This document shows, piece by piece, positions 1 to 64,000 of a stretch of 64,000 bases of DNA. A program made the translations under genes and the position numbers. The number at the start of each line of letters is the position of its first letter. Within the stretch, counting starts at the first letter, position 1. A model generated the notes under the pieces. That model saw nothing but the letters and a program-made list of their open reading frames with translations. It ran no database searches and was not told where the DNA came from. The stretch lies in contig CAZNZL010000001.1 in the NCBI GenBank assembly GCA_964577565.1, forward strand, positions 142,566 to 206,565, given 5' to 3'. This stretch comes from an uncultured Candidatus Saccharibacteria bacterium. GTDB taxonomy: Bacteria; Patescibacteriota; Saccharimonadia; Saccharimonadales; JAGQNJ01.

Positions 1-305
1 AAGGCTCTTTTAACGGGTTATAATCCCAGCGAGGAGCAATTAGCTCAAGTTGAGAGTGGAAATTTCCTGAATGATGAGATTTCAGAACTTCATCATGAGC
101 ACCCTGATATTCACGAGAGGCTCGGTAAATTTGGTTACCTTTCTGAGTTGGCTCCGGTTATACCCCACTTTGTTGGTTCCTATGTCGTACCAGAAGGTGT
201 AGTAAAAGAAATAATAGGTACGTTATTTATGCGTGGCCGAGAATATCGGGAATGGGGCTGGGGCTTCCCATGGATGTCTGACCATGTTGAGCCGGAGGAT
301 ACAAA

Positions 306-309
<4 letters not shown>
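1..309 (+). CDS. hypothetical protein, 5'-truncated by window edge; not recognisable as an ATP synthase subunit
   Basis: Frame 1 is open from nt 1 to TGA 307-309. The stop overlaps the next start (ATGA at 306-309). The C-terminus ...REWGWGFPWMSDHVEPEDTK does not resemble AtpG or AtpA. Confidence 0.45.
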
Positions 310-1969
<1,660 letters not shown>

Positions 1970-1976
1970 GAGAACC

Positions 1977-2222
1977 ATGGATAGAAACAACCCAGAAGTA
2001 TTACAGTTTTATAGCGACGTCGAAGCGGAAGTAACGAGTCGTTTTAGAAGGGCTGGTTCAGGCATGATGGGCGCAGCATCTGCCGATACGTTAACGCATC
2101 AAATCCGTGCTGAGGTTCGTAGGGAGTTAACTCAGCTGGACGAGCAAAATACTCCACCACATCCACGTAGTCTTGGGAGTGCGGTTTTAACTATGACAAC
2201 CGTGGAGTCACCAGATGCTTAA
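1977..2222 (+). CDS. hypothetical 81-aa protein between atpD and atpC
   Basis: ATG lies 7 nt after the atpD TAG, with AGGAG spanning the stop. The 3' end overlaps the atpC start by 8 nt (ATGCTTAA). No recognisable motif. Confidence 0.5.
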   Translation: MDRNNPEVLQFYSDVEAEVTSRFRRAGSGMMGAASADTLTHQIRAEVRRELTQLDEQNTPPHPRSLGSAVLTMTTVESPDA

Positions 2223-2643
2223 GTTTGAGCTTGTAACATTAAGCGGAACTAAAGTTTCTAATGAGGTGCATGAAGTCTTATTGCCCACGCCGTTAGGCCA
2301 AATTGCGGTTTTTGAACATCATGCCCCGCTCGTAAGCCTTGCTAGCCCTGGCATTATAAAAGTTCGTAACAAACCGAACGATCCCGATGATTTTATGGAA
2401 GTTTTTGCGACCAACGGCGGGGTTATTGAAATAGAAGATAACACAGTAAGAGTGTTAGTTGATGAGGCTGACGATCCAGAAGAAATTAATGAAGCCGAAG
2501 CTGCCCAAGCGCATGAAGAAGCAAAAAAGATGCTTGCAGAATCTAAAGATCAAATATCACTTGACCACGCCCAAAGTCTGCTTGATCGCACAGCGGTCCG
2601 ACTTAAGGTTGCTGAAATAAAACGTCATAGAAAAAGTCGTTAG
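2215..2643 (+). CDS. atpC: F1 ATP synthase epsilon subunit
   Basis: 142 aa. N-terminal beta-sandwich-like sequence (LKFELVTLSGTKV...GQIAVFEHHAPLV) and a C-terminal helical hairpin; position after atpD. Confidence 0.88.
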   Translation: MLKFELVTLSGTKVSNEVHEVLLPTPLGQIAVFEHHAPLVSLASPGIIKVRNKPNDPDDFMEVFATNGGVIEIEDNTVRVLVDEADDPEEINEAEAAQAHEEAKKMLAESKDQISLDHAQSLLDRTAVRLKVAEIKRHRKSR

Positions 2644-2817
2644 TAAACGTTTACCTGCCAAGCGCGTGAGGCGCTTTTTAGCAGGGCTCTGTGCTGCTCT
2701 ATCAAAAAAGCTGCATCAAATTATTGTTTCTGTCTAGTGCTGTAATTTCTACCTCTGTTTATTGATTTTATTACCGTAACGGTATAACCTAGAGGTAATA
2801 TTAAAGGAGGAAGTTTC

Positions 2818-3576
2818 ATGTGGTTTAACCGTGAAAAGCTTGCATTATTATTTGCAGAGCTTATTGGCACGTTTACGCTAACGTTTGCCGTTTTATCAGT
2901 AAGTAAATCTGCCATTGGCATACCCTATTTCGTGGCTATTGGTGCAGGCGTTACATTAGCAATTTTAATTTTGGTGTTTGGCCGTACGCCCGGTTTGCAC
3001 ATTAACCCAGCTGTTACGTTTGGCATGTGGGCTATTCGCAAAATTGACACCGTATCTGCCTTGCTATTTATTGCAGTGCAATTTATGGGTGCAGCCTTTG
3101 CTTGGCGTTTGTACACGTATTTCATTGAAAACCAAATTGAAAATATCGCCGGCAGTAGTTTTGACTGGCGAATTTTAATTGCTGAACTGGTTGGTACCGC
3201 ATTATTTGTCATGGGTGTGGCTGCGGCAGTGTATAAGGGCTACGAACGTGTAACGCTTGCCGTGACAGCAGGTGGTGCGTTATTGGTTGGTATCGTGGTA
3301 GCATCTTCGGTATCAAACGGCATTTTGAACCCCGCGGTAGCGCTTGGTGTACAGTCATGGGATAAGGCATATGTGATTGGTCCGCTAGCTGGTGGTTTGA
3401 TTGGTGCTAACCTGTATGCGCTATTGTATGCGGGTGATCGTATTGGTATTTCAGCAAAACGACCGGCTTTCTTGAATGTGCGTTCTCGAACCAAAACAGC
3501 TGCTTCAAGTCGAACCTCAGCTAGAACAAAATCAAAAACAACAAAAAAACCGACCGCTCGCAAAAAGAAGCGCTAG
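2818..3576 (+). CDS. MIP-family channel (aquaporin/glycerol facilitator type) with a Lys/Arg/Thr-rich C-terminal tail
   Basis: Two NPA motifs (HINPAVTFG, LNPAVALG), six hydrophobic segments, SD AAAGGAGGAAG upstream. Confidence 0.9.
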   Translation: MWFNREKLALLFAELIGTFTLTFAVLSVSKSAIGIPYFVAIGAGVTLAILILVFGRTPGLHINPAVTFGMWAIRKIDTVSALLFIAVQFMGAAFAWRLYTYFIENQIENIAGSSFDWRILIAELVGTALFVMGVAAAVYKGYERVTLAVTAGGALLVGIVVASSVSNGILNPAVALGVQSWDKAYVIGPLAGGLIGANLYALLYAGDRIGISAKRPAFLNVRSRTKTAASSRTSARTKSKTTKKPTARKKKR

Positions 3577-3591
3577 GTCATAGACAATAGT

Positions 3592-3622
3592 AAAAAAGCC
3601 CCGTTTTAGTGCGGGGCTTTTT
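3592..3622. terminator. bidirectional intrinsic terminator between convergent genes
   Basis: aaaaaaGCCCCGttttagtgCGGGGCttttt: GC-rich stem flanked by an A-run and a T-run. Confidence 0.7.
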
Positions 3623-3643
3623 ACATGTGGCTACATCTATAAA

Positions 3644-6600
3644 TTAGGTCGTATACTTGCCTGCAATAAGATCTTCTTCAAATTGCAACACTCCTTTAAT
3701 AGTGTGTTCATAAGCAGACGTATCAGGGAAGTTAAGCGATTGGATATTACGCCACACTGCTTGGATTAAAGTTATGAAACGGTCAAGCTCGTTTTGTTTA
3801 TAGATAATTTTGAGGGGCTTTAAAAGCTTGCCGCTGTCATCGCTTTCTATAAACTCTAAAGCACCGGATGACACATGGTATTTAGCCTGGAATGCCGCCG
3901 AGTGCTCTACTAATAGTTTATAAAACATCAATTGTTGGTGGTATTTGTGCAATTTTAACTGTTCGTAATCGTACCTGCCCTTCCAGCTTGACGAGGGTTT
4001 GCCGGTTTTGTAATCTACGACGCAAATTTGGCCAGGGCCCTCAATGGTCATTTTATCTATTTTTCCGGTTAAATGAGCTTCACCAAGCAATACGCCTTCA
4101 TTGCCAAAGCCTCTCTCAATAATAGCATCGGTAGTAATGGTGTTTTCTCGTTTTTTAATATAGTGCGCAAGTGCATTTTTGCCACGATCAGCAAAGAGTT
4201 TAAACTCGTTGTCGGAGATATGCTTGCGCTGCAGCATATCACAAAAATAATCTTCTATTTGTTGACGTGTTGGTATTGATCCGGTTGAACTGTATTCTCC
4301 ATAGATCCATTGTAGTGTTTTGTGGATAGCATCGCCGTAGGCAGCATGGGGTGTCATGGCTTCTGGGAAGCGTAACAGGTTATGGGTTAAAAAGTACTCT
4401 GGACCCGCATTGATGATATCTAAGTAATTATTAAGATGCGTAACGCTTAGTTTGTAGTTGGCTAAGATTGGCTGCAGCAACGTAGGCTTATCGGCAATAA
4501 TGTCTTTAAATCGGTAGGCCCAGTCTTTTTGTAGAATAGTTTCTGACTCTTCTTCGCTGGCCAAGTTGACAAACTGTGGCGCCAAAACCGGATGAATCAC
4601 CTCCTGGCTGCTGTTACCGCCAATAAAACTTAAACCAAGCGACAACTTGTTATCAAAGTTGTGCGTATAGCTCGTAATGAACAGGCTGTGTTTCGCGCGT
4701 GTTAAGGCTACATAAAACAGGCGCAGCCGATCATTAATATCATCACCCGCCGGTTTAATTGGCAAATTGCGAGGCAAACGGATTCTGTCCGCTCGTGATC
4801 GGGCACTTTGGCCCCATACCTCATCTTGGGCGTTAATAACAAACACGACGCTAAATTCTAGCCCCTTGGCTTTATAGGCCGTCATTACTTGCACGGCGTT
4901 GGTGGTCTGGGTGTGGGGATTAGTGTCAATGATTTTCAGGCCTGCCTGTTCGTGCAAGCGCACAAACTCAACAAAATCACGAAGAAGCAGGCCTTTATCA
5001 GGCTGCCAGGCACGTAAACGATGACGAAGGGTTGCTAATTGACCCAGCAGTGCCAGATAGGTGTCGGTTTGCGTATTAAAACGTGTTTTACTAAAGTGGT
5101 ACTCTCTAAAAGGTGACTGAAAGCCTTCATTTTGAACAAGTTTAGTTGGTACCGGTTCGGCGTTTTCATTTGAGTCGATTATGGTCTCGTTATTGCCAAT
5201 AAGCCGGTCAAGCATATATTCAAGCGGCATCGTATTGCTTTGCTGAGCACCTTCTAAAAACCACCGCGCAATGTGGCTGATTCGCCTATCGGTGTGTGTG
5301 AGCATACACTCAAGCCACCGGGTGCCATTTTCGTAACATTGCAAGCTCAAATAAGCGACCGTTTCAAGACCAATTCCCCAAAACGGATAGGTTAAAACTT
5401 CTCCAAACAGCGCATCGGTGGCAGTGTGGTCATTTTGGGCAAGCGCATCGGTTAAGCGGCACATTGTAATAAGTTGTCGCATTGCAGGCGCATCAAGAAT
5501 ATTTTCTTTGCGCTCATACGCGACGGGGATTTTTTGCGAGCCAATATATGGCATAAACCGTTCAAGGTATTTGTGTTTCGGCGCAATAACAGCAATATCA
5601 TTAGGCGATATGCCGGCTTCAATCATTTCATTAATTTTTTCGGCAACCCATTGATATTGTTGGAGTTCGCTTGGAAGAACGGTTTGTGTCACAACGTTTG
5701 CTGGCAAACTGGCTTTGGCTGCCAGTTTTTTATCAACGTTATCCAGCAAATCTTCAAGTCGATTAGCGGCTTGTTTGACCAGTAATGTGCTAACATCAAG
5801 AATAGTTTGGGTTGAACGGTAATTATCGGTGAGCGTAATTAGTTTCACGTCGCGGTATTGGTTAACAAAATCAAGCATAGTAGAACTTTCAGCACCTTGA
5901 AACGCATAAATAGCTTGATCATCATCACCAACAGCCATGATATTGGGTCTTCCCTCATTGACCGGGTTTTGACCCAAGGCATGCATTATACGAGCCTGTG
6001 CTTTATTAGTATCTTGAAATTCGTCGATTAAGATGTACTGGTAACGTTCTTGTAAATTGAGACGTAATTCTTCGTTTGCTTCAAGCGCGTGAACAACTTC
6101 AATGATCATATCATCAAAATCATATAACCCTCGTTCTGTCATTTTTTGTTGCAAGCGATGATAAACTTTGCGCAAACTATACATTTTTTTTAGGGCTTTG
6201 CCGCTGTCTTTAAAAACGTAGCTTCCTTCGTCATTCTTTTCTAGCCATTTACTGCGCCATGCCGTTATTGATGGCACATAACGTGTTGAGCCTTGGGCTT
6301 GTTCTATGGCAAACGCAAGATCGGTGGCGCATGCTTCAGCGTAACTCGAGAAAGCAAATTTAGATTCGGCATTGTATTGCTGCATTGTTTTTAAAAGCAG
6401 AAGGTAGTTAGGCATGTGTTTAGCGCTTGGTGATGATACAAAAGTTTTTTGTATGACAGGCGTTAGCTTATCAATAAAACCAGCATTATCTTTTAAGACA
6501 TCTTCTAACTCGCTCGGTGTTAAGGCATTTTGTTTTAGCCAGCTAATGGTATGCAGGCTGTCACGTAAAAATATAAAATCTTCACCTACTTTTGTACTTA

Positions 6601-7009
6601 AAGGGTCGCTGTGCGGCAGATCTTCAAAGACTTGTCGCAAGATTTCATAGCTCCCAAGTTCGTCAATGGGCTGCAAAAGAGGGCGTTTTAGAAAATAATC
6701 CGGATACTGGTTGATAATATCAGAACCAAAACTATGAAAAGTATGAATGCTGACATGATATGCCGACTGTCCGATGATCTGTTCGAGGCGCTCGCGCATG
6801 TTCCGAGCCGCATTATCAGTAAATGTAATACACAAAATATTGTTAGGATTAATATCAGCTTTGCGAATAATGTTTGCCACACGCATACTTAGCAACTGAG
6901 TTTTGCCTGTGCCGGGTCCGGCTAGAACAAGCATGGGGCCGTCAATGGTGTTAACGGCCTCTTTTTGGCGTTCATTTAACTTGGCGTACTTTGCCTCGAA
7001 CTCACTCAT
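3644..7009 (-). CDS. UvrD/PcrA-type superfamily-1 helicase fused to a C-terminal PD-(D/E)XK (AddA/RecB-type) nuclease domain
   Basis: 1121 aa. Walker A AGPGTGKTQ, DEFQDT (motif II) and TDNYRS. C-terminal nuclease motifs GDAIHK, GKIDK, VVDYKTGK and QQLMFY. Confidence 0.85.
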   Translation of the reverse strand: MSEFEAKYAKLNERQKEAVNTIDGPMLVLAGPGTGKTQLLSMRVANIIRKADINPNNILCITFTDNAARNMRERLEQIIGQSAYHVSIHTFHSFGSDIINQYPDYFLKRPLLQPIDELGSYEILRQVFEDLPHSDPLSTKVGEDFIFLRDSLHTISWLKQNALTPSELEDVLKDNAGFIDKLTPVIQKTFVSSPSAKHMPNYLLLLKTMQQYNAESKFAFSSYAEACATDLAFAIEQAQGSTRYVPSITAWRSKWLEKNDEGSYVFKDSGKALKKMYSLRKVYHRLQQKMTERGLYDFDDMIIEVVHALEANEELRLNLQERYQYILIDEFQDTNKAQARIMHALGQNPVNEGRPNIMAVGDDDQAIYAFQGAESSTMLDFVNQYRDVKLITLTDNYRSTQTILDVSTLLVKQAANRLEDLLDNVDKKLAAKASLPANVVTQTVLPSELQQYQWVAEKINEMIEAGISPNDIAVIAPKHKYLERFMPYIGSQKIPVAYERKENILDAPAMRQLITMCRLTDALAQNDHTATDALFGEVLTYPFWGIGLETVAYLSLQCYENGTRWLECMLTHTDRRISHIARWFLEGAQQSNTMPLEYMLDRLIGNNETIIDSNENAEPVPTKLVQNEGFQSPFREYHFSKTRFNTQTDTYLALLGQLATLRHRLRAWQPDKGLLLRDFVEFVRLHEQAGLKIIDTNPHTQTTNAVQVMTAYKAKGLEFSVVFVINAQDEVWGQSARSRADRIRLPRNLPIKPAGDDINDRLRLFYVALTRAKHSLFITSYTHNFDNKLSLGLSFIGGNSSQEVIHPVLAPQFVNLASEEESETILQKDWAYRFKDIIADKPTLLQPILANYKLSVTHLNNYLDIINAGPEYFLTHNLLRFPEAMTPHAAYGDAIHKTLQWIYGEYSSTGSIPTRQQIEDYFCDMLQRKHISDNEFKLFADRGKNALAHYIKKRENTITTDAIIERGFGNEGVLLGEAHLTGKIDKMTIEGPGQICVVDYKTGKPSSSWKGRYDYEQLKLHKYHQQLMFYKLLVEHSAAFQAKYHVSSGALEFIESDDSGKLLKPLKIIYKQNELDRFITLIQAVWRNIQSLNFPDTSAYEHTIKGVLQFEEDLIAGKYTT

Positions 7010-7065
7010 TGTATGTAATTGTAACCCGATCTACTGTCACTAAGAACTATCTTGTAACTACGCGC

Positions 7066-7671
7066 TTACAATATTGTGCTCCAGTAATACCAAAATCGGT
7101 GAATGATGAGGGCTACTATTGTTACGTACCAGACTACAAGAATGTCGGCATGGTGGCGTTGCATAAACAGCACAATATTGTTAAAGCGAGCAGGAGTACG
7201 TATATGACCCTCTTTTAAATTATGCAGCGTGGTATACCAGAACAACGGCCAGGTTACGCTCCAAACTACCATGCAGTAGATACAAAGCGCACCAATTGAA
7301 TAGAGACTTTGATATGCCAGCCACAGACAAAAAAGTAAGCCAAAGGTTGTGCCGGCCTGCAAACCTCTCCAAAACCAGCGTTTAAACTGCGCACCCGCAA
7401 AAAGCGCCATGCCTACGGTAACAACTACGCTATAACCAACTAAGCCGATAAATGGATTAGGAAACCCAAACGCCGATGCTTGCGGTGTTCTAATAATTGA
7501 ACCACAACTCAAAACCGGATTTAGATTACAGGACGGTTGATAATCAGGGTTTTTAAGCAGCTCAATTTTCTCTAGCGATAAGATAAAAGCGCATATAAGT
7601 CCAATTGCACCCAAAACTACAAGTAGCCACGGTAAGACGTGTTTGAGCTTTTTTGTTCCAAGCTTTGCCAT
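7066..7671 (-). CDS. vitamin K epoxide reductase (VKOR) family membrane protein
   Basis: Loop Cys pair PSCNLNPVLSCGS plus the CIYC redox motif in a TM helix; 4-5 hydrophobic segments. Confidence 0.8.
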   Translation of the reverse strand: MAKLGTKKLKHVLPWLLVVLGAIGLICAFILSLEKIELLKNPDYQPSCNLNPVLSCGSIIRTPQASAFGFPNPFIGLVGYSVVVTVGMALFAGAQFKRWFWRGLQAGTTFGLLFCLWLAYQSLYSIGALCIYCMVVWSVTWPLFWYTTLHNLKEGHIRTPARFNNIVLFMQRHHADILVVWYVTIVALIIHRFWYYWSTIL

Positions 7672-7689
7672 TAGCGCTATTATATCACT

Positions 7690-8076
7690 TTAAGGGGTGC
7701 TTGTGCCATCGAGGCGATAGATTCTGTCATGATCGAGACCAAAAAAATGAGCAATTTCATGCCACAGGGTATGTTTAATGTTAGCTTTCAGCTCGGTCTT
7801 ATTTCTGCTTGTTGATTCAAGCGGCTTTTTAAATAGTATTATCTTATCAGGCAAAACCAGGCTATAATTATTGCCCCGCTGCGTTAAGGGAATACCTTCA
7901 TAAAGCCCAAAAAGTGTTTGACCAAAATGCAAATGCAGTTTTTGGCGCTGCTCTTCGGTTGGTTCATCTTCAGTAACAATTGCCACATTATTAAGGCGCT
8001 CCACGTACTCTTTTGGAAGCTCGTCAAGTGCCTGGTTGATCATCTGCTCAAACTCTTCATTAGTAACTATATACAT
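7690..8076 (-). CDS. small zincin-like metallopeptidase family protein (Zincin_1/DUF1025-like)
   Basis: HEIAHFFG (HExxH) near the C-terminus. N-terminus MYIVTNEEFEQMINQALDELP is typical of the family. ATG 8076 is preferred over the upstream TTG 8106. Confidence 0.7.
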   Translation of the reverse strand: MYIVTNEEFEQMINQALDELPKEYVERLNNVAIVTEDEPTEEQRQKLHLHFGQTLFGLYEGIPLTQRGNNYSLVLPDKIILFKKPLESTSRNKTELKANIKHTLWHEIAHFFGLDHDRIYRLDGTSTP

Positions 8077-8104
8077 TAAAGTTATTATAGCGGGCAGTTG
8101 ATAC

Positions 8105-8135
8105 AAAAAACAGCCGTGTTTTCACGGCTGTTTTT
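8105..8135. terminator. intrinsic terminator downstream of the Pro-rich ORF (minus strand), symmetric flanks
   Basis: aaaaaaCAGCCGTGttttCACGGCTGttttt. Confidence 0.7.
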
Positions 8136-8153
8136 AAGGTAGTCAGATTATTC

Positions 8154-8396
8154 TTACAGCGAGTTTCCAGCAGGAGGAACATCTGTTGGAGCTTCGTTGC
8201 TCTGAGCCGGTACTCCTAAATCTTCACCACCTGGTACTGGTTGCTCTGGGGCTACCGGTGCTTCGGGAGCTGCTGGCGCTTCAGGAGCAGGTGCAGCTGG
8301 GTCAACCGGAGGTTGTTGTACTGGTTCTTGTGGTGTTTGAGGCTCATCTGGTGTTGGCACAGGGTTCACGCCTGGATCTGGTGTTTGTGGGTCCAT
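8154..8396 (-). CDS. proline/glutamate/alanine-rich low-complexity 80-aa protein
   Basis: SD AAGGAG 6 nt upstream of the ATG and its own terminator. Sequence dominated by P-E-A-P-type repeats (APAPEAPAAPEAPVAPEQP). Confidence 0.55.
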   Translation of the reverse strand: MDPQTPDPGVNPVPTPDEPQTPQEPVQQPPVDPAAPAPEAPAAPEAPVAPEQPVPGGEDLGVPAQSNEAPTDVPPAGNSL

Positions 8397-8481
8397 ATAG
8401 GTCTCCTTATTGATTTTAATAGTAACTTCTTTACCTTACTACATTATTAACGTAACAGCAAAGCGATTGTAAAGTTTACAC

Positions 8482-9003
8482 CTATGCTGGTACGATTTTG
8501 CCACAAGCCAAGCGAGGTCCGCCGCTATGGCCGGACCCGGCTTCGCCTGGGGTGTGCGGGTCTTCATTTGCATGAACCATTAATGACGTGCCCTCTGTTG
8601 CCTGCAAGATTGAAACCGGCCCATCAGAAAGCGTAACGCGAGTGGTAATCGCTTCTAAAATACCCTTGCCTGTCTCATCGATGACAATGCTTGGCAGGTC
8701 TCCCGCGTGAAAACCATGATTAGCATCCGGATCGGTATTGCCGCTGGGGCCTGGATCAAAATGCCCGCCCGCACATTTAAAACCGTTGCATTCACAATCG
8801 CCCTTTTCATGAATGTGAACCGCATGGTTGCCGGGTGTTAGGGTTTTTGGATTACCGCTGAGCTCTAACCGCATATATACATAGGGCCAATTATTAATCT
8901 GATACTCGGTAAACTGGGCAGTACCTTTGATATCTGGTCCGCTAATGTTTGCCTTGGCGCGTTTGGTAATAGCTTTGTCATCTGATTGTAAGAGTATTGT
9001 CAT
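8482..9003 (-). CDS. sodC: Cu/Zn superoxide dismutase, apparently without a signal peptide
   Basis: HAVHIHEKGDC, GGHFDP, HAGDLP, MVHANEDP and the C-terminal ...RLACGKI. SD AAAGGAAAG. The in-frame upstream region has no alternative start. Confidence 0.88.
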   Translation of the reverse strand: MTILLQSDDKAITKRAKANISGPDIKGTAQFTEYQINNWPYVYMRLELSGNPKTLTPGNHAVHIHEKGDCECNGFKCAGGHFDPGPSGNTDPDANHGFHAGDLPSIVIDETGKGILEAITTRVTLSDGPVSILQATEGTSLMVHANEDPHTPGEAGSGHSGGPRLACGKIVPA

Positions 9004-9128
9004 TGGCGTCTTTCCTTTCGTATCATAAAATATATAGTTCCTATAAGTAGAAGCGTAACGATCGTAAACAAAACTATACTTTTTGTGGCCAGCGAATGGC
9101 TGATTGAGTGATGGGCGATTACGTGCAT
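9000..9128 (-). CDS. candidate 42-aa His-rich single-TM mini-protein coupled to sodC (or a frameshifted SodC membrane anchor)
   Basis: My own translation: MHVIAHHSISHSLATKSIVLFTIVTLLLIGTIYFMIRKERRQ. Its TGA overlaps the sodC ATG (ATGA). No clear SD. Confidence 0.3.
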   Translation of the reverse strand: MHVIAHHSISHSLATKSIVLFTIVTLLLIGTIYFMIRKERRQ

Positions 9129-9146
9129 GTAATCATTATACGATAC

Positions 9147-9716
9147 TTACGATCGACTGGCAGCTTTAGAACGAATAAGTACCCATAATAGGGCCGCCAA
9201 AACAAACAGAATGCCGCTATAGAATATGATGCCTCCGTATAGTTCTACTTTATATCCTTCGCTGGGGAACATATTAAAATAACGTATGGCTGCAGCAGCA
9301 TAGGCGCCCGAACAGACAAGTGCCGTAAATGCCAGTGCCCGTCCACTATACTCTAGAGCAACAATAATTAATGGAATGGCATACAAAATAATAGCGTTAC
9401 TGGCCATGCCTCGTTCGGCGTAAATGCTATAGGTAGCAATGCCAATATACATGGCAATTTGTAAAAAGATAATGCCGCGATAATAACTTGGTCTTAATCG
9501 TGGCTTGTGGCTAAACCACCACAGTGTTGCGTTAATGCTCATGACTGCCAATATGACAAACCATCGCGTTTGCAGTGCATTGGGCGTTAAAAGGCGCCAT
9601 GCCTGATATATAGCTGTAGATAGAATATACACTGCAATAAATACAAAACCAAGCCGAGCCGTTCTGAGGCTGGCAAGGTGCATACGGTTGCTTTCAGATA
9701 CTTCTGCTTTGTTCAT
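9147..9716 (-). CDS. polytopic membrane protein, unknown function
   Basis: 189 aa with about six hydrophobic segments; no motif recognised. Confidence 0.6.
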   Translation of the reverse strand: MNKAEVSESNRMHLASLRTARLGFVFIAVYILSTAIYQAWRLLTPNALQTRWFVILAVMSINATLWWFSHKPRLRPSYYRGIIFLQIAMYIGIATYSIYAERGMASNAIILYAIPLIIVALEYSGRALAFTALVCSGAYAAAAIRYFNMFPSEGYKVELYGGIIFYSGILFVLAALLWVLIRSKAASRS

Positions 9717-9772
9717 CTGTAAATATTAAACATAAGGGTAATCGTATTGTCAATTTTGTTACGGGTGAATAT

Positions 9773-10276
9773 CTACCAGCCGCCTTTAACGCGAAACCAT
9801 TTCCATATTAATCCATCAAGCAGCAGATGGCTGAAGTAGCCTGTAACAGCTGCCCCGTAAAATAGTAGGCTTGGTATTAGATTGTCGTGTTGGTATAAGT
9901 ATGGGATTGCTACAATGGGTATGGGTACCAGTAGCATTGCCAATTTATTATGTGTCCATCCCCTATGCTTGCCCACGATTGGTGTCATTGCCAGCAGTCC
10001 CAAATATGCAGCGGCTTCAAGCCGGCCAACTAGAATCAATAACACATTAAGACTAAAGGCAATGCCATAAAAAATGTCTTGTGCTTTAGAATTTGTATCA
10101 ACATCCGGCCAAAGACCAAACAGCATAGCTACTACAAATAGCGCCGCAAGCATTTGCCAGCTACTCAGCATACCGCCTGTTTTAGTCGCAATATCACCCG
10201 GAAGTACAGAAATAACCGCAACATATGCAAAGCAACCAATAACTGCGCCTCCCAAGTGCCCTTTATAATTAGCCAT
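9773..10276 (-). CDS. membrane-bound metal-dependent hydrolase family (YdjM/DUF457-like)
   Basis: N-terminal KGHLGGA, then GKHRGWTHN and FSHLLLDG His-rich motifs in a multi-TM protein. Confidence 0.65.
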   Translation of the reverse strand: MANYKGHLGGAVIGCFAYVAVISVLPGDIATKTGGMLSSWQMLAALFVVAMLFGLWPDVDTNSKAQDIFYGIAFSLNVLLILVGRLEAAAYLGLLAMTPIVGKHRGWTHNKLAMLLVPIPIVAIPYLYQHDNLIPSLLFYGAAVTGYFSHLLLDGLIWKWFRVKGGW

Positions 10277-10331
10277 GGCTTAAATATGTACCGCTTATGG
10301 TTGTGAGTCAAGTCAGGTTGCGCTTACGATG

Positions 10332-10595
10332 TTAATTACTCGACTGGCGACTAAAGTATTTAATAAGGGCAATCACAATAACAGAACCAATTACAGGAAA
10401 CACGAACGCGTTGAACGTTATAAGAAATTCCGATGTTTTATCAAAGAGCGCAAATAAACTGCCACCAGCTAGGGCTCCCATAATGCCATAGCCGATGTAT
10501 TTGTATGTTACTGTGTTGTTTTGATTGTCTTCTACCATTGCCGCAATCCAACCGGACAATGCCCCAAAAATTACCCAAAAGAAAATGAGTATCAC
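10332..10595 (-). CDS. GlsB/YeaQ/YmgE-family transglycosylase-associated small membrane protein
   Basis: 87 aa. FGALSGWIAAMV and GIMGALAGG glycine-zipper helices. GTG start with SD AAGGAGGAG. Confidence 0.75.
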   Translation of the reverse strand: MILIFFWVIFGALSGWIAAMVEDNQNNTVTYKYIGYGIMGALAGGSLFALFDKTSEFLITFNAFVFPVIGSVIVIALIKYFSRQSSN

Positions 10596-10634
10596 GCGTA
10601 TCTCCTCCTTGCTATTGTTGTTTGAGCCATTTTT

Positions 10635-10754
10635 CTATGTCAACCGCCCAAACACACGGTCACCCCGGCCATCAATAATTGCTATCAGCGCTTTCGGAAA
10701 ACGAGGAAAGTTTGCCCCGTTTCGTACACGTATAGCCTGTGGTGTGCTATGCAT
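10635..10754 (-). CDS. candidate 39-aa small ORF with consensus SD
   Basis: My own translation: MHSTPQAIRVRNGANFPRFPKALIAIIDGRGDRVFGRLT. TAAGGAGG lies 6 nt upstream of the ATG. Sits just upstream of the GlsB-family gene. Confidence 0.35.
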   Translation of the reverse strand: MHSTPQAIRVRNGANFPRFPKALIAIIDGRGDRVFGRLT

Positions 10755-10877
10755 TTCACGCCTCCTTAATACTCCCGACTATTAATAATCGCCCGCTTTG
10801 TGCACTGGTGCAGTAAAAAAAATTCCTTACCGTGTGTAATATATTTCACACATTTTTAATAATCTCTCGATAAAATA

Positions 10878-12746
10878 ATGATATCAATGCATTCCCGCAA
10901 ATTATTGACGAGACTTCGAAGGCCACGAAAAGATCCTTTAGCTTTTTTACGAACTCAAAAAATATATGGCCGAAACTCACATCTAGTTGCTACCTTGCTT
11001 GTGTTGCTTACCTGCTTGGCGGCTACGGGCGCGGTATGGTATGGGGCTCGAAAAAATGCCGATAAAGTGTTCCAGCAAGAAGCAGAAAAGCGCATTGAAG
11101 ACTCCAACCAGACTATCGGTAATCGTCTCGTACTAGTTACTACCGTACTTTCTAGTGGTAGCGGTTTGTTTGGTGCCTCAGAACAAGTCACCAGAGTAGA
11201 ATGGAATTCTTTTATTGGTCAGGTGTATCAGCAAAGATTATTTCCGGGCGTTAGAGCGTTTGGTTATGTCTCGTATGTAAAATCAGGGGAATTGCAAGAG
11301 CACACAACTGCCATGCGACAAATCAGTAAGCCGGATTACGCTGTAGTGCCGGTTACTAACGAAACCGATATTCATGCTCCGATTAGTTTTCTGGCTCCTC
11401 CAAATACAAAACGTGAAAGAGTCATAGGTTATAATATGTACTCCAACGAAACAAGGCGAAACGCTATAAATATCGCCCGTGATAGCGGCAAAGTCTCTCT
11501 CTCGGGAAAAGTTGACTTAGTAGCCCATAGAAACGGAACGCCGTCCGAACGTGGTCTTATCTTGTTTCAACCTATATATCATAAAAACAAGCCCCTAGGG
11601 ACCGTTGAGCAAAGACGACAAAACATAATGGGCTTCACGTATGCTGTCATTGTCATTGATGAAATGTTCTCTGGTGTATTCGGTTCGAATAATAATAACG
11701 ACATCGGCATTGAAATTTATGATAACAACCATAAAAGCGAGGCCGACCTCATGTATCGGTCAGAAAATTACGACGCCATTGCATCCAGCAGTAGAAGTTT
11801 TGTAAAAGAAAGAAAAGAAACGATAACTGATCATGAATGGTTGATAACGTATGCAGTAGCCCATGATACCCTTTCCCCAGCAGAAAGAGACGCGCCCTTT
11901 TCTACCCTGCTAAGGGGTGTGGTTTTAAGTCTCGCGTTAGCATTTTTTGTGTACTATCTTTTAACGTACCGGACGAGAAAAATACTTGAAGCTAAGCACT
12001 ATGAGGTTCAAAGTGCGAAAGATGACTTGTTATCATTAGCATCCCATCAGTTACGTACCCCCGCCACCGTTGTTAAGCAATACGTCGGTATGTTACTCCA
12101 GGGTTACGGTGGAGAGCTGAACGATCAACAAAAAAATATGCTAGAGAGCGCCTATACGAGCAATGAAAGGCAACTCCAAATTATTAACCAAATTCTCTAT
12201 GTCGCCCGTCTGGATGCCGGCCAAATAAGGCTTCATAAAGAGCGAACTAATTTGAACAAGCTGCTCAAAGAGGTAGCCGATGAACACCGCCCATCGTTTA
12301 GGGAAAATAAGCAAAAGTTTAATCTTCGACTACCCACCAAAACAATTTATATTCGTGGCGATCGACAGTATCTTCATATGGTACTTGATAATCTACTTAG
12401 CAATGCTGGCAAATACACCCCACCAGGCGGTAGAGTTTCGACTATTTTAACATCGGGTGAAGGACGAGCGACCATAACGGTTAAAGATAGCGGAGTGGGT
12501 GTTACAAAGGGTGAATTAGCAGGTATTTTTGATAAATTCACTCGAGGGACAAGTGAAATGACAGCTCAGGTAAGCGGCAGTGGCATAGGGTTGTATCTGG
12601 TCAAAAAAATTACTGAGCTGCACCGTGGCAGTATAGAGGCACGGCCAAATAAGCCAAGCGGTACCATTTTTGAGCTTTGTTTACCGCTCGGGATATCAAG
12701 GCGAATAAAAGCGAGGAAGGATACACGTGATAGAAATTCCGCTTAA
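10878..12746 (+). CDS. sensor histidine kinase with extracytoplasmic CHASE-like domain
   Basis: Two TM segments flank a roughly 280-aa domain with CHASE-like blocks (VRAFGYVSYV..., IGYNMYSNETRRNAINIARDSG, LILFQPIY). H-box SHQLRTP and an HATPase region (DSGVGV, GSGIGL). Confidence 0.85.
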   Translation: MISMHSRKLLTRLRRPRKDPLAFLRTQKIYGRNSHLVATLLVLLTCLAATGAVWYGARKNADKVFQQEAEKRIEDSNQTIGNRLVLVTTVLSSGSGLFGASEQVTRVEWNSFIGQVYQQRLFPGVRAFGYVSYVKSGELQEHTTAMRQISKPDYAVVPVTNETDIHAPISFLAPPNTKRERVIGYNMYSNETRRNAINIARDSGKVSLSGKVDLVAHRNGTPSERGLILFQPIYHKNKPLGTVEQRRQNIMGFTYAVIVIDEMFSGVFGSNNNNDIGIEIYDNNHKSEADLMYRSENYDAIASSSRSFVKERKETITDHEWLITYAVAHDTLSPAERDAPFSTLLRGVVLSLALAFFVYYLLTYRTRKILEAKHYEVQSAKDDLLSLASHQLRTPATVVKQYVGMLLQGYGGELNDQQKNMLESAYTSNERQLQIINQILYVARLDAGQIRLHKERTNLNKLLKEVADEHRPSFRENKQKFNLRLPTKTIYIRGDRQYLHMVLDNLLSNAGKYTPPGGRVSTILTSGEGRATITVKDSGVGVTKGELAGIFDKFTRGTSEMTAQVSGSGIGLYLVKKITELHRGSIEARPNKPSGTIFELCLPLGISRRIKARKDTRDRNSA

Positions 12747-13131
12747 ATCTATCAAGCAACGTGACTTCAAACCGAAAGTACTGCTGGTTGAAGATGAGCA
12801 ACCGTTGCGCGATGCGTTCTCGTTCTTATTAATGTCAGAAAAATATCCTCATGAAACAGCTTCAGACGGGATAGCTGCGCTTAAAAAACTGCGTTCCTTC
12901 AAGCCCGACATTATTCTACTAGACTTACTTATGCCCATGATGGATGGCATAGAATTTTTACACAAAGCCAATCTTAAACTAAACCATCCTAACTGTAAGG
13001 TAATAATTATGAGTAATTTGGCCGACGTAATACGGGTACGCGACGTAGCTCACTTTAATGTTAAAAAAGTTCTTATAAAAGCTAACTTATCGCCGCGCGA
13101 AATCGTGCACGTAATACAAAAATACGCCTAA
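12727..13131 (+). CDS. single-domain response regulator (REC only)
   Basis: KVLLVEDE...DIILLDLLMPMMDG...MSN...K. GTG start overlaps the kinase 3' end. Confidence 0.85.
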   Translation: MIEIPLKSIKQRDFKPKVLLVEDEQPLRDAFSFLLMSEKYPHETASDGIAALKKLRSFKPDIILLDLLMPMMDGIEFLHKANLKLNHPNCKVIIMSNLADVIRVRDVAHFNVKKVLIKANLSPREIVHVIQKYA

Positions 13132-13233
13132 TGCATCTCAAAATCACAGCTGTGCTATTTCTCACATAAGTATTCATTTATGCAAAATAATTATAAAATA
13201 GTATTACCAGCTACGTTGTAGAGGGGGTTTACA

Positions 13234-14439
13234 ATGAGGCAGTTAAGCGCAGAAACCTTAGACCACGCATACGAAGAGTTTCAAAACGAGCTTGAGTTTC
13301 AGGCTGCCCATCTTCCTGAGCACGATCTGTATGTGAGAGCTTTTTCGGCAGCAATGCTGCATCTGCTTGAGCATGATAGTGACGTTGCAGCTACAATGAG
13401 AGAAGTAGTTAAGGCGAGACTTGATAAAGGTAATGCCAGCGCAACCTATCTGTCGCATTTAACACTGAGAGCGTGCCAACGTGTATTTTGGTTTGGATTC
13501 ATGACTGATCCGCATTTTCAAACCTATGATGCAGCGTCCTATCCGATTGGCTACGGCGATCGTGAAAAATGGTTGGCTGACTTGCCCAGGATTATTTTAA
13601 GCGAAGATGAATTCTTATCTTACGTTCGCACCAGAGATCTGCAGAGCAATATACCAGACCGCTACACTTCATTTAAACTACTAGGGCAGTTATATGGTAA
13701 CCGCTTTGGTGTATCACCCTCTATTCTTGATGTGGGATGTAGTGCAGACCTAGGACTAAAATTGCTTGATAAAAACAGTGGCTTGTTTGTGCCAACAATT
13801 CATCGTGCCTATGATGGCGATGAAATAGCTGAATTACCGGTAGGGTTGGTTGAAGCACTGCACAGTAAAGTAACATCAGGTGCAAGAATTGGTGAAAGTG
13901 TCGGCGTAGATAAAACGCCTCCCGTAAGCCTTAAGGATGACAATGATACGTTTCAGTGGATTTTTGCGTGCTCACTTACACCGTCAGAATATATGGATAA
14001 AGAGCGTAAAGCGCAATTTTACAACTTACTAGCCTATAAGCCCGAGGGCGTTCATTTTCAACAAGCAGATTTTGCCGAGGATGGTGTCACGATTGAAGTT
14101 CCGTCTGGTATCGAAGGTTTTAATATGGCAACTTTTTGTACCGTTATATATCAGATTCCCACATCAGAGCGCGACAAGGTTATTGCGAATGCAAAAAGGC
14201 ATTTACTACCCAATGGAATCATAGTCGTTCAAGACTTTGTCAATGTAGATCCAGATGATCCTCATAACCTTGTCTTTCCTGAGCATTGGTTTTATGAAGA
14301 ATATGGTTACCGAACCTTGGTGTTAGATATGCAAAATGAAGAAGTTGGTTTTCAGGAGGTATTTAGGTGGCGCAACGGACGTTGCCATGATCTAGCACCA
14401 AATGTAGGCGCGGCGTGTTTACAGCAGCTTATTGGTTGA
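13234..14439 (+). CDS. hypothetical 401-aa protein with class-I SAM-methyltransferase-like motifs
   Basis: ILDVGCSADLG (motif-I-like) and LLPNGIIVVQDF. The N-terminal roughly 160 aa is helical and unrecognised. SD GAGGGGG. Confidence 0.55.
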   Translation: MRQLSAETLDHAYEEFQNELEFQAAHLPEHDLYVRAFSAAMLHLLEHDSDVAATMREVVKARLDKGNASATYLSHLTLRACQRVFWFGFMTDPHFQTYDAASYPIGYGDREKWLADLPRIILSEDEFLSYVRTRDLQSNIPDRYTSFKLLGQLYGNRFGVSPSILDVGCSADLGLKLLDKNSGLFVPTIHRAYDGDEIAELPVGLVEALHSKVTSGARIGESVGVDKTPPVSLKDDNDTFQWIFACSLTPSEYMDKERKAQFYNLLAYKPEGVHFQQADFAEDGVTIEVPSGIEGFNMATFCTVIYQIPTSERDKVIANAKRHLLPNGIIVVQDFVNVDPDDPHNLVFPEHWFYEEYGYRTLVLDMQNEEVGFQEVFRWRNGRCHDLAPNVGAACLQQLIG

Positions 14440-14998
14440 GTTTTTGTGATACCAATTGGCTGTACTCTGCCATAAATGTTTGTTGGTGCGGGCCAATATT
14501 GGGTTTAGGCAAGAAATAGCTAAAGATTAATGCCCCGCCATTTTTATGAGTTAACGGATACACAAAGCTACATTCAATACCAGCAGCTGCCTGATTAAAG
14601 CGTGCCGCTTGTGCTGGCATATCGGGTATAAAAAGCAGCTCCCAGTCAGAGGTAGAATACGGCTTGGTGTGGCTAATTGCTTTAGCAATGATATTGCGAT
14701 CATGATTAAGCGGAATCTTAATATCCTCAAATCGTTTTTGCGACATGTCGAGCGCATGCTGAGCAAAGTCAGTTCTAGATAAAGCAATCCTATCAATGGT
14801 TTTCTTCTTGTGATTACTAAAAAGCAAAACAACAATACCCAACCCCATTCTAAGAGATGTTAGTTTATTGGCACGAAATGGTCCGTTCACAATAGCATCT
14901 TGAAGTTCTTTTTGAGTTTTGTACTGTTCTAGTTCTTTAGTTACAGCTATTAGGTATGCCTTGAGTTCTCGGGATATCATAGTAAAAGTATACGCCAC
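14429..14998 (-). CDS. hypothetical protein, possibly GAF-like fold
   Basis: 189 aa, convergent with the previous gene and overlapping it by 11 nt. Weak GAF-like C-terminal pattern (GGALIFSY); low functional confidence. Confidence 0.5.
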   Translation of the reverse strand: MAYTFTMISRELKAYLIAVTKELEQYKTQKELQDAIVNGPFRANKLTSLRMGLGIVVLLFSNHKKKTIDRIALSRTDFAQHALDMSQKRFEDIKIPLNHDRNIIAKAISHTKPYSTSDWELLFIPDMPAQAARFNQAAAGIECSFVYPLTHKNGGALIFSYFLPKPNIGPHQQTFMAEYSQLVSQKLNQ

Positions 14999-15143
14999 AT
15001 TATTTCCTACCCCTAGTGTAAACTTTTATGGGCCATAACAGGTGCTCACCCGGATATTCTGGATTTTTTACATAAACGTTATCGAACGAATCTCGAATTT
15101 ATGATTAAGCTTTGGCAGGGATGGAGTTTTAGCATATTGCTCG

Positions 15144-15218
15144 TGGCTGGGACGGAGGGATTCGAACCCCCGAATGCCGGGACCAAAACCCGGTGCCTTA
15201 CCACTTGGCCACGTCCCA
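15144..15218 (-). tRNA. tRNA-Gln (anticodon UUG), CCA encoded
   Basis: Reverse complement is TGGGACGTGGCCAAGTGGTAAGGCACCGGGTTTTGGTCCCGG...GGTTCGAATCCCTCCGTCCCAGCCA. Cloverleaf checked by hand. Confidence 0.9.
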
Positions 15219-15310
15219 TTGCTTGTGCGTACGGTTGACTATTTCGAGAACAGAGGTATTGTACCGTAAAAAGACTACAAAAACAACGGTGGTAGGTTAT
15301 AATTAAGCGT

Positions 15311-16177
15311 ATGCGTATCATTGAGCCGCACTACAGAAGACGGTCAAACCAACGTAAGTCCAAAAAGGTTCTGTTTGTTATGGTGTTGGTGATTATTGGT
15401 AGTGTTTGGTTTTTGGCGCAGAGATTATCGCCTGACACTCCCGTGCAAAATGACGGCGTTGTGCTTGCCGACCAAAAGCAGCATGATCGACGGATAAGCG
15501 CTCCCCAGCGGCAAGAATTTAAACAATTTGCAGGAGACGATTTTAAAATACTGTACGAGAGTATTGCATACCCAAATACGCAGCATTTGCTACAGCCACC
15601 TGAGATTACTGGTAATCTAGAGGCAGACAATCGTATTCGCACTATTGCTCTCAGTCGAGGGTATGTTTTACGTAGCGTACCGGTTGCACCGATTGAAAAG
15701 AGTAACGAGCCAGACTTAGCGTCAGATGGCTTACTGCAACAAAAGGCTCTTGCTGCCTGGGGTGAACTAAAATCAGCGGCACACGAGGCCGGGATTCCTC
15801 TAAAACTTAATTCGGGTTATCGTTCCGTTGAGATGCAGCGCCAGCTTTTCTTGGGTAGGTTGCGTGCTCTTAACGTAACCACTAGTCAAATTGCGCGTGG
15901 TCAGGCTGATTCACAAGTGGTAGAGGTTTTGTCTCGTGCAGCAATACCTGGTTATTCGCGCCATCATACCGGGTACACTATCGACTTACTGTGCGGTACC
16001 GCCGTCCAGGCTTTTGAAACCACAACTTGTTTTAAGTGGCTCAGCCAAGATAATTATATAAATGCCAAAAAATTTGGGTGGATACCCAGCTACCCAGAAA
16101 ATACCAACAATCAGGGTCCCGAGCCAGAGTCTTGGGAGTATGTATGGGTCGGTAAAAATGCTGTTTTAAGGGACTAA
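15311..16177 (+). CDS. M15B (VanY-type) D-alanyl-D-alanine carboxypeptidase, membrane anchored
   Basis: SGYRSVEMQ, SRHHTGYTIDL, EPESWEY; N-terminal TM segment. Confidence 0.82.
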   Translation: MRIIEPHYRRRSNQRKSKKVLFVMVLVIIGSVWFLAQRLSPDTPVQNDGVVLADQKQHDRRISAPQRQEFKQFAGDDFKILYESIAYPNTQHLLQPPEITGNLEADNRIRTIALSRGYVLRSVPVAPIEKSNEPDLASDGLLQQKALAAWGELKSAAHEAGIPLKLNSGYRSVEMQRQLFLGRLRALNVTTSQIARGQADSQVVEVLSRAAIPGYSRHHTGYTIDLLCGTAVQAFETTTCFKWLSQDNYINAKKFGWIPSYPENTNNQGPEPESWEYVWVGKNAVLRD

Positions 16178-16178
16178 G

Positions 16179-17450
16179 ATGGACGATGAATTGTTGCGTA
16201 GAACCAACCAAGAGATAAACCAAGAATTTATGCCGCCTCATAAACCACAGAAAAAAACCAAAAGCAGGGCAATTGTTTTGTGTATTATTGCGCTGGTACT
16301 AGTGACTGCTGTTGGATTTTTCATGTTTAGGGATAGTAGTTCTCAATCAACTACCAATGAAGCAACTGGTCAATCTGCTCAAGCTCAGCAAAAAAAGAAG
16401 CGCGTTCGCTTGATTGCTACGGGCGACATGATTCCTCACGATGCCATTAATAAAGCTGCCCAACAAGCTGATGAGAGTTATGAATATTCCCCTATGTTTG
16501 GTGACATGAAACGACTGTTTGATGCTAGTGACGTACGGTTTTGTAATCAAGCGGTGCTGGCTGGTGGGAGGGAGTTTGGTGTAAGTGGCTACCCTAAATT
16601 TAATTCACCTATCGAGTTTACGCGTGATATGGCAGAACTAGGCTGCAATGTTATTAACACGGGCAGTAACCATACCAATGATTTTAATCAAGATGTTATT
16701 TCAGCCTCGGTGCAGGCATGGGGTGGCCAGCCGGGTGTCTTGGCTGTTGCCGGTGCTAATGCTGTAGCTGCCGATAAACAAAAAGTGCACTATTTTGAAA
16801 AAAATGGCATTACGTTTGCATTTGTTTCGTATACGACGTACACTAACGAGCCTTCGCCAAATGGCTATAGCGTGACAATGTATGATGACGCCCTTGCGCA
16901 AACGCAGCTCGCAGAAGCCCGCAACAAAGCTGATATTGTAATTGCCAGTTTACGCTGGGGAACGGAATATTCTCCTGATATTAATAGTCAGCAAAAAATA
17001 ATTGGCCAGAAGATTGCCAATTATGGCGCTGATATTATTGTTGGCCACGGGCCACACGTGCTTCAGCCGTTTGAGATCCTAACGCTTGATGATGGTCGCA
17101 AAGCATATATTTGGTACAGCCTTGGTAATTTTTTAAATGCCCAGCTAGAGCTTGAGACTCTGTTTAATGTGATTGCTGTCATGGACATCAACCCCGATAC
17201 TAAAAAGATAGATTCTGTTGGGTATGTTCCAATATATATGCATTATGAATGGAGCGCGGCCGATAAAGCAGCAGGTCGTTTGTTGGAACGAAAAAACTTT
17301 AGCATGTTTACGTTTGAAGATGGGCAAGATGCGCTTGATAGATCACAAAACGATACCACCTTTGATGCACAGAAACACCGCATCAGTGAGACACTCAGCA
17401 AATTTACCCAGCTAAAACTATTAACTAAAGACGATTATCTGGGTTCATAA
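16179..17450 (+). CDS. CapA-family (PGA_cap) metallophosphatase-like envelope protein
   Basis: IATGDMIPHD, GSNHTND, RWGTEYS, GHGPHVLQP; N-terminal TM segment. Confidence 0.82.
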   Translation: MDDELLRRTNQEINQEFMPPHKPQKKTKSRAIVLCIIALVLVTAVGFFMFRDSSSQSTTNEATGQSAQAQQKKKRVRLIATGDMIPHDAINKAAQQADESYEYSPMFGDMKRLFDASDVRFCNQAVLAGGREFGVSGYPKFNSPIEFTRDMAELGCNVINTGSNHTNDFNQDVISASVQAWGGQPGVLAVAGANAVAADKQKVHYFEKNGITFAFVSYTTYTNEPSPNGYSVTMYDDALAQTQLAEARNKADIVIASLRWGTEYSPDINSQQKIIGQKIANYGADIIVGHGPHVLQPFEILTLDDGRKAYIWYSLGNFLNAQLELETLFNVIAVMDINPDTKKIDSVGYVPIYMHYEWSAADKAAGRLLERKNFSMFTFEDGQDALDRSQNDTTFDAQKHRISETLSKFTQLKLLTKDDYLGS

Positions 17451-18265
17451 CTATTTGCAGCCGGTAGGTTAAAAAACTCTTCCAATGTTTGGCCAGTTTT
17501 TTGAATTTCTGCGGCCAGTTCTTTGCCAACAAATCGAAAATGCCACGGTTCATATTGGTAACCCGTGATGTTTTCTTTACCTTGCGGGTAGCGCAATATG
17601 AAACCGTATTTATAGGCATTAGCTGCGGCCCACTTACCTTCAGCTGTATCTTGCCAACATGTTTGCAAATGACACCTGCCGTCAGGACTGGTTAGGTCAA
17701 CTGAAAAACCGGTTTGGTGTTCACTGTGCCCCGGTCTCGCACTATACGTGTCGGCGGCCGCCTGCCCATCTTTGGCTTTATACGATTCATAAAATTGCCG
17801 TTGGAGTGCACCTGATCGGTAGCCGCTCCCGAAAACTAACGTTACCCCCTCGTTCTGTGCGGCTATAAACATTGCTTCGATTGCCGGTGCTGTCTGCGTA
17901 TTGATATTCATTTGCTGTTCGCTCCTTGCAAGCCGCAAGCGTACACTTGCAACCGTTAGGTCAGGTACGAAATCTATTGGTATGCTACGGCGTTTGTTCA
18001 CAATAACCCAGATACTATTTGGGTCAGATAAAGAATATTGATCTTTATCAAAGCTGTTTTCATCAGTGGTCTTATCTACATGTTCACTCACCTCAGGTTG
18101 AGCTGTAGTCACAGGCTCAGAGGAGTTTTGGGTAAGTACTTTATATAGTAAACCGGCTCCAATAACCAACACAGGCAACCCTAATATAATCCACTTTTTC
18201 ATATGGTTATTGTACCAAAATACTTTTGCTTGACGTTTGCCTCGCTTCTCGCGTAAAGTTTTCAT
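17435..18265 (-). CDS. second M15B (VanY-type) D,D-carboxypeptidase
   Basis: SGYRSGALQ, PGHSEHQTGFSVDL, YEPWHFRFVG. TM anchor; start could be M22 (18202). Confidence 0.82.
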   Translation of the reverse strand: MKTLREKRGKRQAKVFWYNNHMKKWIILGLPVLVIGAGLLYKVLTQNSSEPVTTAQPEVSEHVDKTTDENSFDKDQYSLSDPNSIWVIVNKRRSIPIDFVPDLTVASVRLRLARSEQQMNINTQTAPAIEAMFIAAQNEGVTLVFGSGYRSGALQRQFYESYKAKDGQAAADTYSARPGHSEHQTGFSVDLTSPDGRCHLQTCWQDTAEGKWAAANAYKYGFILRYPQGKENITGYQYEPWHFRFVGKELAAEIQKTGQTLEEFFNLPAANSYEPR

Positions 18266-18271
18266 AAGATT

Positions 18272-19195
18272 ATGCCCAAACGTAAACCATTACGAATCCA
18301 AGATTATATAACCGAGTTTGATATTAATAATCTTCACGGACGCATGCTCCGTTTGCCAGCACCACGTCATAAAAAGCGCGAGATTTTACTAATTTATGGG
18401 CATCATGCAAGCATAGAGCGCATGCAGGGTCTGGCAGAAGAGCTCAATCGTTACGGTGCGGTTACCCTGCCGGATTTACCGGGGTTTGGCGGTATGGAAA
18501 GTTTCTATAAATTAAAGCAAAAGCCTACGCTTGATAATCTAGCTGATTATTTAGCGGCCTTTATCAAGCTGCGCTATAAGCAGCGCCGTGTCACCATTAT
18601 GGCCATGTCGTTCGGGTTCTTGATTACAACTCGCATGTTACAAAAGTATCCTGAAATTGCTGCAAAAGTCGACATGCTTATTAGTACAGTTGGCTTTGCT
18701 CACAGGGATGATTTTGTATTGCCTCGCCGGATCAAATGGCCACTTCACCTAACTGCGCTGCTTTTCTCTAACCGCATCCCGGCTTGGCTGTTAAAAACAT
18801 TCATATTACGTGGCCCCATTATACGTGCCAGTTATGCAATGGTGGCCGATTCACATGACAAGTTAAAAGATGCTGATCCTCAACACAGAAAACAGCGCGT
18901 TGATTTTGAGATTATACTATGGAAGATTAATGATATACGTACGTACATGGATACAACCTTAACGATGTTAAAGGCTAACGTGTGTGATGTACAGGTTGAC
19001 CTACCGGTTTATCATATCGCCGCTGATGTTGATCGCTATTTCGATAACCACCGTGTTGAGCAACATCTCGCGATAATTTATAAAAAAGTTGAAGTTATTA
19101 ATATAACCATCGGCGCACATGCCCCAACCGTAGTAGCCACTGCAAAGGACGCTGCGCCGTTTATTCCCCCAAAGCTTCGCCGTCTATTATATTGA
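18272..19195 (+). CDS. alpha/beta-hydrolase fold protein
   Basis: ILLIYGHHAS (oxyanion region) and the nucleophile-elbow-like AMSFG. Confidence 0.65.
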   Translation: MPKRKPLRIQDYITEFDINNLHGRMLRLPAPRHKKREILLIYGHHASIERMQGLAEELNRYGAVTLPDLPGFGGMESFYKLKQKPTLDNLADYLAAFIKLRYKQRRVTIMAMSFGFLITTRMLQKYPEIAAKVDMLISTVGFAHRDDFVLPRRIKWPLHLTALLFSNRIPAWLLKTFILRGPIIRASYAMVADSHDKLKDADPQHRKQRVDFEIILWKINDIRTYMDTTLTMLKANVCDVQVDLPVYHIAADVDRYFDNHRVEQHLAIIYKKVEVINITIGAHAPTVVATAKDAAPFIPPKLRRLLY

Positions 19196-19226
19196 GCAGA
19201 TTTTTGCTATACTAACGAATAACGTT

Positions 19227-20345
19227 ATGAAAATTGGGCTGATCTGTCCTTACAACATATTTAAAAATGGTGGCGTACAGGAATGTGTACTTGCGCTTCA
19301 GGCTGAATACACCCGCAAGGGCCACCAATCATTAATTTTGACACCTCGGCCTATTGGCGTAGAAACAGAAAACTTTGATGGTATACGCTTAATCGGTGCC
19401 TCACGTGACTTTAAATCACCATTTCATACAACAGCACAGGTGTCGGTTAGTTTTGATAATACTGCAATCAATACCTTGCTTGATGAAAATCAGTTCGACA
19501 TTCTACATTTTCATGAGCCGTGGGTTCCTATTGTAAGCCGGCAAATTCTTACACGCTCTACGGCCGTAAATATTGCTACGTTTCATGCTAAATTGCCAGA
19601 AACAATGATGAGTAAAACTATCGAGCGTGTGGTTACGCCGTATACACGATCAATCTTAAAGTATATTGATGAATTCACGGCTGTTTCTGACGCTGCGGCT
19701 GAGTATCTTCAATCGATTTACGAGGGGCACATTGATATCATCCCCAACGGTATAGATCTAGACAAGTTTAAAATAACCCAAAAAAAGCGAGACAAGCATA
19801 CGATATTGTACATCGGACGGCTCGAGAAGCGAAAAGGCGTCAAGTATTTGTTAGATGCCTTCGCTTTGTTAAAGAACGACTTTAAGGGTGCTAAGTTAAT
19901 TATTGCTGGGGATGGTCCTGACCGCGAAAAGCTTGAAACGTATGCTCGTGATCTCAAACTGCGTGACATTTCTTTTTTGGGCTTTGTAGATGATCATACA
20001 AAGGTTCGCTTGCTACATGAAGCAACAGTTTTTTGTTCGCCTGCTTTATATGGGGAAAGCTTTGGGATCGTGCTACTAGAAGCAATGGCAGCTGGTGCGG
20101 TAACAGTTGCTGCCAATAACCCTGGTTATGCCAGTGTAATGCAAGATAAGGGTGCAATTTCGTTAGTTTATGTCAAAGAAGCAGATAACCTGGCAAGGAG
20201 ATTGAAGCTGCTCATGAGTGACACCGACATGAGAAAACTATGGTTAGACTGGTCACAAGAATACGTACAACAATTTAATTATGAGCGTATTGCCAGTTTG
20301 TACCTCAATGTATATACGCAGGCTATAAGAAGACATAAAGCATGA
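19227..20345 (+). CDS. GT4-family glycosyltransferase
   Basis: GRLEKRKG, the E-x7-E region ESFGIVLLEAMAAG; about 370 aa with a GT-B layout. Confidence 0.85.
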   Translation: MKIGLICPYNIFKNGGVQECVLALQAEYTRKGHQSLILTPRPIGVETENFDGIRLIGASRDFKSPFHTTAQVSVSFDNTAINTLLDENQFDILHFHEPWVPIVSRQILTRSTAVNIATFHAKLPETMMSKTIERVVTPYTRSILKYIDEFTAVSDAAAEYLQSIYEGHIDIIPNGIDLDKFKITQKKRDKHTILYIGRLEKRKGVKYLLDAFALLKNDFKGAKLIIAGDGPDREKLETYARDLKLRDISFLGFVDDHTKVRLLHEATVFCSPALYGESFGIVLLEAMAAGAVTVAANNPGYASVMQDKGAISLVYVKEADNLARRLKLLMSDTDMRKLWLDWSQEYVQQFNYERIASLYLNVYTQAIRRHKA

Positions 20346-21457
20346 AAATTGGTTTAGTACTTGATGACACGCTTGATCGCAATGATGGAGTCCAGCAATA
20401 CGTAATACTAGTTGGCTCGTGGCTAGAAAAGCAGGGCCATGACGTCCACTATCTCACGAGTTTAACTAAACGCACCGATCTTAAGAATGTACATAGCCTG
20501 GGTAAGAATATCAAAGTTGCGTTTAATAAAAATATTTTGGCCATGCCCCTGCCCGCCTCTGGTAAAAACATTAAACAGCTGCTGCAGCGCGAACAATTTG
20601 ATATTTTGCATATACAAATGCCTTATAGTCCATTCTTAGCAGCAAAAGTCATTAAATATGCGCAATCTTCTACCGCTTTGGTGGGAACATTTCATATTGC
20701 GCCTCATAGTCGTCTCGTAAGCGCTTCTACGCGTATGCTAGCCAAGGTATTAGCTCGATATACCAAACGCTTTCATGCATTTATAAGCGTATCACCAATT
20801 GCCCAGCAGTTTGCAATAGAAGCATTTGGTATTACGAGCACCGTAGTCCCTAATGCGATTGATCTTGATGTGTGGCGACCAAGCAAAAAAGTCTCACCGT
20901 CAACTGATGTAATCTTTGTAGGCAGGTTAGTTGTTCGTAAGGGATGTACTTTTTTTGTACAAGCAGTTGCACAACTTAAGCAAGTACCAAAAAAAATAAA
21001 AATTGTTGGCAACGGACCACAACGCAAGCGGCTTGAGCAGTATGTAAAACAACATCATTTTCAAAATATCCAGTTTACGGGGTATGTGCCTGAAAACACA
21101 AAGCGACAGTTACTGCGCGAATCAAAAATTGCTATATTTCCGTCTACCGGCGGTGAAAGTTTTGGCATTGTACTGCTAGAAGCAATGGCAGCGGGGGTTG
21201 TGGTGTTGGCCGGAGATAATCCAGGCTACAGAAGTGTGTTGGGTGCCACTCCCGAGGCATTGTTTAACGTTAACGCTACGTCTATTGCAACCAAGCTTGA
21301 TCATTACCTACATGATAGCGCTTCTTTGAAAAAGCTTAAGCAGAAGCAGCAAAAGCTCATCCAGCAATATGATATAAATATTGTGGGTAATGATATAATG
21401 AACGTATATAAACAAGCCAAACGGCAAATAGAGAAAATTAACCATGGCCGAACTTGA
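20342..21457 (+). CDS. GT4-family glycosyltransferase (tandem paralog)
   Basis: GRLVVRKG and an identical ESFGIVLLEAMAAG block. ATGA overlap with the upstream GT4. Confidence 0.85.
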   Translation: MKIGLVLDDTLDRNDGVQQYVILVGSWLEKQGHDVHYLTSLTKRTDLKNVHSLGKNIKVAFNKNILAMPLPASGKNIKQLLQREQFDILHIQMPYSPFLAAKVIKYAQSSTALVGTFHIAPHSRLVSASTRMLAKVLARYTKRFHAFISVSPIAQQFAIEAFGITSTVVPNAIDLDVWRPSKKVSPSTDVIFVGRLVVRKGCTFFVQAVAQLKQVPKKIKIVGNGPQRKRLEQYVKQHHFQNIQFTGYVPENTKRQLLRESKIAIFPSTGGESFGIVLLEAMAAGVVVLAGDNPGYRSVLGATPEALFNVNATSIATKLDHYLHDSASLKKLKQKQQKLIQQYDINIVGNDIMNVYKQAKRQIEKINHGRT

Positions 21458-22541
21458 TAAGCAGAAAACGGTGACCGTCACCTTTACCAACCGAACCGTA
21501 ATACGCATTGTTCTGTTTGTTGCGATTGGTTTTTTACTTGTAAGGTTGCTCTCGTCTATATCGTTTGCGCTGCAACTAATTGCTATTTCTTTCTTTTTAG
21601 CTTTAGCCTTAAACCCTGCAGTGAGCTGGATTGCAAAACATCTTAAAAGTAAAAGCCGAACATTGGCTACCGCGGTAGCATATCTGGTAGTATTGCTTTT
21701 ATTAGGTGTCTTTTTGTGGCTGGTAGTGCCGCCTTTTATTAATCAAACAGCCGGTGTTGTGCAAGAGATTCCCACTAGTGTCGAAGACATACAGAATCAA
21801 AATACACCACTCGTGCAGTTTATTCGAGATAATGATTTAACCGAGCAGTATACCAGTGTCGTCAGTGACATTAAAGATAATCTTGAAGGTTTCACCTCAA
21901 GGGTATTTTCAACATTGACAGCTGTTGGCGGCGGTATTGTTGCTGTAATTACGGTACTTGTTATGACATTTATGATGTTGGTTGAAGGACCACGCTGGAT
22001 TCAAAAATTTATTGCCATGCAGCCCAAAAACAAGATTGATAAACGAATGCGTGTTTTAAAGAGTATGTACCGCATGGTTACCGGCTATGTTAATGGCCAA
22101 TTGTTTATTGCAACAATCGCAGCGGTGTTCGCAATGATTGCGCTTCTTATAACGAGTACTATTCTTGATGTAAGTATTAACGCAGTGGCCCTTGCCTCAA
22201 TCGTTGGCCTCATCGGTCTCATTCCTATGATTGGTAATACCATCGCTGCGATTATTGTCGTGATGCTGTGTTTGTTTGTTTCGTTGCCACTAGCTATTAT
22301 CATGGCCGCTTTCTTTTTAATCTATCAACAAATCGAAAACGCCACGTTGCAACCCTACATCCAATCAAAATACAACGAGTTGACACCATTAACTGTGTTT
22401 GTTTCTGCACTCTTAGGAGTGAGTATCGGCGGTTTTTTGGGTGCGTTAGTTGCTATACCAGTGGCTGGGTGTATACGAATTTATCTTATCGAGTATTACG
22501 GGCATAAATTAGCTCCTAATAATTCAGAAAAAACTGCCTGA
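21444..22541 (+). CDS. AI-2E family transporter (PerM/UPF0118)
   Basis: 365 aa with 7-8 TM segments; IPMIGNTIAA and ATLQPYIQ blocks typical of the family. Confidence 0.75.
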   Translation: MAELDKQKTVTVTFTNRTVIRIVLFVAIGFLLVRLLSSISFALQLIAISFFLALALNPAVSWIAKHLKSKSRTLATAVAYLVVLLLLGVFLWLVVPPFINQTAGVVQEIPTSVEDIQNQNTPLVQFIRDNDLTEQYTSVVSDIKDNLEGFTSRVFSTLTAVGGGIVAVITVLVMTFMMLVEGPRWIQKFIAMQPKNKIDKRMRVLKSMYRMVTGYVNGQLFIATIAAVFAMIALLITSTILDVSINAVALASIVGLIGLIPMIGNTIAAIIVVMLCLFVSLPLAIIMAAFFLIYQQIENATLQPYIQSKYNELTPLTVFVSALLGVSIGGFLGALVAIPVAGCIRIYLIEYYGHKLAPNNSEKTA

Positions 22542-22543
22542 AG

Positions 22544-23971
22544 CTAGAGTCGATACCAAATGGTACCGTAGTGGCTGTCGCGTATGCCAATGTTCTTTGC
22601 CACCAAGGCTGATCGTAGCTTATCTGCTTCATCCCATTTTTTGCTCATACGGGCTGTTTCGCGCGCATGCAACAATTGTTTTATAGACTCATCTACATCG
22701 TCTTTTATGAGGTTTATGCCAAGCAAGGTTTGAATGTCTTCTAGTAATTTATGAAATGATGTTTCGCTTGTTGGCTCTAGGCCATCTTTTGCTATGGCAG
22801 TGAATAGTTCATCGATAATAGCCAGTGCCAGTGGTGTGTCAAGGTTATCTTGAAGTGCAAGGAGTAATCGCTGCGAGGTAGCAATGATTTGCTCTTCTTG
22901 GTGGCCCGTTTCATGGTTAGTCGGTTCATTATTACTTGTATCTTGCTTAACTTGCCAACGTAAGTCTGCCGTAGCCTGCCAATTGTTTAAGCGATTTTGG
23001 GCTGCCTCAAGAATCTCCCAGGTAAAATTGCCCTCGGTTTGATAGTGTTTGCTCAAAACAAATAACTTAAATGCTCGGAGGTCATAACCTTTATTGAAGA
23101 TATCCTGCAGCGTATAAATATTGCCTAAGCTCTTTGATATTTTTGTACCGTTAACCTTGAGATGATTAGCATGTAGCCAGAAAGTTGCAAATGGCCTACC
23201 CGTAACTGCCTCTGTTTGCGCAATCTCATTTGTATGATGGACTGGTATATGTTCAATCCCGCCAGTGTGAATATCAATCTGATCACCAAGATATTCTCTT
23301 GCAATTACGGAGCACTCTAGATGCCAGCCCGGAAAGCCCACACCCCAGGGGCTCTCCCACTCCATATCACGCTTTTCTTCTGGTTTACTAAACTTCCAGA
23401 CTGCAAAGTCGGTCGGATTTTTTTTGCCCGTATCGGCAACTCGGGCACCAAAGCGTAAACCATCAATGTCAAGTCGCGCAAGCTTTCCATAGTCTGATAA
23501 TTTGCTTGTATCAAAATATAACCCGTCGCTAATCTGATAAACGAAGCCTTTTTCTTCTAGTTGTTGAACAAAGTTAATTTGCTGCGGTATTAAGTCTGTT
23601 GCACGGGGCATATGATCAGGCTTGTGTAAACCAAGTATGTCGAACGCTTCGTGATCAGCTATGCGAATGTATTTATCAGCAACCTCCCATGCAGTCTTAC
23701 CTTCTTTTAAAGCACTTACAAGCATCTTATCTTCGCCGGCGTCTTCATCGCTGGTAAGATGCCCAACATCAGTTATGTTTTGCACTCGCGTAACGGAATA
23801 CCCGCTTGCAATCAGTGTTCTCACTAAAATATCCCAATAAATATACGCTACCCAGTTACCAATGTGGGGCTGGCTATAGACCGTAAGACCACAGGTGTAT
23901 AGTTTAACCACATTATCCTTTAGGGGTTTAAAATCTTCTTTTTTTCTCGTCAGGGTATTATAAAGTTTCAT
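22544..23971 (-). CDS. cysS: cysteinyl-tRNA synthetase
   Basis: HIGN (PHIGNWVAY), WHLEC, KISKSLGN (KMSKS). Confidence 0.95.
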   Translation of the reverse strand: MKLYNTLTRKKEDFKPLKDNVVKLYTCGLTVYSQPHIGNWVAYIYWDILVRTLIASGYSVTRVQNITDVGHLTSDEDAGEDKMLVSALKEGKTAWEVADKYIRIADHEAFDILGLHKPDHMPRATDLIPQQINFVQQLEEKGFVYQISDGLYFDTSKLSDYGKLARLDIDGLRFGARVADTGKKNPTDFAVWKFSKPEEKRDMEWESPWGVGFPGWHLECSVIAREYLGDQIDIHTGGIEHIPVHHTNEIAQTEAVTGRPFATFWLHANHLKVNGTKISKSLGNIYTLQDIFNKGYDLRAFKLFVLSKHYQTEGNFTWEILEAAQNRLNNWQATADLRWQVKQDTSNNEPTNHETGHQEEQIIATSQRLLLALQDNLDTPLALAIIDELFTAIAKDGLEPTSETSFHKLLEDIQTLLGINLIKDDVDESIKQLLHARETARMSKKWDEADKLRSALVAKNIGIRDSHYGTIWYRL

Positions 23972-23981
23972 AATGGCAACT

Positions 23982-24977
23982 TTATTTTATCAATAATTTT
24001 GATGCTACTTCTATACACTCTGTTTTTACGTCACTGAACTGCCTATTGGTTACCTTAAAGCCGCTGGCGTAGGGATGGCCGCCACCGTTGAAGTGCTCGG
24101 CGAGTTCTTTGGCGATTCCATATCCGTAATTGGCGCGTATCTTAGCCGTTATGCGCCCATTTGGGTAGAGTTTAAACGCGATTGCCAGTTTTGTGTTTTC
24201 GGTTAAGCGCATATCATCAATAACTAACATCGAAGGGTTATATAGCGAGCTGTATTTCTCTATCTCCTCCCATGGAATTGTGATAGATGCAATGCTACCA
24301 TCGTGATGATACTCGATACGTTGCAATAACTCACCTTTATAACGCACCAGCTCTTGGCTTTTACGCATTGTTTCACGACGCGCCTCCTCAAGCTCGGGTA
24401 GCTTAACCCCTCCTTCAACAAGCTCGGCAATTATACGAATACTGCGAGGCGTGGTTGCTTCTGTCATAAGGCCGAGGCTGTCAGACAAGATAGATACCGT
24501 GATCATATTTTTTGCGTTGATGTCGAGTGGCCATTGGAGCTCGTTAGCGAGTTCGTAAATAACCTCTCCTGTTGCGACTGCATCACTATCGTTGTAGATT
24601 ATGGTTGCCTCAATGGTTGGGGTTACGTCGTGATGGTCGATGATAATGAGTGGTTTTGCAAGAAGCCACTGTAGTTGCCCGTTATTATCGGCAACTTCGA
24701 GTAGATTGCGGCTGCTGCAGTCAACCAATATAGCGGCATCAAAGTTATGCGGTAAATCTTTTTCTACTCTATCCCAACCCGGCAAATGACGAAGGTGTTT
24801 TGGTATATCAATACCGCAGTACAAAAACGGTTGCTTACCGAGGTCATGTAAGATTTGTTCCAGCGCCAAGGCGCTGGCAAGGCTATCTCCATCTGGGTTA
24901 TCTGCCTGGACAATAACGATGTGTGTCGCTTTGGTAAGAATATTAGCTATAGCTGTCGTGCGTGATACGGTGCTCAT
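23982..24977 (-). CDS. DHH/DHHA1 phosphoesterase (NrnA-like oligoribonuclease/pAp phosphatase)
   Basis: DNPDGDSLAS, IIIDHH, GGGHPYASGF. Confidence 0.85.
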   Translation of the reverse strand: MSTVSRTTAIANILTKATHIVIVQADNPDGDSLASALALEQILHDLGKQPFLYCGIDIPKHLRHLPGWDRVEKDLPHNFDAAILVDCSSRNLLEVADNNGQLQWLLAKPLIIIDHHDVTPTIEATIIYNDSDAVATGEVIYELANELQWPLDINAKNMITVSILSDSLGLMTEATTPRSIRIIAELVEGGVKLPELEEARRETMRKSQELVRYKGELLQRIEYHHDGSIASITIPWEEIEKYSSLYNPSMLVIDDMRLTENTKLAIAFKLYPNGRITAKIRANYGYGIAKELAEHFNGGGHPYASGFKVTNRQFSDVKTECIEVASKLLIK

Positions 24978-25579
24978 AATGACTGTCGCCCTTCTAGTGC
25001 TCGGGTGAGCGTTATCTGATCGGCATATTCTAAGTCTACACCAATCGGCAGCCCACGGGCCAATCGAGTTAAACGGACATCTTTGTTGGGTAGTTGTTTT
25101 TGTATGTACAGAGCGGTAGATTCGCCTTCTACGCTTGCGTTGGTAGCAAGAATAATTTCTTTTACACCATCTTCTTCAACACGTTTAATAAGTTGATTGA
25201 TAGTTAATTCATCAGGCCCAACCCCATCAATGGGTGAAATGAGACCGCCCAGCACATGGTAGGTTCCCTTAAAGGTTCCCGTATTTTCAATGGCGACAAT
25301 GTCAAAGGGCTCCGCCACCACCGCTACAACGGTTTTATCTCGCTTGGGATTGGTATAAAGTTCAGAATATTCTTGTCCTTTTTGAATGAGTGCAAAAGTT
25401 TTTTTGCAATACGTAATATTGGTGTGTAGTTTTGATAATGAATCTGAAATCTTGTGTGCATTACTTTGGTTAGAGCGTAGCAAATAATACGCATAGCGTT
25501 CAGCACTTCGTGGGCCGACGCCAGGAAGCGCTTGCAGCGCATCAATAACAGTCTGTAATGCGGGCGGAAGAACACTCAT
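24974..25579 (-). CDS. recR: recombination protein RecR
   Basis: LPGVGPRSAERYAY HhH motif and a Toprim region (VVAVVAEPFD...E). The zinc-finger position is degenerate (only one Cys seen). Confidence 0.9.
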   Translation of the reverse strand: MSVLPPALQTVIDALQALPGVGPRSAERYAYYLLRSNQSNAHKISDSLSKLHTNITYCKKTFALIQKGQEYSELYTNPKRDKTVVAVVAEPFDIVAIENTGTFKGTYHVLGGLISPIDGVGPDELTINQLIKRVEEDGVKEIILATNASVEGESTALYIQKQLPNKDVRLTRLARGLPIGVDLEYADQITLTRALEGRQSL

Positions 25580-25585
25580 TAACGT

Positions 25586-25879
25586 TTACTGTCCGAGCCC
25601 ACCCAACATCCCCATAAAGGGTTGCATTTTCTCAGCAGCTAACTTCTGGCTCTGCTGAATTGCGTCTTTAACAGCGTCTTCAATCCATCGTTCAAGCAAA
25701 CCAATGTCATTAAGATCAACCGAATCAGGATTTATTCTGATCTTTTTTATTTTTTGTTCTCCGTTGATTTCAACTGTTACGGCGCCGTCGCCTTGTTCTA
25801 CGGTTATGGTCTCTTTTTGTAATTCTTTTTGAATTTTTTTAGCCTTTAATAGCATTTTTGCTTGATCAAACCGACTCAT
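25586..25879 (-). CDS. ybaB: YbaB/EbfC nucleoid-associated protein
   Basis: 97 aa; GDGAVTVEINGEQKIKKIRINP pattern; upstream of recR. Confidence 0.88.
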   Translation of the reverse strand: MSRFDQAKMLLKAKKIQKELQKETITVEQGDGAVTVEINGEQKIKKIRINPDSVDLNDIGLLERWIEDAVKDAIQQSQKLAAEKMQPFMGMLGGLGQ

Positions 25880-25900
25880 GGTAACTCCTTATTAACTGCT

Positions 25901-27100
25901 TTATTGTATCAGATTTGGTGGGGATTCTTGGAACGAAGCTTGAGTCACTGGATTATTACTCCAGGCTACAAAGTAGCGGGTGACATTATAATAAATACTG
26001 ATGCCAATAACCGATGTCAGTAGTGTCAGCCCTATCAGCCGGGCTATGGGGTTATTTGGAAAGACAGTAAACCATTGGTGTAGCAGCAGCATAATACCGC
26101 TTGCAACCGTTAGGTAAATAATTGGTAGTAGTAATACAATACTAACTTGCGGACTTATGCCAATTATCAACCAGGCAATGATACCAGCCCCGGTAAGAGT
26201 TTTGGTTCTTACTAAACTAAAGCGTAGCGTAAATGCATAGGCACCTAAAATTGCCAAACAGGCAGTTACTAAGTCTATATAAGGCAGTCTGCCTAAATTA
26301 TGAACTGGGTTGGCTAATGATCGTACTAATAGTGAAGCTGGCACAAATAGTAATTCCTTTATTATTTCAGGTAAATGTATGGTTCGCGGTAAGGCTAACC
26401 AGTCGAGAGTCAGGCTAGGGTTTAATACAATGGCATAACCTAAAGGCGCAAGTAGCACAAGTCCACAAAGGGCAAAAAGTACCGTTACATAAAGTGGCGT
26501 TTTACGAAGCAACATTGTAATATGTCGGTGTTCAGCAAAAATAGCTAAGCCCACAAACCAAATAATTCCTGGTATGTATAAAGCAGTGCTTATGATGAGC
26601 ATAGTACCTAGTAAGGCAGTTTTAATATGTTTTGTACCATGGAGCCACCATGCCGAGGCGAGTAGTCCAAGCATCGCGAGCGGTAATAGTATATCGGGCA
26701 CAGCTACACGACTGTGATGAAGAAAAAGGGCCGACGTGGCCAACGCTAATGAGCTTAACCAAGCGATACGCGGCGAAAACCAGTAGCGTGCTAAAGCGTA
26801 AAATAACACCACAAACGCAATGCCAAATAGTGCTGAAATAGCTCTAAATAAATATACCGACTCATTACCGAGTTTAATCAGCGCATATTGGCCGAGCTTA
26901 AAAGGCAAAAACAATGGATTTTCAACGATTCGTTGCCCGCTTGCTGCGCTTTCAATTGCTGCAACCTCGGAGCTACTTAATTGGCCTTCTGTAATGCTTT
27001 CTAATTGAAAGAAACTTACAAATACAAGAATTGCTACACTTACAAGGCAAAGTAGAATAAGTTGCCAGTTCGCACTAAAAACAAGCCAAAACTTCTTCAT
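25901..27100 (-). CDS. polytopic membrane protein (possible GT-C-type glycosyltransferase; function uncertain)
   Basis: 399 aa with about 10 TM segments; no catalytic motif confidently recognised. Confidence 0.5.
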   Translation of the reverse strand: MKKFWLVFSANWQLILLCLVSVAILVFVSFFQLESITEGQLSSSEVAAIESAASGQRIVENPLFLPFKLGQYALIKLGNESVYLFRAISALFGIAFVVLFYALARYWFSPRIAWLSSLALATSALFLHHSRVAVPDILLPLAMLGLLASAWWLHGTKHIKTALLGTMLIISTALYIPGIIWFVGLAIFAEHRHITMLLRKTPLYVTVLFALCGLVLLAPLGYAIVLNPSLTLDWLALPRTIHLPEIIKELLFVPASLLVRSLANPVHNLGRLPYIDLVTACLAILGAYAFTLRFSLVRTKTLTGAGIIAWLIIGISPQVSIVLLLPIIYLTVASGIMLLLHQWFTVFPNNPIARLIGLTLLTSVIGISIYYNVTRYFVAWSNNPVTQASFQESPPNLIQ

Positions 27101-27132
27101 TTCTGTACCTTAGTATACCATTAACGGTTCGA

Positions 27133-28491
27133 TTAAGTATCAAACGGCGTAGCGTGTTTGGTGTCAAGTGAACGAAAGCGTTGTTTTTCTTTGTCAAAAT
27201 ATAACTCAACGGAATCAGTGGGTCCGTTACGATGTTTTTTAATCATAATATCAGCAATATTGCGTCGCTCTGAATCTTTATTGTAGTATTCTTCGCGGTA
27301 AATAAAGGCAACAACATCAGCGTCTTGTTCGATTGAACCCGATTCTCGTAAGTCTTGAAGTTGCGGTATCTGCGGACTGCGGCTTTCAACCGAGCGGCTT
27401 AGCTGGCTTAAGGCTATTAAGGGCACATTAAGTTCACGAGCAATAGCTTTAAGGCCACGGGATATTTCTGAGATTTCTTGTACGCGGTTGCCATCGCCAC
27501 CAAAACGAGCGCCACCACTCATAAGCTGCAGGTAATCTACGATAATAAGACCAAGAGGGTGTTGATGCGACTCGCGGCGCGCTTTGGTACGGAGATCACT
27601 TACGGTGATACCAGGTGTATCATCAATGTAAATTTGTGCCTCACTAAGGGTTCCCATAGCATGGCCAATACGTTCAAAATCTTGGTCGCTCAAGTTACCC
27701 GTTCGGAGTGACCATGCGTTCACTCCAGACTCCATTGCAAGCATTCTGTCCACCAATTGTTCTTTACTCATCTCAAGGCTAAAAAGCAATACTGGCTCTC
27801 CGGCTTTGGTCGCCACATTATGAGCTAAGTTTAGGGCCAGGGCGGTTTTGCCCATAGAAGGTCGTGCTGCCAAAATGATTAAATCAGAGCGCTGAAAGCC
27901 GGCTAAGACATTATCAAGATCTTTAAAGCCGGTTGGTACGCCCCTAATTTTACCTTTGTCTTTGTGAAGCTCATCTAACCGATCAAAACTTTCGCTTAAG
28001 ATGGTTTCAAGACTGATAATATCTTGTTTAATGTGACGTTGGCTTACTTCAAATAGTTTTGTCTCGGCCTCTTCAATTAGTTCTTGTAAGCTTTTAGCTT
28101 CGTCATAGCCAAGCGTTACAATTTCGTTACTGGCTTTTATCAGGCGCCGTCTTAACGCTTTTTGGGCCACAATAGAAGCGTACTGCTCAACATGGGCTGC
28201 CGTGGGCACATAATTGGTCAGTTCTGTTAGGTATGCAGCACCGCCTACCATATCAAGCTGTCCAGTGCTTCTGAGACGGTCGGTAACGGTCAGTACGTCA
28301 ATGGGGCTGTGGCGTTCGTAAAGTTGCTTTATTGCATCATAAATTATGGCATGGCGTTGATCATAAAAATCATGAGCCGAAACTGTATCAGCGATTTTTA
28401 CAATAGCGTCGCTGTCAATTAAAATTGCACCGAGCAAACTGGACTCAGCGTCGAGATTCTGTGGCGGTAGTGGTACCTGATTTGGCGGCAT
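27133..28491 (-). CDS. dnaB: replicative DNA helicase DnaB
   Basis: PPQNLDAESSLLGAIL, Walker A ARPSMGKT, IIVDYLQLM. ATG 28491 lies 1 nt after the dnaX stop. Confidence 0.93.
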   Translation of the reverse strand: MPPNQVPLPPQNLDAESSLLGAILIDSDAIVKIADTVSAHDFYDQRHAIIYDAIKQLYERHSPIDVLTVTDRLRSTGQLDMVGGAAYLTELTNYVPTAAHVEQYASIVAQKALRRRLIKASNEIVTLGYDEAKSLQELIEEAETKLFEVSQRHIKQDIISLETILSESFDRLDELHKDKGKIRGVPTGFKDLDNVLAGFQRSDLIILAARPSMGKTALALNLAHNVATKAGEPVLLFSLEMSKEQLVDRMLAMESGVNAWSLRTGNLSDQDFERIGHAMGTLSEAQIYIDDTPGITVSDLRTKARRESHQHPLGLIIVDYLQLMSGGARFGGDGNRVQEISEISRGLKAIARELNVPLIALSQLSRSVESRSPQIPQLQDLRESGSIEQDADVVAFIYREEYYNKDSERRNIADIMIKKHRNGPTDSVELYFDKEKQRFRSLDTKHATPFDT

Positions 28492-28492
28492 A

Positions 28493-29953
28493 TTACGTAT
28501 CCAGCACTTCTCCACCCCCAAAAATTTGTGTTATTGATTCTAGTGTATCAGATGTTTGGGGTGTATTTTTAGGAATGTGACCTTTTGGTTTAGCAGCAAG
28601 ACTTTCATCAACCACTACAGTTATAACGGGTTGGTTGCCAAGGGTTTTGTCAAGAACGGTGCGAAGGATGAGGCCGTTTTTTTCATCGGTTAGTCGTCGA
28701 TGATGAAACTTAAACGGTACCTTTAACGTGATTTCTTGACCTACAATTTCTGGCTTAGCCATTCGAGCAATTCCGTACAAAGTATTATTTGTTTTTTTTA
28801 GAGCTGCGAGCACTGCTTCCCAATCATCTGGTGAGATTGTTCCGCTTGATGTGGCTTTGGTATTCACGGCTGCTGTAGAAGCTGGCTTTGAAGGTGTTTT
28901 TTGGGGCTTTTTTTCGATAGGGGTGGCCTTCTTTGTGGTTGAGTCTTTGTCTTTTTTAGTAGATGAGGCTTTTGGTTCGGTTATTAGCGTAGCGTCAATA
29001 TTTTTAATACCATACTCAATTAAACTAAGCTCTAAAAAATCACGTGGGTATGGAGCGTTTGGCGTTTGCAGTAGCGTAGACATAAGTCTCGTTGTATCGG
29101 CACCGAAGATAAAGTTGTTGTTAATAATTTCTTGCCTCAAATAGGCAATTAAGCTTTTGGCGATTTGAGTGGCGTAGTATCCGTGATGTTCTGCTCTATC
29201 AAGTATAGAAATTAATGCCTGGAGGTTACCCGTTTGCATAGCCTCAATGATTGACGTAATTGTTTCTTCGGTAGGAATTCCCAGGGCGCTTTGAACTGAC
29301 TCAATGCTAATGGTGCCGCCAATTGCTAATTGATCAAGCAAACTAATGCTGTCACGAAAGCTACCCTCACCATGCTTGGCTATTAGTTCAATAGCTTCGT
29401 CTGAAATAGCAATGTTTTCGTGCGTAGCGAGTTGCCGCAAATGAGCGGCTACATCATCTACGGTAATCGGTTTAAACGCAAAGCGTTGGGTTCGGCTAAC
29501 GATAGTTTCAGGCACTTTATGGACTTCAGTTGTGGCTAAGATAAAAATAACATGAGCCGGCGGTTCTTCAAGCGTTTTTAAAAGCGCGTTAAACGCTTCA
29601 CGGGTAAGCATATGCACTTCATCGATTATATACACTTTATACTTTCCCATAACAGGGGCGGTATGAACCTTGTCACGAATCTCGCGTATTTCATCAATGC
29701 GTCTATTGCTGGCAGCGTCAATCTCGATTATATCAAGTGAGCCTTTTGTGTCGGCATACGCAAGACCATTAACTTCATACGCAAGAATTCTTGCAATACT
29801 GGTCTTGCCTACACCTCTAGGCCCGGAAAACAAGTACCCATGACTAACCATGCCCTTTTTCAGGGCACGTTCTAACGTCTGTGTGATGTGCGGCTGGCCC
29901 ACTACATCAGCTAACCGTTGTGGCCGGTGTTTCCGGTAGAGTGCTTCTCCCAT
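28493..29953 (-). CDS. dnaX: DNA polymerase III gamma/tau subunit
   Basis: GPRGVGKTS, IIDEVHMLT, LLKTLEEPP, SRTQRF. Confidence 0.93.
   Translation of the reverse strand: MGEALYRKHRPQRLADVVGQPHITQTLERALKKGMVSHGYLFSGPRGVGKTSIARILAYEVNGLAYADTKGSLDIIEIDAASNRRIDEIREIRDKVHTAPVMGKYKVYIIDEVHMLTREAFNALLKTLEEPPAHVIFILATTEVHKVPETIVSRTQRFAFKPITVDDVAAHLRQLATHENIAISDEAIELIAKHGEGSFRDSISLLDQLAIGGTISIESVQSALGIPTEETITSIIEAMQTGNLQALISILDRAEHHGYYATQIAKSLIAYLRQEIINNNFIFGADTTRLMSTLLQTPNAPYPRDFLELSLIEYGIKNIDATLITEPKASSTKKDKDSTTKKATPIEKKPQKTPSKPASTAAVNTKATSSGTISPDDWEAVLAALKKTNNTLYGIARMAKPEIVGQEITLKVPFKFHHRRLTDEKNGLILRTVLDKTLGNQPVITVVVDESLAAKPKGHIPKNTPQTSDTLESITQIFGGGEVLDT
28785..28801 (-). other. candidate -1 ribosomal frameshift site inside dnaX (A_AAA_AAA heptamer, then a stop in the -1 frame)
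   Basis: Minus strand reads CTA AAA AAA ACA AAT AAT in frame 0 (L385 K K T). A -1 slip gives AAA AAA AAC AAA TAA. Confidence 0.3.
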
Positions 29954-30007
29954 TACCCTTTTAATTATAGAGGTTACGCACTAATATTTCGATTGTTATT
30001 ATTACAT

Positions 30008-30517
30008 TTATAGGGCTGCTTCTAGTGCTGCCCATTCGGCGTTGGTGTAATCTTCTGGCAAATCAACGCTTACTTGATCACCAGGTTTAGCTTTAAAATA
30101 GGTTACGCTGGCCAACAACACCCGAAACTTCTTTTTATCTATCTCGACATAATATTGACCGTTTTCCAACGTTAGCATACCGACTTTTTGCACGCGCGGG
30201 ACGGGACCAATTTGCTTGTATAAAAACGTACCGTCATCGGCAATCGTTAATTTCAGAATGTCACCCTGTACTAACTTTGACTTGGATGCATAGTTTGCTG
30301 GTACCGGGTATGTTTTGCCGTCGCTGCCTACCATTGCCTGGCCGTCAAATACGCCTTCTATAATTTTACCGATTGGCTCATCCTGAAGCTTTGCTGCTTC
30401 CGGCTTGTCATCACCCACTACGCTAACAAGGAGTTCCTTTGCAGCGGCAAGGCTCGTCTCCGCTTCTTCAATTAAAATTCTTAAGCGCTTAATTTGTTTT
30501 TCGGGTAAATCTGGCAT
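30008..30517 (-). CDS. hypothetical 169-aa protein
   Basis: Clean ORF between the rplL terminator and dnaX; no motif recognised. Confidence 0.65.
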   Translation of the reverse strand: MPDLPEKQIKRLRILIEEAETSLAAAKELLVSVVGDDKPEAAKLQDEPIGKIIEGVFDGQAMVGSDGKTYPVPANYASKSKLVQGDILKLTIADDGTFLYKQIGPVPRVQKVGMLTLENGQYYVEIDKKKFRVLLASVTYFKAKPGDQVSVDLPEDYTNAEWAALEAAL

Positions 30518-30618
30518 AAATAAAGTCTCTCTTTTGTTTTTAGACTACACTCTCTTGCCTAAAATTATCACGTCTGACCCATAATGTCAAAAAATAAAGA
30601 GTATAGCTGTGGATAAAT

Positions 30619-30651
30619 AAAAAACTGCCCGTTAATTTTGGGCAGTTTTTT
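30619..30651 (-). terminator. intrinsic terminator after rplL
   Basis: aaaaaaCTGCCCgttaattttGGGCAGtttttt. Confidence 0.75.
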
Positions 30652-30669
30652 ATGTGTGTTGACCGATAT

Positions 30670-31056
30670 TTAGGCAAGCTCCACAATTGCGCCTGCGTCT
30701 TCAAGCGCTTTCTTGGCGTTTTCAGCATCTTCTTTTTTGGCTTTTTCAAGCACTGGCTTTGGTGCGCCGTCTACAACGGCTTTAGCTTCACCAAGACCAA
30801 GACCAGTAATTTCTTTTACTGCCTTAATAACAGCTACTTTTTGTGCGCCTGCATCTTTAAGAATGACATCAAATTCACTCTTTTCTTCTGCGGCACCAGC
30901 ATCGTCGCCACCTGCAGCAGCAGGACCAGCTACGGCTACGGCTGCAGCTGCGGGTTCAATACCGTACTCATCTTTTAATAGGTTTTTTAGTTCATTTACC
31001 TCTAGAACAGTTAAGCTTGTCAGCTCTTCTGCAAGTTTCTTTAAATCTTTTGCCAT
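30670..31056 (-). CDS. rplL: ribosomal protein L7/L12
   Basis: [13 protein letters not shown]...Ala-rich hinge...[20 protein letters not shown]. Confidence 0.96.
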
Positions 31057-31075
31057 TATATTCTCCTTAATTATT

Positions 31076-31600
31076 TTAGGCAGTTGCCTTTGCTTCTATA
31101 CCGTCCAGTATTGCATGTAGGTTACCGGAAAGTGCGTTGGTAACATCATTGAGTGGTGAAGCCAATATAGCTATCACTTGGGCAATAAGCTCGTTCTTGC
31201 CCGGTAGGTTTGCTAATGCCTTGACGTCATCAGCACCGAAAAACTGACCTTCTGCCGTGATAGCGCCAACAAATTGTAGGTTTGGGTTGTTTTTGGCGAA
31301 TGCTGCAAGTACCTGAGCAGGTGCTACCTCATCGGCGTTATTAAACGCGTATAGAAGTTGTCCTCGTAAGGCGCTTACGTCGGCAGTTTTGAGCTGCTCG
31401 TTGCTTTCAATTGCCTTAATGACGAGTCGGTTTTTTATTACCTTAACAACAGTGCCGTTTGCTTTCGCGTTACGACGTAGCTCTTGCAAGGCTTTAACGC
31501 CCGTACCTTGATAAGCGGCAGCAACTGTTAACTTTGATTCGCCAAGTAAAGTGGTTACTTCACTTACCACTGACTGCTTTTGTTCTTTTGTTAAAGCCAT
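31076..31600 (-). CDS. rplJ: ribosomal protein L10
   Basis: [12 protein letters not shown]...; SD AAAGGA before ATG 31600 (the track's upstream start is unlikely). Confidence 0.9.
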
Positions 31601-31808
31601 AGGGTATCCTTTACTTGTTATAGTTGTATCGACCAAATTTTAAATGTTCTTTTACCAAAAAAGCCTTTGGCATTCCAAAGACTTTTATACGATTTTTGCT
31701 TAAACGGCTTCTCGTACCTCGGTAGCATTCTTAATTCGCTCGTGAGCGAACGCTACTGTCTTTGGTAAATAACATCTTAATTTTAACAAATTATTATTGT
31801 TTCGTCAA
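31601..31808 (-). promoter_or_regulatory. rplJ promoter plus L10-leader-like 5' UTR with an internal hairpin and U-run
   Basis: Minus strand: TTGACG (31808-31803), 17 nt, TAAAAT (31785-31780). Leader hairpins TTCGCTcacgAGCGAA and CTTTGGaatgCCAAAG followed by T6 (31657-31681). Not checked with a covariance model. Confidence 0.45.
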
Positions 31809-32410
31809 TCGGTGTATTCTTCACACTCAACCGCAACAGTAGCACTGAGCACAGGAGCTGCTCGATGTTGATTTAAGAAATCTAATGTAGATCGCATTTG
31901 TCGTTGATGAGACGTTGGTAACTCAGATTGGATAACGGGGCCGGTGCGGTTACATTCAGTCGACAGGCCTTCGGGTAACTCAAATTGTCGAATAATGGCC
32001 TGGGATTGTTCGTCATAAGAAACGACATGTAAGCCTGGAGTCCATGTGTCCAGTGGATTAAAAGCACGAACGAAGATTACATCATCATTACTGGCTGGCC
32101 GTAAATGCCGACGAAAAATTGGCTGAACGTCCATGGTTGTCCGTTGCAAATCCTCAGACACAACAATCACACGAAACCATGGATGATCATTGCCGGGTTT
32201 TGTGCTACGAGGCCTCCCTTCATTCAAAAGTGCCCACGAGTCGATGGTTCGTTTTTTTGCCTGCCAACCATGTTCTTCAGCCAGTCGGTGTAATTGTTGA
32301 AACGATGCTTCATCGTATTGAGCTACATACTTGCGAGCAGCCTCTGCCAGGCTGTGTGTTCCTTCATCTGTCATATTGTTAGATCGTTCATAACTATGTT
32401 GCGCGGCCAT
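31805..32410 (-). CDS. hypothetical 201-aa protein (orphan)
   Basis: ATG 32410 preceded by GAAGGAA. The stop TGA is embedded in the -35 of the rplJ promoter. Confidence 0.6.
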   Translation of the reverse strand: MAAQHSYERSNNMTDEGTHSLAEAARKYVAQYDEASFQQLHRLAEEHGWQAKKRTIDSWALLNEGRPRSTKPGNDHPWFRVIVVSEDLQRTTMDVQPIFRRHLRPASNDDVIFVRAFNPLDTWTPGLHVVSYDEQSQAIIRQFELPEGLSTECNRTGPVIQSELPTSHQRQMRSTLDFLNQHRAAPVLSATVAVECEEYTD

Positions 32411-32428
32411 TATGTGTTCCTTCAATCT

Positions 32429-32451
32429 AAAAACCCCGCTTGAGCGGGGTT
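32429..32451 (-). terminator. hairpin plus U-run located 18 nt upstream of the ORF start at 32410 (leader terminator/attenuator)
   Basis: Minus strand: aaCCCCGCtcaaGCGGGGttttt. Confidence 0.65.
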
Positions 32452-32548
32452 GTTGCTTTACTTATTTGCTATAACAAACACTACACCCGCTTGCGCGTGT
32501 AATCAATAATCTTAGAGATAATTATTGCTCGTGTCATTACAAGCAACA

Positions 32549-32577
32549 TTTATACGCTTAACTATTGCTATTGTCAA
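32549..32577 (-). promoter_or_regulatory. sigma70-like promoter for the 31805-32410 gene
   Basis: Minus strand: TTGACA (32577-32572), 17 nt, TATAAA (32554-32549). The -35 overlaps the stop codon of the upstream ORF. Confidence 0.55.
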
Positions 32578-32873
32578 GCAGGTAGATTGAGTCGCTGAGC
32601 ATTGGTTGTCATAGTGATAGTGTGCGGTCTGTCACCCTCCTGACTTTCGGACCCGTCAAAAGGCACGATAACGATAGTATCCGAAATAGGTCCTCGAATG
32701 TTGTTATCTGCGGGATATGTTCTTTGTTCGTACATATCAGGGCCAGCTACTTCAACGGTTGTTTTGTGTGTAGCGCCTGCAACTTGCGTGCGCACACCGT
32801 TGGTTATATGTGTAACGTCTACATTGCTTGAACGCTCCAAATAGTCTTTTACTTTTTCTGAAATTGCCATCAT
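32574..32873 (-). CDS. hypothetical 99-aa protein (orphan)
   Basis: SD AAGGAAAC before the ATGATG start; no motif recognised. Confidence 0.6.
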   Translation of the reverse strand: MMAISEKVKDYLERSSNVDVTHITNGVRTQVAGATHKTTVEVAGPDMYEQRTYPADNNIRGPISDTIVIVPFDGSESQEGDRPHTITMTTNAQRLNLPA

Positions 32874-32900
32874 GTTTCCTTATATCAAATTAATTGCGTT

Positions 32901-32982
32901 AAAAAAGCCCAATGTTGATCGGGCTGTGCTGGTCGGTAGAATGTATTTACCGTTCAGGCTTCGCGTATGCTAAGCACAGCCC
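32901..32982 (-). promoter_or_regulatory. leader with mutually exclusive helices (10-bp long-range helix versus a short hairpin plus U6) upstream of the 32574-32873 gene
   Basis: Plus 32921-32930 gggctgtgct is the perfect reverse complement of plus 32973-32982 agcacagccc. The gggct at 32921-32925 is also one arm of the hairpin agccc/gggct (32906-32925), which is followed on the minus strand by T6. Confidence 0.5.
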
Positions 32983-33037
32983 TTTAAGGCCGAGGAGGAG
33001 GTCAAGACCAAGCTGTACTTTATAGATCATTAATGGC

Positions 33038-33065
33038 ATTATAGCAAAATTAGGCTACTTGACAA
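33038..33065 (-). promoter_or_regulatory. sigma70-like promoter for the 32574-32873 gene
   Basis: Minus strand: TTGTCA (33065-33060), 16 nt, TATAAT (33043-33038). Confidence 0.55.
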
Positions 33066-33087
33066 GTTTTTTGAAAGAGCGTACATT
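33059..33087 (+). promoter_or_regulatory. divergent plus-strand promoter sharing the -35 region with the minus-strand promoter
   Basis: TTGACA (33059-33064), 17 nt, TACATT (33082-33087). Confidence 0.45.
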
Positions 33088-33212
33088 AAATACTCGTGAA
33101 TACATTTCAACACATTATTGCTAAGATCTGCATGGGCCGCAACTACGGTTTTGTGCTCGTGGTTGCATAATTTGTTGGAGTAGGTTCGCAAGCAAACAAT
33201 TTGGTAGACAAC

Positions 33213-33246
33213 AAACCGGACTCCAACAACAAGGTCCGGTTTTTTA
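33213..33246 (+). terminator. intrinsic terminator about 150 nt downstream of the plus-strand promoter (end of an sRNA, or leader terminator of the 33373 gene)
   Basis: AAACCGGACtccaacaacaagGTCCGGTTTttt. Confidence 0.7.
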
Positions 33247-33372
33247 CTGCGGCGAATCGATGATTGTCCTCGGTTGAGAATAATCATGGGAGCACCGCTT
33301 CCATATAAGTCTGTCCTGCACTGCGTAGGATAGCCATCCGAAAGGATGACCTTAACAAGGGGGAAGAATAGT

Positions 33373-33567
33373 ATGGTTGACGTGTATCTCGATGAGGTAG
33401 CCGAAGACCGGGTCAGGCGCATGAGTGAAGCAGCGCGCGTTGACCGGGCCATGCGCCGTACTCGTCGCTTGCTCCAGTCACCGATGGCGGCTGATGCAAC
33501 TCTGCGTCAACGCTGGGAGAACAAGCTTCGCAATCAAGAGCGTCAGTTGTCATCACTTTGTCGCTAG
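33373..33567 (+). CDS. hypothetical 64-aa Arg-rich helical protein (orphan)
   Basis: ATG 33373 preceded by AAGGGGGAAG. Sequence MVDVYLDEVAEDRVRRMSEAARVDRAMRRTRRLL... Confidence 0.45.
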   Translation: MVDVYLDEVAEDRVRRMSEAARVDRAMRRTRRLLQSPMAADATLRQRWENKLRNQERQLSSLCR

Positions 33568-33744
33568 ACGACAAAGCTATTGATATGGTGGGGCTGCAGG
33601 GTTTGACCTTGCAGTAAGCAGTTTGTGATAACAACTGTTTTCTGATGATTCATCAGGACCCACCACACCCATACCGCTTACCACTGCTATAACTATAATC
33701 AGACATATTCTTCCCCCTAAATAAACAAAATTAGGAACGTATTT

Positions 33745-33969
33745 ATGAATCAGAATGGGGAATTTGAGGCCACCGGCGATGCAATAATAGAATCTCTAGA
33801 ACGCAACTGGCAAGAGGTGCGTCGGAATGGAATTGTTAGTAGTGTTATAGTTGAGCCCTCAGCTTTAATACTGAGTGTTCGCGATGAAACCTGGGACGGT
33901 ATTAAATCAGGTCGTCTTCAACGAACGGATACACCTCCCGAACACCACTATGTTTATGAAGATGTATAG
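33745..33969 (+). CDS. hypothetical 74-aa protein (orphan)
   Basis: Weak SD (AGGAA). Convergent with the tmk-thyX stop, 2 nt away. Confidence 0.45.
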   Translation: MNQNGEFEATGDAIIESLERNWQEVRRNGIVSSVIVEPSALILSVRDETWDGIKSGRLQRTDTPPEHHYVYEDV

Positions 33970-33971
33970 CT

Positions 33972-36290
33972 TTAAGACTTGTCTAGTTGTTTTAATTTAA
34001 ATTGTGTATATCGTTCAGCTGCCAACCGTGTTAATTCAGGGTCCTCACCCTGATTTACAAACTTCATGGCTTCAGCAATTAATGGATGTACTTCTGCAAG
34101 CTTTTCGTGCATTTGTTGTACGAGTTTTCGATAGCCAGGGTGGCCTTGTGGTGAGGTTCGTAGCTCATGAAGGTGAAATGCTTCGCGGGCATTATACGTT
34201 ACCTTCCAGCGCATTTTATGACCAAGTAGTGTTGCATATTGGGCTTCAAGTTCGTACCCAGCTGCCTGAAGTTCGCTGTAGAGCTGAAGGCTACTATCGA
34301 AACACTTTTCAAACAAATCAACCAACCCGGCCTCTTCAATTAATTTTGGAATATCATAGCCGTAACGCGGGGTTAAATACTGCCATTCAAGGTCATCAAC
34401 GATGCGGTGGCGCTGTAGGTCTCTAAAGATACCGTAGTCACATATTAAATCCCAGCTATAATGAGCTTTTTCTAAGGCTCTGCCTGGCTTGTGCCGGCGA
34501 TTTAACCGCTCACCCATATAACTTCTAAAGATTTCTACGCGCTTATCGTATGGCAAATTAAGGACGCTACGATTTAAGTCTTCCAGTGGTAGGTTGGTGT
34601 GTTCATATAACATATCTGCAACCAAATCGAGCTCGTTGCGTGGCCAATAGCTCGTTAGGGTGACGGCTTCGTTTGCTTCGCTATAATGGCTTGGTACTAC
34701 TTCTTGGGCGTGTTGCTTCATGGCGGCGCGGGTGTTTGACCAATAGGCAATAGTAGCACCGCCTCGATCAGCTTTATCGGCTCGTTCTAAGAAAGTTGAG
34801 ACTACTTTTCGACTTTCATCAAGCAGGGCCTGACCTACGTCACGTGCTTCTGGCAAATCATCGCTAAGTAAGTGCATAATTAAGCTTTCTAAGGCCTGGC
34901 CAGAAGCATAAATGCCAACCGTTGACGTCGTAGCAACGGGCAGAACCGGACGTACGGCATCACATGCCTGAGCTCGGGTAGCTCCCTTCCACGCTAGATC
35001 TTGCTCTTTTTTTGGAACGTTAGAGTTTTTTCGTACGTGATCAGTAAGTTTGTGAACCATTTCAGAATATAAATCAAAAATTTTGTCCATGCTGTCGATG
35101 TATTTTTGTTTTACATCATCATTAAAGTGTTTTGGCGTTAAGTAGCGGTAATTGCCGTTTTTGTCTTTTTGGTCAAAATATATGTAGCGAGTTGACTGTT
35201 CTAAATATGAAGCCAATCGGCCCCACTCAAGCTTTTTGGTTAGCAAATTCGAGGCGTTTTCTACCACAACATGTTGCCCTGCAAGCTGCTGTACGGAGTC
35301 ATCTCCGTAGGCAGTAATAACGCGGCGCAGCAAATCCTTGTCTTTATCTGCTTTATTGGCAAACTCATCTAAGATTGTTATACGCATATCATCGCCGCGA
35401 CGGCTTAAACGCGCCATAGCCGCAGCAATTGTGACCGTGCTTAGCTCGTCGGTAAACGCATAAACATTGTCAGTTGTATTTGTAACGGCTTTTTGAAGAT
35501 ATGCCTTGCCATTATCGGTGATTTCATAGCCGTTTTCAGTCTTACGCAGCAATTCAGTTTCGTCTTGTTGCTTATTGCTGGTTTTTAGCATAGGTTTGAC
35601 TTTCTCCCATATTAAGTTATGAATTTCATCAATACTGAGTAGTTTGCCGTCACGTATACTGTCAATACGCTGAAAGTCTTTTGGAAACAACTCGCATAAA
35701 TCTTTATATACTTCAAGTGAGCGCTCAATGTGTGCTTCATCAGCTTCATGAATGTCTTTTTTGACATGCGTGCTTGAGTTCTCTTTTGCAGCTAGCCGTT
35801 CTTTGATGACTTCAAGTGGTGTATATAAAACAAAGCTTAAGTTTGGACGGGGTATGCCGAGCATTTCAAACTCTAAATTATCGAGCCAAATAAAATACCC
35901 CCGCCGTTCTTCTGGGTTGTTAAATTTTGTACCTTGGTGCGCCATGTTTGAGCCCACATACCGGTCGCACAACACAATTTTACCGGCCCTAAGAGCGTCT
36001 TTGATTTCTTTGGCGGCCTGGTAACGGTCTAAGGCATAAAACATCGAGCTCTTGTACGGCCCTACCTCGTTAGCCTCGCCGTACTTACCTGCGAGGTATT
36101 CGCGAACAAAGTAGCTTGATTCTTCATCGTAACGAGGAAAATGAATATTCAGGATATCATAGCCCTCGTCGGTTAGCTTTTTTTGCAGCGCTTCATACTG
36201 CGTAGATTTACCTGACCCGTCAGTACCCTCAATGACGATGAACAAACCAGTTTCTTCCCCACCCTTGTTAAGTGTGGAAGAATTATTCAT
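33972..36290 (-). CDS. fusion protein: N-terminal thymidylate kinase plus a roughly 540-aa tandem ThyX-like (flavin-dependent thymidylate synthase) module
   Basis: Tmk part: IVIEGTDGSGKSTQ P-loop and CDRYVGSNMAHQ. C-terminal part: LASYLEQSTRYIYF (S..S.RY block) in the first repeat, FRDLQRHRIVD (RHR) in the second, and FHLHELRTSPQGHPGYR. ATG 36290 overlaps the dcd stop by 8 nt. Confidence 0.75.
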   Translation of the reverse strand: MNNSSTLNKGGEETGLFIVIEGTDGSGKSTQYEALQKKLTDEGYDILNIHFPRYDEESSYFVREYLAGKYGEANEVGPYKSSMFYALDRYQAAKEIKDALRAGKIVLCDRYVGSNMAHQGTKFNNPEERRGYFIWLDNLEFEMLGIPRPNLSFVLYTPLEVIKERLAAKENSSTHVKKDIHEADEAHIERSLEVYKDLCELFPKDFQRIDSIRDGKLLSIDEIHNLIWEKVKPMLKTSNKQQDETELLRKTENGYEITDNGKAYLQKAVTNTTDNVYAFTDELSTVTIAAAMARLSRRGDDMRITILDEFANKADKDKDLLRRVITAYGDDSVQQLAGQHVVVENASNLLTKKLEWGRLASYLEQSTRYIYFDQKDKNGNYRYLTPKHFNDDVKQKYIDSMDKIFDLYSEMVHKLTDHVRKNSNVPKKEQDLAWKGATRAQACDAVRPVLPVATTSTVGIYASGQALESLIMHLLSDDLPEARDVGQALLDESRKVVSTFLERADKADRGGATIAYWSNTRAAMKQHAQEVVPSHYSEANEAVTLTSYWPRNELDLVADMLYEHTNLPLEDLNRSVLNLPYDKRVEIFRSYMGERLNRRHKPGRALEKAHYSWDLICDYGIFRDLQRHRIVDDLEWQYLTPRYGYDIPKLIEEAGLVDLFEKCFDSSLQLYSELQAAGYELEAQYATLLGHKMRWKVTYNAREAFHLHELRTSPQGHPGYRKLVQQMHEKLAEVHPLIAEAMKFVNQGEDPELTRLAAERYTQFKLKQLDKS

Positions 36291-36987
36291 ATTTAATACC
36301 TTTAATGGCCTCCGGCTTGATTCTCGTGTCTTTGTACGCACGTGGCAGCATTTGATCCGGGCTCCAGGCTGAAACAATACTTTCAATATTGTTACTAGTG
36401 TTTGACTGATATTTGCCGCTCAATTTTTTATACTCTTGGTCAACGGGCCCTGTTTCGTAAAAGACCATTTGTGCAATACGTTCGCCTACCGGTAAGACGA
36501 CACTTTCATGTTGGTTCATGTTGTAGATCTCCATGGTCCACCTATTAACATAACCCGGGTCGCCCCAACCGGCATCAAGGCAAACTGCTACACCGTTTCT
36601 GCCCCATGTGCTTCGAGCCTGCATAGTGCTTGTTCCTGGTGCTTTGATACCAATAAATTCATGAGTATGAGCCAATATGCGCTCGTGCGGCCGCAACACA
36701 ATAATAGGATGGTCTGGTGGAATATTTTTAAATAGAGCGCGCCCGTGAGCTTTTGCCCACTGTTTGTGAATCTCTGCTTTGAACGGGCCGCTAAAATAAT
36801 TATCTACTGACTGTTTATCAAAAGGGTTATAAAACCCACCTTGGCTCGGACGCTCGGTGCGGTAATACCAATAGCCCAACGTAACATCTACGCTGCTGCC
36901 AGCAATGTTTTTCTCGGTATAGGGGTGAAAAACTATATGCCCGTCTTTAACAGCTTTTTTTATTTGTCGGTTACTATATACTCCCAT
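36283..36987 (-). CDS. dcd: dCTP deaminase / dUTPase-superfamily protein
   Basis: SNRQIKKAVKDGHIVFHPY, GSSVDVTLG, ERIAQMVFYE. ATG 36987 with GAGGGAG upstream (the alternative ATG 37014 is possible). Confidence 0.82.
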   Translation of the reverse strand: MGVYSNRQIKKAVKDGHIVFHPYTEKNIAGSSVDVTLGYWYYRTERPSQGGFYNPFDKQSVDNYFSGPFKAEIHKQWAKAHGRALFKNIPPDHPIIVLRPHERILAHTHEFIGIKAPGTSTMQARSTWGRNGVAVCLDAGWGDPGYVNRWTMEIYNMNQHESVVLPVGERIAQMVFYETGPVDQEYKKLSGKYQSNTSNNIESIVSAWSPDQMLPRAYKDTRIKPEAIKGIKYE

Positions 36988-37111
36988 GACTCCCTCGTTT
37001 TCTCTATTGTACACAAGAATGACACCGTAGGGCTAGGGGTAACGAGCATATTACAACATAAACGAACCGCCTGCTTGAAACAGGCGGTCAACCGTTACGA
37101 AAAGTCGATTT

Positions 37112-38026
37112 TTAAACGTCGCTATTATTTACGTGAATACTAGGGCCCATAGTCGTGGTTACAAAAACAGACTGGATGTAGCTGCCTTTTAGGCTGGCCG
37201 GCTTGGCGGTCTTGATGGCGTTTATGATGGCATTGGCGTTTTGCTCTAGATCTTCAGGTTTAAAGCTTGCTTTACCAATGCTTAAATGGATTATGCCGGT
37301 GCTATCTACGCGGTATTCAACCTTGCCTGCCTTGGCTTCTTTAACGGCTGTTGCTACGTCTTTTGTAACCGTGCCGCTCTTTGGGTTTGGCATAAGGCCT
37401 TTAGGGCCAAGTAACCGAGCGTATTTGCCGAGTTTAGCCATCATTTGTGGCGTTGATATTAAAACGTCAAAGTCAAGTTGTTCTTTGTCGAGTTTTTGTA
37501 GAAAGTCATCTGAACCGGTAATATCGGCACCTGCTGCCTGAGCCTTTTTAGCATCGTCAACATCTGCGAATACAGCTACACGTACCGTTCTGCCGCTACC
37601 CGCTGGCAAGGTAACGGTTCCGCGTATATTTTGGTCTGCTTGGCGTGGATCGACACCGAGCTTAATATGAAGCTCTACGCTTGCATCAAACTTGGCAGGA
37701 TTAGTCTTGCCTGCTAGTTCAAGGGCTTCAGCCAGGCTGTATTCTTTGGTTTTATCAATCAACTTAGCTGCTTCTCGAAATTTCTTACCTTTACGTTCTA
37801 AGATAGAACGAGCCGGTTTAACAGGTTGTTTTGGCTTAGCTTTATCAGTCTCTTCTGTAGCGTTTTCTTTGCGTGCTTCTTTGGCTTGCTTTTCTTCAGC
37901 TTCTTTAAGAGCTTTTGTACTGCGCTTTCCGGCTTTTGCGGTAGTAGCAGCTTTTGGCGTTTCTTTTACCTCAGCAACCTGTGCTGCTGTTTCTTCTTTA
38001 GTTTGCTCTTTCTTGGCTTCTGCCAT
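37112..38026 (-). CDS. rplA: ribosomal protein L1 with a roughly 75-aa Lys/Glu/Ala-rich N-terminal extension
   Basis: Core [13 protein letters not shown]...[24 protein letters not shown]...; SD AAAGGAG before ATG 38026. Confidence 0.92.
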
Positions 38027-38153
38027 AACTTCTCCTTTCGTGGTGCAAACATCTGTCAACGTGGCAGACTCCCACAGTTTAATGTAATTATTATAACATC
38101 GAATTTAAAACTATTCTAGTGTTTCAGTTGTTCGCAACGTTTTATGTGCTTTT

Positions 38154-38441
38154 TTAACTTGCATCACCCATGTCGCGATATTTTTGAAGGTACTCTCGCA
38201 GTAGATGCGCAGCTTGATAACTTTCACCTATTGTTGCCTGTTCATGCCAGCGAACATATGTCTCTATGCTTGGAACCTTAATTTCATGTGCAGGGACATC
38301 AGGTCTTCCAACCGACGGCACTGAGCGTATAAGCGCATAATACAATTGACGGTCTTGTTCGGTAAAAAGAAGATCAGGTCGAGCTTTTTCAAGCTCGGTC
38401 ATAGGTTGAATTTTACCATCTAATTGACCGGCGTACTGCAC
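38154..38441 (-). CDS. hypothetical 95-aa protein, third gene of the cassette inserted between rplK and rplA
   Basis: GTG start overlaps the upstream TAG by 1 nt (TAGTG). Helical; no motif recognised. Confidence 0.5.
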   Translation of the reverse strand: MQYAGQLDGKIQPMTELEKARPDLLFTEQDRQLYYALIRSVPSVGRPDVPAHEIKVPSIETYVRWHEQATIGESYQAAHLLREYLQKYRDMGDAS

Positions 38442-38659
38442 TATTGATCAAGCTCTTGCGGACTTCCCGTTTTTTCTTTTATAAAGCCAGTAAGTTGCGC
38501 AACTTGATCATCCGTGAGGATCAGTGAACCAATTTCATATCGTCGTGCTATATCTAAGAGTGCGCGTTTCTCCTCTCCTTCGGCCCATGCCCTAATTGCT
38601 GGTGAATCTGGACTAGCATCGGGTGCTCGACTATAACGTACAATTCCATCGCTTGCCAT
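38441..38659 (-). CDS. hypothetical 72-aa protein, second gene of the cassette
   Basis: ATG lies 9 nt after the upstream stop, with AGGAGA in the spacer. Confidence 0.5.
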   Translation of the reverse strand: MASDGIVRYSRAPDASPDSPAIRAWAEGEEKRALLDIARRYEIGSLILTDDQVAQLTGFIKEKTGSPQELDQ

Positions 38660-38668
38660 AATGATCTC

Positions 38669-39007
38669 CTATCTTTCTTCGGTTGATAATTGGTTTAGGC
38701 CTGGAGCTGGCTGGTCGAGGCCAACAACAGACTGCAATAGCTCAGGGCTAACATCTTTACGCGGAACGATTTCAAACATCTCGCCGCCGCTTCTACCTAA
38801 ACCTGCTGGGCGTACAAAAAAGGCTTGGGGCTCACCAGATCCACCCGTATCAAGCGTCAAGGCCTCTTGTGGATGGGTTACATCTACGATGGTTACCTGT
38901 CTAATCGCACGTAAAAATCCTGTATCTACCCAACCAAATGCACCAGGAGCAAAAGAGCGAACTTTATCAACTAACTCTACTGCTGAGCGTTCTGGGCTTC
39001 GCGACAT
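38669..39007 (-). CDS. hypothetical 112-aa protein, first gene of the cassette
   Basis: ATG lies 4 nt after the rplK TAA; a GAAGG SD lies inside the rplK 3' end. Confidence 0.55.
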   Translation of the reverse strand: MSRSPERSAVELVDKVRSFAPGAFGWVDTGFLRAIRQVTIVDVTHPQEALTLDTGGSGEPQAFFVRPAGLGRSGGEMFEIVPRKDVSPELLQSVVGLDQPAPGLNQLSTEER

Positions 39008-39011
39008 AGTT

Positions 39012-39443
39012 TTAACCTTCTACTTCTACTCCCATTGAGCGAGCGGTTCCGGCAACCATTTTCTTAACGGCCTCGACATCATCGGTGTTCATGTCATTAG
39101 CTTTCGTTTGAGCGATTTCAGTTAACTGTGCATCATTCAGTTTTTTTGCAACCTTTTCACTGTTGGGCTTACCAGAGCCTTTATCGATGCCGAGTTTGGC
39201 ACGAATCATGTCGTCAGTTGGTTGGCCAACAACCCTAAAATCCATACTACGATCATCATAGATGGTAATATGAGCAGTTACCGTAACATTGCCCATGTCA
39301 CGAGTTTGTTCGTTGAATGGATTAACAAAATCCATCATGTTAACACCGTACTGACCAAGTGTGCTACCTACAGGAGGGCCTGCACTGGCTTTGCCAGCTG
39401 GTATCTTCATCTTTAGATTAGCTTTAACTTCTTTTTGTGCCAT
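39012..39443 (-). CDS. rplK: ribosomal protein L11
   Basis: KMKIPAGKASAGPPVGSTLGQYGVNMMDF; SD AAAGGAA before ATG 39443. Confidence 0.95.
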   Translation of the reverse strand: MAQKEVKANLKMKIPAGKASAGPPVGSTLGQYGVNMMDFVNPFNEQTRDMGNVTVTAHITIYDDRSMDFRVVGQPTDDMIRAKLGIDKGSGKPNSEKVAKKLNDAQLTEIAQTKANDMNTDDVEAVKKMVAGTARSMGVEVEG

Positions 39444-39503
39444 CGTTATTTCCTTTGCATATTGTATCGCTGAAGCATGCGATGTAATGTGCGTAACTTT
39501 ACT

Positions 39504-39532
39504 ATTATAACAAAAACTACCCCTGTTGTCCA
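39504..39532 (-). promoter_or_regulatory. near-consensus promoter for rplK
   Basis: Minus strand: TGGACA (39532-39527), 17 nt, TATAAT (39509-39504). The -35 lies inside the last codons of the inserted ORF 39517-39774. Confidence 0.5.
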
Positions 39533-39774
39533 GTGTGATGATGTCTTGGGTTATCTGGATTTCTATCATCATCTAAAGGGAGGAATTTACCCACCGTGCG
39601 CATTTTGTCTGATATATCCCACATGCGTGGGTCTCCTGACCTAACTGCATCCATAAATTGGGCATACAATTCTTGCCAATAGGCTTCGGTAAAGGCTCCA
39701 TCGGTTGGGTCTCTCAAAAAATTTGCTTCTGCTATTTCGGCAAAAGTTGGTAATGAGCTTTCAGGCGTAGACAT
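39517..39774 (-). CDS. hypothetical acidic 85-aa protein inserted between nusG and rplK
   Basis: ATG lies 5 nt after the nusG TAG; no motif recognised. Confidence 0.55.
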   Translation of the reverse strand: MSTPESSLPTFAEIAEANFLRDPTDGAFTEAYWQELYAQFMDAVRSGDPRMWDISDKMRTVGKFLPLDDDRNPDNPRHHHTGQQG

Positions 39775-39779
39775 GATGA

Positions 39780-40322
39780 CTACACTCTCTTAACTTGTAG
39801 AGAGTCAAGTTCAACCGGTGTTTCGCGGCCAAACATGTTAACAAGTACTTTAAGCTTGCCTTTTTGAGCGTCAATCTCGTTAATAGAGCCGTCAAAACCC
39901 TTAAACGGACCATCAACAATGTTAACAACCTCGCCAATGCGGTAGTCAATCTTATGCTTGGGTTCGGCGCGGCCCATACGCTTCATGATTTTTTCAATCT
40001 CAGCCTCGCTTACCGGGCTTGGTTCAGTACCACTACCAACAAAGCCGGTTACGCTTGGCGTGTTTCGTACAATGTACCATGCATCTTCGGTTAGCTTCAT
40101 TTGTACCAACACGTATCCTTGAAAAATGCGTTTTTCTACTACTTTACGTTTGCCGTTTTTAACCTCGATCATTTTTTCTTTTGGTACTAATACCTGAAAA
40201 ATTTTGTCTTTCATGTCTAAACTGTCGGCACGCTGCCGAATGCTTTCAGCAACTTTTTCTTCATAACCGCTATAAGTATGAATCGCATACCATTGCTTTG
40301 ATGAATCATAACGTTTATTCAT
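39780..40322 (-). CDS. nusG: transcription termination/antitermination factor NusG
   Basis: KQWYAIHTYSGYEEKV NGN domain; KOW region GEVVNIVDGPFKGFDGSI. Confidence 0.95.
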   Translation of the reverse strand: MNKRYDSSKQWYAIHTYSGYEEKVAESIRQRADSLDMKDKIFQVLVPKEKMIEVKNGKRKVVEKRIFQGYVLVQMKLTEDAWYIVRNTPSVTGFVGSGTEPSPVSEAEIEKIMKRMGRAEPKHKIDYRIGEVVNIVDGPFKGFDGSINEIDAQKGKLKVLVNMFGRETPVELDSLQVKRV

Positions 40323-40391
40323 CCCGTTAGAATCCTCTCTTTCTTGATGTGGTTATAGATAAACTCATTTTCGTGTTTCTAGCGGAACTCA

Positions 40392-40760
40392 TTATAGTAA
40401 TACCTCTTTAAATAATTTATCGAGCCCGTAGTCAACAACTGCAATTAATAACCCAAAACCAATCGCAAATGCAAAAACGGCTATAGTAAGCTGGGCTGTT
40501 TCGCGCCTACCTGGCCATGTTACCTTACGAAGCTCTTGCCAGCTTGCTTGTAAATACCCAAGAAAAAGAATTTTAGATATGATCTTGCCAATAAACCGAA
40601 ACGGCTTTGCTTTGAAGGGACGGGCGGCAAACTTAGCTGGCTTTATGGCTTTTTGGCCAACTACTGACGCAGAACGACGCATGCGCCCTAAGCGCTTGTT
40701 GGTCTTAGCTGACTCAGTTTTAGCTTTACCTTTTGTTGGTAATTTTCGGGTACGGGCCAC
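40392..40760 (-). CDS. secE: preprotein translocase subunit SecE with a roughly 60-aa basic N-terminal extension
   Basis: C-terminal SWQELRKVTWPGRRETAQLTIAVFAFAIGFGLLIAVVD. Confidence 0.85.
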   Translation of the reverse strand: MARTRKLPTKGKAKTESAKTNKRLGRMRRSASVVGQKAIKPAKFAARPFKAKPFRFIGKIISKILFLGYLQASWQELRKVTWPGRRETAQLTIAVFAFAIGFGLLIAVVDYGLDKLFKEVLL

Positions 40761-40781
40761 AAAATTCTCCTAAAATAAAAT

Positions 40782-40801
40782 ACCTACTATAAATAGTAGG
40801 T
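40782..40801 (-). terminator. AT-rich hairpin followed by a T-rich tract after the PAS kinase gene
   Basis: Minus strand: ACCTACTAtttaTAGTAGGTattttatttt. Confidence 0.4.
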
Positions 40802-40843
40802 CGACATGTCAATACTACTACATTGGCACAGTGAAGTCAATGT

Positions 40844-41956
40844 TTAGTTTAGGTTAGGAAAAGCAATTGTAAAAAGTGAACCTTTGTTAAGCTCGCTTTT
40901 TACATCTATGCGGGCATGAATAAGGTTGGCTAACTTCATGGTGACATACAAGCCAAGTCCCGTGCCGCTAGTTTCTCGGGTGCGAAAATCTTCTGACCTA
41001 AAAAACTTTTCAAAGATTTTTGCTTGGTCATTTCGGCTGATGCCAATGCCGGTGTCTTGTATATAAAACATTACTCCGTTTGGTTGCTGTCGGGCTCCAA
41101 TGGCAACACCGCCCTTTTCCGTATATTTTACGGCGTTGGTAATAAAGTTTTGTAATATTTCACGCACATATAATTTACTAGAACGCAGTAATTCGAGTTT
41201 TGGGTCAAGGTCAACGGTAAGCTGCAATCCTTTTTTTTGTGCTTCCGGAAGGTAGCTATTATAAAGCTCTGTTATGAGCTCATGAATATTTATACTTTCG
41301 ATATCAACGGCTAGACGTTGACGTTCAGCGCGTGAAAGCGTTGAAAGGTCATTGATCATCTCGCTCAAGAAAACAATTTGCTCATGCGCTTGTTTTAAGG
41401 CTTGATTTACCTTTTGTAAATCGCCGCCACGTTCTGCGGCAATCAGCGCATTACTAATGTTGCCCTCTGCAATCGTGATCGGTGTACGTAGCTCATGGCT
41501 GACAACGCTAATAAATTCGTCTCTCTCCTCTTCTAGTGATTTTTCTCGGGTAATATCACGCAATAATATAACGTGCCCCTCTGCCCCTTTTTGGCCGTAC
41601 CCAAGCCTAACGGGCGCTATGCTGATATATAGGTTAATAACGCTTCCGTCTGGATACTGAAGCCTAAAATCTCTGTTTGAATAGGCAACATGTGTTTCGC
41701 TTATAAGTCGAGTTACATTTACTAACTGGCCATTCTTATCGATGAGACGCAATACCTCGCTCAGCGGTTTGTTGGTAATCGCGGTGTTAATATCAAGAAT
41801 ATTAAGCGTTGCCCCATTGTAAATAGCGACCCGCTGCTGGTTGTCAATTGCCAGCACGCCGTCTCCCATACTGTTAATAAGGCTATTGAGGCGCTCATGT
41901 TCAAGAGTAGTGTTTTTGTTGGGCCAGACTGGTTTGTTTTGACCTTGCGTATCCAT
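40844..41956 (-). CDS. cytoplasmic PAS-domain sensor histidine kinase (orphan, no adjacent regulator)
   Basis: PAS-like N-terminus (SMGDGVLAIDNQQRVAIYNGA), H-box SHELRTP, HATPase blocks (DTGIGI, GTGLGL). Confidence 0.85.
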   Translation of the reverse strand: MDTQGQNKPVWPNKNTTLEHERLNSLINSMGDGVLAIDNQQRVAIYNGATLNILDINTAITNKPLSEVLRLIDKNGQLVNVTRLISETHVAYSNRDFRLQYPDGSVINLYISIAPVRLGYGQKGAEGHVILLRDITREKSLEEERDEFISVVSHELRTPITIAEGNISNALIAAERGGDLQKVNQALKQAHEQIVFLSEMINDLSTLSRAERQRLAVDIESINIHELITELYNSYLPEAQKKGLQLTVDLDPKLELLRSSKLYVREILQNFITNAVKYTEKGGVAIGARQQPNGVMFYIQDTGIGISRNDQAKIFEKFFRSEDFRTRETSGTGLGLYVTMKLANLIHARIDVKSELNKGSLFTIAFPNLN

Positions 41957-41986
41957 CAGTAGTTATTATGACATAGTTCTTATGAT

Positions 41987-42685
41987 TTAAGTGGTAATAA
42001 TGTCGGGTGAGTACTGCTTCAATGTACGCCTTAGTTCGCGATACTGCGGTTGGTGCACTTCTACCAGCTGCCAAAAATCTTTGCTGTGATTCATATGAAC
42101 CGTATGGGCCAGTTCATGTATAATTACGTAATCGATCACCTCCCACGGCAGCTGAATTAGAAATAAACTAAAGGCTAGATCTTGTTTGCTGCTGCAACTC
42201 CCCCAGCGACTGCGGAGGTTTTTAATCTCAATTTTGCCCACCGAAAAATGAAAGCGTTCAGCAAACTGTCTCACTCGCGGTAGAATGAGCTCTTCGGCTT
42301 CTATCATTAAAGCGCGTCGAGTATAGAGTTCAAGCTTTTTTTGGACTACTGCAGACTCGATGGTGGCATCAATCGGCACCTTAACATTAATTTTCTCCGG
42401 TAAAATCCTACCAGAAATTCGATTGCCACTACCATGGGCAATATGTAAAGAATGCCGTTTGCCAATCTGTACACCATCAGCTAATAAATGTTTAGTTTTG
42501 CGGTGTTGATTGATCCAGTCGACACGCTGTAAAACATATAAAAGCGCAGCCTTATAAGGCATCCAATTGGGCATCGTAATACGAACATCATTACCATTTA
42601 TGCGAATACGCACATTACGTGCACCACGCCGTTTATAAAATGGAAGCTCACCAACGCCTTCTACATGAAGAATCTTTTGTGGCAT
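41987..42685 (-). CDS. M48/YgjP-like (DUF45) metal-dependent hydrolase
   Basis: WGSCS...IHELAHTVHMNHS (HExxH). Confidence 0.78.
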   Translation of the reverse strand: MPQKILHVEGVGELPFYKRRGARNVRIRINGNDVRITMPNWMPYKAALLYVLQRVDWINQHRKTKHLLADGVQIGKRHSLHIAHGSGNRISGRILPEKINVKVPIDATIESAVVQKKLELYTRRALMIEAEELILPRVRQFAERFHFSVGKIEIKNLRSRWGSCSSKQDLAFSLFLIQLPWEVIDYVIIHELAHTVHMNHSKDFWQLVEVHQPQYRELRRTLKQYSPDIITT

Positions 42686-43341
42686 TATCGAATAGTAATG
42701 TTGCGACGTGTCATGTCGACTCGACCAGCTGTCGGCACAAGATTTACAAGGCCAGGTTTAACAACATTTTGAGATACATTTTCAGGTTTAATAAGTTTAA
42801 GATCATAAAACTTACGCGCTAACGCACTGCGCTGCATAGGGAACGAGTGCTTTCCGCTTAAAACGATGTAGTCTTCATCGTGCCCGGGGTTTTGCATATG
42901 TCCGGTAATTTCGTCAAATAATGGTCGATCAATAACCTGGGCAACTTTGTCTTCACTTTTTCGCCTATCACGTTGAGAGGCGCGCGCAAAGGCGCTTTCT
43001 GGGTCAATTTGTAGCCACACAAGAACATGCTGCGCCTTCTTTTTACGCGCTATGTCGCGCAAGATCCGGCGTTGACTTTTTTTGATTGCATTGGTATCAA
43101 AAATAACGCTTACTCCCGCCTCTAAAAACTCCTCTGTCATATACTCCATGAGGCGATCTACAATTTCGTTTTCGGCTTTGTCATATCGTGGCGTTTCAAA
43201 AAGCTGGTACCGTATTTTGTCACCGTATACATGGGCAGCTTTTATGGTGCTACCCATATTTTGTGCAAAATAAGTTTTACCAGACCCAGGAAAGCCGTAC
43301 AGCATAATAAGTGTCGGTTTGCTCAACTCGAGTTTTGCCAT
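42685..43341 (-). CDS. P-loop kinase-like ATPase (AAA_33/zeta-toxin-like fold)
   Basis: LYGFPGSGKTYFA Walker A; ATG 43341 is preferred over the upstream start at 43389. Confidence 0.65.
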   Translation of the reverse strand: MAKLELSKPTLIMLYGFPGSGKTYFAQNMGSTIKAAHVYGDKIRYQLFETPRYDKAENEIVDRLMEYMTEEFLEAGVSVIFDTNAIKKSQRRILRDIARKKKAQHVLVWLQIDPESAFARASQRDRRKSEDKVAQVIDRPLFDEITGHMQNPGHDEDYIVLSGKHSFPMQRSALARKFYDLKLIKPENVSQNVVKPGLVNLVPTAGRVDMTRRNITIR

Positions 43342-43488
43342 GGTACTTATTGTATAACAGATTATCAAGTTTATGAAAAGTATTGTCACATCGGTGACAA
43401 AAAATATACAGGATGTAATTCGGTAGTTTACTTATTCATGAAAATTCATGAGTCATTAATGAAGGAGCGTAGCCCTGTTTGTTAGAAC

Positions 43489-43521
43489 GTAGGTTATATA
43501 ACCTACAATCAGTGGTATAAT
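43489..43521 (+). promoter_or_regulatory. perfect 18-bp palindrome next to an extended -10 box upstream of the LAGLIDADG-like ORF
   Basis: GTAGGTTATATAACCTAC (43489-43506); TGgTATAAT (-10 at 43516-43521), only 6 nt before the GTG at 43528. Confidence 0.35.
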
Positions 43522-43527
43522 TTATTT

Positions 43528-44019
43528 GTGAATGTAAGAGTGGCAGCAATGAACGCAGCACGTCAGCAAAAAGCTATAGAACGTGACAAGCTGCTGGCGG
43601 AACGGGCGGAAGCAATAGTCAGCGGTTTCGGAATTAACACAAATCATCACAGAATATTGTGCGCCATAATGTACTGGTGTGAAGGCGAAAAGTCTACAGG
43701 GTCAGGTGTGCGCTTTATGAACTCGGATCCAATAATGATTAAGCTCTTTATATCATCTTTGCGCAAAGGATTCGATATCGATGAAACAAAATTTCGTGCT
43801 CTCGTGCAGTTACATCAATACCATAACGAAACACAACAAATTGAGTTCTGGTCCGAAATTACTTGCATACCAACACATCAGTTTCATAGATCATATATAA
43901 AATCTAATACTGGCACGAATAGTCGCGAAGGGTACCCCGGTTGTTTGAGCTTACGTTATGGTGATTCAAGTCTCGCAAAACTCCTTAAAATGATATATAG
44001 TAATCTAAGTAAAATTTAG
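43528..44019 (+). CDS. LAGLIDADG-like (single-motif, I-CreI-sized) homing-endonuclease-family protein
   Basis: 163 aa. ILCAIMYWCEGEKS at the position of the LAGLIDADG helix, followed by RFMNSDPIMIKLF. The stop TAG overlaps the first 2 nt of tRNA-Trp. Assignment rests on motif memory only. Confidence 0.4.
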   Translation: MNVRVAAMNAARQQKAIERDKLLAERAEAIVSGFGINTNHHRILCAIMYWCEGEKSTGSGVRFMNSDPIMIKLFISSLRKGFDIDETKFRALVQLHQYHNETQQIEFWSEITCIPTHQFHRSYIKSNTGTNSREGYPGCLSLRYGDSSLAKLLKMIYSNLSKI

Positions 44020-44093
44020 GGGCATAGTGTTAATGGCTAGCACGGGAGTCTCCAAAACTTCTAGTTCGGGTTCAAATCCTGATGCCCCTGCCA
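44018..44093 (+). tRNA. tRNA-Trp (anticodon CCA), CCA encoded
   Basis: AGGGGCATAGTGTTAATGGCTAGCACGGGAGTCTCCAAAACTTCTAGTTCGGGTTCAAATCCTGATGCCCCTGCCA. Cloverleaf checked by hand. Confidence 0.9.
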
Positions 44094-44539
44094 CATAGGT
44101 TGAAGTGTCTGAAACACGATTTCATCAACCTTTTCGCTACGGTTATTTTGTCCGTTTTTTGTAGTTCTATCAACTAATTTTAAAGATCTCAAGTTCTCCA
44201 TCGATTCTGCGCTTTTGTTTGCAAATAGACGCGCGTATTTAGTGAAGCTAACAGATACATTTTTACCCTCTGACGTGAATTCTTCGAAAAGTTCTATCAA
44301 AATACTGCGCTTCTCGTCAGATTCTGGTGTCCTCTCGGTTTGCGTCAGGACTTCTGGCGCTTTACCTATGCCGTAGAGTTTTTTGTCTTTTGAGCTTTAG
44401 TAATCCCGCTAGCAGCACCGTTTGTCCAGACCTAGGCTACAGAATAGCGGTGATATTTTATATGTAAAAAATCCAGTAGGTTATAAGCGTCTGACCACTG
44501 CCTTACTTAATCCATCCTTTGGTTATCATAAAAAACCAT

Positions 44540-44941
44540 TTAGGAGATCATTTGCGCTGCGCTTCTAATGTGGTGACGAAACTTTGTAAGTGGTAGCTTG
44601 TCTAGCTCAAACATACCAGTCTGCGCGACTTCTTTTGTGGGCTTAATTGCCCCAAGATCTAGGTTAATTTTAACAATGTATCTGTAATCTGGTGAATGAG
44701 GTATCCTGGCCTTTATGATTTTCTTTACCGCGCTTTTATCGGCAAGATCAACGCCTAGCTCCTCTGAAATCTCTCGTTTAATAGCCTCCCAGACTGTTTC
44801 ATTAGGCTCAATTTTACCGCCGGGGAGCTTCCAGTTTGGGTCGTCAACTTCTAAAACCAATAAAATACGAGTATCGTTTAAACATATAATACGCACCACA
44901 TCCTTCAGTGGTGTGGCGCAATATTCATCCAACAGTTCCAT
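44540..44941 (-). CDS. NUDIX hydrolase
   Basis: Nudix box GGKIEPNETVWEAIKREISEELGV. Confidence 0.85.
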   Translation of the reverse strand: MELLDEYCATPLKDVVRIICLNDTRILLVLEVDDPNWKLPGGKIEPNETVWEAIKREISEELGVDLADKSAVKKIIKARIPHSPDYRYIVKINLDLGAIKPTKEVAQTGMFELDKLPLTKFRHHIRSAAQMIS

Positions 44942-44944
44942 GAA

Positions 44945-45151
44945 TTAGCGTTTTTTAGGTTTTACTTCGTTACGGCCCAAACTTTTTTTGGTTTCAGTAA
45001 ACAAAACATGTTTTCGCAATTTTGGATCGTATTTACGAAGTTGAAGTTTATCAGGTGTATTCTGATGATTTTTGATTGTGTAGTAATTACGATTGCCCGA
45101 TTCTTCGGAAACAAGACCAATAACTTTACGCTTAGCTGACTTTTTTGCCAT
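44945..45151 (-). CDS. rpmG: ribosomal protein L33
   Basis: [55 protein letters not shown]; SD AAAGGTGAGG before ATG 45151. Confidence 0.85.
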
Positions 45152-45353
45152 TCTTTGTAACCTCACCTTTCTTTGGCATGATGATTGCAAGTACGATATA
45201 ACCAATGATTCCAGGAATTGCACCTGTCATAACAGCTAATAATGCATAACCAGCACGAATCAGCGTAGGGTCAATATCAAAATATTCTGCAATACCGGCA
45301 CAAACACCATCAATAATCTTATTGTCTTCTGATTTGTATAGTATTTTTTTCAC
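45132..45353 (-). CDS. PspC-domain membrane protein
   Basis: [29 protein letters not shown] plus one TM segment. The 3' end overlaps the rpmG start by 20 nt. Confidence 0.8.
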
Positions 45354-45389
45354 TTTGATAATAATAACAGATATTAAGAATTAATTCAA

Positions 45390-45464
<75 letters not shown>

Positions 45465-45564
45465 ATAACCGACCTATTTTAACAGATTGAATCCATTATA
45501 TGAACAGTCTTACATAATATTGCGAACGATGTTCACTATTTATATATATGACTGTATCAAAATT

Positions 45565-45918
45565 CTACTCGTTGGGAGGTCGCTGTTGTACTAACTCTAT
45601 CTTTCGACCATCATAATCTTGAACAACTGCTATTCTTCCCCTAGAGGTATCTTTGGGCGGCATTACAACTCTGTCTTCTGCTAATTGAGAAATTATTTCA
45701 TCAACCGAGCCAACAGTGAAGCCGATTCTTGGCTCTCCGCCATCCGGATAAAGTTCAAAGACAAAATCGCCCAACTCTGCTGCATAATGCTTAGGTCCAT
45801 CACCATGTTTTTCTTCCTCGAATTCCAGCCCTAATGATGAATAAAATTCAACGGACTCTTCTAAATGACCTGTTCTAAATACGCTTAAATTTATCTGTGG
45901 GTATTCCATAGTAGCCAT
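45565..45918 (-). CDS. VOC (glyoxalase/bleomycin-resistance) family protein
   Basis: 117 aa. LEESVEFYSSLGLEF...HYAAELGDFVFELY...GRKIELVQ, a paired beta-alpha-beta-beta-beta pattern. ATG lies 5 nt after the tRNA-Tyr 3' end. Confidence 0.7.
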   Translation of the reverse strand: MATMEYPQINLSVFRTGHLEESVEFYSSLGLEFEEEKHGDGPKHYAAELGDFVFELYPDGGEPRIGFTVGSVDEIISQLAEDRVVMPPKDTSRGRIAVVQDYDGRKIELVQQRPPNE

Positions 45919-45923
45919 AGTTG

Positions 45924-46009
45924 TGGTGCAGGGAGAGGGATTCGAACCCCCGAAGGCATAAGCCAGCAGATTTACAGTCTGCCGTGTTTGACCGCTTCAC
46001 TATCCCTGC
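45924..46009 (-). tRNA. tRNA-Tyr (anticodon GUA), long variable arm, CCA encoded
   Basis: Reverse complement is GCAGGGATAGTGAAGCGGTCAAACACGGCAGACTGTAAATCTGCTGGCTTATGCCTTCGGGGGTTCGAATCCCTCTCCCTGCACCA. Confidence 0.9.
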
Positions 46010-46088
46010 ATAACTAGCTATGTAATAGCTAGTAAACACTTCTCTGAACTTCCCTCAACGTGCTTAGATGTTCTCGCAATATATCTAA

Positions 46089-46165
46089 TGGAGCCGCCTG
46101 TCGGATTCGAACCGACGACTTACAGTTTACAAAACTGTCGCTCTAACCAACTGAGCTAAGGCGGC
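46089..46165 (-). tRNA. tRNA-Thr (anticodon UGU), CCA encoded
   Basis: Reverse complement is GCCGCCTTAGCTCAGTTGGTTAGAGCGACAGTTTTGTAAACTGTAAGTCGTCGGTTCGAATCCGACAGGCGGCTCCA. Confidence 0.9.
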
Positions 46166-46236
46166 ATCTAATTACGCGTATATTTGAGTCTTCTGCATTC
46201 TCGGCTTGCACCCCGAAAATTTTAGCATAACAGAGG

Positions 46237-46896
46237 TTAAATTACAACTCGACGCTTTGGCCGAACAACTCGTTTTGGTTTGCCACTAGGCACGACAAGC
46301 TTAGATAGCCGTTTATCAATAGCTGCTGCTTCTTCCTCTTGTCCGCGGCTTTCGTAGGCACGGTGCAAAAGTGAAAGTGATTCTTTGTTCGGTTCTAGTT
46401 CAACAGCTTTTTCTAATTCTTGGAACATTAACTTATCATTGCCGAGTTTTTCTTGAACTTTAGCATAAGCTATATGCCGAGCGGCTAAATCGTCCTCTAA
46501 TTTAAGCGCTTGCTCAAATGCGGTGGCAGCCTTGTCGTAATGTTCAGTTTCGTAATAAATAAGGCCAAGGTTGTGTAGGCTCGAGGGGCTTGGTTCAATG
46601 CTTGAGGCAATCTCAAAACAATCAATCGCGTCCTTATATTCTTTTTGTTTAGCATATAAAATACCCAGGCGGTTATAAGCCGCTGCGTTTTTTTCATCAA
46701 TTTTAAGAATAGTTAGAAGTGCCTTTTCGGCACGCAAAAAACGGTTCTCGCGCATACCCTGATGAGCAATATCCCATAGCTGCCCTAATTTACCACTAAC
46801 TTTTAATGATAAGGGCGATAGATCGTCTTCTTCGATCACCGCGCTTCTAAACGCAAAATAGGCAAATATAACTAAAATAATTAACGCTAGCATCAA
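46237..46896 (-). CDS. membrane-anchored TPR-repeat protein
   Basis: N-terminal TM segment, then 4-5 TPR-like repeats (AAAYNRLGILYAKQKEYKDAIDCFEIASSIEP...). Confidence 0.8.
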   Translation of the reverse strand: MMLALIILVIFAYFAFRSAVIEEDDLSPLSLKVSGKLGQLWDIAHQGMRENRFLRAEKALLTILKIDEKNAAAYNRLGILYAKQKEYKDAIDCFEIASSIEPSPSSLHNLGLIYYETEHYDKAATAFEQALKLEDDLAARHIAYAKVQEKLGNDKLMFQELEKAVELEPNKESLSLLHRAYESRGQEEEAAAIDKRLSKLVVPSGKPKRVVRPKRRVVI

Positions 46897-46916
46897 CGTG
46901 AATTATTATACACTCG

Positions 46917-47765
46917 TTACAATGCTAAGGCTAGGTTAGTGAGAAGTAACTTTGCGTTTGCGTTATGGCGGCTATTTAGTTGCGCTTGCATTATAGATGA
47001 TCTAATTTTGTGCCAACGCTTTGCTTGCTCTGGTTTGGCGGCTTGTACGGCTTGCCTAAAGCCGGCCTGGCTCACAATAGAAAGTGCATCGAGCACTTGG
47101 CTAAAATCTTGTTTTGATAACTCATCAACTTTTGCAAGTCTCTCGTACGTTGTTACACGAATAAACGTTTTTGCAGTGTCAATTGATTGTAATAATGAAT
47201 GGTCGGCTTGTTTCAGGAGGGCATCCATAAGGCCTATGCGCGCATTACTTATGAGCAGTGCTTTGTCGACTTCTTTTGGTAAAAAAGACTGTTTAAAATG
47301 TTCTTCCAGGGCTTCAGAGGATGGTCGTCGCAGGCGGATAGTTGTAAGTCGTGAGTGCAAGGTAGGTAACAAGCTTCCGGGCTGGGCGACTGACAAAATA
47401 ATACAGGTCTGGGGCGACGGCTCTTCAAGAGTTTTTAGCAAGGCTTGCTGAGCTTCGGCGGTCATTGCGTGAGCATCTTCAACAATGACAACACGTGCAA
47501 TAGGTTGGCGTAATACAGACTTAAGCTTTAAAAAATGGGTAACGCGTCGTGATTGATCTATGCTGATACTTCTCTTTTCATCGGGTTGTACAATCAATAG
47601 CGAATGGTCGTTAATATTTTGTTTCCCCAACAGGCTTTCAGCAATAAAACGAGCTGTACTTTTTTTGCCTGTGCCAGCATCCCCCAATATTCCAAGCGCA
47701 TGCGAAGGTTTACGCATAAAGGCTTTAATTTCACGTTGCGTTTGTGGATGTAAGACTAAGCTCAT
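46917..47765 (-). CDS. holB: DNA polymerase III delta' subunit
   Basis: LGILGDAGTGKKS, IVEDAHAMTAEAQQALLKTLEEP. ATG 47765 is preferred (the track start 47897 overlaps the upstream gene). Confidence 0.72.
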   Translation of the reverse strand: MSLVLHPQTQREIKAFMRKPSHALGILGDAGTGKKSTARFIAESLLGKQNINDHSLLIVQPDEKRSISIDQSRRVTHFLKLKSVLRQPIARVVIVEDAHAMTAEAQQALLKTLEEPSPQTCIILSVAQPGSLLPTLHSRLTTIRLRRPSSEALEEHFKQSFLPKEVDKALLISNARIGLMDALLKQADHSLLQSIDTAKTFIRVTTYERLAKVDELSKQDFSQVLDALSIVSQAGFRQAVQAAKPEQAKRWHKIRSSIMQAQLNSRHNANAKLLLTNLALAL

Positions 47766-47772
47766 ACTACTA

Positions 47773-48621
47773 TTATAACTTGAACGCTTGTGGGAGTGGC
47801 GAGGTAAAGGTTTGTCGCACTTTGTTTGGCAAGGTAAGTTCAAGTTGATGTGCGTGCAGCATGAGTCGCTTAGCAGGTTCACCCTCATATAAAACATCGC
47901 CTATGATAGGATATCCTAGTTGTTTTAGATGGACACGTAATTGGTGAGTGCGGCCAGTATGCGGTTTTAGCTCTAATAGGGTGTGTTCACCCGTAGTTTC
48001 GATGGTTTTATACTCTGTTTGAGCAGGCTTACCGTTTTTACCTACTCTGAATTTTTTTGGTTGTTTTGGATCCCGTTCAATCGGCATATCAATGACTGCT
48101 TGATTTGGTTTTAAACCGGCAGGTACAACGGCAATATATGTTTTTTTGGTTTTTCTCTGCGAAAACTGCTTTTGCAGCCATTGTAATGCCGATGGGTTTT
48201 TGGCACAAATCATTACACCTGACGTTGCACGGTCAAGGCGATGTACTATGCCGGCACGCTCACCCTCCATTCCAGTCAGCCTTAGCTTTATAAAGGATGC
48301 TACCGTCGGCTCAGGGTTAAAGGCTCCTTTGCTGTGCGTTAAAATGCCCTCTGGTTTATCTAGAACAATACAGTCGTCATCTTCGTAGAGGATTGGTAAG
48401 TCGATTTCTGGGATTTTTCGTAAACCCTGCACGTTAAAATTAATGATAATTTTATCACCTTGACTAAGCTTATAGCTGACTTTTTCAACCACGCCATTAA
48501 CTGTAACGTTGCCATCATTAATGAGCTGCTGTGCTAACCCCCTACTGATCGTCTCTGACTGTTGCACATAAACATCTAGCCGAGTACTTGAATCACCAGT
48601 CCAATCTAATTTTTTCATCAA
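47773..48621 (-). CDS. RluA-family (RluD-like) pseudouridine synthase with N-terminal S4 domain
   Basis: GIVHRLDRATSGVMICAK, HQLRVHL. Confidence 0.88.
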   Translation of the reverse strand: MMKKLDWTGDSSTRLDVYVQQSETISRGLAQQLINDGNVTVNGVVEKVSYKLSQGDKIIINFNVQGLRKIPEIDLPILYEDDDCIVLDKPEGILTHSKGAFNPEPTVASFIKLRLTGMEGERAGIVHRLDRATSGVMICAKNPSALQWLQKQFSQRKTKKTYIAVVPAGLKPNQAVIDMPIERDPKQPKKFRVGKNGKPAQTEYKTIETTGEHTLLELKPHTGRTHQLRVHLKQLGYPIIGDVLYEGEPAKRLMLHAHQLELTLPNKVRQTFTSPLPQAFKL

Positions 48622-48709
48622 TCTTCCTATAAATGTATCGCTTGCATTATATCTTTAGTTTTTAGAATATGTTTTCGTTCTTGCCCTACCACCTATTAAT
48701 ACATTCTAA

Positions 48710-49732
48710 TCATGAACGTAACCCTATGGCTTTTTGGACACGCAGCAATGTTTCATTAGCTACTTTGTTCATAGCTTGTTCTGATGCTTCAAGTTTTTGC
48801 CGGAGGGCTTGCTCATCCACATCTGTAAGTCTGGCCTGAAAGTTTCGTAAAAAATTTGCAACTGCATCAGCAACCGCAGTCTTTAATGGTCCGTATTGAG
48901 TTTGCCCAATAAACGCATTCTGATCACCGCCTAAGAACTTATAGATATCCAGTAGGTTGCTGATACCTGGCTGTTTTTGATAATCATAAACTATCTTTCC
49001 TAATGAATCTGTAGTGGAGCCCATAACTTTTCGATGTGCATTTTCTGGCGTATCGCCCAAGAATATAACCCCTTTACTGCTACCTTCGGATTTACTCATT
49101 TTTTTCTCTGGGTTAACTAAATCTCTGACGCGTAAACGCTGCTGTTGGCTCGCAAAAGCAATCTGCTCTTTTTCTGGCGCAGGAGGTGTGAATAGCTCAC
49201 CAAATTTGTTATTCATTCTAATCGCAATATCTCGCGCAAGTTCAACGTGTTGAGTTTGGTCTGCACCAACGGGTACATATTTTGCGCCATACAATAAAAT
49301 ATCAGCCGCCATGAGGACGGGGTAATCAAATAGCCCAACGCTGACACTACTCTTGCCTTGCCCTTTTTCTTTGAATTGCGTCATGCGATTTAATTCACCG
49401 ATATACGTAAAACTATTTAAAATAATAGTTAGCTCGCTGTGTGCAGGGATGAAGCTTTGACGGTATAAATAGGTGTCTAACTGATTAAGGTCAAGGCCTG
49501 CCGCAATATAGAGCTTGAGATTATGCATGGTTTGTTCATACAATCGTGAATGGTCAATTGGTGTCGTAAAACTGTGTAAATCTGGTACAAATAGATTAAT
49601 TTGATATTCGCCCGTATATTTCTTTTGCAGTTCCACCATAGGGAGCAACGCCCCTAGATAGTTACCGAGGTGCAAGTCATTATTTGCTCTTAAGCCAGTT
49701 AGAATTACTGGTTTACTCATATTTAACTTCAT
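48710..49732 (-). CDS. trpS: tryptophanyl-tRNA synthetase
   Basis: LHLGNYLGAL (HIGH-like), GADQTQH, KMSKS. The start could be 49720. Confidence 0.93.
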   Translation of the reverse strand: MKLNMSKPVILTGLRANNDLHLGNYLGALLPMVELQKKYTGEYQINLFVPDLHSFTTPIDHSRLYEQTMHNLKLYIAAGLDLNQLDTYLYRQSFIPAHSELTIILNSFTYIGELNRMTQFKEKGQGKSSVSVGLFDYPVLMAADILLYGAKYVPVGADQTQHVELARDIAIRMNNKFGELFTPPAPEKEQIAFASQQQRLRVRDLVNPEKKMSKSEGSSKGVIFLGDTPENAHRKVMGSTTDSLGKIVYDYQKQPGISNLLDIYKFLGGDQNAFIGQTQYGPLKTAVADAVANFLRNFQARLTDVDEQALRQKLEASEQAMNKVANETLLRVQKAIGLRS

Positions 49733-49744
49733 TATAGCGCATAT

Positions 49745-50656
49745 TTATGCAAAGTATGGTGTAGAATCTGTGGCACGGATTGGTGCTGTAATTTGGCGGA
49801 TTCGTGCACGTTTGATTATTGTTACATATTGTTTTGCAATGTCGGGTGAGACGGGTGGGTCAACTGGGCTTTCAAGATTGCTTGCCTCACACAGTACCGC
49901 GGCGGGTGCGTAGCCACTGGTAGCTAACTCGGCGATGTGTCGCAGGGCGCGTTCTTGTGCAATAGCTGACTTTTGGAATTCGCCAGCAGGGTCATGGGCC
50001 ATTTCTGACCCATGAGCGGCATCAACGACCATTAAACCATTAGTAGCGGTGTAGGCTTCAATATAGAGTTTTTCCCACGCTTCTGGTGTTTTTGCAGCTT
50101 CTCCGCCACGAAATACTAAGAAAACTGGTGCTCCTGCGTCTCCGCGTGCAGCGTTTAACCGGTCAACCGTTATTAATGCAGGTTCAACTTCGCCTGACAA
50201 AGGATTCTTCTCACCTAATGGTATAGCAGGATCCTCTAGGGCTATTTCTTCTTTTTCATCCTCGTCTTCAAGGCGACTACCCAACCACCCAAGTGCTATT
50301 CTTGAGCCGTACCGTACCACGTGTTCTAGTCGCCCAAGCTCCATCGCAACATTGCCGCGCAGTTTTGCTTGCTTATCGATGCGAGCAAACGCACCAACTG
50401 GATCCGTTGTCTCCATGCCAAACCAACTTGTCGGCAAGGTACGCGGTTTCCAGACGCACATACGCTCTAACGTTGCATCGATAACTTCTTCTTCAGCCGT
50501 AAGTGCACACGGTCCTTGTATATCAATAAAGCCCCGGCCCGACATAGTTTTTGTAACAAGATTACGATGGTAATCTCGGCGCTCTTCTAACTCAGGCGTG
50601 AATTCAAACATGTCATGCAATTCTTCTGCCGTTGGTGTTTCTGGTGCAAATTTCAT
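49745..50656 (-). CDS. divergent DAHP-synthase (AroG-like class I) family protein
   Basis: By-eye alignment to E. coli AroG blocks: IDIQGPCA (GPCS), VWKPRTL (KPRTT), WLGSR (GART), LGEKN (GFKNG), FRGGE (LRGG), VVDAAHGS (IDFSHANS), LCEAS (VESH). SD GGAAAGGA. Confidence 0.5.
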   Translation of the reverse strand: MKFAPETPTAEELHDMFEFTPELEERRDYHRNLVTKTMSGRGFIDIQGPCALTAEEEVIDATLERMCVWKPRTLPTSWFGMETTDPVGAFARIDKQAKLRGNVAMELGRLEHVVRYGSRIALGWLGSRLEDEDEKEEIALEDPAIPLGEKNPLSGEVEPALITVDRLNAARGDAGAPVFLVFRGGEAAKTPEAWEKLYIEAYTATNGLMVVDAAHGSEMAHDPAGEFQKSAIAQERALRHIAELATSGYAPAAVLCEASNLESPVDPPVSPDIAKQYVTIIKRARIRQITAPIRATDSTPYFA

Positions 50657-50675
50657 ATATTCCTTTCCTAGTATT

Positions 50676-50830
50676 AAAAAAACCGCCGTGTGGCGGTTTG
50701 GTTTAACAATTTATTACAAATCTAAGCCGAACGCCACACGTGTGGGTTTGTAAACCAAACGTAAAAATAGTTTACCGTTCGACGTATCATAACGACTATG
50801 ACAATACTATATAAAGGTTGCTCACGTCAA
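50676..50830 (-). promoter_or_regulatory. candidate promoter plus structured leader ending in a strong hairpin/U7 20 nt upstream of the DAHP-synthase-like gene
   Basis: Minus strand: TTGACG (50830-50825). A 10-bp long-range helix, gtttggttta (50760-50751) with taaaccaaac (50705-50696), encloses a CCACACGTGTGG palindrome. Then AACCGCCacacGGCGGTTttttt (50698-50676). Confidence 0.45.
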
Positions 50831-51059
50831 ATAAATTGTGCGAAAAAGCGAAAAGATTAGCATAATCATACATGTCAGCACAATATGAAGGATCACGCGT
50901 TTTTTGCCATATATCAGATAAATCATTACAGCACTCATTAGTAACGCGTGGCGCCCAGTATAATAAAGTTCTTAAGTATAAGAACGATACTAACCAGCGA
51001 AAACGGTGTCAACCAAAAATCTTTTGGCCGAATATACGGCATGGTAAAAGTATAGCAAA

Positions 51060-51458
51060 TTAGCGTTTCGTAAACTGGCGTTGTTTACGAGCGCCTTTAA
51101 GGCCAAACTTTTTGCGTTCTTTTTCGCGGGGATCACGACCAAGCATATCGGCACGCTTTAAGGTGCTCTTAAGGTCACTGTTCATAGTTGCCAAGGCGCG
51201 GGCAATTCCAAGCCTTATGGCATCTACTTGGCCAGCGTGACCGCCGCCTGACACACGAGCACTTACATCAAACTTATTAACCTGATCTAGAATGACAAAT
51301 GGTTTTTGAAGTTCGTTTAGTAGTGCTTTGCTTGTAGCAAAGTATTCTTCAGCAGGCTTCCCGTTGACGCTTATAGCACCCTTGCCGTTCGTCAAACGAA
51401 CACGCGCAGTGGCACTTTTTCGTCGCCCTAGAGCATAAAAATAAGTATCTTTTACCAT
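51060..51458 (-). CDS. rpsI: ribosomal protein S9
   Basis: YALGRRKSATARV...GGGHAGQVDAIRLGIARAL...KQRQFTKR. Confidence 0.95.
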   Translation of the reverse strand: MVKDTYFYALGRRKSATARVRLTNGKGAISVNGKPAEEYFATSKALLNELQKPFVILDQVNKFDVSARVSGGGHAGQVDAIRLGIARALATMNSDLKSTLKRADMLGRDPREKERKKFGLKGARKQRQFTKR

Positions 51459-51459
51459 A

Positions 51460-51900
51460 TTATTTTGCTTCCTTTACGTCAATTTTCTCAGGTTTCTGAG
51501 CATTGTGATTATGATCTTCTCCACCATATACTTTAAGCCGTGCTAAGCGTCCATCACGTAGTTTGTTGGGTGGTATCATACCGCGAATAGCTTTAATAAC
51601 AACTTGACGTGAATCTTTTTCTAGTTGCTTAGCAAGGTTAGTATCCTTTATGCCGCCAGGATAGCCTGTGTGGCGATAATAAATCTTGTCAGTTAGTTTC
51701 TTGCCGGTAACTCTAAGGTTATCTGCGTTAATTACAATAACATAATCACCGCAATCTATATGAGCAGTGTATTGAGGTTTTAGTTTACCAGTTAATAGAT
51801 CGGCTGCTTGGGTGGCAACACGGCCAAGTGTAGCCTGGCTTGCGTCCAAAATGTACCATTTACGTGTAATATCAGCCGGTTTTGCACTATAGGTTTTCAT
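51460..51900 (-). CDS. rplM: ribosomal protein L13
   Basis: RKWYILDASQATLGRVATQAADLLTGK. Confidence 0.95.
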   Translation of the reverse strand: MKTYSAKPADITRKWYILDASQATLGRVATQAADLLTGKLKPQYTAHIDCGDYVIVINADNLRVTGKKLTDKIYYRHTGYPGGIKDTNLAKQLEKDSRQVVIKAIRGMIPPNKLRDGRLARLKVYGGEDHNHNAQKPEKIDVKEAK

Positions 51901-52370
51901 TATTTCTTTGCCTCCGCAACTTGCTTTGTAGCTGGTTTTTTAGGTGTAGGAGCCTTGGTTTCTTTGGCGGGAGCTTTAACCGGCGCCTCTTTTGCTGCTG
52001 ATTTAGCTTTTAGATCATCCACAAAACTTACTCGTGCCAGTTGCGCATTATCACCACGGCGTAAAACGGTGCGTTCAATACGCAAGTGCCCGCTGTTTCG
52101 TGCTTGTAATTTTGGTGCAATTTCATCGATTAGTTTATGAGCGCTTTGTACCGTGTGAAGAGCACTAATAACTTGCCGGCGATTATGTAAGTCACCCTTT
52201 TTTGCTTTGGTAATGAGCTTTTCAACGTACGGAACAACTTCTTTGGCTTTTGGCAGGGTGGTTTCGATTGATTCATGAACAATTAATGACTCAGCTAAGC
52301 CCTTAATAAGAGCTTCGCGTTGATCGCGTTCACGTCCAAATTTTCGACCTTTGTATCCGTGACGATGCAT
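51900..52370 (-). CDS. rplQ: ribosomal protein L17 with Lys/Ala/Pro-rich C-terminal extension
   Basis: MHRHGYKGRKFGRERDQREALIKGL... Confidence 0.93.
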   Translation of the reverse strand: MHRHGYKGRKFGRERDQREALIKGLAESLIVHESIETTLPKAKEVVPYVEKLITKAKKGDLHNRRQVISALHTVQSAHKLIDEIAPKLQARNSGHLRIERTVLRRGDNAQLARVSFVDDLKAKSAAKEAPVKAPAKETKAPTPKKPATKQVAEAKK

Positions 52371-52372
52371 TG

Positions 52373-53308
52373 TTAAATCTCCAGCTCCGCCATTTTATCT
52401 TTAACTTCATCAAGCGCTTTTGCGCCAAAACCCTTAAGGTCACGCAATTCAGCATCATTAAGGCTAAATAGGTCTTTTAGAGTGTGGATGTCATTGTTAA
52501 TGAGAGCGTTAGTAGTTCGAGCTGACAAGCCAAGATCTTCAATTGGGGTCATAAGCTCAGCGCTGTCTTCTGTCGTATTATTGTTTTCTTGCATATCTAT
52601 GGGGCTTGCCTCTGGTTCAACTCGTGTTTGGCCTGCCAAGGCAGTATACTGGTTCACCAAAATTGCAGCAGCCTCTTCAAAAGCATCATGAGGACTAATA
52701 GTACCATCAGTGTCAATCGTGATAATAAGTTTATCAAGATCGGTCATTTGGCCAACACGCGTATTCTCTACCTTATACCGAACGCGATGAACTGGACTAA
52801 AAATTGCGTCCAAGGTAATCATGTCGCTTGATTTACGATGCGCAGTTTCGTCTATTGGCCGGTAGCCTCGGCCTGTTTCAACAACAATTTCTATTGATAG
52901 GCTGGCTTTAGGATCATCAATGTTTGCAATGACATGATCTTTATTTACTACCTCAATGTCAGCATTGGTTGTGATATCCGCAGCCGTTACAGCGCCCTTA
53001 CCCTTTTTGTTGATCGTAAGTGTTTGGGGTTCGCTAGAGTAAACTTTAAAACGCAGACCTTTTAGTGCAAGCATAATACCAACAATATCTTCTTTTACTC
53101 CTGGAATAGTAGTAAATTCGTGCGTTGCACCTTCAACACGAAAGGAGGTGATAGCAGCGCCGGCAATGCTTGACAGCAACACCCGTCGCAAACTGTTACC
53201 AAGCGTCATACCATAACCGGTATGAAGCGGTTCCACAGCAAAAGTAGCACTGAGAGCTGAGTGCTCTTGTACGGTTACGACACCTGGTGTGTGAATATTT
53301 TTTGACAT
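52373..53308 (-). CDS. rpoA: DNA-directed RNA polymerase alpha subunit
   Basis: PLHTGYGMTLGNSLRRVLLSSI...; C-terminal HhH region LGLSARTTNAL. Confidence 0.95.
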   Translation of the reverse strand: MSKNIHTPGVVTVQEHSALSATFAVEPLHTGYGMTLGNSLRRVLLSSIAGAAITSFRVEGATHEFTTIPGVKEDIVGIMLALKGLRFKVYSSEPQTLTINKKGKGAVTAADITTNADIEVVNKDHVIANIDDPKASLSIEIVVETGRGYRPIDETAHRKSSDMITLDAIFSPVHRVRYKVENTRVGQMTDLDKLIITIDTDGTISPHDAFEEAAAILVNQYTALAGQTRVEPEASPIDMQENNNTTEDSAELMTPIEDLGLSARTTNALINNDIHTLKDLFSLNDAELRDLKGFGAKALDEVKDKMAELEI

Positions 53309-53324
53309 GTTACTCCTTGCCTCC

Positions 53325-53948
53325 TTAGCGTGAGTAGTACTCTACTATTAATTGCTCATTTATGTCCGGTTCGACTTCTTCTCGTGAAGGGATACCGGTT
53401 ACGTTAACTTCAAACTTCTTACGGTTGACTTTTAGCCAGCTGGCTTCATTTTCTTGACCGCCGGGGCTAGTTTCGTCAATCTTTTTGAAATACTCATTCT
53501 TAGTGCTTGCTTCTCGTAGGGTAATGACATCACCGGGTTTAAGGCGTATAGAAGGAATATCAACCCGTCGGCCGTTTAGCATAAAATGACCGTGCGTAAC
53601 GAGCTGTCGTGCAGCCCGGCGGCTTACAGCAAAACCGCTGCGGTAAACTGCGTTATCAAGGCGCTGTTCCAGAAAACGAAGCAATGTTTCGCCAGATTGC
53701 CCTTCTGAAGCAACAGCTTCGCTCATAAGCTTTCTAAACTGTCGCTCGAGTAGCCCATAAAGTCGTTTTACCTTTTGCTTTTCACGCAGTTGAATTGCAT
53801 ATTGTGTAGGTTTATTGCGGCTGTGACGACCGCTGGTTTGCTGGCCGGGAGGTGTTGTTCGTTTTACTAAAGCTTTATGGGCTTTAGGGTGAAGAGCATA
53901 CCCTTCGCGACGACTCATTTTTACAATTGATTGCAGATCTCGTGCCAT
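53325..53948 (-). CDS. rpsD: ribosomal protein S4
   Basis: KMSRREGYAL...YAIQLREKQKVKRLYG... Confidence 0.95.
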   Translation of the reverse strand: MARDLQSIVKMSRREGYALHPKAHKALVKRTTPPGQQTSGRHSRNKPTQYAIQLREKQKVKRLYGLLERQFRKLMSEAVASEGQSGETLLRFLEQRLDNAVYRSGFAVSRRAARQLVTHGHFMLNGRRVDIPSIRLKPGDVITLREASTKNEYFKKIDETSPGGQENEASWLKVNRKKFEVNVTGIPSREEVEPDINEQLIVEYYSR

Positions 53949-53951
53949 AAA

Positions 53952-54368
53952 CTAAACCCTTCGTGCCTTTCGTGGCCGTACGCCACCATGTGGAACACCG
54001 GTTATATCGGTAAGCCTCTCTACTTTAATGTCTTGACCGCTCAAGGTGCGCACTGCCGCTTCGCGTCCTAAGCCAATGCCTTTAATAAAAACATCAACCT
54101 TAGACATGCCATGAAGCTGCTTAACAGCGGTTGCGGCGCGCTCAGTTGCAATCTGAGCTGCATATGCGGTACCTTTTTTCGAGCCACGAAAACCGCATCC
54201 ACCCGCGCTTGCACTCACAAGGGCGCCACCCTTTTGATCAGTAAAGGTGATAATCGTATTATTGAATGTTGCCAGCACATGCATTCGACCATACGGAACT
54301 GGTCGTTTTGCTTTGCGCTTTTTTGCAACAGTTGGAGTTGTGGTTGGAGTAGTTGTTTCTGCCATCAT
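53952..54368 (-). CDS. rpsK: ribosomal protein S11
   Basis: GRMHVLATFNNTIITFTD...GFRGSKKGTAYAAQ. Confidence 0.94.
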   Translation of the reverse strand: MMAETTTPTTTPTVAKKRKAKRPVPYGRMHVLATFNNTIITFTDQKGGALVSASAGGCGFRGSKKGTAYAAQIATERAATAVKQLHGMSKVDVFIKGIGLGREAAVRTLSGQDIKVERLTDITGVPHGGVRPRKARRV

Positions 54369-54374
54369 GATACC

Positions 54375-54761
54375 TTATGTCTTAGCCGGAGCCTTCTTCT
54401 TAGTGCCACCAACGGTAAGCTTTTTACCGCGGCGTGTACGTGCATTTGTACGGGTGCGTTGGCCTCGTGCTGGCAAATTAGCCTTATGACGTAGCCCGCG
54501 GTATGCGTTAATGTCTTTAAGCCGCTTTATATTAGTGGTAACAATACGCTGTAATTCACCCTCAACAGTGAGGGTATTGTTAATGACTTCTTGAATTTGG
54601 GAAATTTCTGCATCAGTTAGGTCTTTTACTCGCGTGGTTGGATCAACCTGAGTGCTGGCAAGTACCTCTTGGCTAGTTGTTCGTCCAATACCATAAATAT
54701 ACGTTAAAGCAATTTCAACTTGTTTATCGGCCGGAATGGTTACTCCTGAAATTCGAGCCAT
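54375..54761 (-). CDS. rpsM: ribosomal protein S13
   Basis: [26 protein letters not shown]. Confidence 0.95.
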
Positions 54762-54764
54762 AGC

Positions 54765-54881
54765 CTAGCCTTGCCTCTGCTTATGCTTAGGCTTTAGTTT
54801 GTTGATAACGTACAAACGGCCCTTGCGGCGGACCAGTTTGTCATCCGGACTAATCTTTTTTACACTTGCACGCACTTTCAT
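54765..54881 (-). CDS. rpmJ: ribosomal protein L36
   Basis: Not in the ORF track (38 aa). My translation: [48 protein letters not shown] upstream. Confidence 0.85.
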
Positions 54882-54925
54882 GCGGATCATCGCTCCTTTC
54901 AAGCTTGCAATGACTCACTGCTTAT

Positions 54926-55147
54926 TTAGTTCTTGCGATAGGTGATTCTTCCCTTAGTGAGATCGTAAGGGGTCAACTCAACCGTAACGCTGTCGCCCGG
55001 AACAATTCTGATAAAATGCTTGCGCATCTTCCCGGCAACATGAGCTATAATTTGATGGCCGTTTTCGAGTTCAACCTTAAACTGCGTACCCGGTAGGGTC
55101 TCAACAATTGTACCGGTCAACTCAATCACTTCTTTATTATTGGCCAT
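54926..55147 (-). CDS. infA: translation initiation factor IF-1
   Basis: [41 protein letters not shown]. Confidence 0.95.
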
Positions 55148-55201
55148 AAATATATAACAAGACTTAAGTATAGCAAATATAACCCCTGTTTGTAAAGGGT
55201 T

Positions 55202-56704
55202 TTATTTCTTTTTTCTTGGAAGGGACGGCCGTTTAATGAACCGAAGGCGTCTTCCACCGGTACCAGCTTCGGCAGGCGTGGTGGCTTCATACAGAAAATC
55301 AGGTTGTTCGTATTGATCATACGTTAACATTAGTGCTTGCGATTCTAGCTTTCGCAGCGTTTCAAGCGCTACCGCCACCAAAATTAGTATACTTGTACCA
55401 CCAATTGTTATGTTTACGTTTAAAAAGGCTTGACCAATGATTGGCATTACCGCAAGCAGTCCCAGGCTTAGTGCACCAAACAGTGTGAGGCGGTTAACTA
55501 CACGCGACAAATATTTTTCGGTTTGTTGACCAGATCGAACACCTTCTATAAAACCACCTTGCTTTTGGAGATTTTCGGCAATGTCATGGGCATTAAAGGC
55601 AATGCTGGTGTAAAAGAAAGTAAATATAAACACTAGTAAGAAATATACGACGGGATAAATATAGGGCTGCACGCCACCCAATGCAAAGGTTTGCGGAGTT
55701 GGGGTTTGAAACCACGTGACTAAATTGGTACCAATCTCTTGTAGTCGTGCGCTTTCTGACCCGGCCATAATTTGGCCTGCGAATGCCGGCACACTCAAAA
55801 ATGCAACCGCGAAGATAATCGGAACAACTCCAGCAGTAATTAACTTTATAGGGAGTACGGTAGTCACGCCGCCATAAATGCGGTTGCCCTGAACACGTTT
55901 AGCGTAATTAATCGTCAGGTTACGAGAGGCTTCATTAAGCTTTACAACCAGAATGGTTGTTATGATTACGATGGCAAGAATAATCAGGGCATACCAAAAG
56001 GCGCGTTGGTCAATCGGCAGCTGCCACCCAAAAATATTCCATTTTTTATCTTCTTGGATAATGCTATTCATTAAGTTTGCAATGGTTGAGGGCAGTTGGC
56101 TGACAATGCCTACTGTAATTATCAGCGATATACCGTTACCAATGTTGTGTTCTGTTATTAACTCACCAAGCCACATCAATAGCATTGCGCCACCGGTTAA
56201 GGCCGTTACCATAACTACCCATTGCCACAAACTGGCATTTGCAGTGATGTCACCCAAGCCCCCAAGGCTGGATGCGGTTTGCTTTACCAAATATATAGAC
56301 CCTATGGATTGAATTATTGCCAAGGGTAAAGTGATGAGGCGTGTGTATTGATTAAGCTTCTTGCGCCCAAATTCGCCTTCTTTATTTAGGGCTTCAAGCT
56401 TCGGTATAGCGCGTGTCAATAACTGCATGATAATTGAGGCATTAATGTACGGGCCGAGCCCTACAAGCATGATTGAAAAGTTTGCTAAAGCACCGCCCGA
56501 CAGAACGTCAACAAAACTAAGTAGTTGAGAAGACTGCGCAGAGTTAAATAGCGTTTCAAGGATTTGCTTCAGTGTATCGCCGCTTGCAATAGGAATAGGA
56601 ATATGAGCAAGAACGCGAAAAACTAGAATCATACCAAGTACGGCGAAAATTTTCTTTCGCATTTCAGCATTTGCCAATGCTTTACCAATTGTTTTCCAGT
56701 TCAT
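55202..56704 (-). CDS. secY: preprotein translocase subunit SecY with basic C-terminal tail
   Basis: 500 aa, 10 TM segments; GLGPYINASIIMQLL, GNGISLII. Confidence 0.95.
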   Translation of the reverse strand: MNWKTIGKALANAEMRKKIFAVLGMILVFRVLAHIPIPIASGDTLKQILETLFNSAQSSQLLSFVDVLSGGALANFSIMLVGLGPYINASIIMQLLTRAIPKLEALNKEGEFGRKKLNQYTRLITLPLAIIQSIGSIYLVKQTASSLGGLGDITANASLWQWVVMVTALTGGAMLLMWLGELITEHNIGNGISLIITVGIVSQLPSTIANLMNSIIQEDKKWNIFGWQLPIDQRAFWYALIILAIVIITTILVVKLNEASRNLTINYAKRVQGNRIYGGVTTVLPIKLITAGVVPIIFAVAFLSVPAFAGQIMAGSESARLQEIGTNLVTWFQTPTPQTFALGGVQPYIYPVVYFLLVFIFTFFYTSIAFNAHDIAENLQKQGGFIEGVRSGQQTEKYLSRVVNRLTLFGALSLGLLAVMPIIGQAFLNVNITIGGTSILILVAVALETLRKLESQALMLTYDQYEQPDFLYEATTPAEAGTGGRRLRFIKRPSLPRKKK

Positions 56705-56760
56705 TATTTGACCCTCATCTTATCCTCATTGTAGCCTATACTGAGCGAGAAATCGTGTTG

Positions 56761-57228
56761 TTATTTTGTGGTTTTTTCTTTTGCGGCTCGTTTTGGTCGG
56801 GCAACAATATCAAAATCACCGCCCGCCTTCTTGACGGCTTCAGCTGCAGCTTTGCTTGCACCTTGCAGTTTTATCGTATGTTTTTTGGTGACAGCGGTGT
56901 CAAATAATAACTTTACTCGTACGTACGGACTTGATATAAGCCCCGCTTCAAACAAGACATTGTTGTCAACGCGAGCGGCCAGCGAGTCAAGTTGGCTGGT
57001 ATAAACATTCTCAGCTTTGGCGTGGATTGATCGAAAGCCCGGAAGCTTAGGAATGCGTTGTACAAGCGGATTTTGACCACCTTCAAAGCCAGGTCGTACA
57101 CCACCGCCCGTACGAGAGTTTTGGCCCTTTGTACCGCGTCCGGCAGTTTTACCCTTGCCTGCGGCAATACCTCGGCCCGGTCGTGTAGCTGGTGTTTGTT
57201 TATTAAGTGACAATTCATTATACTTCAT
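56761..57228 (-). CDS. rplO: ribosomal protein L15
   Basis: [21 protein letters not shown]. Confidence 0.93.
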
Positions 57229-57776
57229 TACTTTGTTACCTCTGCTTTAGCTTTTGCAGGCTTTTTCGGTGCTGTTGTTTTTGCCTTTTTGGTGGTAACC
57301 CAAGCCTTTTGTGGTTGAATTTCAGTAAGAGCTTTAATGGTAGCGTAGGCAATATTAATTTTGTTTGTAGAACCAAGTGACTTTGAAAGGGCGTTATTAA
57401 CGCCAGAAACCTCAAGAACGGTTCTTACGACACCACCAGCAATTAACCCCGTACCGGCGCTTGCTGGCTTAATAAGAATACGAGCTCCGGCTACTTTTGC
57501 TTCTGACTCATGAGGAACCGTTCCTTTATAAAGAGGGATAGTTACCATGTTCTTTTTAGCTTTATCAGTAGCTTTTGAAACAGCACTGGTTACATCTAAC
57601 CCTTTTGATACCCCAGCACCAACGCGACCTTTATGATCACCAACCACTACCAAAGCACGAAAACGAAAACGGCGGCCACCTTTAACAACACGAGCAACGC
57701 GGTCAATATGAACCATACGCTCATCAAGCTGGTTTTCGTCATTTAGTTCTTTTTGTACATTTCTATTGTCGGCCAT
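57228..57776 (-). CDS. rpsE: ribosomal protein S5 with Lys/Ala-rich C-terminal extension
   Basis: [26 protein letters not shown]. Confidence 0.95.
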
Positions 57777-58133
57777 TTAAAACTCCAATCCGCCTTCGCG
57801 GGCTTTATCTGCAAGTGCTTTAATGCGTCCGTGGTACAGTCGTCCACCGCGGTCTAAAACAACTTTTTTAACCTTTAATGACACTGCTTTCTTTGCTATT
57901 TCTTCTCCAACCCATGTAGCTTTTTCTGTCATGGTGCTTTTTGCCGTTTTACTACCAATAGTTGAGACAGCTGCTAGAGTTATGTGTTTGCTGTCATCAA
58001 TTAATTGTGCGCTAACGTTAGTATTGCTTATATTTACTGCTAGTCGAGGACGCTCAGTTGTGCCGCTAACCACTTTACGAATACGCATTTTACGGCGTAT
58101 AAGGTTGTTCGATTTTTGCACTAATCTATTCAT
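57777..58133 (-). CDS. rplR: ribosomal protein L18
   Basis: RPRLAVNISNTNVSAQLIDD...DRGGRLYHGRIKALAD. Confidence 0.93.
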   Translation of the reverse strand: MNRLVQKSNNLIRRKMRIRKVVSGTTERPRLAVNISNTNVSAQLIDDSKHITLAAVSTIGSKTAKSTMTEKATWVGEEIAKKAVSLKVKKVVLDRGGRLYHGRIKALADKAREGGLEF

Positions 58134-58142
58134 AACGATACC

Positions 58143-58682
58143 TTATTTATCCTTTCCTGACTTGCCGCTCTTGCGAATAATATATTCACCTTCGTAACGA
58201 ATACCCTTACCTTTATATGGTTCGGGCTTTCGTAGTGCACGTATTTCAGACGCAACTTGACCTACTTGCTGTTTATTAATACCAGAAACCGTGATAGTGT
58301 TTTGTTCTACCGAAGCAGTAATGCCCTCGGGAATCTGATATATTACATCATGCGAATAACCCAAATTCATCTTGAGTTGGTTACCTGCCAACGCAACACG
58401 GTATCCAACACCGTGAATTTCAAGCTTTTTATTAAAACCTTCAGTTACACCAAGTACCATGTTATTTACAAGCGACCTCATAAGGCCATGCTTGGCACGA
58501 TTTTCTGGCTCATCATTGATACGTTTTACGCTTAGCGTGTCACCATCTTGCACAAGGGTGATACCGCTTAAAGCGAACTGTTTAAGGGTGCCTTTAGGTC
58601 CAGAAACAGCAACCTCATGATCGTCGACAGTAATTGTCACACCAGATGGAATTTTGATTGGTAGTTTTCCTACTCGACTCAT
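58143..58682 (-). CDS. rplF: ribosomal protein L6
   Basis: MSRVGKLPIKIPSGVTITV... Confidence 0.95.
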   Translation of the reverse strand: MSRVGKLPIKIPSGVTITVDDHEVAVSGPKGTLKQFALSGITLVQDGDTLSVKRINDEPENRAKHGLMRSLVNNMVLGVTEGFNKKLEIHGVGYRVALAGNQLKMNLGYSHDVIYQIPEGITASVEQNTITVSGINKQQVGQVASEIRALRKPEPYKGKGIRYEGEYIIRKSGKSGKDK

Positions 58683-58697
58683 CGTAATTACCTCTTA

Positions 58698-59096
58698 TTA
58701 ATAAACCTTACAAATTAATTCACCGCCCAAGCGCTTAGCGCGAGCTTGGTTGCCTGTCATTAACCCTTGCGAGGTTGACACAATAACAATTCCTCGGCCA
58801 CGCTTAACGGTTGGGATGGCGTCACTTTTAACATATTGCCTACGGCCTGGCTTGCTTAAGCGTTGAATTTCAGTAATGACGGCATTTTGATTCTCGGCAT
58901 TAATGGTGATGATTAGCGTTTTTGACACGCCTTCACCTTCAACGCGCACACTATTAATAAAGTTGTTTTCAACGAGTAGTTTTGCGATTGATTCTTTAAT
59001 GCGTGAATATGGCACCGAAACCTGGTTTTTATGAACCATCATTGCGTTTCGGATTCGTGTTAGCATGTCTGATACTGGGTCTGTTGATACCATCAT
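58698..59096 (-). CDS. rpsH: ribosomal protein S8
   Basis: DPVSDMLTRIRNA... Confidence 0.95.
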   Translation of the reverse strand: MMVSTDPVSDMLTRIRNAMMVHKNQVSVPYSRIKESIAKLLVENNFINSVRVEGEGVSKTLIITINAENQNAVITEIQRLSKPGRRQYVKSDAIPTVKRGRGIVIVSTSQGLMTGNQARAKRLGGELICKVY

Positions 59097-59103
59097 GTAC
59101 TCC

Positions 59104-59373
59104 TTACCAACTTGCCTTTGTTACGCCAGGAATCTCGCCCTTAGAAGCGTGTTCGCGGAACGAAATACGGCTCATACCAAACGTACGCATGTAACCACGT
59201 GGCCGGCCCGTTTCAATGCAGCGGTTCTTCCAGCGGGTTGGTGAAGAATTACGAGGCAATTTGTGCAGTGTCTCAAAATCTCCGGCCGCTTTTAACTCGG
59301 CACGCTTGCTGGCGTACTTTTTAATCATTTCTTGTCGTTTTTTATCGCGGGCTACAATTGATTTCTTAGCCAT
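59104..59373 (-). CDS. rpsN: ribosomal protein S14 (long, non-zinc type)
   Basis: [20 protein letters not shown]...[26 protein letters not shown]. Confidence 0.93.
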
Positions 59374-59664
59374 TTAATTTTCTCCTCTATCAATATTTTC
59401 AAATTCCTGCGCTAACATCTCTGCTTCAACCCCCACAAGTGCAGACCGGATTGCATCGCCAGGCAACTGGATTTGGCCGAGTTTTCTTGCAAATGCTTCT
59501 TCTCCGCCTATGCCCGGAAATAGCGCTGCCCTTCTTCCGTATTTAGCAACTGCATCCATAACTGCTTCTTCATTCTCACCTGTCGTTATCATTCTGTATT
59601 CGATTGCTCTTGCATCTGGATGCCACGTTAGAATAGAAGCTTGAGTATCAATTTTTCCGACCAT
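59374..59664 (-). CDS. hypothetical 96-aa acidic protein inserted between rplE and rpsN
   Basis: ATG 59664 lies 1 nt after the rplE TAA (AAGGAGG sits 8 nt upstream). Its TAA is immediately followed by the rpsN ATG. No motif recognised. Confidence 0.55.
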   Translation of the reverse strand: MVGKIDTQASILTWHPDARAIEYRMITTGENEEAVMDAVAKYGRRAALFPGIGGEEAFARKLGQIQLPGDAIRSALVGVEAEMLAQEFENIDRGEN

Positions 59665-59665
59665 G

Positions 59666-60244
59666 TTACTTCGCCTCCTTGTTAGATTTTTCAAAGGGCA
59701 TGCCTAACTTCTCAAGCAATGCTTTCGCGTGCTCTGGCTGTTCTGAGTTAACCACGCAAACAATTTGCATGCCGTGAGTTATTGGCGTGTCTTCAAAAGT
59801 TAGCTCAGGGAACACGGTCTGGTCGCTCAGGCCTAGACTGTAGTTACCCTGTTTGTCAAAAGCTTTATTATTAACACCGTGAAAGTCACGCAATCGTGGC
59901 AGTACAATATTTACCAATCGGTCTAAAAATTCGTACATTCGATCGCCGCGTAAGGTAACTTTGAGGCCAATTTTGTTGCCTTCTCGCAATTTAAAGCTTG
60001 CGATCGACAGCTTTGCGGTTGTTTGAACAGGTTCTTGACCAGTTATTTTACGAAGTGTGGTGGTGGCAACTTCCATAAGCCGTTTATCGTCTTTTGCACG
60101 CCCAAGGCCAATATTAATGACAATTTTTTCAAGGCTTGGTACTTGATGAACATTCTTCAACCCGAGCTCTTTCAAGAGTTCTTTAGCAATGGTTTCTTTA
60201 TATTGGCTCTTTAAGCGAGCAGTTTGTACTGTCTTGGCCGCCAT
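59666..60244 (-). CDS. rplE: ribosomal protein L5
   Basis: RLKSQYKETIAKEL...VINIGLG... Confidence 0.95.
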   Translation of the reverse strand: MAAKTVQTARLKSQYKETIAKELLKELGLKNVHQVPSLEKIVINIGLGRAKDDKRLMEVATTTLRKITGQEPVQTTAKLSIASFKLREGNKIGLKVTLRGDRMYEFLDRLVNIVLPRLRDFHGVNNKAFDKQGNYSLGLSDQTVFPELTFEDTPITHGMQIVCVVNSEQPEHAKALLEKLGMPFEKSNKEAK

Positions 60245-60576
60245 TACTTGATCTCCTTGTTCGTTTTCTTATATACACGTATTCGTTTACCATCTTTGGT
60301 AAGTTGTGAGCCAATTCGACTTGCCTTTTTGCTCGTAGGTTCAACAATAGCAACCTTCGAAACATAAATTGGCTTGGTAATTTCAATAATGCCACCTTGC
60401 GGGTATTGCTTGTTGGGCTTGGTGTGGCGTTTTGCAATATTAATGCCCTCAACCGTAACTTTATTTTCACGCGGGTGCGTAGCTACAACCTTGCCGGTTT
60501 TGCCTTTATCTTTACCAACGCGAACAATTACTTGGTCACCTTTTTGTAAACGAATTTTATACATAGTTTCTTTCAT
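60244..60576 (-). CDS. rplX: ribosomal protein L24
   Basis: KGDQVIVRVGKDKGKTGKV KOW motif. Confidence 0.93.
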   Translation of the reverse strand: MKETMYKIRLQKGDQVIVRVGKDKGKTGKVVATHPRENKVTVEGINIAKRHTKPNKQYPQGGIIEITKPIYVSKVAIVEPTSKKASRIGSQLTKDGKRIRVYKKTNKEIK

Positions 60577-60944
60577 TACAGTACCTCCGGTGCAAGGCTG
60601 ATGATTTTAGCGTAGCCTTGGTCACGCAATTCGCGTGGAACGGGGCCAAAAATACGGGTAGCCTTTGGCATCTTATCGTCACCAATAATCACGGCGGCAT
60701 TGTCGTCAAACTTAATGGTTGAACCGTCTTTGCGCTTGATCGGGTACTTTGACCGCACCACAACTGCACGCACCACTGATTTCTTCTTTACGTTACCACT
60801 TGGACTGGCGTCTTTGACGGTCGCAACAATAACGTCACCAACACGTGCATACCGACGTCGAGTACCACCAAGCACACGAATGCAAAGAATTTCTTTTGCA
60901 CCACTGTTATCGGTTACTTTTAGTCGTGATTCTTGCTGAATCAT
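60576..60944 (-). CDS. rplN: ribosomal protein L14
   Basis: [27 protein letters not shown]. Confidence 0.96.
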
Positions 60945-61222
60945 ACAGCGCCTCCATCACCCGCAATTTTGCTGTCACGCAAGACCGGACGCTCCACTAT
61001 CTTTTGTAAACGATATCGTTTACTTGAGCTTAATGGTCGAGTCTCGGCAATTAAAACTTTATCGCCAATTTTAGCCTCGTTCTTTTCATCATGAGCCATA
61101 ACTTTTTGGCTTGAAATATAACGCTTTTTATAAATCGGATGGCTCTTATGAGTCACAATTGTAACTACAATTGATTTGTCTGGCTTATCAGACGTAACAG
61201 TACCTTGTAATACCTTTGCCAT
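60941..61222 (-). CDS. rpsQ: ribosomal protein S17
   Basis: [29 protein letters not shown]. Confidence 0.93.
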
Positions 61223-61422
61223 TATATGTTCTCCTTTGCTAGCTGTTCGCTGAGGACGGTCAACATGCGCGCAAGATCACGACGCTTATTGCGAATAAGT
61301 CGTGTGTTTTGAATCTCGCCCATTATCATCTGGCGGCGCAGTTCAGCAATTTCTTCACGAAGCTTGGTAGTTTCAAGCGTCAAATCATTTGTAGACAATT
61401 TACGGATTTCTGCAATCTTCAT
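61222..61422 (-). CDS. rpmC: ribosomal protein L29
   Basis: 66 aa; EIRKLSTNDLTLETTKLREEIAELR. Confidence 0.9.
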   Translation of the reverse strand: MKIAEIRKLSTNDLTLETTKLREEIAELRRQMIMGEIQNTRLIRNKRRDLARMLTVLSEQLAKENI

Positions 61423-61836
61423 TTATGCATCCTCCCGCACTAAGAATTTAGTTTTAACTGGTAGCTTGTGAGCAGCCAAACGCATAGCTTCACGTGCTAC
61501 TTCTTCAGGAACACCCTGCATCTCAAACATAATGGTGCCAGGATGTACTTTTGCAACAAAAAATTCAGGACTACCCTTACCGCTACCCATTTTAGTACCC
61601 AGCGCTTTGCGGGTTACCGGTGTGTGCGGAAAGATACGAATCCAAATTTTACCACCACGCTTAATGTAACGGGTCATTGCCTGACGAGCAGCCTCGATTT
61701 GGCGTGATGTAATGCGCTCCATGCCTTGCGATTGCAAAGCAAATTGGCCAAAGGCAATAGTGTTACCGCTGGTTGCGACACCCTTCATGCGACCAACGCG
61801 AACGCGTCGAAACTTAGTTTTCTTAGGAATCAACAT
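61423..61836 (-). CDS. rplP: ribosomal protein L16
   Basis: [19 protein letters not shown]...; ATG 61836 overlaps the rpsC stop (TAATG). Confidence 0.95.
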
Positions 61837-62465
61837 TACGCTGTCTCCCCCTTGTAGATCCAAACCTTTACGCCGATAATGCCGGCTGGGGTTTGTGCAG
61901 GAATATATGCATAGTCAATATCAGCCCGTAGGGTGTGTAATGGTACGCTGCCGGCAATTTCTTTTTCGCGGCGTGCCATTTCTGCACCGTTTAATCGGCC
62001 AGAAACTTCAATACGAATACCTTTTGCACCGGAGCGCATTGTGGCAGCAGCAGTAGATTTAATAGCACGACGGAACGAGATACGACGTTGCAATTGAAAC
62101 GCAATATTCTCAGCAACTAACTTAGCGTATAGCTCGGGCTTCTTAATTTCTTCAATATTAACGCGAGTTGGCACACCGTAGATTTTCTCAATAGCATTCT
62201 TTAGTTCTTGAACACCGCTACCACCACGGCCAATGACAACACCAGCCTTAGCCGTTGAGAGTGTTACGGTTACAAGGTTTGGAGATCGTTCAATATCAAC
62301 CTTGTTAATAGCAGCCCTAGAACCAAGCTTGGTCTCAATTAGTTTACGCACTTTAAGGTCTTGGGTTAGGTAATTTGCGTAATCTTTTTTGTTAGCAAAC
62401 CACTTACTGCGCCAATCTTTGTTGACCTGCAAGCGCATTGAAATTGGGTTAACTTTTTGTCCCAT
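61836..62465 (-). CDS. rpsC: ribosomal protein S3
   Basis: [23 protein letters not shown]...; ATG 62465 lies 1 nt after the rplV stop. Confidence 0.95.
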
Positions 62466-62466
62466 C

Positions 62467-62931
62467 TTACTTCTCCTCTTTCTTAGCGCTTGTAGCGGCT
62501 GGTTTTTTAACTTCACGCTTAGCGCCATCAACTATCACACGAATATGTGAGGCTTTGCGCTCAAATGGCAATGCACGGCCATGTGCAGCTGGGCGATAGC
62601 GTTTTAAGCGTTGCCCAGGCGTTACGGTAATCTCAACAATGTTCAATGTATCTGGCTTGTAGTTATGATTATGCTCAGCATTGGCTCGAGCAGACTTAAT
62701 AACACGCGCAACAGCATCGGCAGAGCGTCGAGGTGTGTTTTCTAAGATAGTTAGTGCCTCATTAACAGTTCGGCCCCGAACTAAAGCAGCTACCACGCCT
62801 ACTTTGCGTGGGCTCATGCGAACACCTTTAGCTATAGCTTGCACGCCCACCCCGTTAGAACTACTTACATTTGTAGTATTACTTGCGGATTTAGGCTGAG
62901 TTGCATTCCGAGAATTTCTAACGGGGCTCAT
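62467..62931 (-). CDS. rplV: ribosomal protein L22 with N- and C-terminal extensions
   Basis: AKGVRMSPRKVGVVAALVRGRTVNEAL. Confidence 0.92.
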   Translation of the reverse strand: MSPVRNSRNATQPKSASNTTNVSSSNGVGVQAIAKGVRMSPRKVGVVAALVRGRTVNEALTILENTPRRSADAVARVIKSARANAEHNHNYKPDTLNIVEITVTPGQRLKRYRPAAHGRALPFERKASHIRVIVDGAKREVKKPAATSAKKEEK

Positions 62932-63206
62932 TACTTCTGACCTTTCGCTAACTTACCACCATGTGAGCGGAATTTTCGGGTTGGAGAAAACTCACCAAGC
63001 TTGTGACCAACCATGTTTTCAGTTACAAATACGGGTACATGAACCTTGCCGTTATGAACAGCAAATGTTTTGCCTACAAATTCTGGTGCAATGGTAGAGC
63101 TTCGAGCCCATGTTTTAATAATGGTTCGGTCTTCAGCCCCTAAAGCGCTAACTTTTTTAGCAAGCTTAGGGTCTACAAATGGTCCTTTTTTCAGTGATCG
63201 ACTCAT
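62931..63206 (-). CDS. rpsS: ribosomal protein S19
   Basis: [15 protein letters not shown]...[13 protein letters not shown]. Confidence 0.95.
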
Positions 63207-63212
63207 AATTTA

Positions 63213-64000
63213 TTACCTTCTCTTACTTTCATGGCGTGAACGCACAATAAACTTATTACTGGTCTTACGTCGGCGTGTCTTGTAACCAAGTGTCTTTTGG
63301 CCCCAAGGTGTGCGGGGTGCCGCACCGTGGTTTTTACCACCACCAATACCATGACGACCACCGTCACCACCACCGTGTGGGTGATCAGCCGCGTTCATAA
63401 CAACACCACGAACAGTTGGGCGAATACCCATATGGCGCTTACGCCCTGCACTACCATACTTCACATTCTGATGCTGTTCATTACCAACAGAACCAATGGT
63501 GGCGGTACAATTGATGTTTACCATACGGACTTCACCACTTGGCAGTTTAACCTGAGCGTAATTGCCCTCTTTAGCGGCCAACTGTGCACTCGCACCGGCG
63601 CTACGCACCATTTGAGCACCTTTACCGGGCTGAAGTTCAATGGCGTGAATTGTGCTACCAACCGGAATGTTTTTAAGTGGCATGCGGTTGCCGGTTTCAA
63701 TTGCAGCTTCTTCATTTGCCTCAATTTTTTGGCCAACCTTCATACCGTTAGTTGCAAGTACATAATGATAGGTATTTGTGCTGTCTTTAATGCGAGCAAT
63801 GTTAGCAGAACGGTTTGGATCGTACTCAATCGCCTCAATAACAGCACTGGTACCAAGCGGAAGCTTAAAGTTAACGATTCGGTAAAACTTTCGGGCGCCA
63901 CCACCGCGATGACGTACTGTAATCCGGCCTTGGTTGTTGCGACCATTACCGCGTCTTTTGACAACAGTCAAAGATTTAAGCGGGCGCTTCGCAGTTACTT
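63213..64000 (-). CDS. rplB: ribosomal protein L2 (5' end beyond the window edge)
   Basis: [16 protein letters not shown]...HPHGGGDG. The frame stays open to nt 64000, so the track's TTG at 63971 is not the real start. Confidence 0.95.

What the first reader, a model, noticed from the sequence alone, without database searches (positions are those of the whole stretch)
39504..39774. Acidic 85-aa ORF coupled to nusG, with the rplK promoter built into its 3' end
The ORF 39517-39774 starts 5 nt after the nusG stop codon.

Its last codons (ACT GGA CAA CAG GGG TAG) contain the -35 element TGGACA of a near-consensus promoter. That promoter reads TGGACA, 17 nt, TATAAT and sits at the right distance to drive rplK.

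So the insert is integrated into both the upstream translation unit and the downstream transcription signal. This argues for long residence rather than a recent accident.
Basis: partly seen in the sequence, partly recalled or inferred. Interest (0 to 1): 0.6.

Follow-up and report, generated by a model that had tools for sequence, protein, structure and literature searches.

The report
Small gene abutting conserved rplK promoter
A real but function-unknown 85-residue protein gene sits between nusG and rplK in a Saccharibacteria genome; the promoter "inside" its end is an older element shared by dozens of relatives that carry unrelated genes, or none, at that spot.

Summary
On the minus strand an 85-codon ORF (39774..39517) starts 5 nt after the nusG stop. 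Its last codons cover the -35 hexamer of TGGACA-17-TATAAT (39532..39504), the best promoter match in 18 kb.

The ORF is a real gene. It has about 10 relatives among billions of proteins, and every one looked up lies between nusG and rplK. It is under purifying selection and has a confident three-helix model. It matches no known family or fold.

The promoter, plus a fixed leader start (GTTACGCAC) and a covarying GCUUCA hairpin, is conserved upstream of rplK in 57 of 76 related Saccharibacteria loci. In three loci nusG's own TAG is the start of the -35. In 35 loci mostly unrelated ORFs run into the element, giving shared tails in several frames (GQQG*, DNRGxx*, QQGSDxVx*).

So the overlap is imposed by an older promoter and is not an adaptation of the insert. 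Some family members stop before it. The nusG-rplK gap is a high-turnover slot: 0 to 2.7 kb, 79 ORFs in 63 sequence clusters. ORF85 is one comparatively old occupant. Its function and the transcription start remain untested.

The parts
39780..40322 (-). nusG (180 aa), the upstream gene of the translation unit
   Evidence: Pfam NusG E 5e-30. Relatives are 88-94% identical in 80 Saccharibacteria loci.
39775..39779 (-). 5-nt junction TCATC between the nusG stop TAG and the ORF85 ATG; likely termination-reinitiation coupling
   Evidence: Read directly from the sequence. Family members start 2-27 nt after nusG. Many unrelated slot ORFs start 1-5 nt after it.
39517..39774 (-). ORF85: acidic 85-aa protein with a three-helix core and a conserved C-terminal motif GKFLPxDDxRNPDNP; the tail RHHHTGQQG is poorly modelled
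   Evidence: 9 family members in 5.8 billion proteins and 11 representatives in 1.84 billion, one of them spurious. pN is well below pS. AF2 gives pLDDT 88 and pTM 0.73, dropping to 53 over the last residues. No Pfam, NCBIfam, PHROG or PADLOC family and no PDB or BFVD fold match.
39527..39532 (-). -35 hexamer TGGACA, inside codons 80-82 of ORF85
   Evidence: The hexamer is T[AG]GACA in 57 non-redundant related loci.
39519..39526 (-). Conserved promoter-spacer block ACAGGGGT; its T plus the next AG form the ORF85 stop codon
   Evidence: GACAACAGGGGT (up to 1 mismatch) occurs 48 times in the nusG-rplK interval and 4 times elsewhere in 661 kb of loci. It is the only exact copy in the window.
39504..39512 (-). 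Extended -10: TGT TATAAT
   Evidence: TAnnnT is kept at 17-18 nt from the -35 in the related loci.
39489..39497 (-). GTTACGCAC, the conserved start of the rplK leader; predicted transcription start at G 39497
   Evidence: It lies 6-7 nt after the -10 in all but one of the 59 matching loci, and is nearly invariant. The start site itself is inferred and not mapped.
39457..39492 (-). Leader hairpin: inner stem 39483..39479 / 39470..39466, loop AUGCUUCA
   Evidence: MFE fold -9.6 kcal/mol. 41 of 59 leaders carry GCUUC flanked by complementary arms, with 36 distinct arm sequences and a median of 6 bp against 3.1 in shuffles. All 4 predicted pairs show compensatory changes. No Rfam family matches.
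39451..39455 (-). Shine-Dalgarno AAGGA of rplK
   Evidence: Read from the sequence. AAGGAG-like in relatives.
39012..39443 (-). rplK (L11, 143 aa), the gene the promoter would drive
   Evidence: Pfam Ribosomal_L11_N and Ribosomal_L11.
38154..39007 (-). Second variable slot: three chain-coupled small acidic ORFs (112, 72 and 95 aa) between rplK and rplA
   Evidence: No family in any library. The rplK-rplA gap is variable in relatives: 59 ORFs in 45 clusters.

Best explanation
The window comes from a Saccharibacteria (Saccharimonadales, CPR) genome and holds the cluster secE-nusG-[ORF85]-rplK-[3 small ORFs]-rplA.

Shown:
- ORF85 is a real, vertically retained gene for a small acidic three-helix protein. 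Every family member looked up lies in this one position.
- Immediately downstream lies a much older and far more widespread module: a sigma-70-type promoter (T[AG]GACA, spacer ACAGGGGT..., TAnnnT), a fixed leader start GTTACGCAC, a covarying hairpin presenting GCUUCA, a Shine-Dalgarno site, then rplK.
- The space between the nusG stop codon and this promoter is a high-turnover slot. Related species hold nothing there, one ORF, or several mostly unrelated small ORFs.
- Whatever ORF sits there runs flush against both borders and often stops at a stop codon supplied by the promoter spacer. That is why ORF85 ends ...GQQG*.

Inferred:
- ORF85 is transcribed with secE-nusG. No conserved terminator intervenes.
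- It is translated by reinitiation 5 nt after the nusG stop.
- rplK receives both read-through transcripts and transcripts from its own promoter starting near 39497. The leader hairpin is probably an autoregulatory r-protein binding site.

The protein's function is not established. My best guess is a non-essential, lineage-specific cytoplasmic accessory protein made at roughly NusG-like levels. The flush junctions reflect genome compaction and the lack of its own expression signals, and not a functional fusion with the promoter.
For: Anatomy.

Gene reality:
- Family of 9 proteins and 11 representatives, one of them spurious.
- Synteny nusG|ORF|rplK at every place looked up.
- pN 0.16-0.46 against saturated pS 0.70-0.91.
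- AF2 pLDDT 88.
- GC and GC3 match the neighbouring genes.

Promoter older than the ORF:
- The composite motif is in 59 of 78 loci, 57 of 76 non-redundant.
- The nusG TAG forms the first three bases of TAGACA in L018, L031 and L034.
- The motif is specific to this interval, 48 occurrences against 4.
- Mostly unrelated ORFs end in GQQG*, DNRGxx* or QQGSDxVx*.
- Family members P0004, P0005 and P0006 end before the promoter.
- P0010 ends in the alternative frame...DNRGSL.

Slot turnover:
- The distance from nusG stop to the -35 runs from -3 to 2587 nt, median 311.
- 79 non-overlapping ORFs of at least 60 aa fall into 63 BLASTP clusters, 54 of them singletons.
- The ORF85 profile finds only its own family among the slot ORFs.
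- L021 and L023 have near-identical promoter and leader but differ by a precise 127-aa ORF indel.
- The family is patchy on a NusG+L11+L1 tree.
- Another occupant (L013) has a single relative in 5.8 billion proteins, also in the slot.

The sigma-70 consensus applies in this genome: TTGACG-17-TAAAAT sits just upstream of the Rfam L10 leader.

Leader structure.
Against: - No transcription start, transcript or protein data exist, so promoter activity, coupling and expression are inferred from sequence only.
- The strongly conserved spacer ACAGGGGT is atypical for a plain sigma-70 promoter and is unexplained. It could be a regulator site or have another role.
- The comparison set is the 80 loci with the most similar NusG, not a full phylogenetic sample. 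The tree is a crude NJ tree.
- Many singleton slot ORFs cannot be tested for selection, so some may not be genes.
- The functional guess for ORF85 rests on the absence of hits and on position, which is weak.
Confidence: 0.75

Rival explanations
1. The insert has become co-adapted with its surroundings: the rplK promoter evolved within, or was reshaped by, the ORF's 3' end, so the overlap is itself evidence of long residence and functional integration.
For: The overlap is real. It is kept in the closest relatives L001, L003 and L044. The gene is old enough for synonymous saturation.
Against: The promoter exists unchanged without any ORF and with mostly unrelated ORFs. Identical tails arise in three reading frames. 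Family members P0004, P0005 and P0006 stop upstream of the promoter. The overlapping tail is variable and poorly modelled, with pLDDT 53.
Confidence: 0.08
2. ORF85 works with the machinery it is encoded beside. It would be a small acidic partner or regulator of NusG, RNA polymerase or the L11/L1 region of the ribosome, kept next to nusG for stoichiometric co-expression.
For: The position is strictly fixed after nusG in all family members looked up. The start is tightly coupled. The fold is confident and carries an invariant surface-type motif PxDDxRNPD. Sigma-70 family genes occupy the same slot in six relatives, which hints at transcription-related cargo.
Against: Most relatives with 88-94% identical NusG lack it and carry unrelated proteins, including predicted membrane proteins, or nothing. 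NusG and L11 therefore do not need it. It resembles no known NusG, RNAP or ribosome binder.
Confidence: 0.2
3. The conserved DNA block is not, or not only, a promoter. It would be an RNA or DNA element within a read-through transcript from nusG, such as a processing or regulator-binding site or a recombination site. The TTGACA/TATAAT resemblance would be secondary.
For: The spacer ACAGGGGT is as conserved as the hexamers, which plain promoters do not need. No terminator separates nusG from rplK. The element is unique to this locus.
Against: The variation pattern is that of a promoter: TAnnnT is invariant while inner -10 positions are free, the spacer is 17-18 nt, and a fixed 6-7 nt leads to a conserved leader start. 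The candidate ACAG/CTGT pairing shows changes on one side with none on the other (by inspection). In L006 a second copy precedes a separate ORF that has its own Shine-Dalgarno site. The motif occurs once per slot, so it does not flank cassettes.
Confidence: 0.12
4. ORF85 is a chance ORF in a long nusG-rplK spacer and is not a gene.
For: It is short, has no known domain and no name in any source.
Against: Purifying selection; conserved length and motifs over 39-69% identity; confident AF2 model. Same-strand ORFs fill a median 93% of the slot against 44% for the opposite strand.
Confidence: 0.03

Closest known systems
Escherichia coli secE-nusG / rplKA(JL) arrangement, with the internal L11 promoter downstream of nusG and L1 autoregulation through the rplK leader (textbook knowledge; L1-interacting RNA reviewed in PMC3616713)
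   Same: The gene order is secE-nusG-rplK-rplA. A dedicated promoter lies between nusG and rplK on top of read-through. A structured leader precedes rplK.
   Different: Extra protein genes sit between nusG and the promoter, and between rplK and rplA, which breaks the usual rplK-rplA coupling. The promoter abuts or overlaps the upstream coding sequence. The leader hairpin (GCUUCA loop) is not recognisably the published L1 motif (stem with a G-A bulge) and matches no Rfam family.
Chromosomal hotspots of gene turnover between conserved core genes (general concept from comparative genomics; from my own knowledge)
   Same: Two highly conserved flanks (NusG 88-94% identical; the promoter/leader/rplK) enclose content that differs between related species, including a presence/absence difference between close relatives.
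   Different: The cargo is one to a few tiny ORFs without integrases, transposases, tRNA or repeats. All are on the operon strand and flush with the flanks. The location is inside one of the most conserved operons known. No family is shared between the two adjacent slots. GC is native. This points to in-place turnover more than to mobile elements.
Integron gene cassettes and phage 'morons' (promoter-less or self-contained extra genes inserted between conserved genes)
   Same: Small unrelated ORFs are plugged in at a fixed point and are presumably expressed from a shared upstream promoter.
   Different: No attC-like repeat flanks the ORFs: the conserved motif occurs once per slot, with L006 the only duplicate. 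No integrase was seen in the gene lists of the fetched loci. Unlike morons, there are no own promoters or terminators.
Overlap of a promoter with the 3' end of the upstream gene in compact genomes
   Same: The -35 lies inside the last codons of the upstream ORF.
   Different: Nothing unusual in kind. The instructive detail here is that one conserved promoter gives mostly unrelated proteins the same C-terminal residues in different frames.

Membership tests
Sigma-70-type bacterial promoter | -35 and -10 hexamers close to TTGACA / TATAAT with a 16-18 nt spacer | tested here: met
   TGGACA-17-TATAAT with TG, 11/12, the best of 42 sites in 18 kb.
Sigma-70-type bacterial promoter | Conservation of the hexamers and spacing in relatives, with a promoter-like substitution pattern | tested here: met
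   T[AG]GACA, 17-18 nt, TAnnnT in 57 of 76 non-redundant loci, followed 6-7 nt later by a conserved leader start.
Sigma-70-type bacterial promoter | Transcripts start 6-8 nt downstream of the -10 | not testable with these tools
   No transcriptome or 5'-end data. Predicted start at G 39497.
Translationally coupled gene pair (nusG-ORF85) | Stop and start codons overlap or lie within a few nucleotides on the same strand | tested here: met
   5 nt in the window; 2-27 nt in family members.
Translationally coupled gene pair (nusG-ORF85) | Downstream translation depends on upstream translation | not testable with these tools
   Needs reporter or ribosome-profiling experiments. An AGAGAG stretch 12-17 nt upstream could be a weak Shine-Dalgarno site, so independent initiation is not excluded.
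Genuine protein-coding gene | Purifying selection and conserved synteny in relatives | tested here: met
   pN 0.16-0.46 against pS 0.70-0.91. Same position in all contigs examined.
Any curated protein family (Pfam, NCBIfam, PHROGs, PADLOC) or solved/predicted fold (PDB, BFVD) | Significant profile or structural match | tested here: not met
L1-interacting autoregulatory leader RNA (PMC3616713) | 6-12 bp stem with an internal bulge holding a G-A pair followed by an unpaired A, directly preceding rplK or rplA | tested here: inconclusive
   A covarying hairpin does precede rplK. Its conserved feature is a GCUUCA loop, however, and I could not recognise the G-A/A bulge. No covariance model of the L1 RNA was available (no Rfam hit).
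Integron-like cassette array | Recombination sites flanking each cassette, and a nearby integrase | tested here: not met
   The conserved motif occurs once per slot, twice only in L006. No integrase appears among the called genes of the fetched loci.

The most novel reading that the evidence does not exclude
The stretch between the nusG stop codon and the fixed rplK promoter (and likewise between rplK and rplA) may act in Saccharimonadales as a constitutively transcribed and translated 'landing pad'. There, small lineage-specific proteins would be born, swapped or lost at high rate. This could happen by homologous recombination between the near-invariant flanks in naturally competent cells, or by de novo emergence, because anything placed after the nusG stop is reinitiated. 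The occupants, ORF85 among them, could be fast-evolving host-interaction or conflict factors of these epibiotic bacteria and not housekeeping proteins.
Probability: 0.2. Interest if true: 0.7.

Novelty: new variant of a known kind. Interest (0 to 1): 0.4.

Why it matters
The ORF/promoter overlap is, on its own, ordinary genome compaction. The comparative picture behind it is more useful, for four reasons.

1. It defines a deeply conserved rplK promoter and leader module for Saccharibacteria, a group with almost no mapped regulatory signals. The module includes a covarying leader hairpin that is absent from Rfam.

2. It shows that one of the most conserved operons in bacteria tolerates rapid turnover of small orphan genes in this clade, at two precise points.

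3. It gives a clean natural example of non-homologous proteins sharing C-terminal residues because they read through the same regulatory DNA. This is a caveat for motif-based inference on small proteins.

4. The slot and its promoter could serve as a neutral, well-expressed insertion site for genetic work in Patescibacteria.

Tried and rejected
- **Exhaustive profile search of 1.84 billion representatives.** It found only about 10 small proteins of the same family, plus one spurious eukaryotic forkhead-repeat protein, P0016.
- **Are the other slot ORFs diverged ORF85 homologues?** The profile finds only its own family, next best E 0.48. Rejected at the sensitivity available.
- **Recent horizontal acquisition.** GC and GC3 match the neighbours. 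Every family member looked up was in this slot. Rejected.
- **The shared GQQG tail as a protein-level signal (degron or sorting).** Rejected, because the same DNA is read in several frames and is conserved where it is non-coding.
- **The conserved motif as a cassette recombination site flanking each ORF.** It occurs once per slot, except in L006. Not supported.
- **The terminator-like hairpin inside ORF85 (39746..39726).** Its T-run is lost in L001. Chance.
- **The spacer as an RNA stem (ACAG/CTGT).** One-sided changes without compensation (by inspection). Rejected.
- **Rfam for the leader.** Only noise, best E 3.1.
- **Literature search for a described hypervariable nusG-rplK region in Saccharibacteria.** Nothing relevant found.
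- **Source names for the proteins.** None given.

Full report
**1. What is in the sequence**

All relevant genes are on the minus strand. In the order they are read:

| Feature | Coordinates |
|---|---|
| secE | 40760..40392 |
| nusG | 40322..39780 |
| 85-codon ORF | 39774..39517 |
| rplK | 39443..39012 |
| three small ORFs (112, 72, 95 aa) | 39007..38154 |
| rplA | probable start ATG 38026, end 37112 |
| dcd | 37014..36283 |
| tmk-thyX fusion | ends 33972 |
| Rfam L10 leader | 31783..31648 |

Pfam confirms SecE, NusG, L11 and L1.

- The nusG stop TAG (39782..39780) is followed by TCATC and then the ORF's ATG.
- The ORF ends ACT GGA CAA CAG GGG TAG.
- TGGACA (39532..39527), 17 nt, and TATAAT (39509..39504) preceded by TG form the best sigma-70-like site in 18 kb, at 11/12.

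**2. The ORF is a real gene**

- A search of 5.8 billion proteins finds only itself and two relatives. A profile search raises this to nine (alignment A4).
- An exhaustive HMMER scan of 1.84 billion representatives finds 11, one of them a spurious eukaryotic repeat protein.
- All members are 48-100 aa. They share F-x-x-DPTD near the N-terminus and GKFLPxDDxRNPDNP near the C-terminus.
- Every member whose contig I fetched sits between nusG and rplK, starting 2-27 nt after the nusG stop.
- Codon-aligned comparisons give pS 0.70-0.91 (saturated) against pN 0.16-0.46. This indicates purifying selection.
- AlphaFold2 with the nine-sequence alignment gives pLDDT 88 and pTM 0.73. It shows helices at 11-21, 26-46 and 50-62, an ordered conserved C-terminal segment, and low confidence (53) for the last residues.
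- GC and GC3 equal those of the neighbours.
- Nothing in Pfam, NCBIfam, PHROGs, PADLOC, PDB sequences, or the PDB and BFVD fold libraries resembles it beyond generic helical bundles.

**3. The organism and the comparison set**

A scan of one genome per species with the NusG protein returned 80 loci. Nearly all are labelled Candidatus Saccharibacteria or Saccharimonadales, with NusG 88-94% identical. In the same loci L11 is 68-85% and L1 52-69% identical. The set therefore spans considerable divergence.

**4. The promoter belongs to rplK and not to the ORF**

Aligning the 160 nt upstream of rplK in all loci shows a composite element:

- T[AG]GACA;
- a 17-18 nt spacer that usually begins ACAGGGGT;
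- TAnnnT;
- 6-7 nt in all but one locus;
- then GTTACGCAC.

It is present in 59 of 78 loci, which is 57 of 76 after removing two duplicates. The core GACAACAGGGGT (up to 1 mismatch) occurs 48 times in the nusG-rplK interval and 4 times in the rest of 661 kb. It occurs once, exactly, in the window.

The substitution pattern is what a promoter and its transcription start would show. TA and the final T of the -10 are invariant, inner positions are free, and the spacing is fixed. As a positive control, TTGACG-17-TAAAAT lies immediately upstream of the Rfam-identified L10 leader in the same window.

The distance from the nusG stop to the -35 ranges from -3 to 2587 nt, median 311. In L018, L031 and L034 the nusG stop codon TAG is itself the first three bases of TAGACA.

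**5. Shared tails in mostly unrelated proteins**

In 35 loci a same-strand ORF of at least 40 aa has its stop codon inside or just after the promoter.

- ORFs with no detectable similarity to each other end ...GQQG* (L011, L014, L021, L022, L032, L042, L063, L069, as well as the ORF85 family).
- Others end ...DNRGxx* (L007, L016, L027, L036, L037, ...) or ...QQGSDxVx* (L008, L012, L065).
- These are the same DNA read in different frames.
- Within the ORF85 family, P0004/L070, P0005 and P0006 stop before the promoter. P0010 ends ...DNRGSL.
- The tail of ORF85 after RNPDNP is the variable, low-confidence part of the protein.

The 'promoter built into the 3' end' is therefore a by-product. An ORF lying flush against a fixed promoter borrows its last codons and its stop from it. 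The 1-5 nt junction with nusG is likewise common to many unrelated slot ORFs.

**6. The slot turns over quickly**

- The nusG-rplK gap ranges from about 0 to 2.7 kb.
- In slots of at least 150 nt, the longest same-strand ORF fills a median 93% of the slot, against 44% for the opposite strand.
- There are 79 non-overlapping ORFs of at least 60 aa in 54 loci. They fall into 63 BLASTP clusters, 54 of them singletons. The largest are a sigma-70 family (6) and the ORF85 family (5).
- The ORF85 profile detects none of the others.
- On a crude NusG+L11+L1 tree the ORF85 family appears in three separated places. Close neighbours carry other ORFs or none.
- L021 and L023 have near-identical promoter and leader. 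They differ by the exact presence or absence of a 127-aa ORF between the nusG stop and the -35.
- Another occupant (L013, 101 aa) has a single relative in 5.8 billion proteins, again in the slot.
- The rplK-rplA gap behaves the same way: 59 ORFs in 45 clusters, with no family shared between the two slots.
- Slot ORFs have native GC.
- No integrase was seen in the gene lists of the fetched loci, and no flanking repeats were found. The motif is single-copy per slot, except in L006, where a second promoter copy precedes an extra ORF with its own Shine-Dalgarno site.

**7. The leader**

Downstream of the predicted start (G 39497) the leader folds into a hairpin: inner stem 39483..39479 / 39470..39466, loop AUGCUUCA.

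- Across loci, 41 of 59 leaders carry GCUUC flanked by complementary arms of 36 different sequences. The median stem is 6 bp, against 3.1 for shuffled flanks.
- RNAalifold finds compensatory changes in all four predicted pairs.
- No Rfam family matches.
- The published L1-interacting RNA is a short stem with a G-A bulge that precedes rplK or rplA, depending on phylum (PMC3616713). I could not show that this hairpin is that motif.

**8. How it most likely works**

Shown: the anatomy, gene reality, promoter and leader conservation, and slot turnover.

Inferred:
- ORF85 is transcribed with secE-nusG and translated by reinitiation after nusG.
- rplK is transcribed both by read-through and from its own promoter.
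- The leader hairpin is an autoregulatory site.
- ORF85 is a dispensable, lineage-specific cytoplasmic protein.

A role with NusG, RNAP or the ribosome is possible (about 0.2). It is weakened because most relatives with nearly identical NusG lack the protein.

**9. Verdict**

The ORF/promoter overlap is an ordinary arrangement. The wider pattern is a modestly novel variant of a gene-turnover hotspot: a fixed promoter and leader module, with two high-turnover small-ORF slots inside the nusG-rplKA cluster of Saccharibacteria. Interest 0.4.

Noticed in passing
window 38154-39007 (-): Three further small acidic ORFs (112, 72 and 95 aa) are chained between rplK and rplA. Their junctions are 4 nt, 9 nt, and an overlapping TAGTG. 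This breaks the usual rplK-rplA coupling. None matches any family library. The 95-aa one (N-terminus M-x-YAGQ) belongs to the largest family of the rplK-rplA slot, 10 of 59 ORFs.
   Followed up: partly
window 39457-39497 (-); leaders of L001-L083: The rplK leader has a conserved structure: GUUACGCAC at the predicted 5' end, and a hairpin presenting a GCUUCA loop. The stems covary (36 different arm sequences). It is absent from Rfam. It is a candidate new ribosomal-protein leader; the binding protein is unknown.
   Followed up: partly
window 39519-39526 (-): The promoter spacer block ACAGGGGT is as conserved as the -35 and -10 hexamers and is specific to this promoter. The reason is unexplained (regulator site?).
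   Followed up: partly
L015, L016, L038, L057, L071, L075 (nusG-rplK gap): In six related genomes the slot holds a 303-423 aa sigma-70-family gene. In L016 it reads into the same promoter (tail ...LDNRGKL).
   Followed up: no
L006 4811-4840 and 5289-5318: There are two copies of the promoter motif. The first drives, through its own AAGGAG, an extra 114-aa ORF. The second is followed by the normal leader and rplK. This looks like a promoter duplication that came with a gene gain.
   Followed up: partly
L021 4544-4915 versus L023 4544-4550: These close relatives have near-identical promoter and leader. They differ by the exact presence or absence of a 127-aa, probably membrane-spanning, ORF between the nusG stop and the -35.
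   Followed up: yes
window 33972-37014 (-): dcd and a fused thymidylate kinase-ThyX gene (about 772-804 aa, Pfam Thymidylate_kin + Thy1 in the L003 orthologue) lie between rplA and the L10 leader/rplJ. The classical rplKAJL cluster is therefore split by nucleotide-metabolism genes.
   Followed up: no
window 37112-38059 (-): L1 carries an N-terminal extension of roughly 90 aa rich in Lys, Glu and Ala. The likely true start is ATG 38026, behind AAAGGAGAA, and not the TTG at 38059. SecE also has a long basic N-terminal extension.
   Followed up: no
L044, L057, L063 (about 230 nt between promoter and rplK): These three loci share a different, longer conserved leader (…CCATTTCG…CGTAT.TCT.ATACG…GAGAAATGTCC…) between the same promoter and rplK. 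No Rfam match at the gathering threshold.
   Followed up: partly
L045, L046, L060, L076, L077, L084: In some relatives rplK follows nusG by 0-46 nt with no recognisable promoter or leader. rplK is presumably expressed only by read-through there.
   Followed up: no

What the first reader, a model, noticed from the sequence alone, without database searches (positions are those of the whole stretch)
49745..50830. Stand-alone divergent DAHP-synthase-like gene with a structured leader
The 303-aa protein aligns by eye with the catalytic blocks of class-I DAHP synthase (AroG). The GPC(A), KPRT, GxR, K, H (AAHGS), E (CEAS) and D positions are all present. However, it is about 50 aa shorter and highly diverged.

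No other shikimate-pathway gene is in this window, and small CPR-like genomes usually lack the pathway. The enzyme may therefore make a different sugar-acid or serve another role.

A leader precedes the gene, containing:
- a 10-bp long-range helix
- a CCACACGTGTGG palindrome
- a strong hairpin plus U7 ending 20 nt before the start codon
Basis: partly seen in the sequence, partly recalled or inferred. Interest (0 to 1): 0.55.

Follow-up and report, generated by a model that had tools for sequence, protein, structure and literature searches.

The report
Tryptophan-attenuated DAHP synthase–trpS operon
A tiny-genome Saccharibacterium keeps a stripped-down but catalytically intact relative of the first enzyme of aromatic amino-acid synthesis, co-transcribed with its tryptophan tRNA-charging enzyme. 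A classical leader-peptide switch appears to turn both on when tryptophan runs short.

Summary
ORF 49745-50656 (-) encodes a 303-aa protein with no Pfam hit of its own. It belongs to a Saccharibacteria-specific branch of class I-alpha DAHP synthase. A family profile matches E. coli AroF/AroG (E 5e-25), hhalign to AroG gives 99.3%, and Foldseek gives TM about 0.73. All eleven AroG metal, PEP and E4P residues are kept, but the allosteric beta6a/6b hairpin is deleted.

The "structured leader" is a ribosome-mediated transcription attenuator, made of:
- a promoter;
- a nearly leaderless 22-codon ORF (MIRRTVNYFYVWFTNPHVWRSA) with an invariant in-frame UGG-UUU;
- an antiterminator;
- a terminator with U7.

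I found it in 26 Saccharibacteria loci. Covariation supports the terminator and the antiterminator.

The gene sits 12 nt upstream of trpS, in a variable slot: rpsI, leader, cargo, trpS. In relatives the slot carries a prephenate-dehydratase-like gene behind a Phe-rich leader, or small ORFs, or nothing. One lineage has a full trpEGDFCBA operon there behind a different, Trp-rich leader.

The most likely reading is a real DAHP synthase induced together with TrpRS by Trp-tRNA shortage. I could not test whether this genome has the rest of the shikimate pathway.

It is a new member of known kinds and moderately interesting.

The parts
50801..50830 (-). Sigma-70-like promoter of the leader: -35 TTGACG (50825-50830), 18-nt spacer, -10 TATTGT (50801-50806).
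   Evidence: Consensus scan. In 24 of 25 related leaders a TAnnnT box lies 5-11 nt before the leader ATG, mostly with a TTGACA-like -35.
50722..50790 (-). Leader peptide ORF, 22 codons: MIRRTVNYFYVWFTNPHVWRSA, ending in stop codon TAG. It is nearly leaderless, with the ATG 10 nt after the -10 box.
   Evidence: The conserved UGG is in frame within an ATG-started short ORF in 25 of 25 leaders, against 1 of 25 and 2 of 25 for the other two frames.
50752..50757 (-). Sensor codons UGG UUU (Trp12, Phe13). The UGG is invariant at this position in 25 of the 26 leaders; L105 carries UUC there and its UGG lies upstream. The preceding codon is Tyr or Phe in most relatives and Val here.
   Evidence: Alignments A3 and A5; peptide table.
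50740..50748 (-). Region 1, the 5' arm of the 1:2 hairpin. A ribosome stalled at UGG would mask it.
   Evidence: repeat I9. The 1:2 hairpin is more stable than shuffled controls in 25 of 26 leaders.
50730..50739 (-). Region 2, GUGUGGCGUU. It pairs either with region 1 or with region 3 (the antiterminator).
   Evidence: repeat I1; 84% of cells paired, 5 pairs with changes on both sides.
50688..50699 (-). Region 3, AAACCGCC plus loop ACAC. It is the 5' arm of the terminator and the 3' strand of the antiterminator.
   Evidence: repeats I1 and I4.
50676..50687 (-). Region 4, GGCGGUUU, running into a U7 tract: the 3' arm of the intrinsic terminator.
   Evidence: Terminator pairs are 94.7% paired across 26 leaders, with 5 compensatory pairs and 0 of 500 shuffles reaching the observed covariation score and percentage paired.
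50751..50760 (-). It overlaps the Trp codon. It is lineage-specific and is not in the minimum-free-energy or antiterminator structures.
   Evidence: repeat I2. The enforced structure scores -26.9 kcal/mol against -34.6 for the minimum-free-energy fold. The complementarity is not conserved in relatives.
50662..50668 (-). Shine-Dalgarno-like GGAAAGG, ending 5 nt before the ATG of the DAHPS-like gene.
   Evidence: Read directly from the sequence.
49745..50656 (-). Divergent, minimal class I-alpha DAHP-synthase homologue, 303 aa.
48710..49732 (-). trpS, tryptophan--tRNA ligase. The conserved start MSKPVILTG is at 49720. It lies 12-24 nt downstream of the DAHPS-like stop, with no terminator between.
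   Evidence: TIGR00233 at 269.9 bits; synteny.

Best explanation
The locus is a two-gene operon under one attenuator. The order is promoter, leader peptide, attenuator, aroG/H-like DAHP synthase, trpS.

**Enzyme.** The protein is a pared-down class I-alpha DAHP synthase. It most likely still condenses PEP with erythrose-4-phosphate on a Cys/His/Glu/Asp metal site. It has lost the elements that bind the feedback inhibitor in AroG (my reading: the beta6a/6b hairpin and part of the N-terminus). Control has therefore probably moved to transcription.

**Switch when Trp-tRNA is plentiful.**
1. RNA polymerase starts a few nt before the ATG of a 22-codon leader ORF.
2. The ribosome runs through to the stop codon at 50722-50724.
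3. Region 2 is covered by the ribosome or paired with region 1.
4. The terminator (regions 3:4 plus U7) forms, and transcription stops 19 nt before the DAHPS start codon.

**Switch when Trp-tRNA is scarce.**
1. The ribosome stalls with UGG (50755-50757) in the A site. Scarce Phe- or Tyr-tRNA may act in the same way at the flanking codons.
2. The stalled ribosome masks region 1.
3. Region 2 (GUGUGGCG) pairs with region 3 (CGCCACAC).
4. The terminator cannot form, and both DAHPS and TrpRS are transcribed.

**Shown:** homology, fold, residue conservation, operon synteny, conservation and covariation of the RNA elements, and the in-frame UGG.

**Inferred:** enzyme activity and substrate, loss of allostery, direction of regulation, and the existence of downstream pathway enzymes in this genome.
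For: **Protein**
- The family profile hits solved I-alpha DAHPS full length: 6agm at E 4.9e-25 and AroG 1n8f at about 1e-20. I-beta DAHPS scores 5.6e-12 and KDO8PS only 0.03.
- hhalign to AroG gives 99.3% and all 11 listed AroG residues align to identical residues. Most of them are invariant or more than 90% conserved in 74 relatives.
- The AlphaFold2 model has pLDDT 96.2. Foldseek top hits are all I-alpha DAHPS, with TM 0.71-0.75.
- 60 of 74 relatives hit PF00793.
- IMG names one relative phospho-2-dehydro-3-deoxyheptonate aldolase.

**Operon**
- The order L13, S9, leader, DAHPS-like, (optional gene), trpS, rluD, holB holds in all 20 related loci where the flanks are present, plus the window.

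**Attenuator**
- Rfam Trp_leader is the best, though sub-threshold, hit: 28.5 bits, E 0.0012.
- My covariance model finds the element in 26 loci.
- Terminator: 94.7% paired, 5 compensatory pairs, and 0 of 500 shuffles reach the observed covariation score and percentage paired.
- Antiterminator: 84% paired, 5 pairs changed on both sides, 5-8 of 500 shuffles on those two measures and 27-81 of 500 on the other three.
- The 1:2 hairpin beats shuffled controls in 25 of 26 leaders.
- UGG is in frame in 25 of 25 leaders, against 1-2 of 25 in the other frames. A -10 box lies 5-11 nt before the ATG in 24 of 25.
- Masking the RNA as a ribosome stalled at W12 would gives the antiterminator. Masking as a ribosome at the stop codon would gives the terminator.

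**Cargo logic**
- The same leader family precedes a prephenate-dehydratase-like gene. Those leaders are Phe-rich: FFGFFWF and FFWGFFF.
- A different leader with three Trp codons (EWRWTLW) precedes trpEGDFCBA-trpS in the same slot.

**Precedents**
- C. glutamicum aroR-aroF and E. coli pheST are controlled by attenuation (PMC11802643).
Against: - No other shikimate or Trp biosynthesis gene is in the 64-kb window. The rest of the genome could not be examined, so DAHP may have no onward pathway here.
- The window protein itself fails Pfam and NCBIfam thresholds. Relatives reach only 26-33 bits on aroFGH TIGR00034, against a cut-off of 173.
- The window protein and P0002 lack about 17 residues between the GPCA and KPRT blocks (helix alpha-1 in my reading) that other family members keep.
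- The leader also occurs with unrelated small ORFs as cargo, or directly before trpS. Its primary target may therefore be trpS, with the DAHPS-like gene a passenger.
- UGGUUUAC is conserved at the nucleotide level, so RNA-level constraint cannot be separated from codon-level constraint.
- The 1:2 helix shows no covariation in a fixed register.
- There is no experimental evidence of any kind.
Confidence: 0.68

Rival explanations
1. The genome has no shikimate pathway, and the DAHPS-like enzyme makes DAHP or a different 3-deoxy-ulosonate phosphate for another purpose, such as a surface glycan precursor, a metabolite handed to the host, or a carbon sink. It still sits in the Trp-responsive trpS operon.
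For: - No pathway partner lies in the 64 kb.
- My literature searches on Saccharibacteria found no report of a shikimate pathway or a DAHP synthase. By general knowledge the phylum largely lacks amino-acid biosynthesis.
- The family is far diverged from the aroFGH equivalog models and has remodelled loops.
- The slot upstream of trpS also holds non-aromatic cargo: a racemase-like gene, an M20 peptidase and a GNAT.
Against: - The motif that contacts the aldose phosphate is the DAHPS type, KPR(T/S), not the KANRS I recall for KDO8PS. KDO8PS is only a marginal match, E 0.03.
- Expression is tied to aromatic-codon translation.
- Relatives carry a prephenate-dehydratase-like gene or a full trp operon in the same slot. 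TrpB is common in Saccharimonadales. So aromatic metabolism exists in the phylum.
Confidence: 0.2
2. The attenuator exists to control trpS. The DAHPS-like gene is a decaying or non-catalytic passenger, a remnant of an ancestral aromatic supra-operon. It may have been retained for a structural or regulatory role, for example binding an aromatic ligand or TrpRS.
For: - The leader occurs directly before trpS (L031) and with unrelated small ORFs as cargo.
- Many Saccharibacteria have rpsI abutting trpS with no cargo at all (L024 and L029).
- The window protein has an extra deletion of about 17 residues after the GPCA block.
Against: - All 11 listed AroG active-site residues have identical counterparts, and most are 90% or more conserved across 74 sequences at 27-63% identity to the window protein. 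This argues for selection on catalysis.
- The model is a confident, complete barrel with pLDDT 96.
- The ORF is intact in all 21 loci.
Confidence: 0.07
3. The leader works by another mechanism. Possibilities are a nascent-peptide arrest that senses free tryptophan in the manner of TnaC, a metabolite- or protein-binding RNA, or a constitutive terminator of upstream transcription, with the short ORF being incidental.
For: - The peptide motif (Y/F)-W-F-T is conserved at the amino-acid level. By recollection, it resembles the K-W-F of TnaC.
- The nucleotides UGGUUUAC are nearly invariant.
- The antiterminator covariation is modest: 5-8 of 500 shuffles on two measures, 27-81 of 500 on the others.
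Against: - The element has the four-region architecture, with mutually exclusive 2:3 and 3:4 pairings that co-vary.
- Region 1 starts right after the Trp codon, where a stalled ribosome would mask it.
- The second Trp of the window peptide falls out of frame in relatives.
- No T-box or riboswitch family matched, even at E up to 10.
- The leader has its own promoter.
- Inducing a tRNA ligase at high Trp makes little physiological sense.
Confidence: 0.05

Closest known systems
E. coli AroG / AroF / AroH and N. meningitidis DAH7PS (class I-alpha DAHP synthases, PF00793)
   Same: - Same (beta/alpha)8 fold (Foldseek TM 0.71-0.75).
- Full-length profile homology.
- Identical metal ligands (Cys, His, Glu, Asp) and identical PEP/E4P-binding Lys-Pro-Arg-Thr, Arg, Lys and Arg.
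- A shared N-terminal helix region.
   Different: - 15-18% identity.
- 47 aa shorter.
- The family lacks about 12 residues that AroG has after the KPRT block, the roughly 15-residue beta6a/6b hairpin and about 15 residues between the Glu and Asp ligands. In AroG the hairpin helps build the Phe/Tyr/Trp inhibitor site (my own knowledge).
- The window protein also lacks about 17 residues between the GPCA and KPRT blocks.
- Scores lie far below the aroFGH equivalog cut-off.
- So far found only in Saccharibacteria, and always next to trpS.
Corynebacterium glutamicum aroR-aroF leader-peptide attenuator
   Same: A short leader peptide with aromatic codons (Phe-Tyr-Phe) controls transcription of a DAHP-synthase operon through ribosome stalling (PMC11802643).
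   Different: - Here the invariant codon is Trp, flanked by Tyr/Phe and Phe.
- The operon ends in trpS.
- I have no evidence of sequence relationship between the two leaders.
- The host is a CPR bacterium.
E. coli trpL attenuator (Rfam RF00513 Trp_leader)
   Same: - Four-region logic: a Trp codon just upstream of region 1, mutually exclusive antiterminator and terminator, and a U-tract.
- It is the best Rfam hit (28.5 bits, E 0.0012).
- By recollection the E. coli peptide ends in WWRTS; the window peptide ends in VWRSA.
   Different: - Below the gathering score (41).
- A single functional Trp codon instead of a tandem pair.
- A near-leaderless leader ORF.
- It controls DAHPS plus trpS rather than trpEDCBA.
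- A closer functional twin is the Saccharibacterial leader of L102, with three Trp codons before trpEGDFCBA-trpS.
Attenuator-controlled aminoacyl-tRNA synthetase genes: E. coli pheST (pheM leader), Streptomyces trpS1, and the T-box control of trpS in Firmicutes
   Same: A tRNA ligase gene is switched on by a shortage of its own charged tRNA through a terminator/antiterminator leader. The pheST case is documented in PMC11802643; the others are from my own knowledge.
   Different: - It is not a T-box: no Rfam T-box match and no tRNA-binding specifier architecture.
- It differs from pheST in amino acid and in carrying a biosynthetic gene in the same transcript.

Membership tests
Class I DAHP synthase superfamily (Pfam PF00793 DAHP_synth_1), subclass I-alpha | Significant sequence/profile homology over the whole catalytic barrel | tested here: met
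   The family profile against PDB I-alpha DAHPS gives E 4.9e-25 over profile positions 8-305. hhalign to AroG gives 99.3% and E 3.7e-20. 60 of 74 relatives hit PF00793.
Class I DAHP synthase superfamily (Pfam PF00793 DAHP_synth_1), subclass I-alpha | The protein itself passes the curated Pfam / NCBIfam thresholds | tested here: not met
   There is no Pfam hit even at E up to 10. The only NCBIfam hit is PRK08673 at 10.8 bits against a cut-off of 335. Relatives score 26-33 bits on TIGR00034 against a cut-off of 173. The protein is homologous, but lies outside the curated equivalog.
Class I DAHP synthase superfamily (Pfam PF00793 DAHP_synth_1), subclass I-alpha | (beta/alpha)8 barrel fold superposable on solved DAHPS | tested here: met
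   The AlphaFold2 model has pLDDT 96.2 and pTM 0.92. The top 50 Foldseek PDB hits are all I-alpha DAHPS, with probability 1.0 and TM 0.70-0.75.
Class I DAHP synthase superfamily (Pfam PF00793 DAHP_synth_1), subclass I-alpha | Metal ligands Cys, His, Glu and Asp, and the PEP/E4P-binding residues (KPRT, GxR, K, RGG) | tested here: met
   C50, H215, E257 and D266, together with R65, K70, R72, T73, R128, K150 and R183, align to AroG C61, H268, E302 and D326, and R92, K97, R99, T100, R165, K186 and R234. Most are invariant or 90% or more conserved in the family.
Class I DAHP synthase superfamily (Pfam PF00793 DAHP_synth_1), subclass I-alpha | I-alpha allosteric decorations (N-terminal extension and the beta6a/beta6b hairpin that bind Phe, Tyr or Trp) | tested here: not met
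   A 15-residue gap in the family lies where AroG has its hairpin, and the N-terminus is about 10 residues shorter.
Class I DAHP synthase superfamily (Pfam PF00793 DAHP_synth_1), subclass I-alpha | Catalyses PEP + erythrose-4-phosphate to DAHP, feeding a shikimate pathway present in the same genome | not testable with these tools
   This needs an enzyme assay and a whole-genome scan. Only 64 kb of a contig of about 483 kb was available.
KDO8P synthase (the other PF00793 branch) | KANRS-type motif and closest profile match to KDO8PS | tested here: not met
   The motif is WKPR(T/S). KDO8PS structures match at only E 0.03 over 73 residues.
Ribosome-mediated (leader-peptide) transcription attenuator | Short translated ORF carrying the regulatory codon(s) just upstream of the first pairing segment | tested here: met
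   There is a 22-codon ORF. UGG is in frame in 25 of 25 leaders, against 1-2 of 25 in the other frames. A promoter -10 box lies 5-11 nt before the ATG in 24 of 25. Translation itself is not shown.
Ribosome-mediated (leader-peptide) transcription attenuator | Intrinsic terminator between the leader ORF and the structural gene | tested here: met
   The stem has 8 bp followed by U7. Across 26 leaders it is 94.7% paired with 5 compensatory pairs, and 0 of 500 shuffles reach the observed covariation score and percentage paired.
Ribosome-mediated (leader-peptide) transcription attenuator | Antiterminator (2:3) mutually exclusive with the terminator, plus a 1:2 hairpin | tested here: met
   - 2:3 pairing: 84% paired, 5 pairs changed on both sides, 5-8 of 500 shuffles on two measures and 27-81 of 500 on the others.
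- 1:2 pairing: no fixed-register covariation, but more stable than shuffled controls in 25 of 26 leaders.
- Ribosome-masking folds switch as expected.
Ribosome-mediated (leader-peptide) transcription attenuator | Read-through rises when the cognate charged tRNA is limiting | not testable with these tools
   This needs Term-seq, reporter or in vitro assays.
Rfam RF00513 Trp_leader | Score at or above the gathering threshold (41 bits) | tested here: not met
   28.5 bits, E 0.0012. There is no hit at gathering level.
T-box leader | Match to the T-box covariance model, with specifier loop and T-box sequence | tested here: not met
   No T-box match at E up to 10 in 50500-51200 or at gathering level in the window.

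The most novel reading that the evidence does not exclude
These Saccharibacteria have no shikimate pathway, yet they keep a catalytically intact DAHP-synthase-like enzyme that is stripped of its allosteric site and is switched on only under tryptophan (aromatic) starvation together with TrpRS. Its product would then be an orphan metabolite. It could be exported to, or exchanged with, the host bacterium to stimulate aromatic supply. Alternatively the enzyme could have a new substrate. Either way, this would be a starvation-triggered metabolic hand-off in an obligate epibiont.
Probability: 0.15. Interest if true: 0.75.

Novelty: new member of a known kind. Interest (0 to 1): 0.45.

Why it matters
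Saccharibacteria are ultra-small epibionts generally thought to import their amino acids.

- **A compact sensing circuit.** A conserved Trp-sensing leader-peptide attenuator controls trpS together with an aromatic-pathway enzyme. This gives a testable circuit for how these organisms detect amino-acid supply from their hosts.
- **New to the resources I could check.** I found no description of this circuit in the searchable literature, and it matches no Rfam family at threshold.
- **Traces of lost biosynthesis.** The variable cargo slot holds a DAHP synthase, a prephenate-dehydratase-like gene, or a full trp operon in different lineages. It records stepwise loss of aromatic biosynthesis during genome reduction.
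- **Possible unexpected function.** If the rest of the pathway proves absent, the enzyme's retention would point to an unrecognised function.
- **Enzymology.** The protein is a natural minimal I-alpha DAHP synthase without the allosteric hairpin, which is useful for studying how that regulation evolved.

Tried and rejected
**Searches with the single sequence**
- Pfam, NCBIfam and PDB sequence searches with the window protein alone gave nothing usable. A family profile was needed.

**Locus scans**
- The search for related loci with the 74-sequence alignment failed because it had no conserved stretch. It worked with 15 sequences.

**Alternative RNA classes**
- T-box or riboswitch: no Rfam support.
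It is 7.7 kcal/mol worse than the minimum-free-energy fold and is not conserved in relatives.
- The second Trp (W19) as a sensor: rejected. It is out of frame or absent in relatives, and its UGG is part of the conserved region 2 RNA.
- 1:2 pairing in a fixed alignment register: not significant. I replaced it with a per-sequence test.

**Testing for the rest of the pathway**
- I looked for TrpB and PDT-like homologues on contigs of matching length. This was uninformative: only the top 120 TrpB hits are listed, and the PDT-like family has 2 members.
- The NCBI 483-kb contig could not be fetched.

**Literature**
- Searches for Saccharibacteria with shikimate, DAHP or tryptophan synthase terms found nothing relevant.

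**Other checks**
- The small ORFs that follow the attenuator in relatives are not detectably homologous to each other or to DAHPS and have no Pfam hit.
- Longer family members carry no fused chorismate mutase or other domain.
Full report
**1. What is at the coordinates**

The window has an ATG-started ORF at 49745..50656 on the minus strand, 303 aa. On its own the protein matches nothing in Pfam, even at E up to 10. It gets only a 10.8-bit hit to a DAHP-synthase NCBIfam model and nothing in PDB by phmmer.

It is nonetheless a real, conserved gene. An exhaustive phmmer search of 1.84 billion cluster representatives found 126 relatives, 79 of them at E below 1e-30 and nearly all about 290-330 aa. 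A scan of one genome per GTDB species returned 15 loci. Fourteen are titled as Candidatus Saccharibacteria, Saccharimonadia or Saccharimonadales MAGs and one only as "MAG: bacterium".

**2. What the protein is**

*Homology*
- A profile of 74 family members (A1) matches solved class I-alpha DAHP synthases over essentially their full length: E. coli AroF 6agm at E 4.9e-25, N. meningitidis 4hsn at 2.5e-22 and E. coli AroG 1n8f at about 1e-20.
- It matches class I-beta enzymes more weakly (1zco at 5.6e-12) and KDO8P synthase only marginally (0.03 over 73 residues).
- Sixty of the 74 relatives hit PF00793 individually.
- IMG calls one relative phospho-2-dehydro-3-deoxyheptonate aldolase.

*Fold*
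- The AlphaFold2 model of the window protein is very confident: pLDDT 96.2, pTM 0.92.
- All of its top 50 Foldseek hits in PDB are I-alpha DAHPS, with TM 0.70-0.75.

*Active site*
- I fetched E. coli aroG and aligned it to the family profile. The result was 99.3% probability and E 3.7e-20.
- AroG C61, H268, E302 and D326 (metal ligands) and R92, K97, R99, T100, R165, K186 and R234 (PEP/E4P binding) are residue roles I recall from the AroG structure literature.
- These align to C50, H215, E257 and D266, and to R65, K70, R72, T73, R128, K150 and R183 in the window protein.
- Most of these are invariant or at least 90% conserved across the family.

*Where the 47 missing residues went*
- Family-wide losses relative to AroG are about 12 residues after the KPRT block, a stretch of about 15 residues and about 15 residues between the Glu and Asp ligands. 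About 10 N-terminal residues are also missing.
- I read the middle stretch as AroG's beta6a/6b hairpin. In AroG, that hairpin and the N-terminus build the feedback-inhibitor site (my own knowledge). AroG-type allostery is therefore probably gone; this is an inference.
- The window protein and its closest relative P0002 also lack about 17 residues between the GPCA and KPRT blocks.

*Family placement*
- The motif that contacts the aldose phosphate is the DAHPS type, WKPR(T/S), not the KANRS I recall for KDO8PS.
- Relatives still score only 26-33 bits on the aroFGH equivalog model, against a cut-off of 173.
- This is a divergent branch, not a standard aroG.

**3. The gene is not stand-alone**

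Its stop codon is 12 nt from the first ATG of the next ORF, 48710..49732. It is 24 nt from the conserved MSKPVILTG start. That ORF is tryptophan--tRNA ligase (TIGR00233, 269.9 bits against a cut-off of 176.75). No terminator lies between the two genes.

The order L13, S9, leader, DAHPS-like, (optional gene), trpS, rluD, holB holds in every related locus I could fetch. It also holds in L028 from the metagenome scan. That makes 21 of 21.

**4. The leader is a leader-peptide attenuator**

*Elements on the minus strand between rpsI (stop at 51060) and the start codon at 50656*
- A sigma-70-like promoter: TTGACG, 18-nt spacer, TATTGT, at 50830-50801.
- Ten nt later, a 22-codon ORF at 50790-50722: MIRRTVNYFYVWFTNPHVWRSA.
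- An 8-bp GC-rich hairpin at 50699-50680, followed by U7.
- A Shine-Dalgarno-like GGAAAGG.

*Rfam*
- The best match, below threshold, is the enterobacterial Trp operon leader: 28.5 bits, E 0.0012, gathering score 41.
- No T-box or riboswitch appears.

*Conservation across relatives*
- The same architecture recurs in relatives that are otherwise diverged at the DNA level.
- A covariance model built from 18 leaders recovers 26 instances.

*Evidence that the short ORF is read*
- In 25 of 25 leaders checked, the conserved UGG lies in frame inside an ATG-started ORF of 20-29 codons, counted from the promoter-proximal ATG. The other two frames give ORFs in only 1 and 2 of 25.
- A TAnnnT box sits 5-11 nt before that ATG in 24 of 25, usually with TTGACA upstream. 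The leader ORF is therefore essentially leaderless.
- The stop codon falls 33-54 nt after the UGG, between regions 2 and 3.
- The peptides share (Y/F)-W-F, for example YWFTD, FWFTP and YWFTN.
- The second Trp of the window peptide is not conserved as a codon. In relatives the same GUGGCG nucleotides are read as V-A, G-G or L-A. That segment is therefore constrained as RNA.

*RNA pairings across 26 leaders*

| Element | Cells paired | Pairs changed on both sides | Shuffles reaching the observed value | Paired when the register is slid |
|---|---|---|---|---|
| Terminator (3:4) | 94.7% | 5 | 0 of 500 (score and % paired) | 26-68% |
| Antiterminator (2:3; GUGGCGG(UUU) with (AAA)CCGCCAC) | 84% | 5 | 5-8 of 500 on two measures, 27-81 on the others | 34-57% |

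- One example of a compensatory change is L012, where GUGACGG pairs with CCGUCAC.
- The 1:2 hairpin has no fixed register, so it shows no column covariation.
- Folded sequence by sequence, however, it is more stable than shuffled controls in 25 of 26 leaders. The mean is -6.9 against -3.9 kcal/mol.

*Alternative folds of the window RNA*

| State | Energy (kcal/mol) |
|---|---|
| Minimum free energy: 1:2 hairpin plus terminator | -34.6 |
| Antiterminator enforced | -32.7 |

- The 10-bp helix is also not conserved in relatives.
- Masking the nucleotides that a ribosome stalled with UGG in its A site would cover yields the antiterminator.
- Masking those that a ribosome at the stop codon would cover yields the terminator.
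- This is the classical trp-type logic: a shortage of charged tRNA-Trp gives read-through.

**5. Context from the wider phylum**

A metagenome scan with a Saccharibacterial TrpRS profile showed that the interval between rpsI and trpS is a variable slot.

| What occupies the slot | Loci |
|---|---|
| Nothing; rpsI abuts trpS | L024, L029 |
| Same leader directly before trpS | L031 |
| Same leader followed by unrelated small ORFs | L023, L032, L040 |
| Same leader followed by a prephenate-dehydratase-like gene (PF00800) | L036, L105 |
| Different leader, then a complete trpE-G-D-F-C-B-A operon, then trpS | L102/L103 (same arrangement as L034) |

- In the prephenate-dehydratase loci the leader peptides are conspicuously Phe-rich: FFGFFWF and FFWGFFF.
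- The trp-operon lineage has a different leader, with three Trp codons (MKQISNSSEWRWTLWKRGSLI) and its own terminator.
- TrpB is widespread in Saccharimonadales.

Aromatic biosynthetic genes therefore do exist in this phylum. They cluster with trpS, and their leaders carry codons appropriate to the cargo. This makes a genuine aromatic-pathway role for the DAHPS-like gene the most economical reading. It also suggests the slot is a remnant of a larger aromatic/trp operon.

**6. What remains open**

- The 64-kb window has no other shikimate or Trp gene (Pfam on 40 ORFs).
- I could not obtain the rest of the roughly 483-kb contig.
- Indirect tests were uninformative.
- Literature searches found no account of a Saccharibacterial DAHPS or shikimate pathway.
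- A passenger or pseudoenzyme reading gets about 7%, because the active site is so well conserved.

**7. Comparison with known systems, and verdict**

*The enzyme*
- It works like, and is homologous to, I-alpha DAHPS.
- It fails the curated equivalog thresholds and lacks the allosteric decorations.

*The leader*
- It works like trpL, or like the C. glutamicum aroR-aroF attenuator. It also resembles E. coli pheST in controlling a tRNA ligase (PMC11802643).
- It is not a member of any Rfam family at threshold.

*Verdict*
- Both parts are new members of well-known kinds.
- The combination is a single-Trp, aromatic-flanked, leaderless leader ORF controlling DAHPS plus trpS in a reduced CPR genome, with lineage-specific cargo swapping. 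It appears not to have been described and is moderately interesting.
- Interest is 0.45. Confidence in the main explanation is 0.68.

Noticed in passing
window 33972..36386 (-): An 804-aa ORF combines a thymidylate kinase domain (PF02223, residues 52-243) and a ThyX flavin-dependent thymidylate synthase domain (PF02511) in one reading frame. This looks like a Tmk-ThyX fusion.
   Followed up: no
L102 5590..5720 and 5739..13013 (also L103, L034): A Saccharibacteria-type contig has the order S9, then trpS, rluD, holB. It carries a complete trpE-G-D-F-C-B-A operon directly upstream of trpS. The operon is preceded by a distinct leader peptide with three Trp codons (MKQISNSSEWRWTLWKRGSLI) and a terminator.
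   Followed up: partly
L036 40..1327 and L105 3698..4995: A divergent prephenate-dehydratase-like gene (PF00800, 31 bits) sits between the same attenuator family and trpS. Its leader peptides are Phe-rich: MKRILNFFGFFWFTPQ... and MNKIVSFFWGFFFTPQ.... Only two such proteins exist in 5.8 billion sequences.
   Followed up: partly
P0150-P0232 (many entries); L104 10001..11491: Many Saccharimonadales TrpB proteins are about 495 aa. They carry an N-terminal Trp_repressor-like domain (PF01371) fused to the PALP domain. In L104 the gene is followed by trpA and lies away from trpS.
   Followed up: no
window 50822..51042 (-): Two short ORFs (34 aa at 50938-51042 and 38 aa at 50822-50938) together resemble, by eye, the single 68-aa hydrophobic ORF that follows rpsI in L001 (449-655). 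A similar ORF of 87 aa is in L040. The gene may be split or frameshifted in this genome.
   Followed up: no
L002 1243-1452; L007 5738-5998; L009 5672-5920; L023 3060-3473; L032 2937-3209; L040 2157-2477: Small ORFs of 69-137 aa sit immediately after the attenuator terminator in relatives. They have no Pfam hit and no significant similarity to one another or to the DAHPS family.
   Followed up: partly
L007 6991-7614, L035 2776-3483; L019 6842-7933, L030 2313-3485; L001 2183-2737: Other genes recur in the slot just upstream of trpS: an Asp/Glu-racemase-like gene, an M20 peptidase and a GNAT acetyltransferase.
   Followed up: no
window 31648..31783 (-): A ribosomal protein L10 leader (Rfam RF00557, 56.4 bits, above the gathering score) lies upstream of the rplJ region.
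   Followed up: no
window 10878..12746 (+): A 622-aa histidine kinase with an extracellular CHASE sensor domain (PF03924) is unexpected sensory equipment for a reduced epibiont genome.
   Followed up: no

What the first reader, a model, noticed from the sequence alone, without database searches (positions are those of the whole stretch)
59374..59664. Orphan ORF occupying the rplE-rpsN junction of the spc operon
Within an otherwise canonical run (rplN-rplX-rplE-rpsN-rpsH-rplF), a 96-aa acidic ORF fills the junction exactly.

- Its ATG lies 1 nt after the rplE TAA, with AAGGAGG 8 nt upstream.
- Its TAA is immediately followed by the rpsN ATG.
- The rpsN SD (GAGGAGA) lies inside its last codons.

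All other junctions in this 12-kb cluster join known r-protein genes directly. This makes it the single foreign element in the most conserved gene array of bacteria.
Basis: partly seen in the sequence, partly recalled or inferred. Interest (0 to 1): 0.7.

Follow-up and report, generated by a model that had tools for sequence, protein, structure and literature searches.

The report
Orphan relay ORF between rplE and rpsN
A 96-codon gene with no relatives sits exactly between two ribosomal-protein genes of a Saccharibacteria genome, and comparison with 160 related genomes suggests it is a young insert that persists because it is translated end to end, which passes ribosomes on to the next gene.

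Summary
On the minus strand a 96-codon ORF (59374-59664) starts 1 nt after the rplE stop and ends directly against the rpsN ATG. Each of the two starts has a Shine-Dalgarno motif upstream. The ORF is a true orphan: only itself in about 15 billion proteins, no family, phage, plasmid or PDB match, and absent from all 160 related Saccharimonadales loci.

It is one case of a recurrent pattern. In those relatives, 19 of 156 rplE/rpsN junctions carry an insert, and all 19 are exact gap-filling ORFs. Over all junctions, 74 of 130 inserts are exact fillers against about 7 expected from shuffles. At normally overlapping junctions the count is 53 of 55. Short fillers are multi-copy hairpin repeats, like mycobacterial MIRUs. 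Long fillers (59-122 aa), including this one, are unique, all acidic, not codon-adapted, and differ between near-identical strains.

Best reading: a young insert kept as a translated relay that preserves translational coupling into rpsN. Its peptide is probably a by-product or proto-gene, not a conserved ribosomal component. A real function for the acidic product is not excluded. I rate it a new variant of a known kind, of moderate interest.

The parts
59666..60244 (-). rplE (uL5), 192 aa; its last codons hold the SD now used by the ORF
   Evidence: Pfam Ribosomal_L5/L5_C on the identical Logan contig. It is 68-82% identical to L5 of 160 Saccharimonadales loci. The stop is at the same position as in the nearest relatives.
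59674..59680 (-). AAGGAGG Shine-Dalgarno motif, 9 nt before the ORF ATG. It is the ancestral rpsN SD, as shown by relatives that lack the insert.
   Evidence: L002-L004 have ...AAGGAG(G/A)C(G/A/T)AAATAATGGCT, with rpsN starting in TAATG.
59374..59664 (-). Orphan 96-codon ORF (stop included), the junction-filling 'relay' cistron. Relative to the nearest relatives it is a clean +292 nt at the TAATG junction.
   Evidence: Amino-acid-level coding signal is gene-like. Synonymous codon use is not adapted.
59572..59652 (-). ORF residues 5-31 (IDTQASILTWHPDARAIEYRMITTGEN): a weak resemblance to a blade motif of DUF5122-type beta-propeller repeat proteins, probably not meaningful
   Evidence: The score is 13 bits against a repeat HMM chosen post hoc. 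The phmmer E-values are inflated because many weak matches to repeats are summed.
59381..59387 (-). GAGGAGA Shine-Dalgarno motif for rpsN, encoded inside the last ORF codons (R-G-E), 7 nt before the ATG
   Evidence: The same feature occurs in 64 of 66 distinct fillers of related loci, against 8% of control windows.
59104..59373 (-). rpsN (uS14, 89 aa, long type without the zinc-binding cysteines). Its ATG directly follows the ORF stop, in the same reading frame.
   Evidence: Pfam Ribosomal_S14; 73-92% identity to S14 of relatives.

Best explanation
The ORF is a young, lineage-specific insertion of about 292 nt into the rplE/rpsN stop-start overlap (ancestrally TAATG) of a Saccharimonadales spc operon. 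It persists because it is built as a translated relay.

Ribosomes finishing rplE re-initiate 1 nt downstream on the ORF, using what was the rpsN SD. They translate the whole insert and terminate on a TAA that abuts the rpsN ATG. There they re-initiate with help from a new SD encoded in the ORF's last codons.

This keeps rpsN, and through it the downstream cistrons, translationally coupled. It also keeps the inserted RNA covered by ribosomes. The acidic 10.5-kDa peptide is most likely a tolerated by-product or proto-gene, not a conserved ribosomal component.

Shown: the architecture, orphan status, absence from relatives, lack of codon adaptation, and the rule that inserts at tight junctions are exact fillers. 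Inferred: actual translation, dependence of rpsN on coupling in this organism, and lack of function of the peptide.
For: 1. Geometry and SDs at both ends.

2. The three nearest relatives (L5 78-82% identical) have rplE TAATG rpsN with the same SD, so the ORF is a clean insertion.

3. In 160 related loci, all 19 rplE/rpsN inserts of at least 60 nt are exact fillers. Over all junctions, 74 of 130 are fillers against 6.9 expected from shuffling the insert interiors.

4. Internal control: at junctions that are normally overlapping or within 3 nt, 53 of 55 inserts are exact fillers. At junctions that normally have an 11-19 nt spacer, 21 of 75 are (Fisher p = 1e-16).

5. 64 of 66 fillers carry an SD-like 4-mer before the downstream start, against 8% in control windows. 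Spacings at both ends are mostly -1 and -4.

6. Youth. The ORF is a singleton among about 15 billion proteins. Its synonymous codon score is -0.087, equal to the base-composition null (-0.089 +/- 0.052). It is below all 239 real 96-codon windows of this genome piece (0.078 +/- 0.059), and the neighbouring r-protein genes score 0.08-0.21. All 17 long fillers scored, the window's included, show the same lack of adaptation: 0.08 on a scale where neighbours score 0.97.

7. Turnover is rapid. L161 has a 366-nt filler while L144, 98.7% identical in five r-proteins, has none. L071 and L061, 98.6% identical, carry different fillers.

8. Published experiments show that reinitiation is largely or completely lost at +38 nt in E. 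coli and at about 20 nt in H. volcanii (PMC10666635). An untranslated 292-nt insert would therefore uncouple rpsN.

9. [quoted passage not shown]
Against: 1. The amino-acid and codon-position composition is protein-like (LLR 0.235 per codon, z = 3.5 against an open-random null). All 18 long fillers are net acidic (mean z = -3.15). The peptide sequence is therefore not free of selection and may have a function.

2. rpsN has its own good SD, so independent initiation may be possible and the need for a relay is not proven.

3. The source of the inserted DNA is unknown.

4. Only one sequence of this ORF exists, so neither dN/dS nor selection for openness can be measured on it.

5. There are no expression data.
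Confidence: 0.55

Rival explanations
1. The ORF encodes a functional, lineage-specific small acidic protein made in step with ribosomal proteins. It could be a ribosome-associated factor, or an acidic partner or chaperone for basic r-proteins such as uL5 or uS14. On this view the junction position serves stoichiometric co-expression.
For: The composition is protein-like, with codon-position periodicity GC1/2/3 of 0.60/0.43/0.31 and LLR within the range of real genes. AF2 predicts a hairpin plus four helices, at low confidence. All 18 unrelated long fillers are net negative, whereas random open sequence predicts net positive. Thirteen of the 18 sit at this same junction. From my own knowledge, not tested here: archaeal spc clusters show that extra r-protein genes can live inside this array.
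Against: There is no homologue anywhere. It is absent from the three nearest relatives and from all 160 loci. Synonymous codon use is unadapted in the most highly expressed operon. The other long fillers are unrelated to it and to each other and come and go between 98.7%-identical strains. There is no Pfam, NCBIfam or PDB match. Acidity can also be explained as selection for a harmless, soluble by-product that does not bind RNA.
Confidence: 0.25
2. The ORF is the cargo or body of a mobile cassette that targets stop-start junctions. It would be a long version of the short multi-copy intercistronic repeats seen in relatives, and its ORF, SD and stop-start design would be adaptations of the element rather than of the host.
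For: Short fillers are clearly multi-copy families within one operon. L067 has five copies at 86-97% identity, each with a hairpin, its own ATG, an SD and a stop/start overlap. One longer family (L013, L048, L140) shares a C-terminal module across two different junction types. Presence and absence are clean between near-identical strains, and in L161 TAATGGCT lies on both sides of the insert. MIRUs are described as mobile with this design.
Against: There is no second copy or relative of this insert in the 64-kb window, in the 160 related loci (tblastn with the ORF as query) or in the protein collections. It has no inverted repeat or stable fold (z = +0.86) and no tandem repeat. There is no target-site-duplication signal beyond what the SD and stop/start constraint gives (same-locus 12.2 against cross-locus 12.1 identities in 30 nt). 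It encodes no transposase or nuclease.
Confidence: 0.12
3. It is an artefact: an assembly chimera, or a chance ORF in junk DNA that carries no selective signature.
For: The sequence comes from one MAG. Both assemblies may derive from the same reads.
Against: Two assemblers give the identical locus. P(open by chance) is about 0.0015, before the exact abutment at both ends and two SDs are required. The same architecture recurs in 19 of 19 independent rplE/rpsN inserts in other genomes.
Confidence: 0.03

Closest known systems
MIRUs (mycobacterial interspersed repetitive units; Supply et al. 1997, as summarised in PMC12548453)
   Same: Inserted DNA between co-transcribed genes that carries its own small ORF. 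[quoted passage not shown] The short fillers in related Saccharimonadales match this description closely.
   Different: From my own recollection, MIRUs are 40-100 bp, multi-copy and often in tandem. The window ORF is 291 nt, single-copy and non-repetitive, with no hairpin. It has protein-like acidic composition and sits in the r-protein operon of a different phylum.
Rickettsia palindromic elements (RPEs) and other MITEs inserted in frame (own knowledge; PMC10969869 surfaced in the search but was not read)
   Same: Selfish or accidental DNA is tolerated in an essential, expressed region because it stays translatable.
   Different: RPEs insert inside genes and become part of the host protein. 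They are palindromic and multi-copy. Here the insert is a separate cistron between genes, neither palindromic nor repeated.
'Delivery' upstream ORFs and synthetic bicistronic designs (PMC12548453)
   Same: The role of the ORF is to bring a ribosome to a coupled downstream start rather than to encode a functional protein.
   Different: Those are short leaders at the 5' end of a message. This is a 96-codon cistron inside a long operon, coupled at both ends.
Lineage-specific ribosomal protein genes inside the spc cluster (archaeal S4e, L32e, L19e; own knowledge)
   Same: Extra cistrons embedded in the otherwise universal L14-L24-L5-S14-S8-L6 array.
   Different: Those are conserved across a whole domain, basic, and demonstrated ribosome components. 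This ORF is confined to one genome, acidic, and unadapted in codon use.
Orphan or de novo (proto-)genes
   Same: No homologues, short, absent from sister taxa, and codon use that reflects base composition.
   Different: This one sits where translation at very high level is essentially forced by operon architecture. It would not pass through the low and sporadic expression stage I would expect of a proto-gene (own knowledge).

Membership tests
Bacterial ribosomal protein (conserved component encoded in the spc operon) | Conserved in related genomes at the same position | tested here: not met
   Absent from all 160 Saccharimonadales loci. The nearest relatives have TAATG at the junction. It is a singleton in the protein collections.
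Bacterial ribosomal protein (conserved component encoded in the spc operon) | Sequence match to a known r-protein family or to a chain of a solved ribosome | tested here: not met
   No Pfam or NCBIfam family. Best PDB sequence match has E = 0.18, to an amylase.
Bacterial ribosomal protein (conserved component encoded in the spc operon) | Physical presence in purified ribosomes | not testable with these tools
   Needs mass spectrometry of ribosomes from the organism.
Translationally coupled cistron (termination-reinitiation) | Stop and start overlapping or within a few nt, at the upstream and the downstream end | tested here: met
   +1 nt after the rplE stop and 0 nt before the rpsN start. This is within the -8..+10 nt range taken as predictive of coupling in PMC10666635.
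Translationally coupled cistron (termination-reinitiation) | SD-like motif inside the 3' end of the upstream cistron | tested here: met
   AAGGAGG before the ORF and GAGGAGA before rpsN. Class-wide, 64 of 66 fillers have one against 8% of controls.
Translationally coupled cistron (termination-reinitiation) | Downstream translation drops when upstream translation is stopped early | not testable with these tools
   Needs a reporter assay or ribosome profiling.
MIRU-like or MITE-like intercistronic repeat element | Internal ORF whose ends meet the stop and start of the flanking genes | tested here: met
MIRU-like or MITE-like intercistronic repeat element | Multiple related copies in the genome or in related genomes | tested here: not met
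   No other copy in the 64-kb window, in 160 loci (tblastn with the ORF as query) or in the protein collections. The rest of the genome was not available.
MIRU-like or MITE-like intercistronic repeat element | Short unit with an inverted repeat, hairpin or tandem structure | tested here: not met
   291 nt; fold z = +0.86; no tandem repeat; no inverted repeat.
DUF5122-type beta-propeller repeat protein | Significant match to the family model | tested here: not met
   No Pfam hit at E <= 10. Only residues 5-31 match a blade motif, at 13 bits against an HMM built post hoc. The phmmer E-values of 1e-13 come from summing up to 17 weak matches to repeats.
Orphan or de novo proto-gene | No detectable homologue, and absent from sister lineages at the syntenic site | tested here: met
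Orphan or de novo proto-gene | Codon usage not adapted to the host | tested here: met
Orphan or de novo proto-gene | Identifiable non-coding ancestor sequence | tested here: inconclusive
   The ancestral junction had no spare DNA (TAATG). No source for the inserted 292 nt was found in the data available.

The most novel reading that the evidence does not exclude
In Saccharimonadales, translational coupling makes the junctions of the ribosomal-protein operon places where any surviving insert must be translated at ribosomal-protein level. The rplE/rpsN junction in particular would act as a cradle in which unrelated acidic mini-proteins are repeatedly born and lost. Some of them, possibly this one, may have acquired a role beside the ribosome, for example as an acidic partner or chaperone of basic r-proteins.
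Probability: 0.2. Interest if true: 0.8.

Novelty: new variant of a known kind. Interest (0 to 1): 0.55.

Why it matters
If the relay reading is right, this locus and its counterparts are a natural experiment on translational coupling. They would show that in a compact operon the coupling constraint is strong enough to dictate the form of every surviving insertion: an exact ORF, an SD in its tail and an overlapping stop-start.

They would also give a rare setting for studying gene birth, in which new, unadapted coding sequence is expressed at very high level from the first day. Here selection for harmlessness (acidity) can be separated from selection for function.

It also matters practically. 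These ORFs are annotated as hypothetical proteins inside the marker-gene block used for phylogenomics of uncultured bacteria, and they vary between near-identical strains.

Tried and rejected
1. Duplication of the rplE 3' end or the rpsN 5' end as the source of the insert. BLASTP found no alignment. The DNA local score of 20 is within shuffles (19.1 +/- 2.1). The best local match does lie at the same offset from both 3' ends, but it is not significant.

2. Target-site duplication. Same-locus and cross-locus similarity of the two junctions are equal. The resemblance comes from the SD plus stop/start constraint.

3. Homology to DUF5122 beta-propeller giants. The phmmer E-values (1e-13 to 6e-5) arise from summing many 0-7 bit matches of one 27-residue segment to repeats. 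The profile score is 13 bits, against an HMM chosen post hoc. Rejected as evidence of origin.

4. Structured RNA, riboswitch or r-protein leader. No Rfam match at E <= 1. Fold z = +0.86. No terminator on the sense strand, and promoter-like sites are below the chance expectation.

5. Phage, plasmid, viral or defence origin. No tblastn hit in phages or plasmids. No relative in viral contigs. No PHROG family. The PADLOC QatB hit (E = 0.03, 11.8 bits) and the NCBIfam SDR hit (E = 0.045, 12.7 bits against a cut-off of 538) are noise.

6. A gene fragment read in another frame or on the other strand. The five other frames give no Pfam hit. The 88-codon open antisense frame is explained by the purine-rich sense strand and is not coding-like (LLR -0.03).

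7. Structure prediction. AF2 on the single sequence gave pLDDT 45 and pTM 0.27, too poor for a fold search, so none was run.

8. A common family of long fillers. All-against-all BLASTP and phmmer find only the L013/L048/L140 trio. No Pfam domain in any of them. A second long filler (L067, 108 aa) is also a database singleton.

9. Closer relatives for dN/dS. The genome and metagenome scans gave nothing closer than 82% L5 identity, and none carries the ORF.

10. Tandem or dispersed repeats of the insert in the window: none.

11. Literature. No description of junction-filling ORFs in Patescibacteria r-protein operons was found. The MIRU analogy came from a review of translational coupling.

Full report
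**1. What is in the sequence**

The ribosomal-protein cluster runs on the minus strand. The ORF occupies 59374-59664. The rplE stop TAA is at 59668-59666, followed by one base (C), then the ORF ATG at 59664. The ORF stop TAA at 59376-59374 is followed at once by the rpsN ATG at 59373.

AAGGAGG (59680-59674) lies in the last rplE codons, with 9 nt between it and the ORF start. GAGGAGA (59387-59381) lies in the last ORF codons, 7 nt before the rpsN start.

The product is 96 aa: MVGKIDTQASILTWHPDARAIEYRMITTGENEEAVMDAVAKYGRRAALFPGIGGEEAFARKLGQIQLPGDAIRSALVGVEAEMLAQEFENIDRGEN. It has pI 4.7, 16 acidic against 10 basic residues, and no cysteine.

Pfam confirms the neighbours as L2, S19, L22, S3, L16, L29, S17, L14, L24, L5 | ORF | S14, S8, L6, L18, S5, L15. 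All other junctions in the cluster are tight: most overlap by 1-4 nt, and none leaves more than 15 nt between genes.

A 96-codon open frame at this composition has P about 0.0015, before the exact abutment at both ends is required. An independent Logan assembly of run SRR7082976 holds an identical L29-S14 contig.

**2. Whose genome**

The L5 protein finds 160 loci, 80 from GTDB species representatives and 80 from metagenome contigs. Most of the named genome records are titled Candidatus Saccharibacteria or Saccharimonadales, at 68-82% identity. rpsE runs straight into rplO with no rpmD, the loss of uL30 known for CPR bacteria (PMC9297842). No sampled genome is closer than 82% in L5.

**3. The ORF is a true orphan**

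- No Pfam or PHROG family. The single NCBIfam hit (12.7 bits against a cut-off of 538) and the single PADLOC hit (11.8 bits) are noise.
- The word-indexed search of 5.8 billion clusters returns only the ORF itself, as a one-member cluster.
- The exhaustive phmmer over 1.84 billion representatives returns itself plus six giant repeat proteins.
- Those six hits are not solid. Only residues 5-31 align, to a beta-propeller blade motif that recurs up to 17 times per protein. Each match scores 0-7 bits and the sum is what produces the E-values.
- Against an HMM of that repeat the ORF scores 13 bits. That beats 5000 shuffles, but the family was picked post hoc from the whole database.
- There is no match in phages, plasmids, viral contigs or PDB sequences.
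- The other five reading frames give no Pfam hit.
- Nothing similar exists elsewhere in the 64-kb window.
- AF2 without an alignment gives pLDDT 45, so no fold search was attempted.
- The region is not a structured RNA. Rfam gives no match, the fold z-score is +0.86, and there is no sense-strand terminator.

**4. Relatives show a clean insertion and a general rule**

The three nearest relatives (L002-L004) read ...AAGGAG(G/A)C(G/A/T)AAATAATGGCT.... rpsN starts inside the rplE stop (TAATG) and uses the very SD that now precedes the ORF. The window therefore has about 292 extra bases at that point.

Across 156 related rplE/rpsN junctions the typical spacing is -1, and 19 of them carry an insert of at least 60 nt. 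All 19 inserts are ORFs that start at or overlapping the rplE stop and stop at or overlapping the rpsN start.

The pattern is not confined to this junction. Over all junctions from rplV to rplO there are 130 inserts. Of these, 74 are exact fillers, against 6.9 expected when the insert interiors are shuffled.

The strongest internal control compares junction types. At junctions that are normally overlapping or within 3 nt, 53 of 55 inserts are exact fillers. At junctions that normally have an 11-19 nt spacer, and so presumably initiate independently, 21 of 75 are (Fisher p = 1e-16).

Of 66 distinct fillers, 64 carry an SD-like 4-mer 5-17 nt before the downstream start, against 8% of control windows. 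The spacings at both ends are dominated by -1 and -4.

**5. Two classes of filler**

Short fillers (25-56 aa, about 100-165 nt):
- They are repeat families with several copies in one operon. L067 has five copies at 86-97% identity, and L078, L069, L050/L052, L080, L022 and L061 also have families.
- They carry a long imperfect hairpin, their own ATG, a conserved ...CTGAAAGGAGC... SD and a stop/start overlap.
- Their peptides are net positive, as random open sequence predicts, and show almost no coding periodicity.

Long fillers (59-122 aa; 18 distinct, including the window's; 13 at rplE/rpsN):
- They are unique sequences with no Pfam domain and no mutual similarity, apart from one trio.
- All 18 are net negative. 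The mean z is -3.15 against an open-random null that predicts net positive peptides.
- They show moderate coding periodicity: 0.23 against 0.53 for r-protein genes and 0.07 for short fillers.
- A second long filler that was tested (L067, 108 aa) is also a database singleton.

**6. Age**

The window ORF looks gene-like at the level of whole codons. Its LLR is 0.235 per codon, within the range of real in-frame windows, above every off-frame window, and z = 3.5 against an open-random null. That signal comes from amino-acid composition.

Given its amino acids, its choice among synonymous codons scores -0.087. This equals the base-composition null (-0.089 +/- 0.052). It is below all 239 real 96-codon windows of this genome piece (0.078 +/- 0.059, minimum -0.080), and the neighbouring r-protein genes score 0.08-0.21. 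For example, 5 of 7 Arg codons are AGA and 10 of 14 Ala codons are GCA.

The 17 long fillers scored, the window's included, behave the same way. Their relative adaptation is 0.08 on a scale where the composition null is 0 and neighbouring r-protein genes score 0.97 +/- 0.16.

Turnover is fast:
- L161 has a 366-nt filler, while L144, 98.7% identical over five r-proteins, has none.
- L071 and L061, 98.6% identical, carry different fillers.
- L045/L103 (94.7%) and L069/L099 (91.4%) differ by presence and absence.

G+C of the insert matches its surroundings.

**7. Mechanism proposed**

Ribosomes that terminate on rplE re-initiate on the ORF, translate through the insert, terminate on the TAA next to the rpsN ATG and re-initiate there. 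The SD in the ORF tail helps that last step.

Experiments on native gene pairs show that reinitiation falls by 40-80% at +14 nt. It is largely or completely lost at +38 nt in E. coli, and near 20 nt in Haloferax (PMC10666635). An untranslated 292-nt insert would therefore break the coupling, whereas a relay ORF restores it.

By inference, translation through the insert would also protect the message from Rho-dependent polarity and from decay. This was not tested, and I did not establish that this organism has Rho.

The peptide's acidity fits selection for a soluble product that does not bind RNA and is made at very high level. It equally fits a real function beside basic r-proteins. The data cannot separate these two readings.

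**8. Comparison with what is known**

The closest described system is the mycobacterial MIRU. [quoted passage not shown] This is thought to minimise the effect on expression (review PMC12548453 citing Supply et al. 1997). The short Saccharimonadales fillers fit that description.

The window ORF shares the architecture but fails the repeat, copy-number and hairpin criteria. It belongs to a long, unique, acidic class that I did not find described.

It is not a member of any r-protein family and not a demonstrable DUF5122 protein.

**9. Verdict**

It is neither a unique breach of a universal array nor a conserved gene.

| Reading | Confidence |
|---|---|
| Young insert kept as a translational relay, peptide a by-product or proto-gene | 0.55 |
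| Functional acidic protein | 0.25 |
| Junction-targeting mobile cassette | 0.12 |
| Artefact | 0.03 |

Novelty: a new variant of a known kind. Interest is moderate (0.55). It comes mainly from the class-level rule and from the concentration of acidic newborn ORFs at rplE/rpsN, which remains unexplained.

Noticed in passing
L003:3759-3863, L004:1627-1731 and the rpsH/rplF junctions of L054, L067/L131, L089, L091, L106, L132, L152; not present in the window (15-nt gap 58683-58697): At least ten related loci encode a 30-44 aa ORF between rpsH and rplF. It consists of one hydrophobic helix followed by a Lys/Arg-rich tail, for example MNPTAFIVIGILLSSIGLGVSIWQIGKNKKGKKL. It may be a recurrent membrane mini-protein.
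   Followed up: partly
L067:325-465, 854-994, 1648-1785, 3676-3820, 4850-4990; also L078, L069, L050/L052, L080, L022, L061: Multi-copy intercistronic repeat families of about 100-165 nt sit inside the S10/spc operon. Each has a long imperfect hairpin, its own ATG, a conserved SD (CTGAAAGGAGC) and a stop/start overlap. They are MIRU-like elements in Saccharimonadales.
   Followed up: partly
L013 rpmC/rpsQ, L048 rpmC/rpsQ, L140 rplE/rpsN, and a related stretch in L074:101-237: One longer filler family shares a C-terminal module (..SPIH...GAL.GD.P.S..ERSEV) at two different junction types. This suggests that some long fillers move between junctions.
   Followed up: no
L161 and L144 rplE/rpsN junctions (alignment): Two loci 98.7% identical in five r-proteins differ by a clean 366-nt ORF. 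The insert is bounded on both sides by TAATGGCT, a possible microhomology for precise gain or loss.
   Followed up: partly
window 54765-57776: rpsE overlaps rplO directly, so there is no rpmD/uL30. secY (55202-56704) is followed by a 73-aa and a 45-aa ORF that I read as infA and rpmJ, without a family search, and there is no adk or map gene between them. This is a compact CPR-type cluster.
   Followed up: no
window 59371-59664: The ORF and rpsN are in the same reading frame, separated only by the TAA. Read-through of that stop would give an ORF-S14 fusion. Nothing suggests that this happens.
   Followed up: no
rpsE and rplE 5' ends in many related loci (e.g. L010, L014, L035, L049, L050, L052): [quoted passage not shown] classed 16 of the 34 rplR/rpsE gaps this way.
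   Followed up: no
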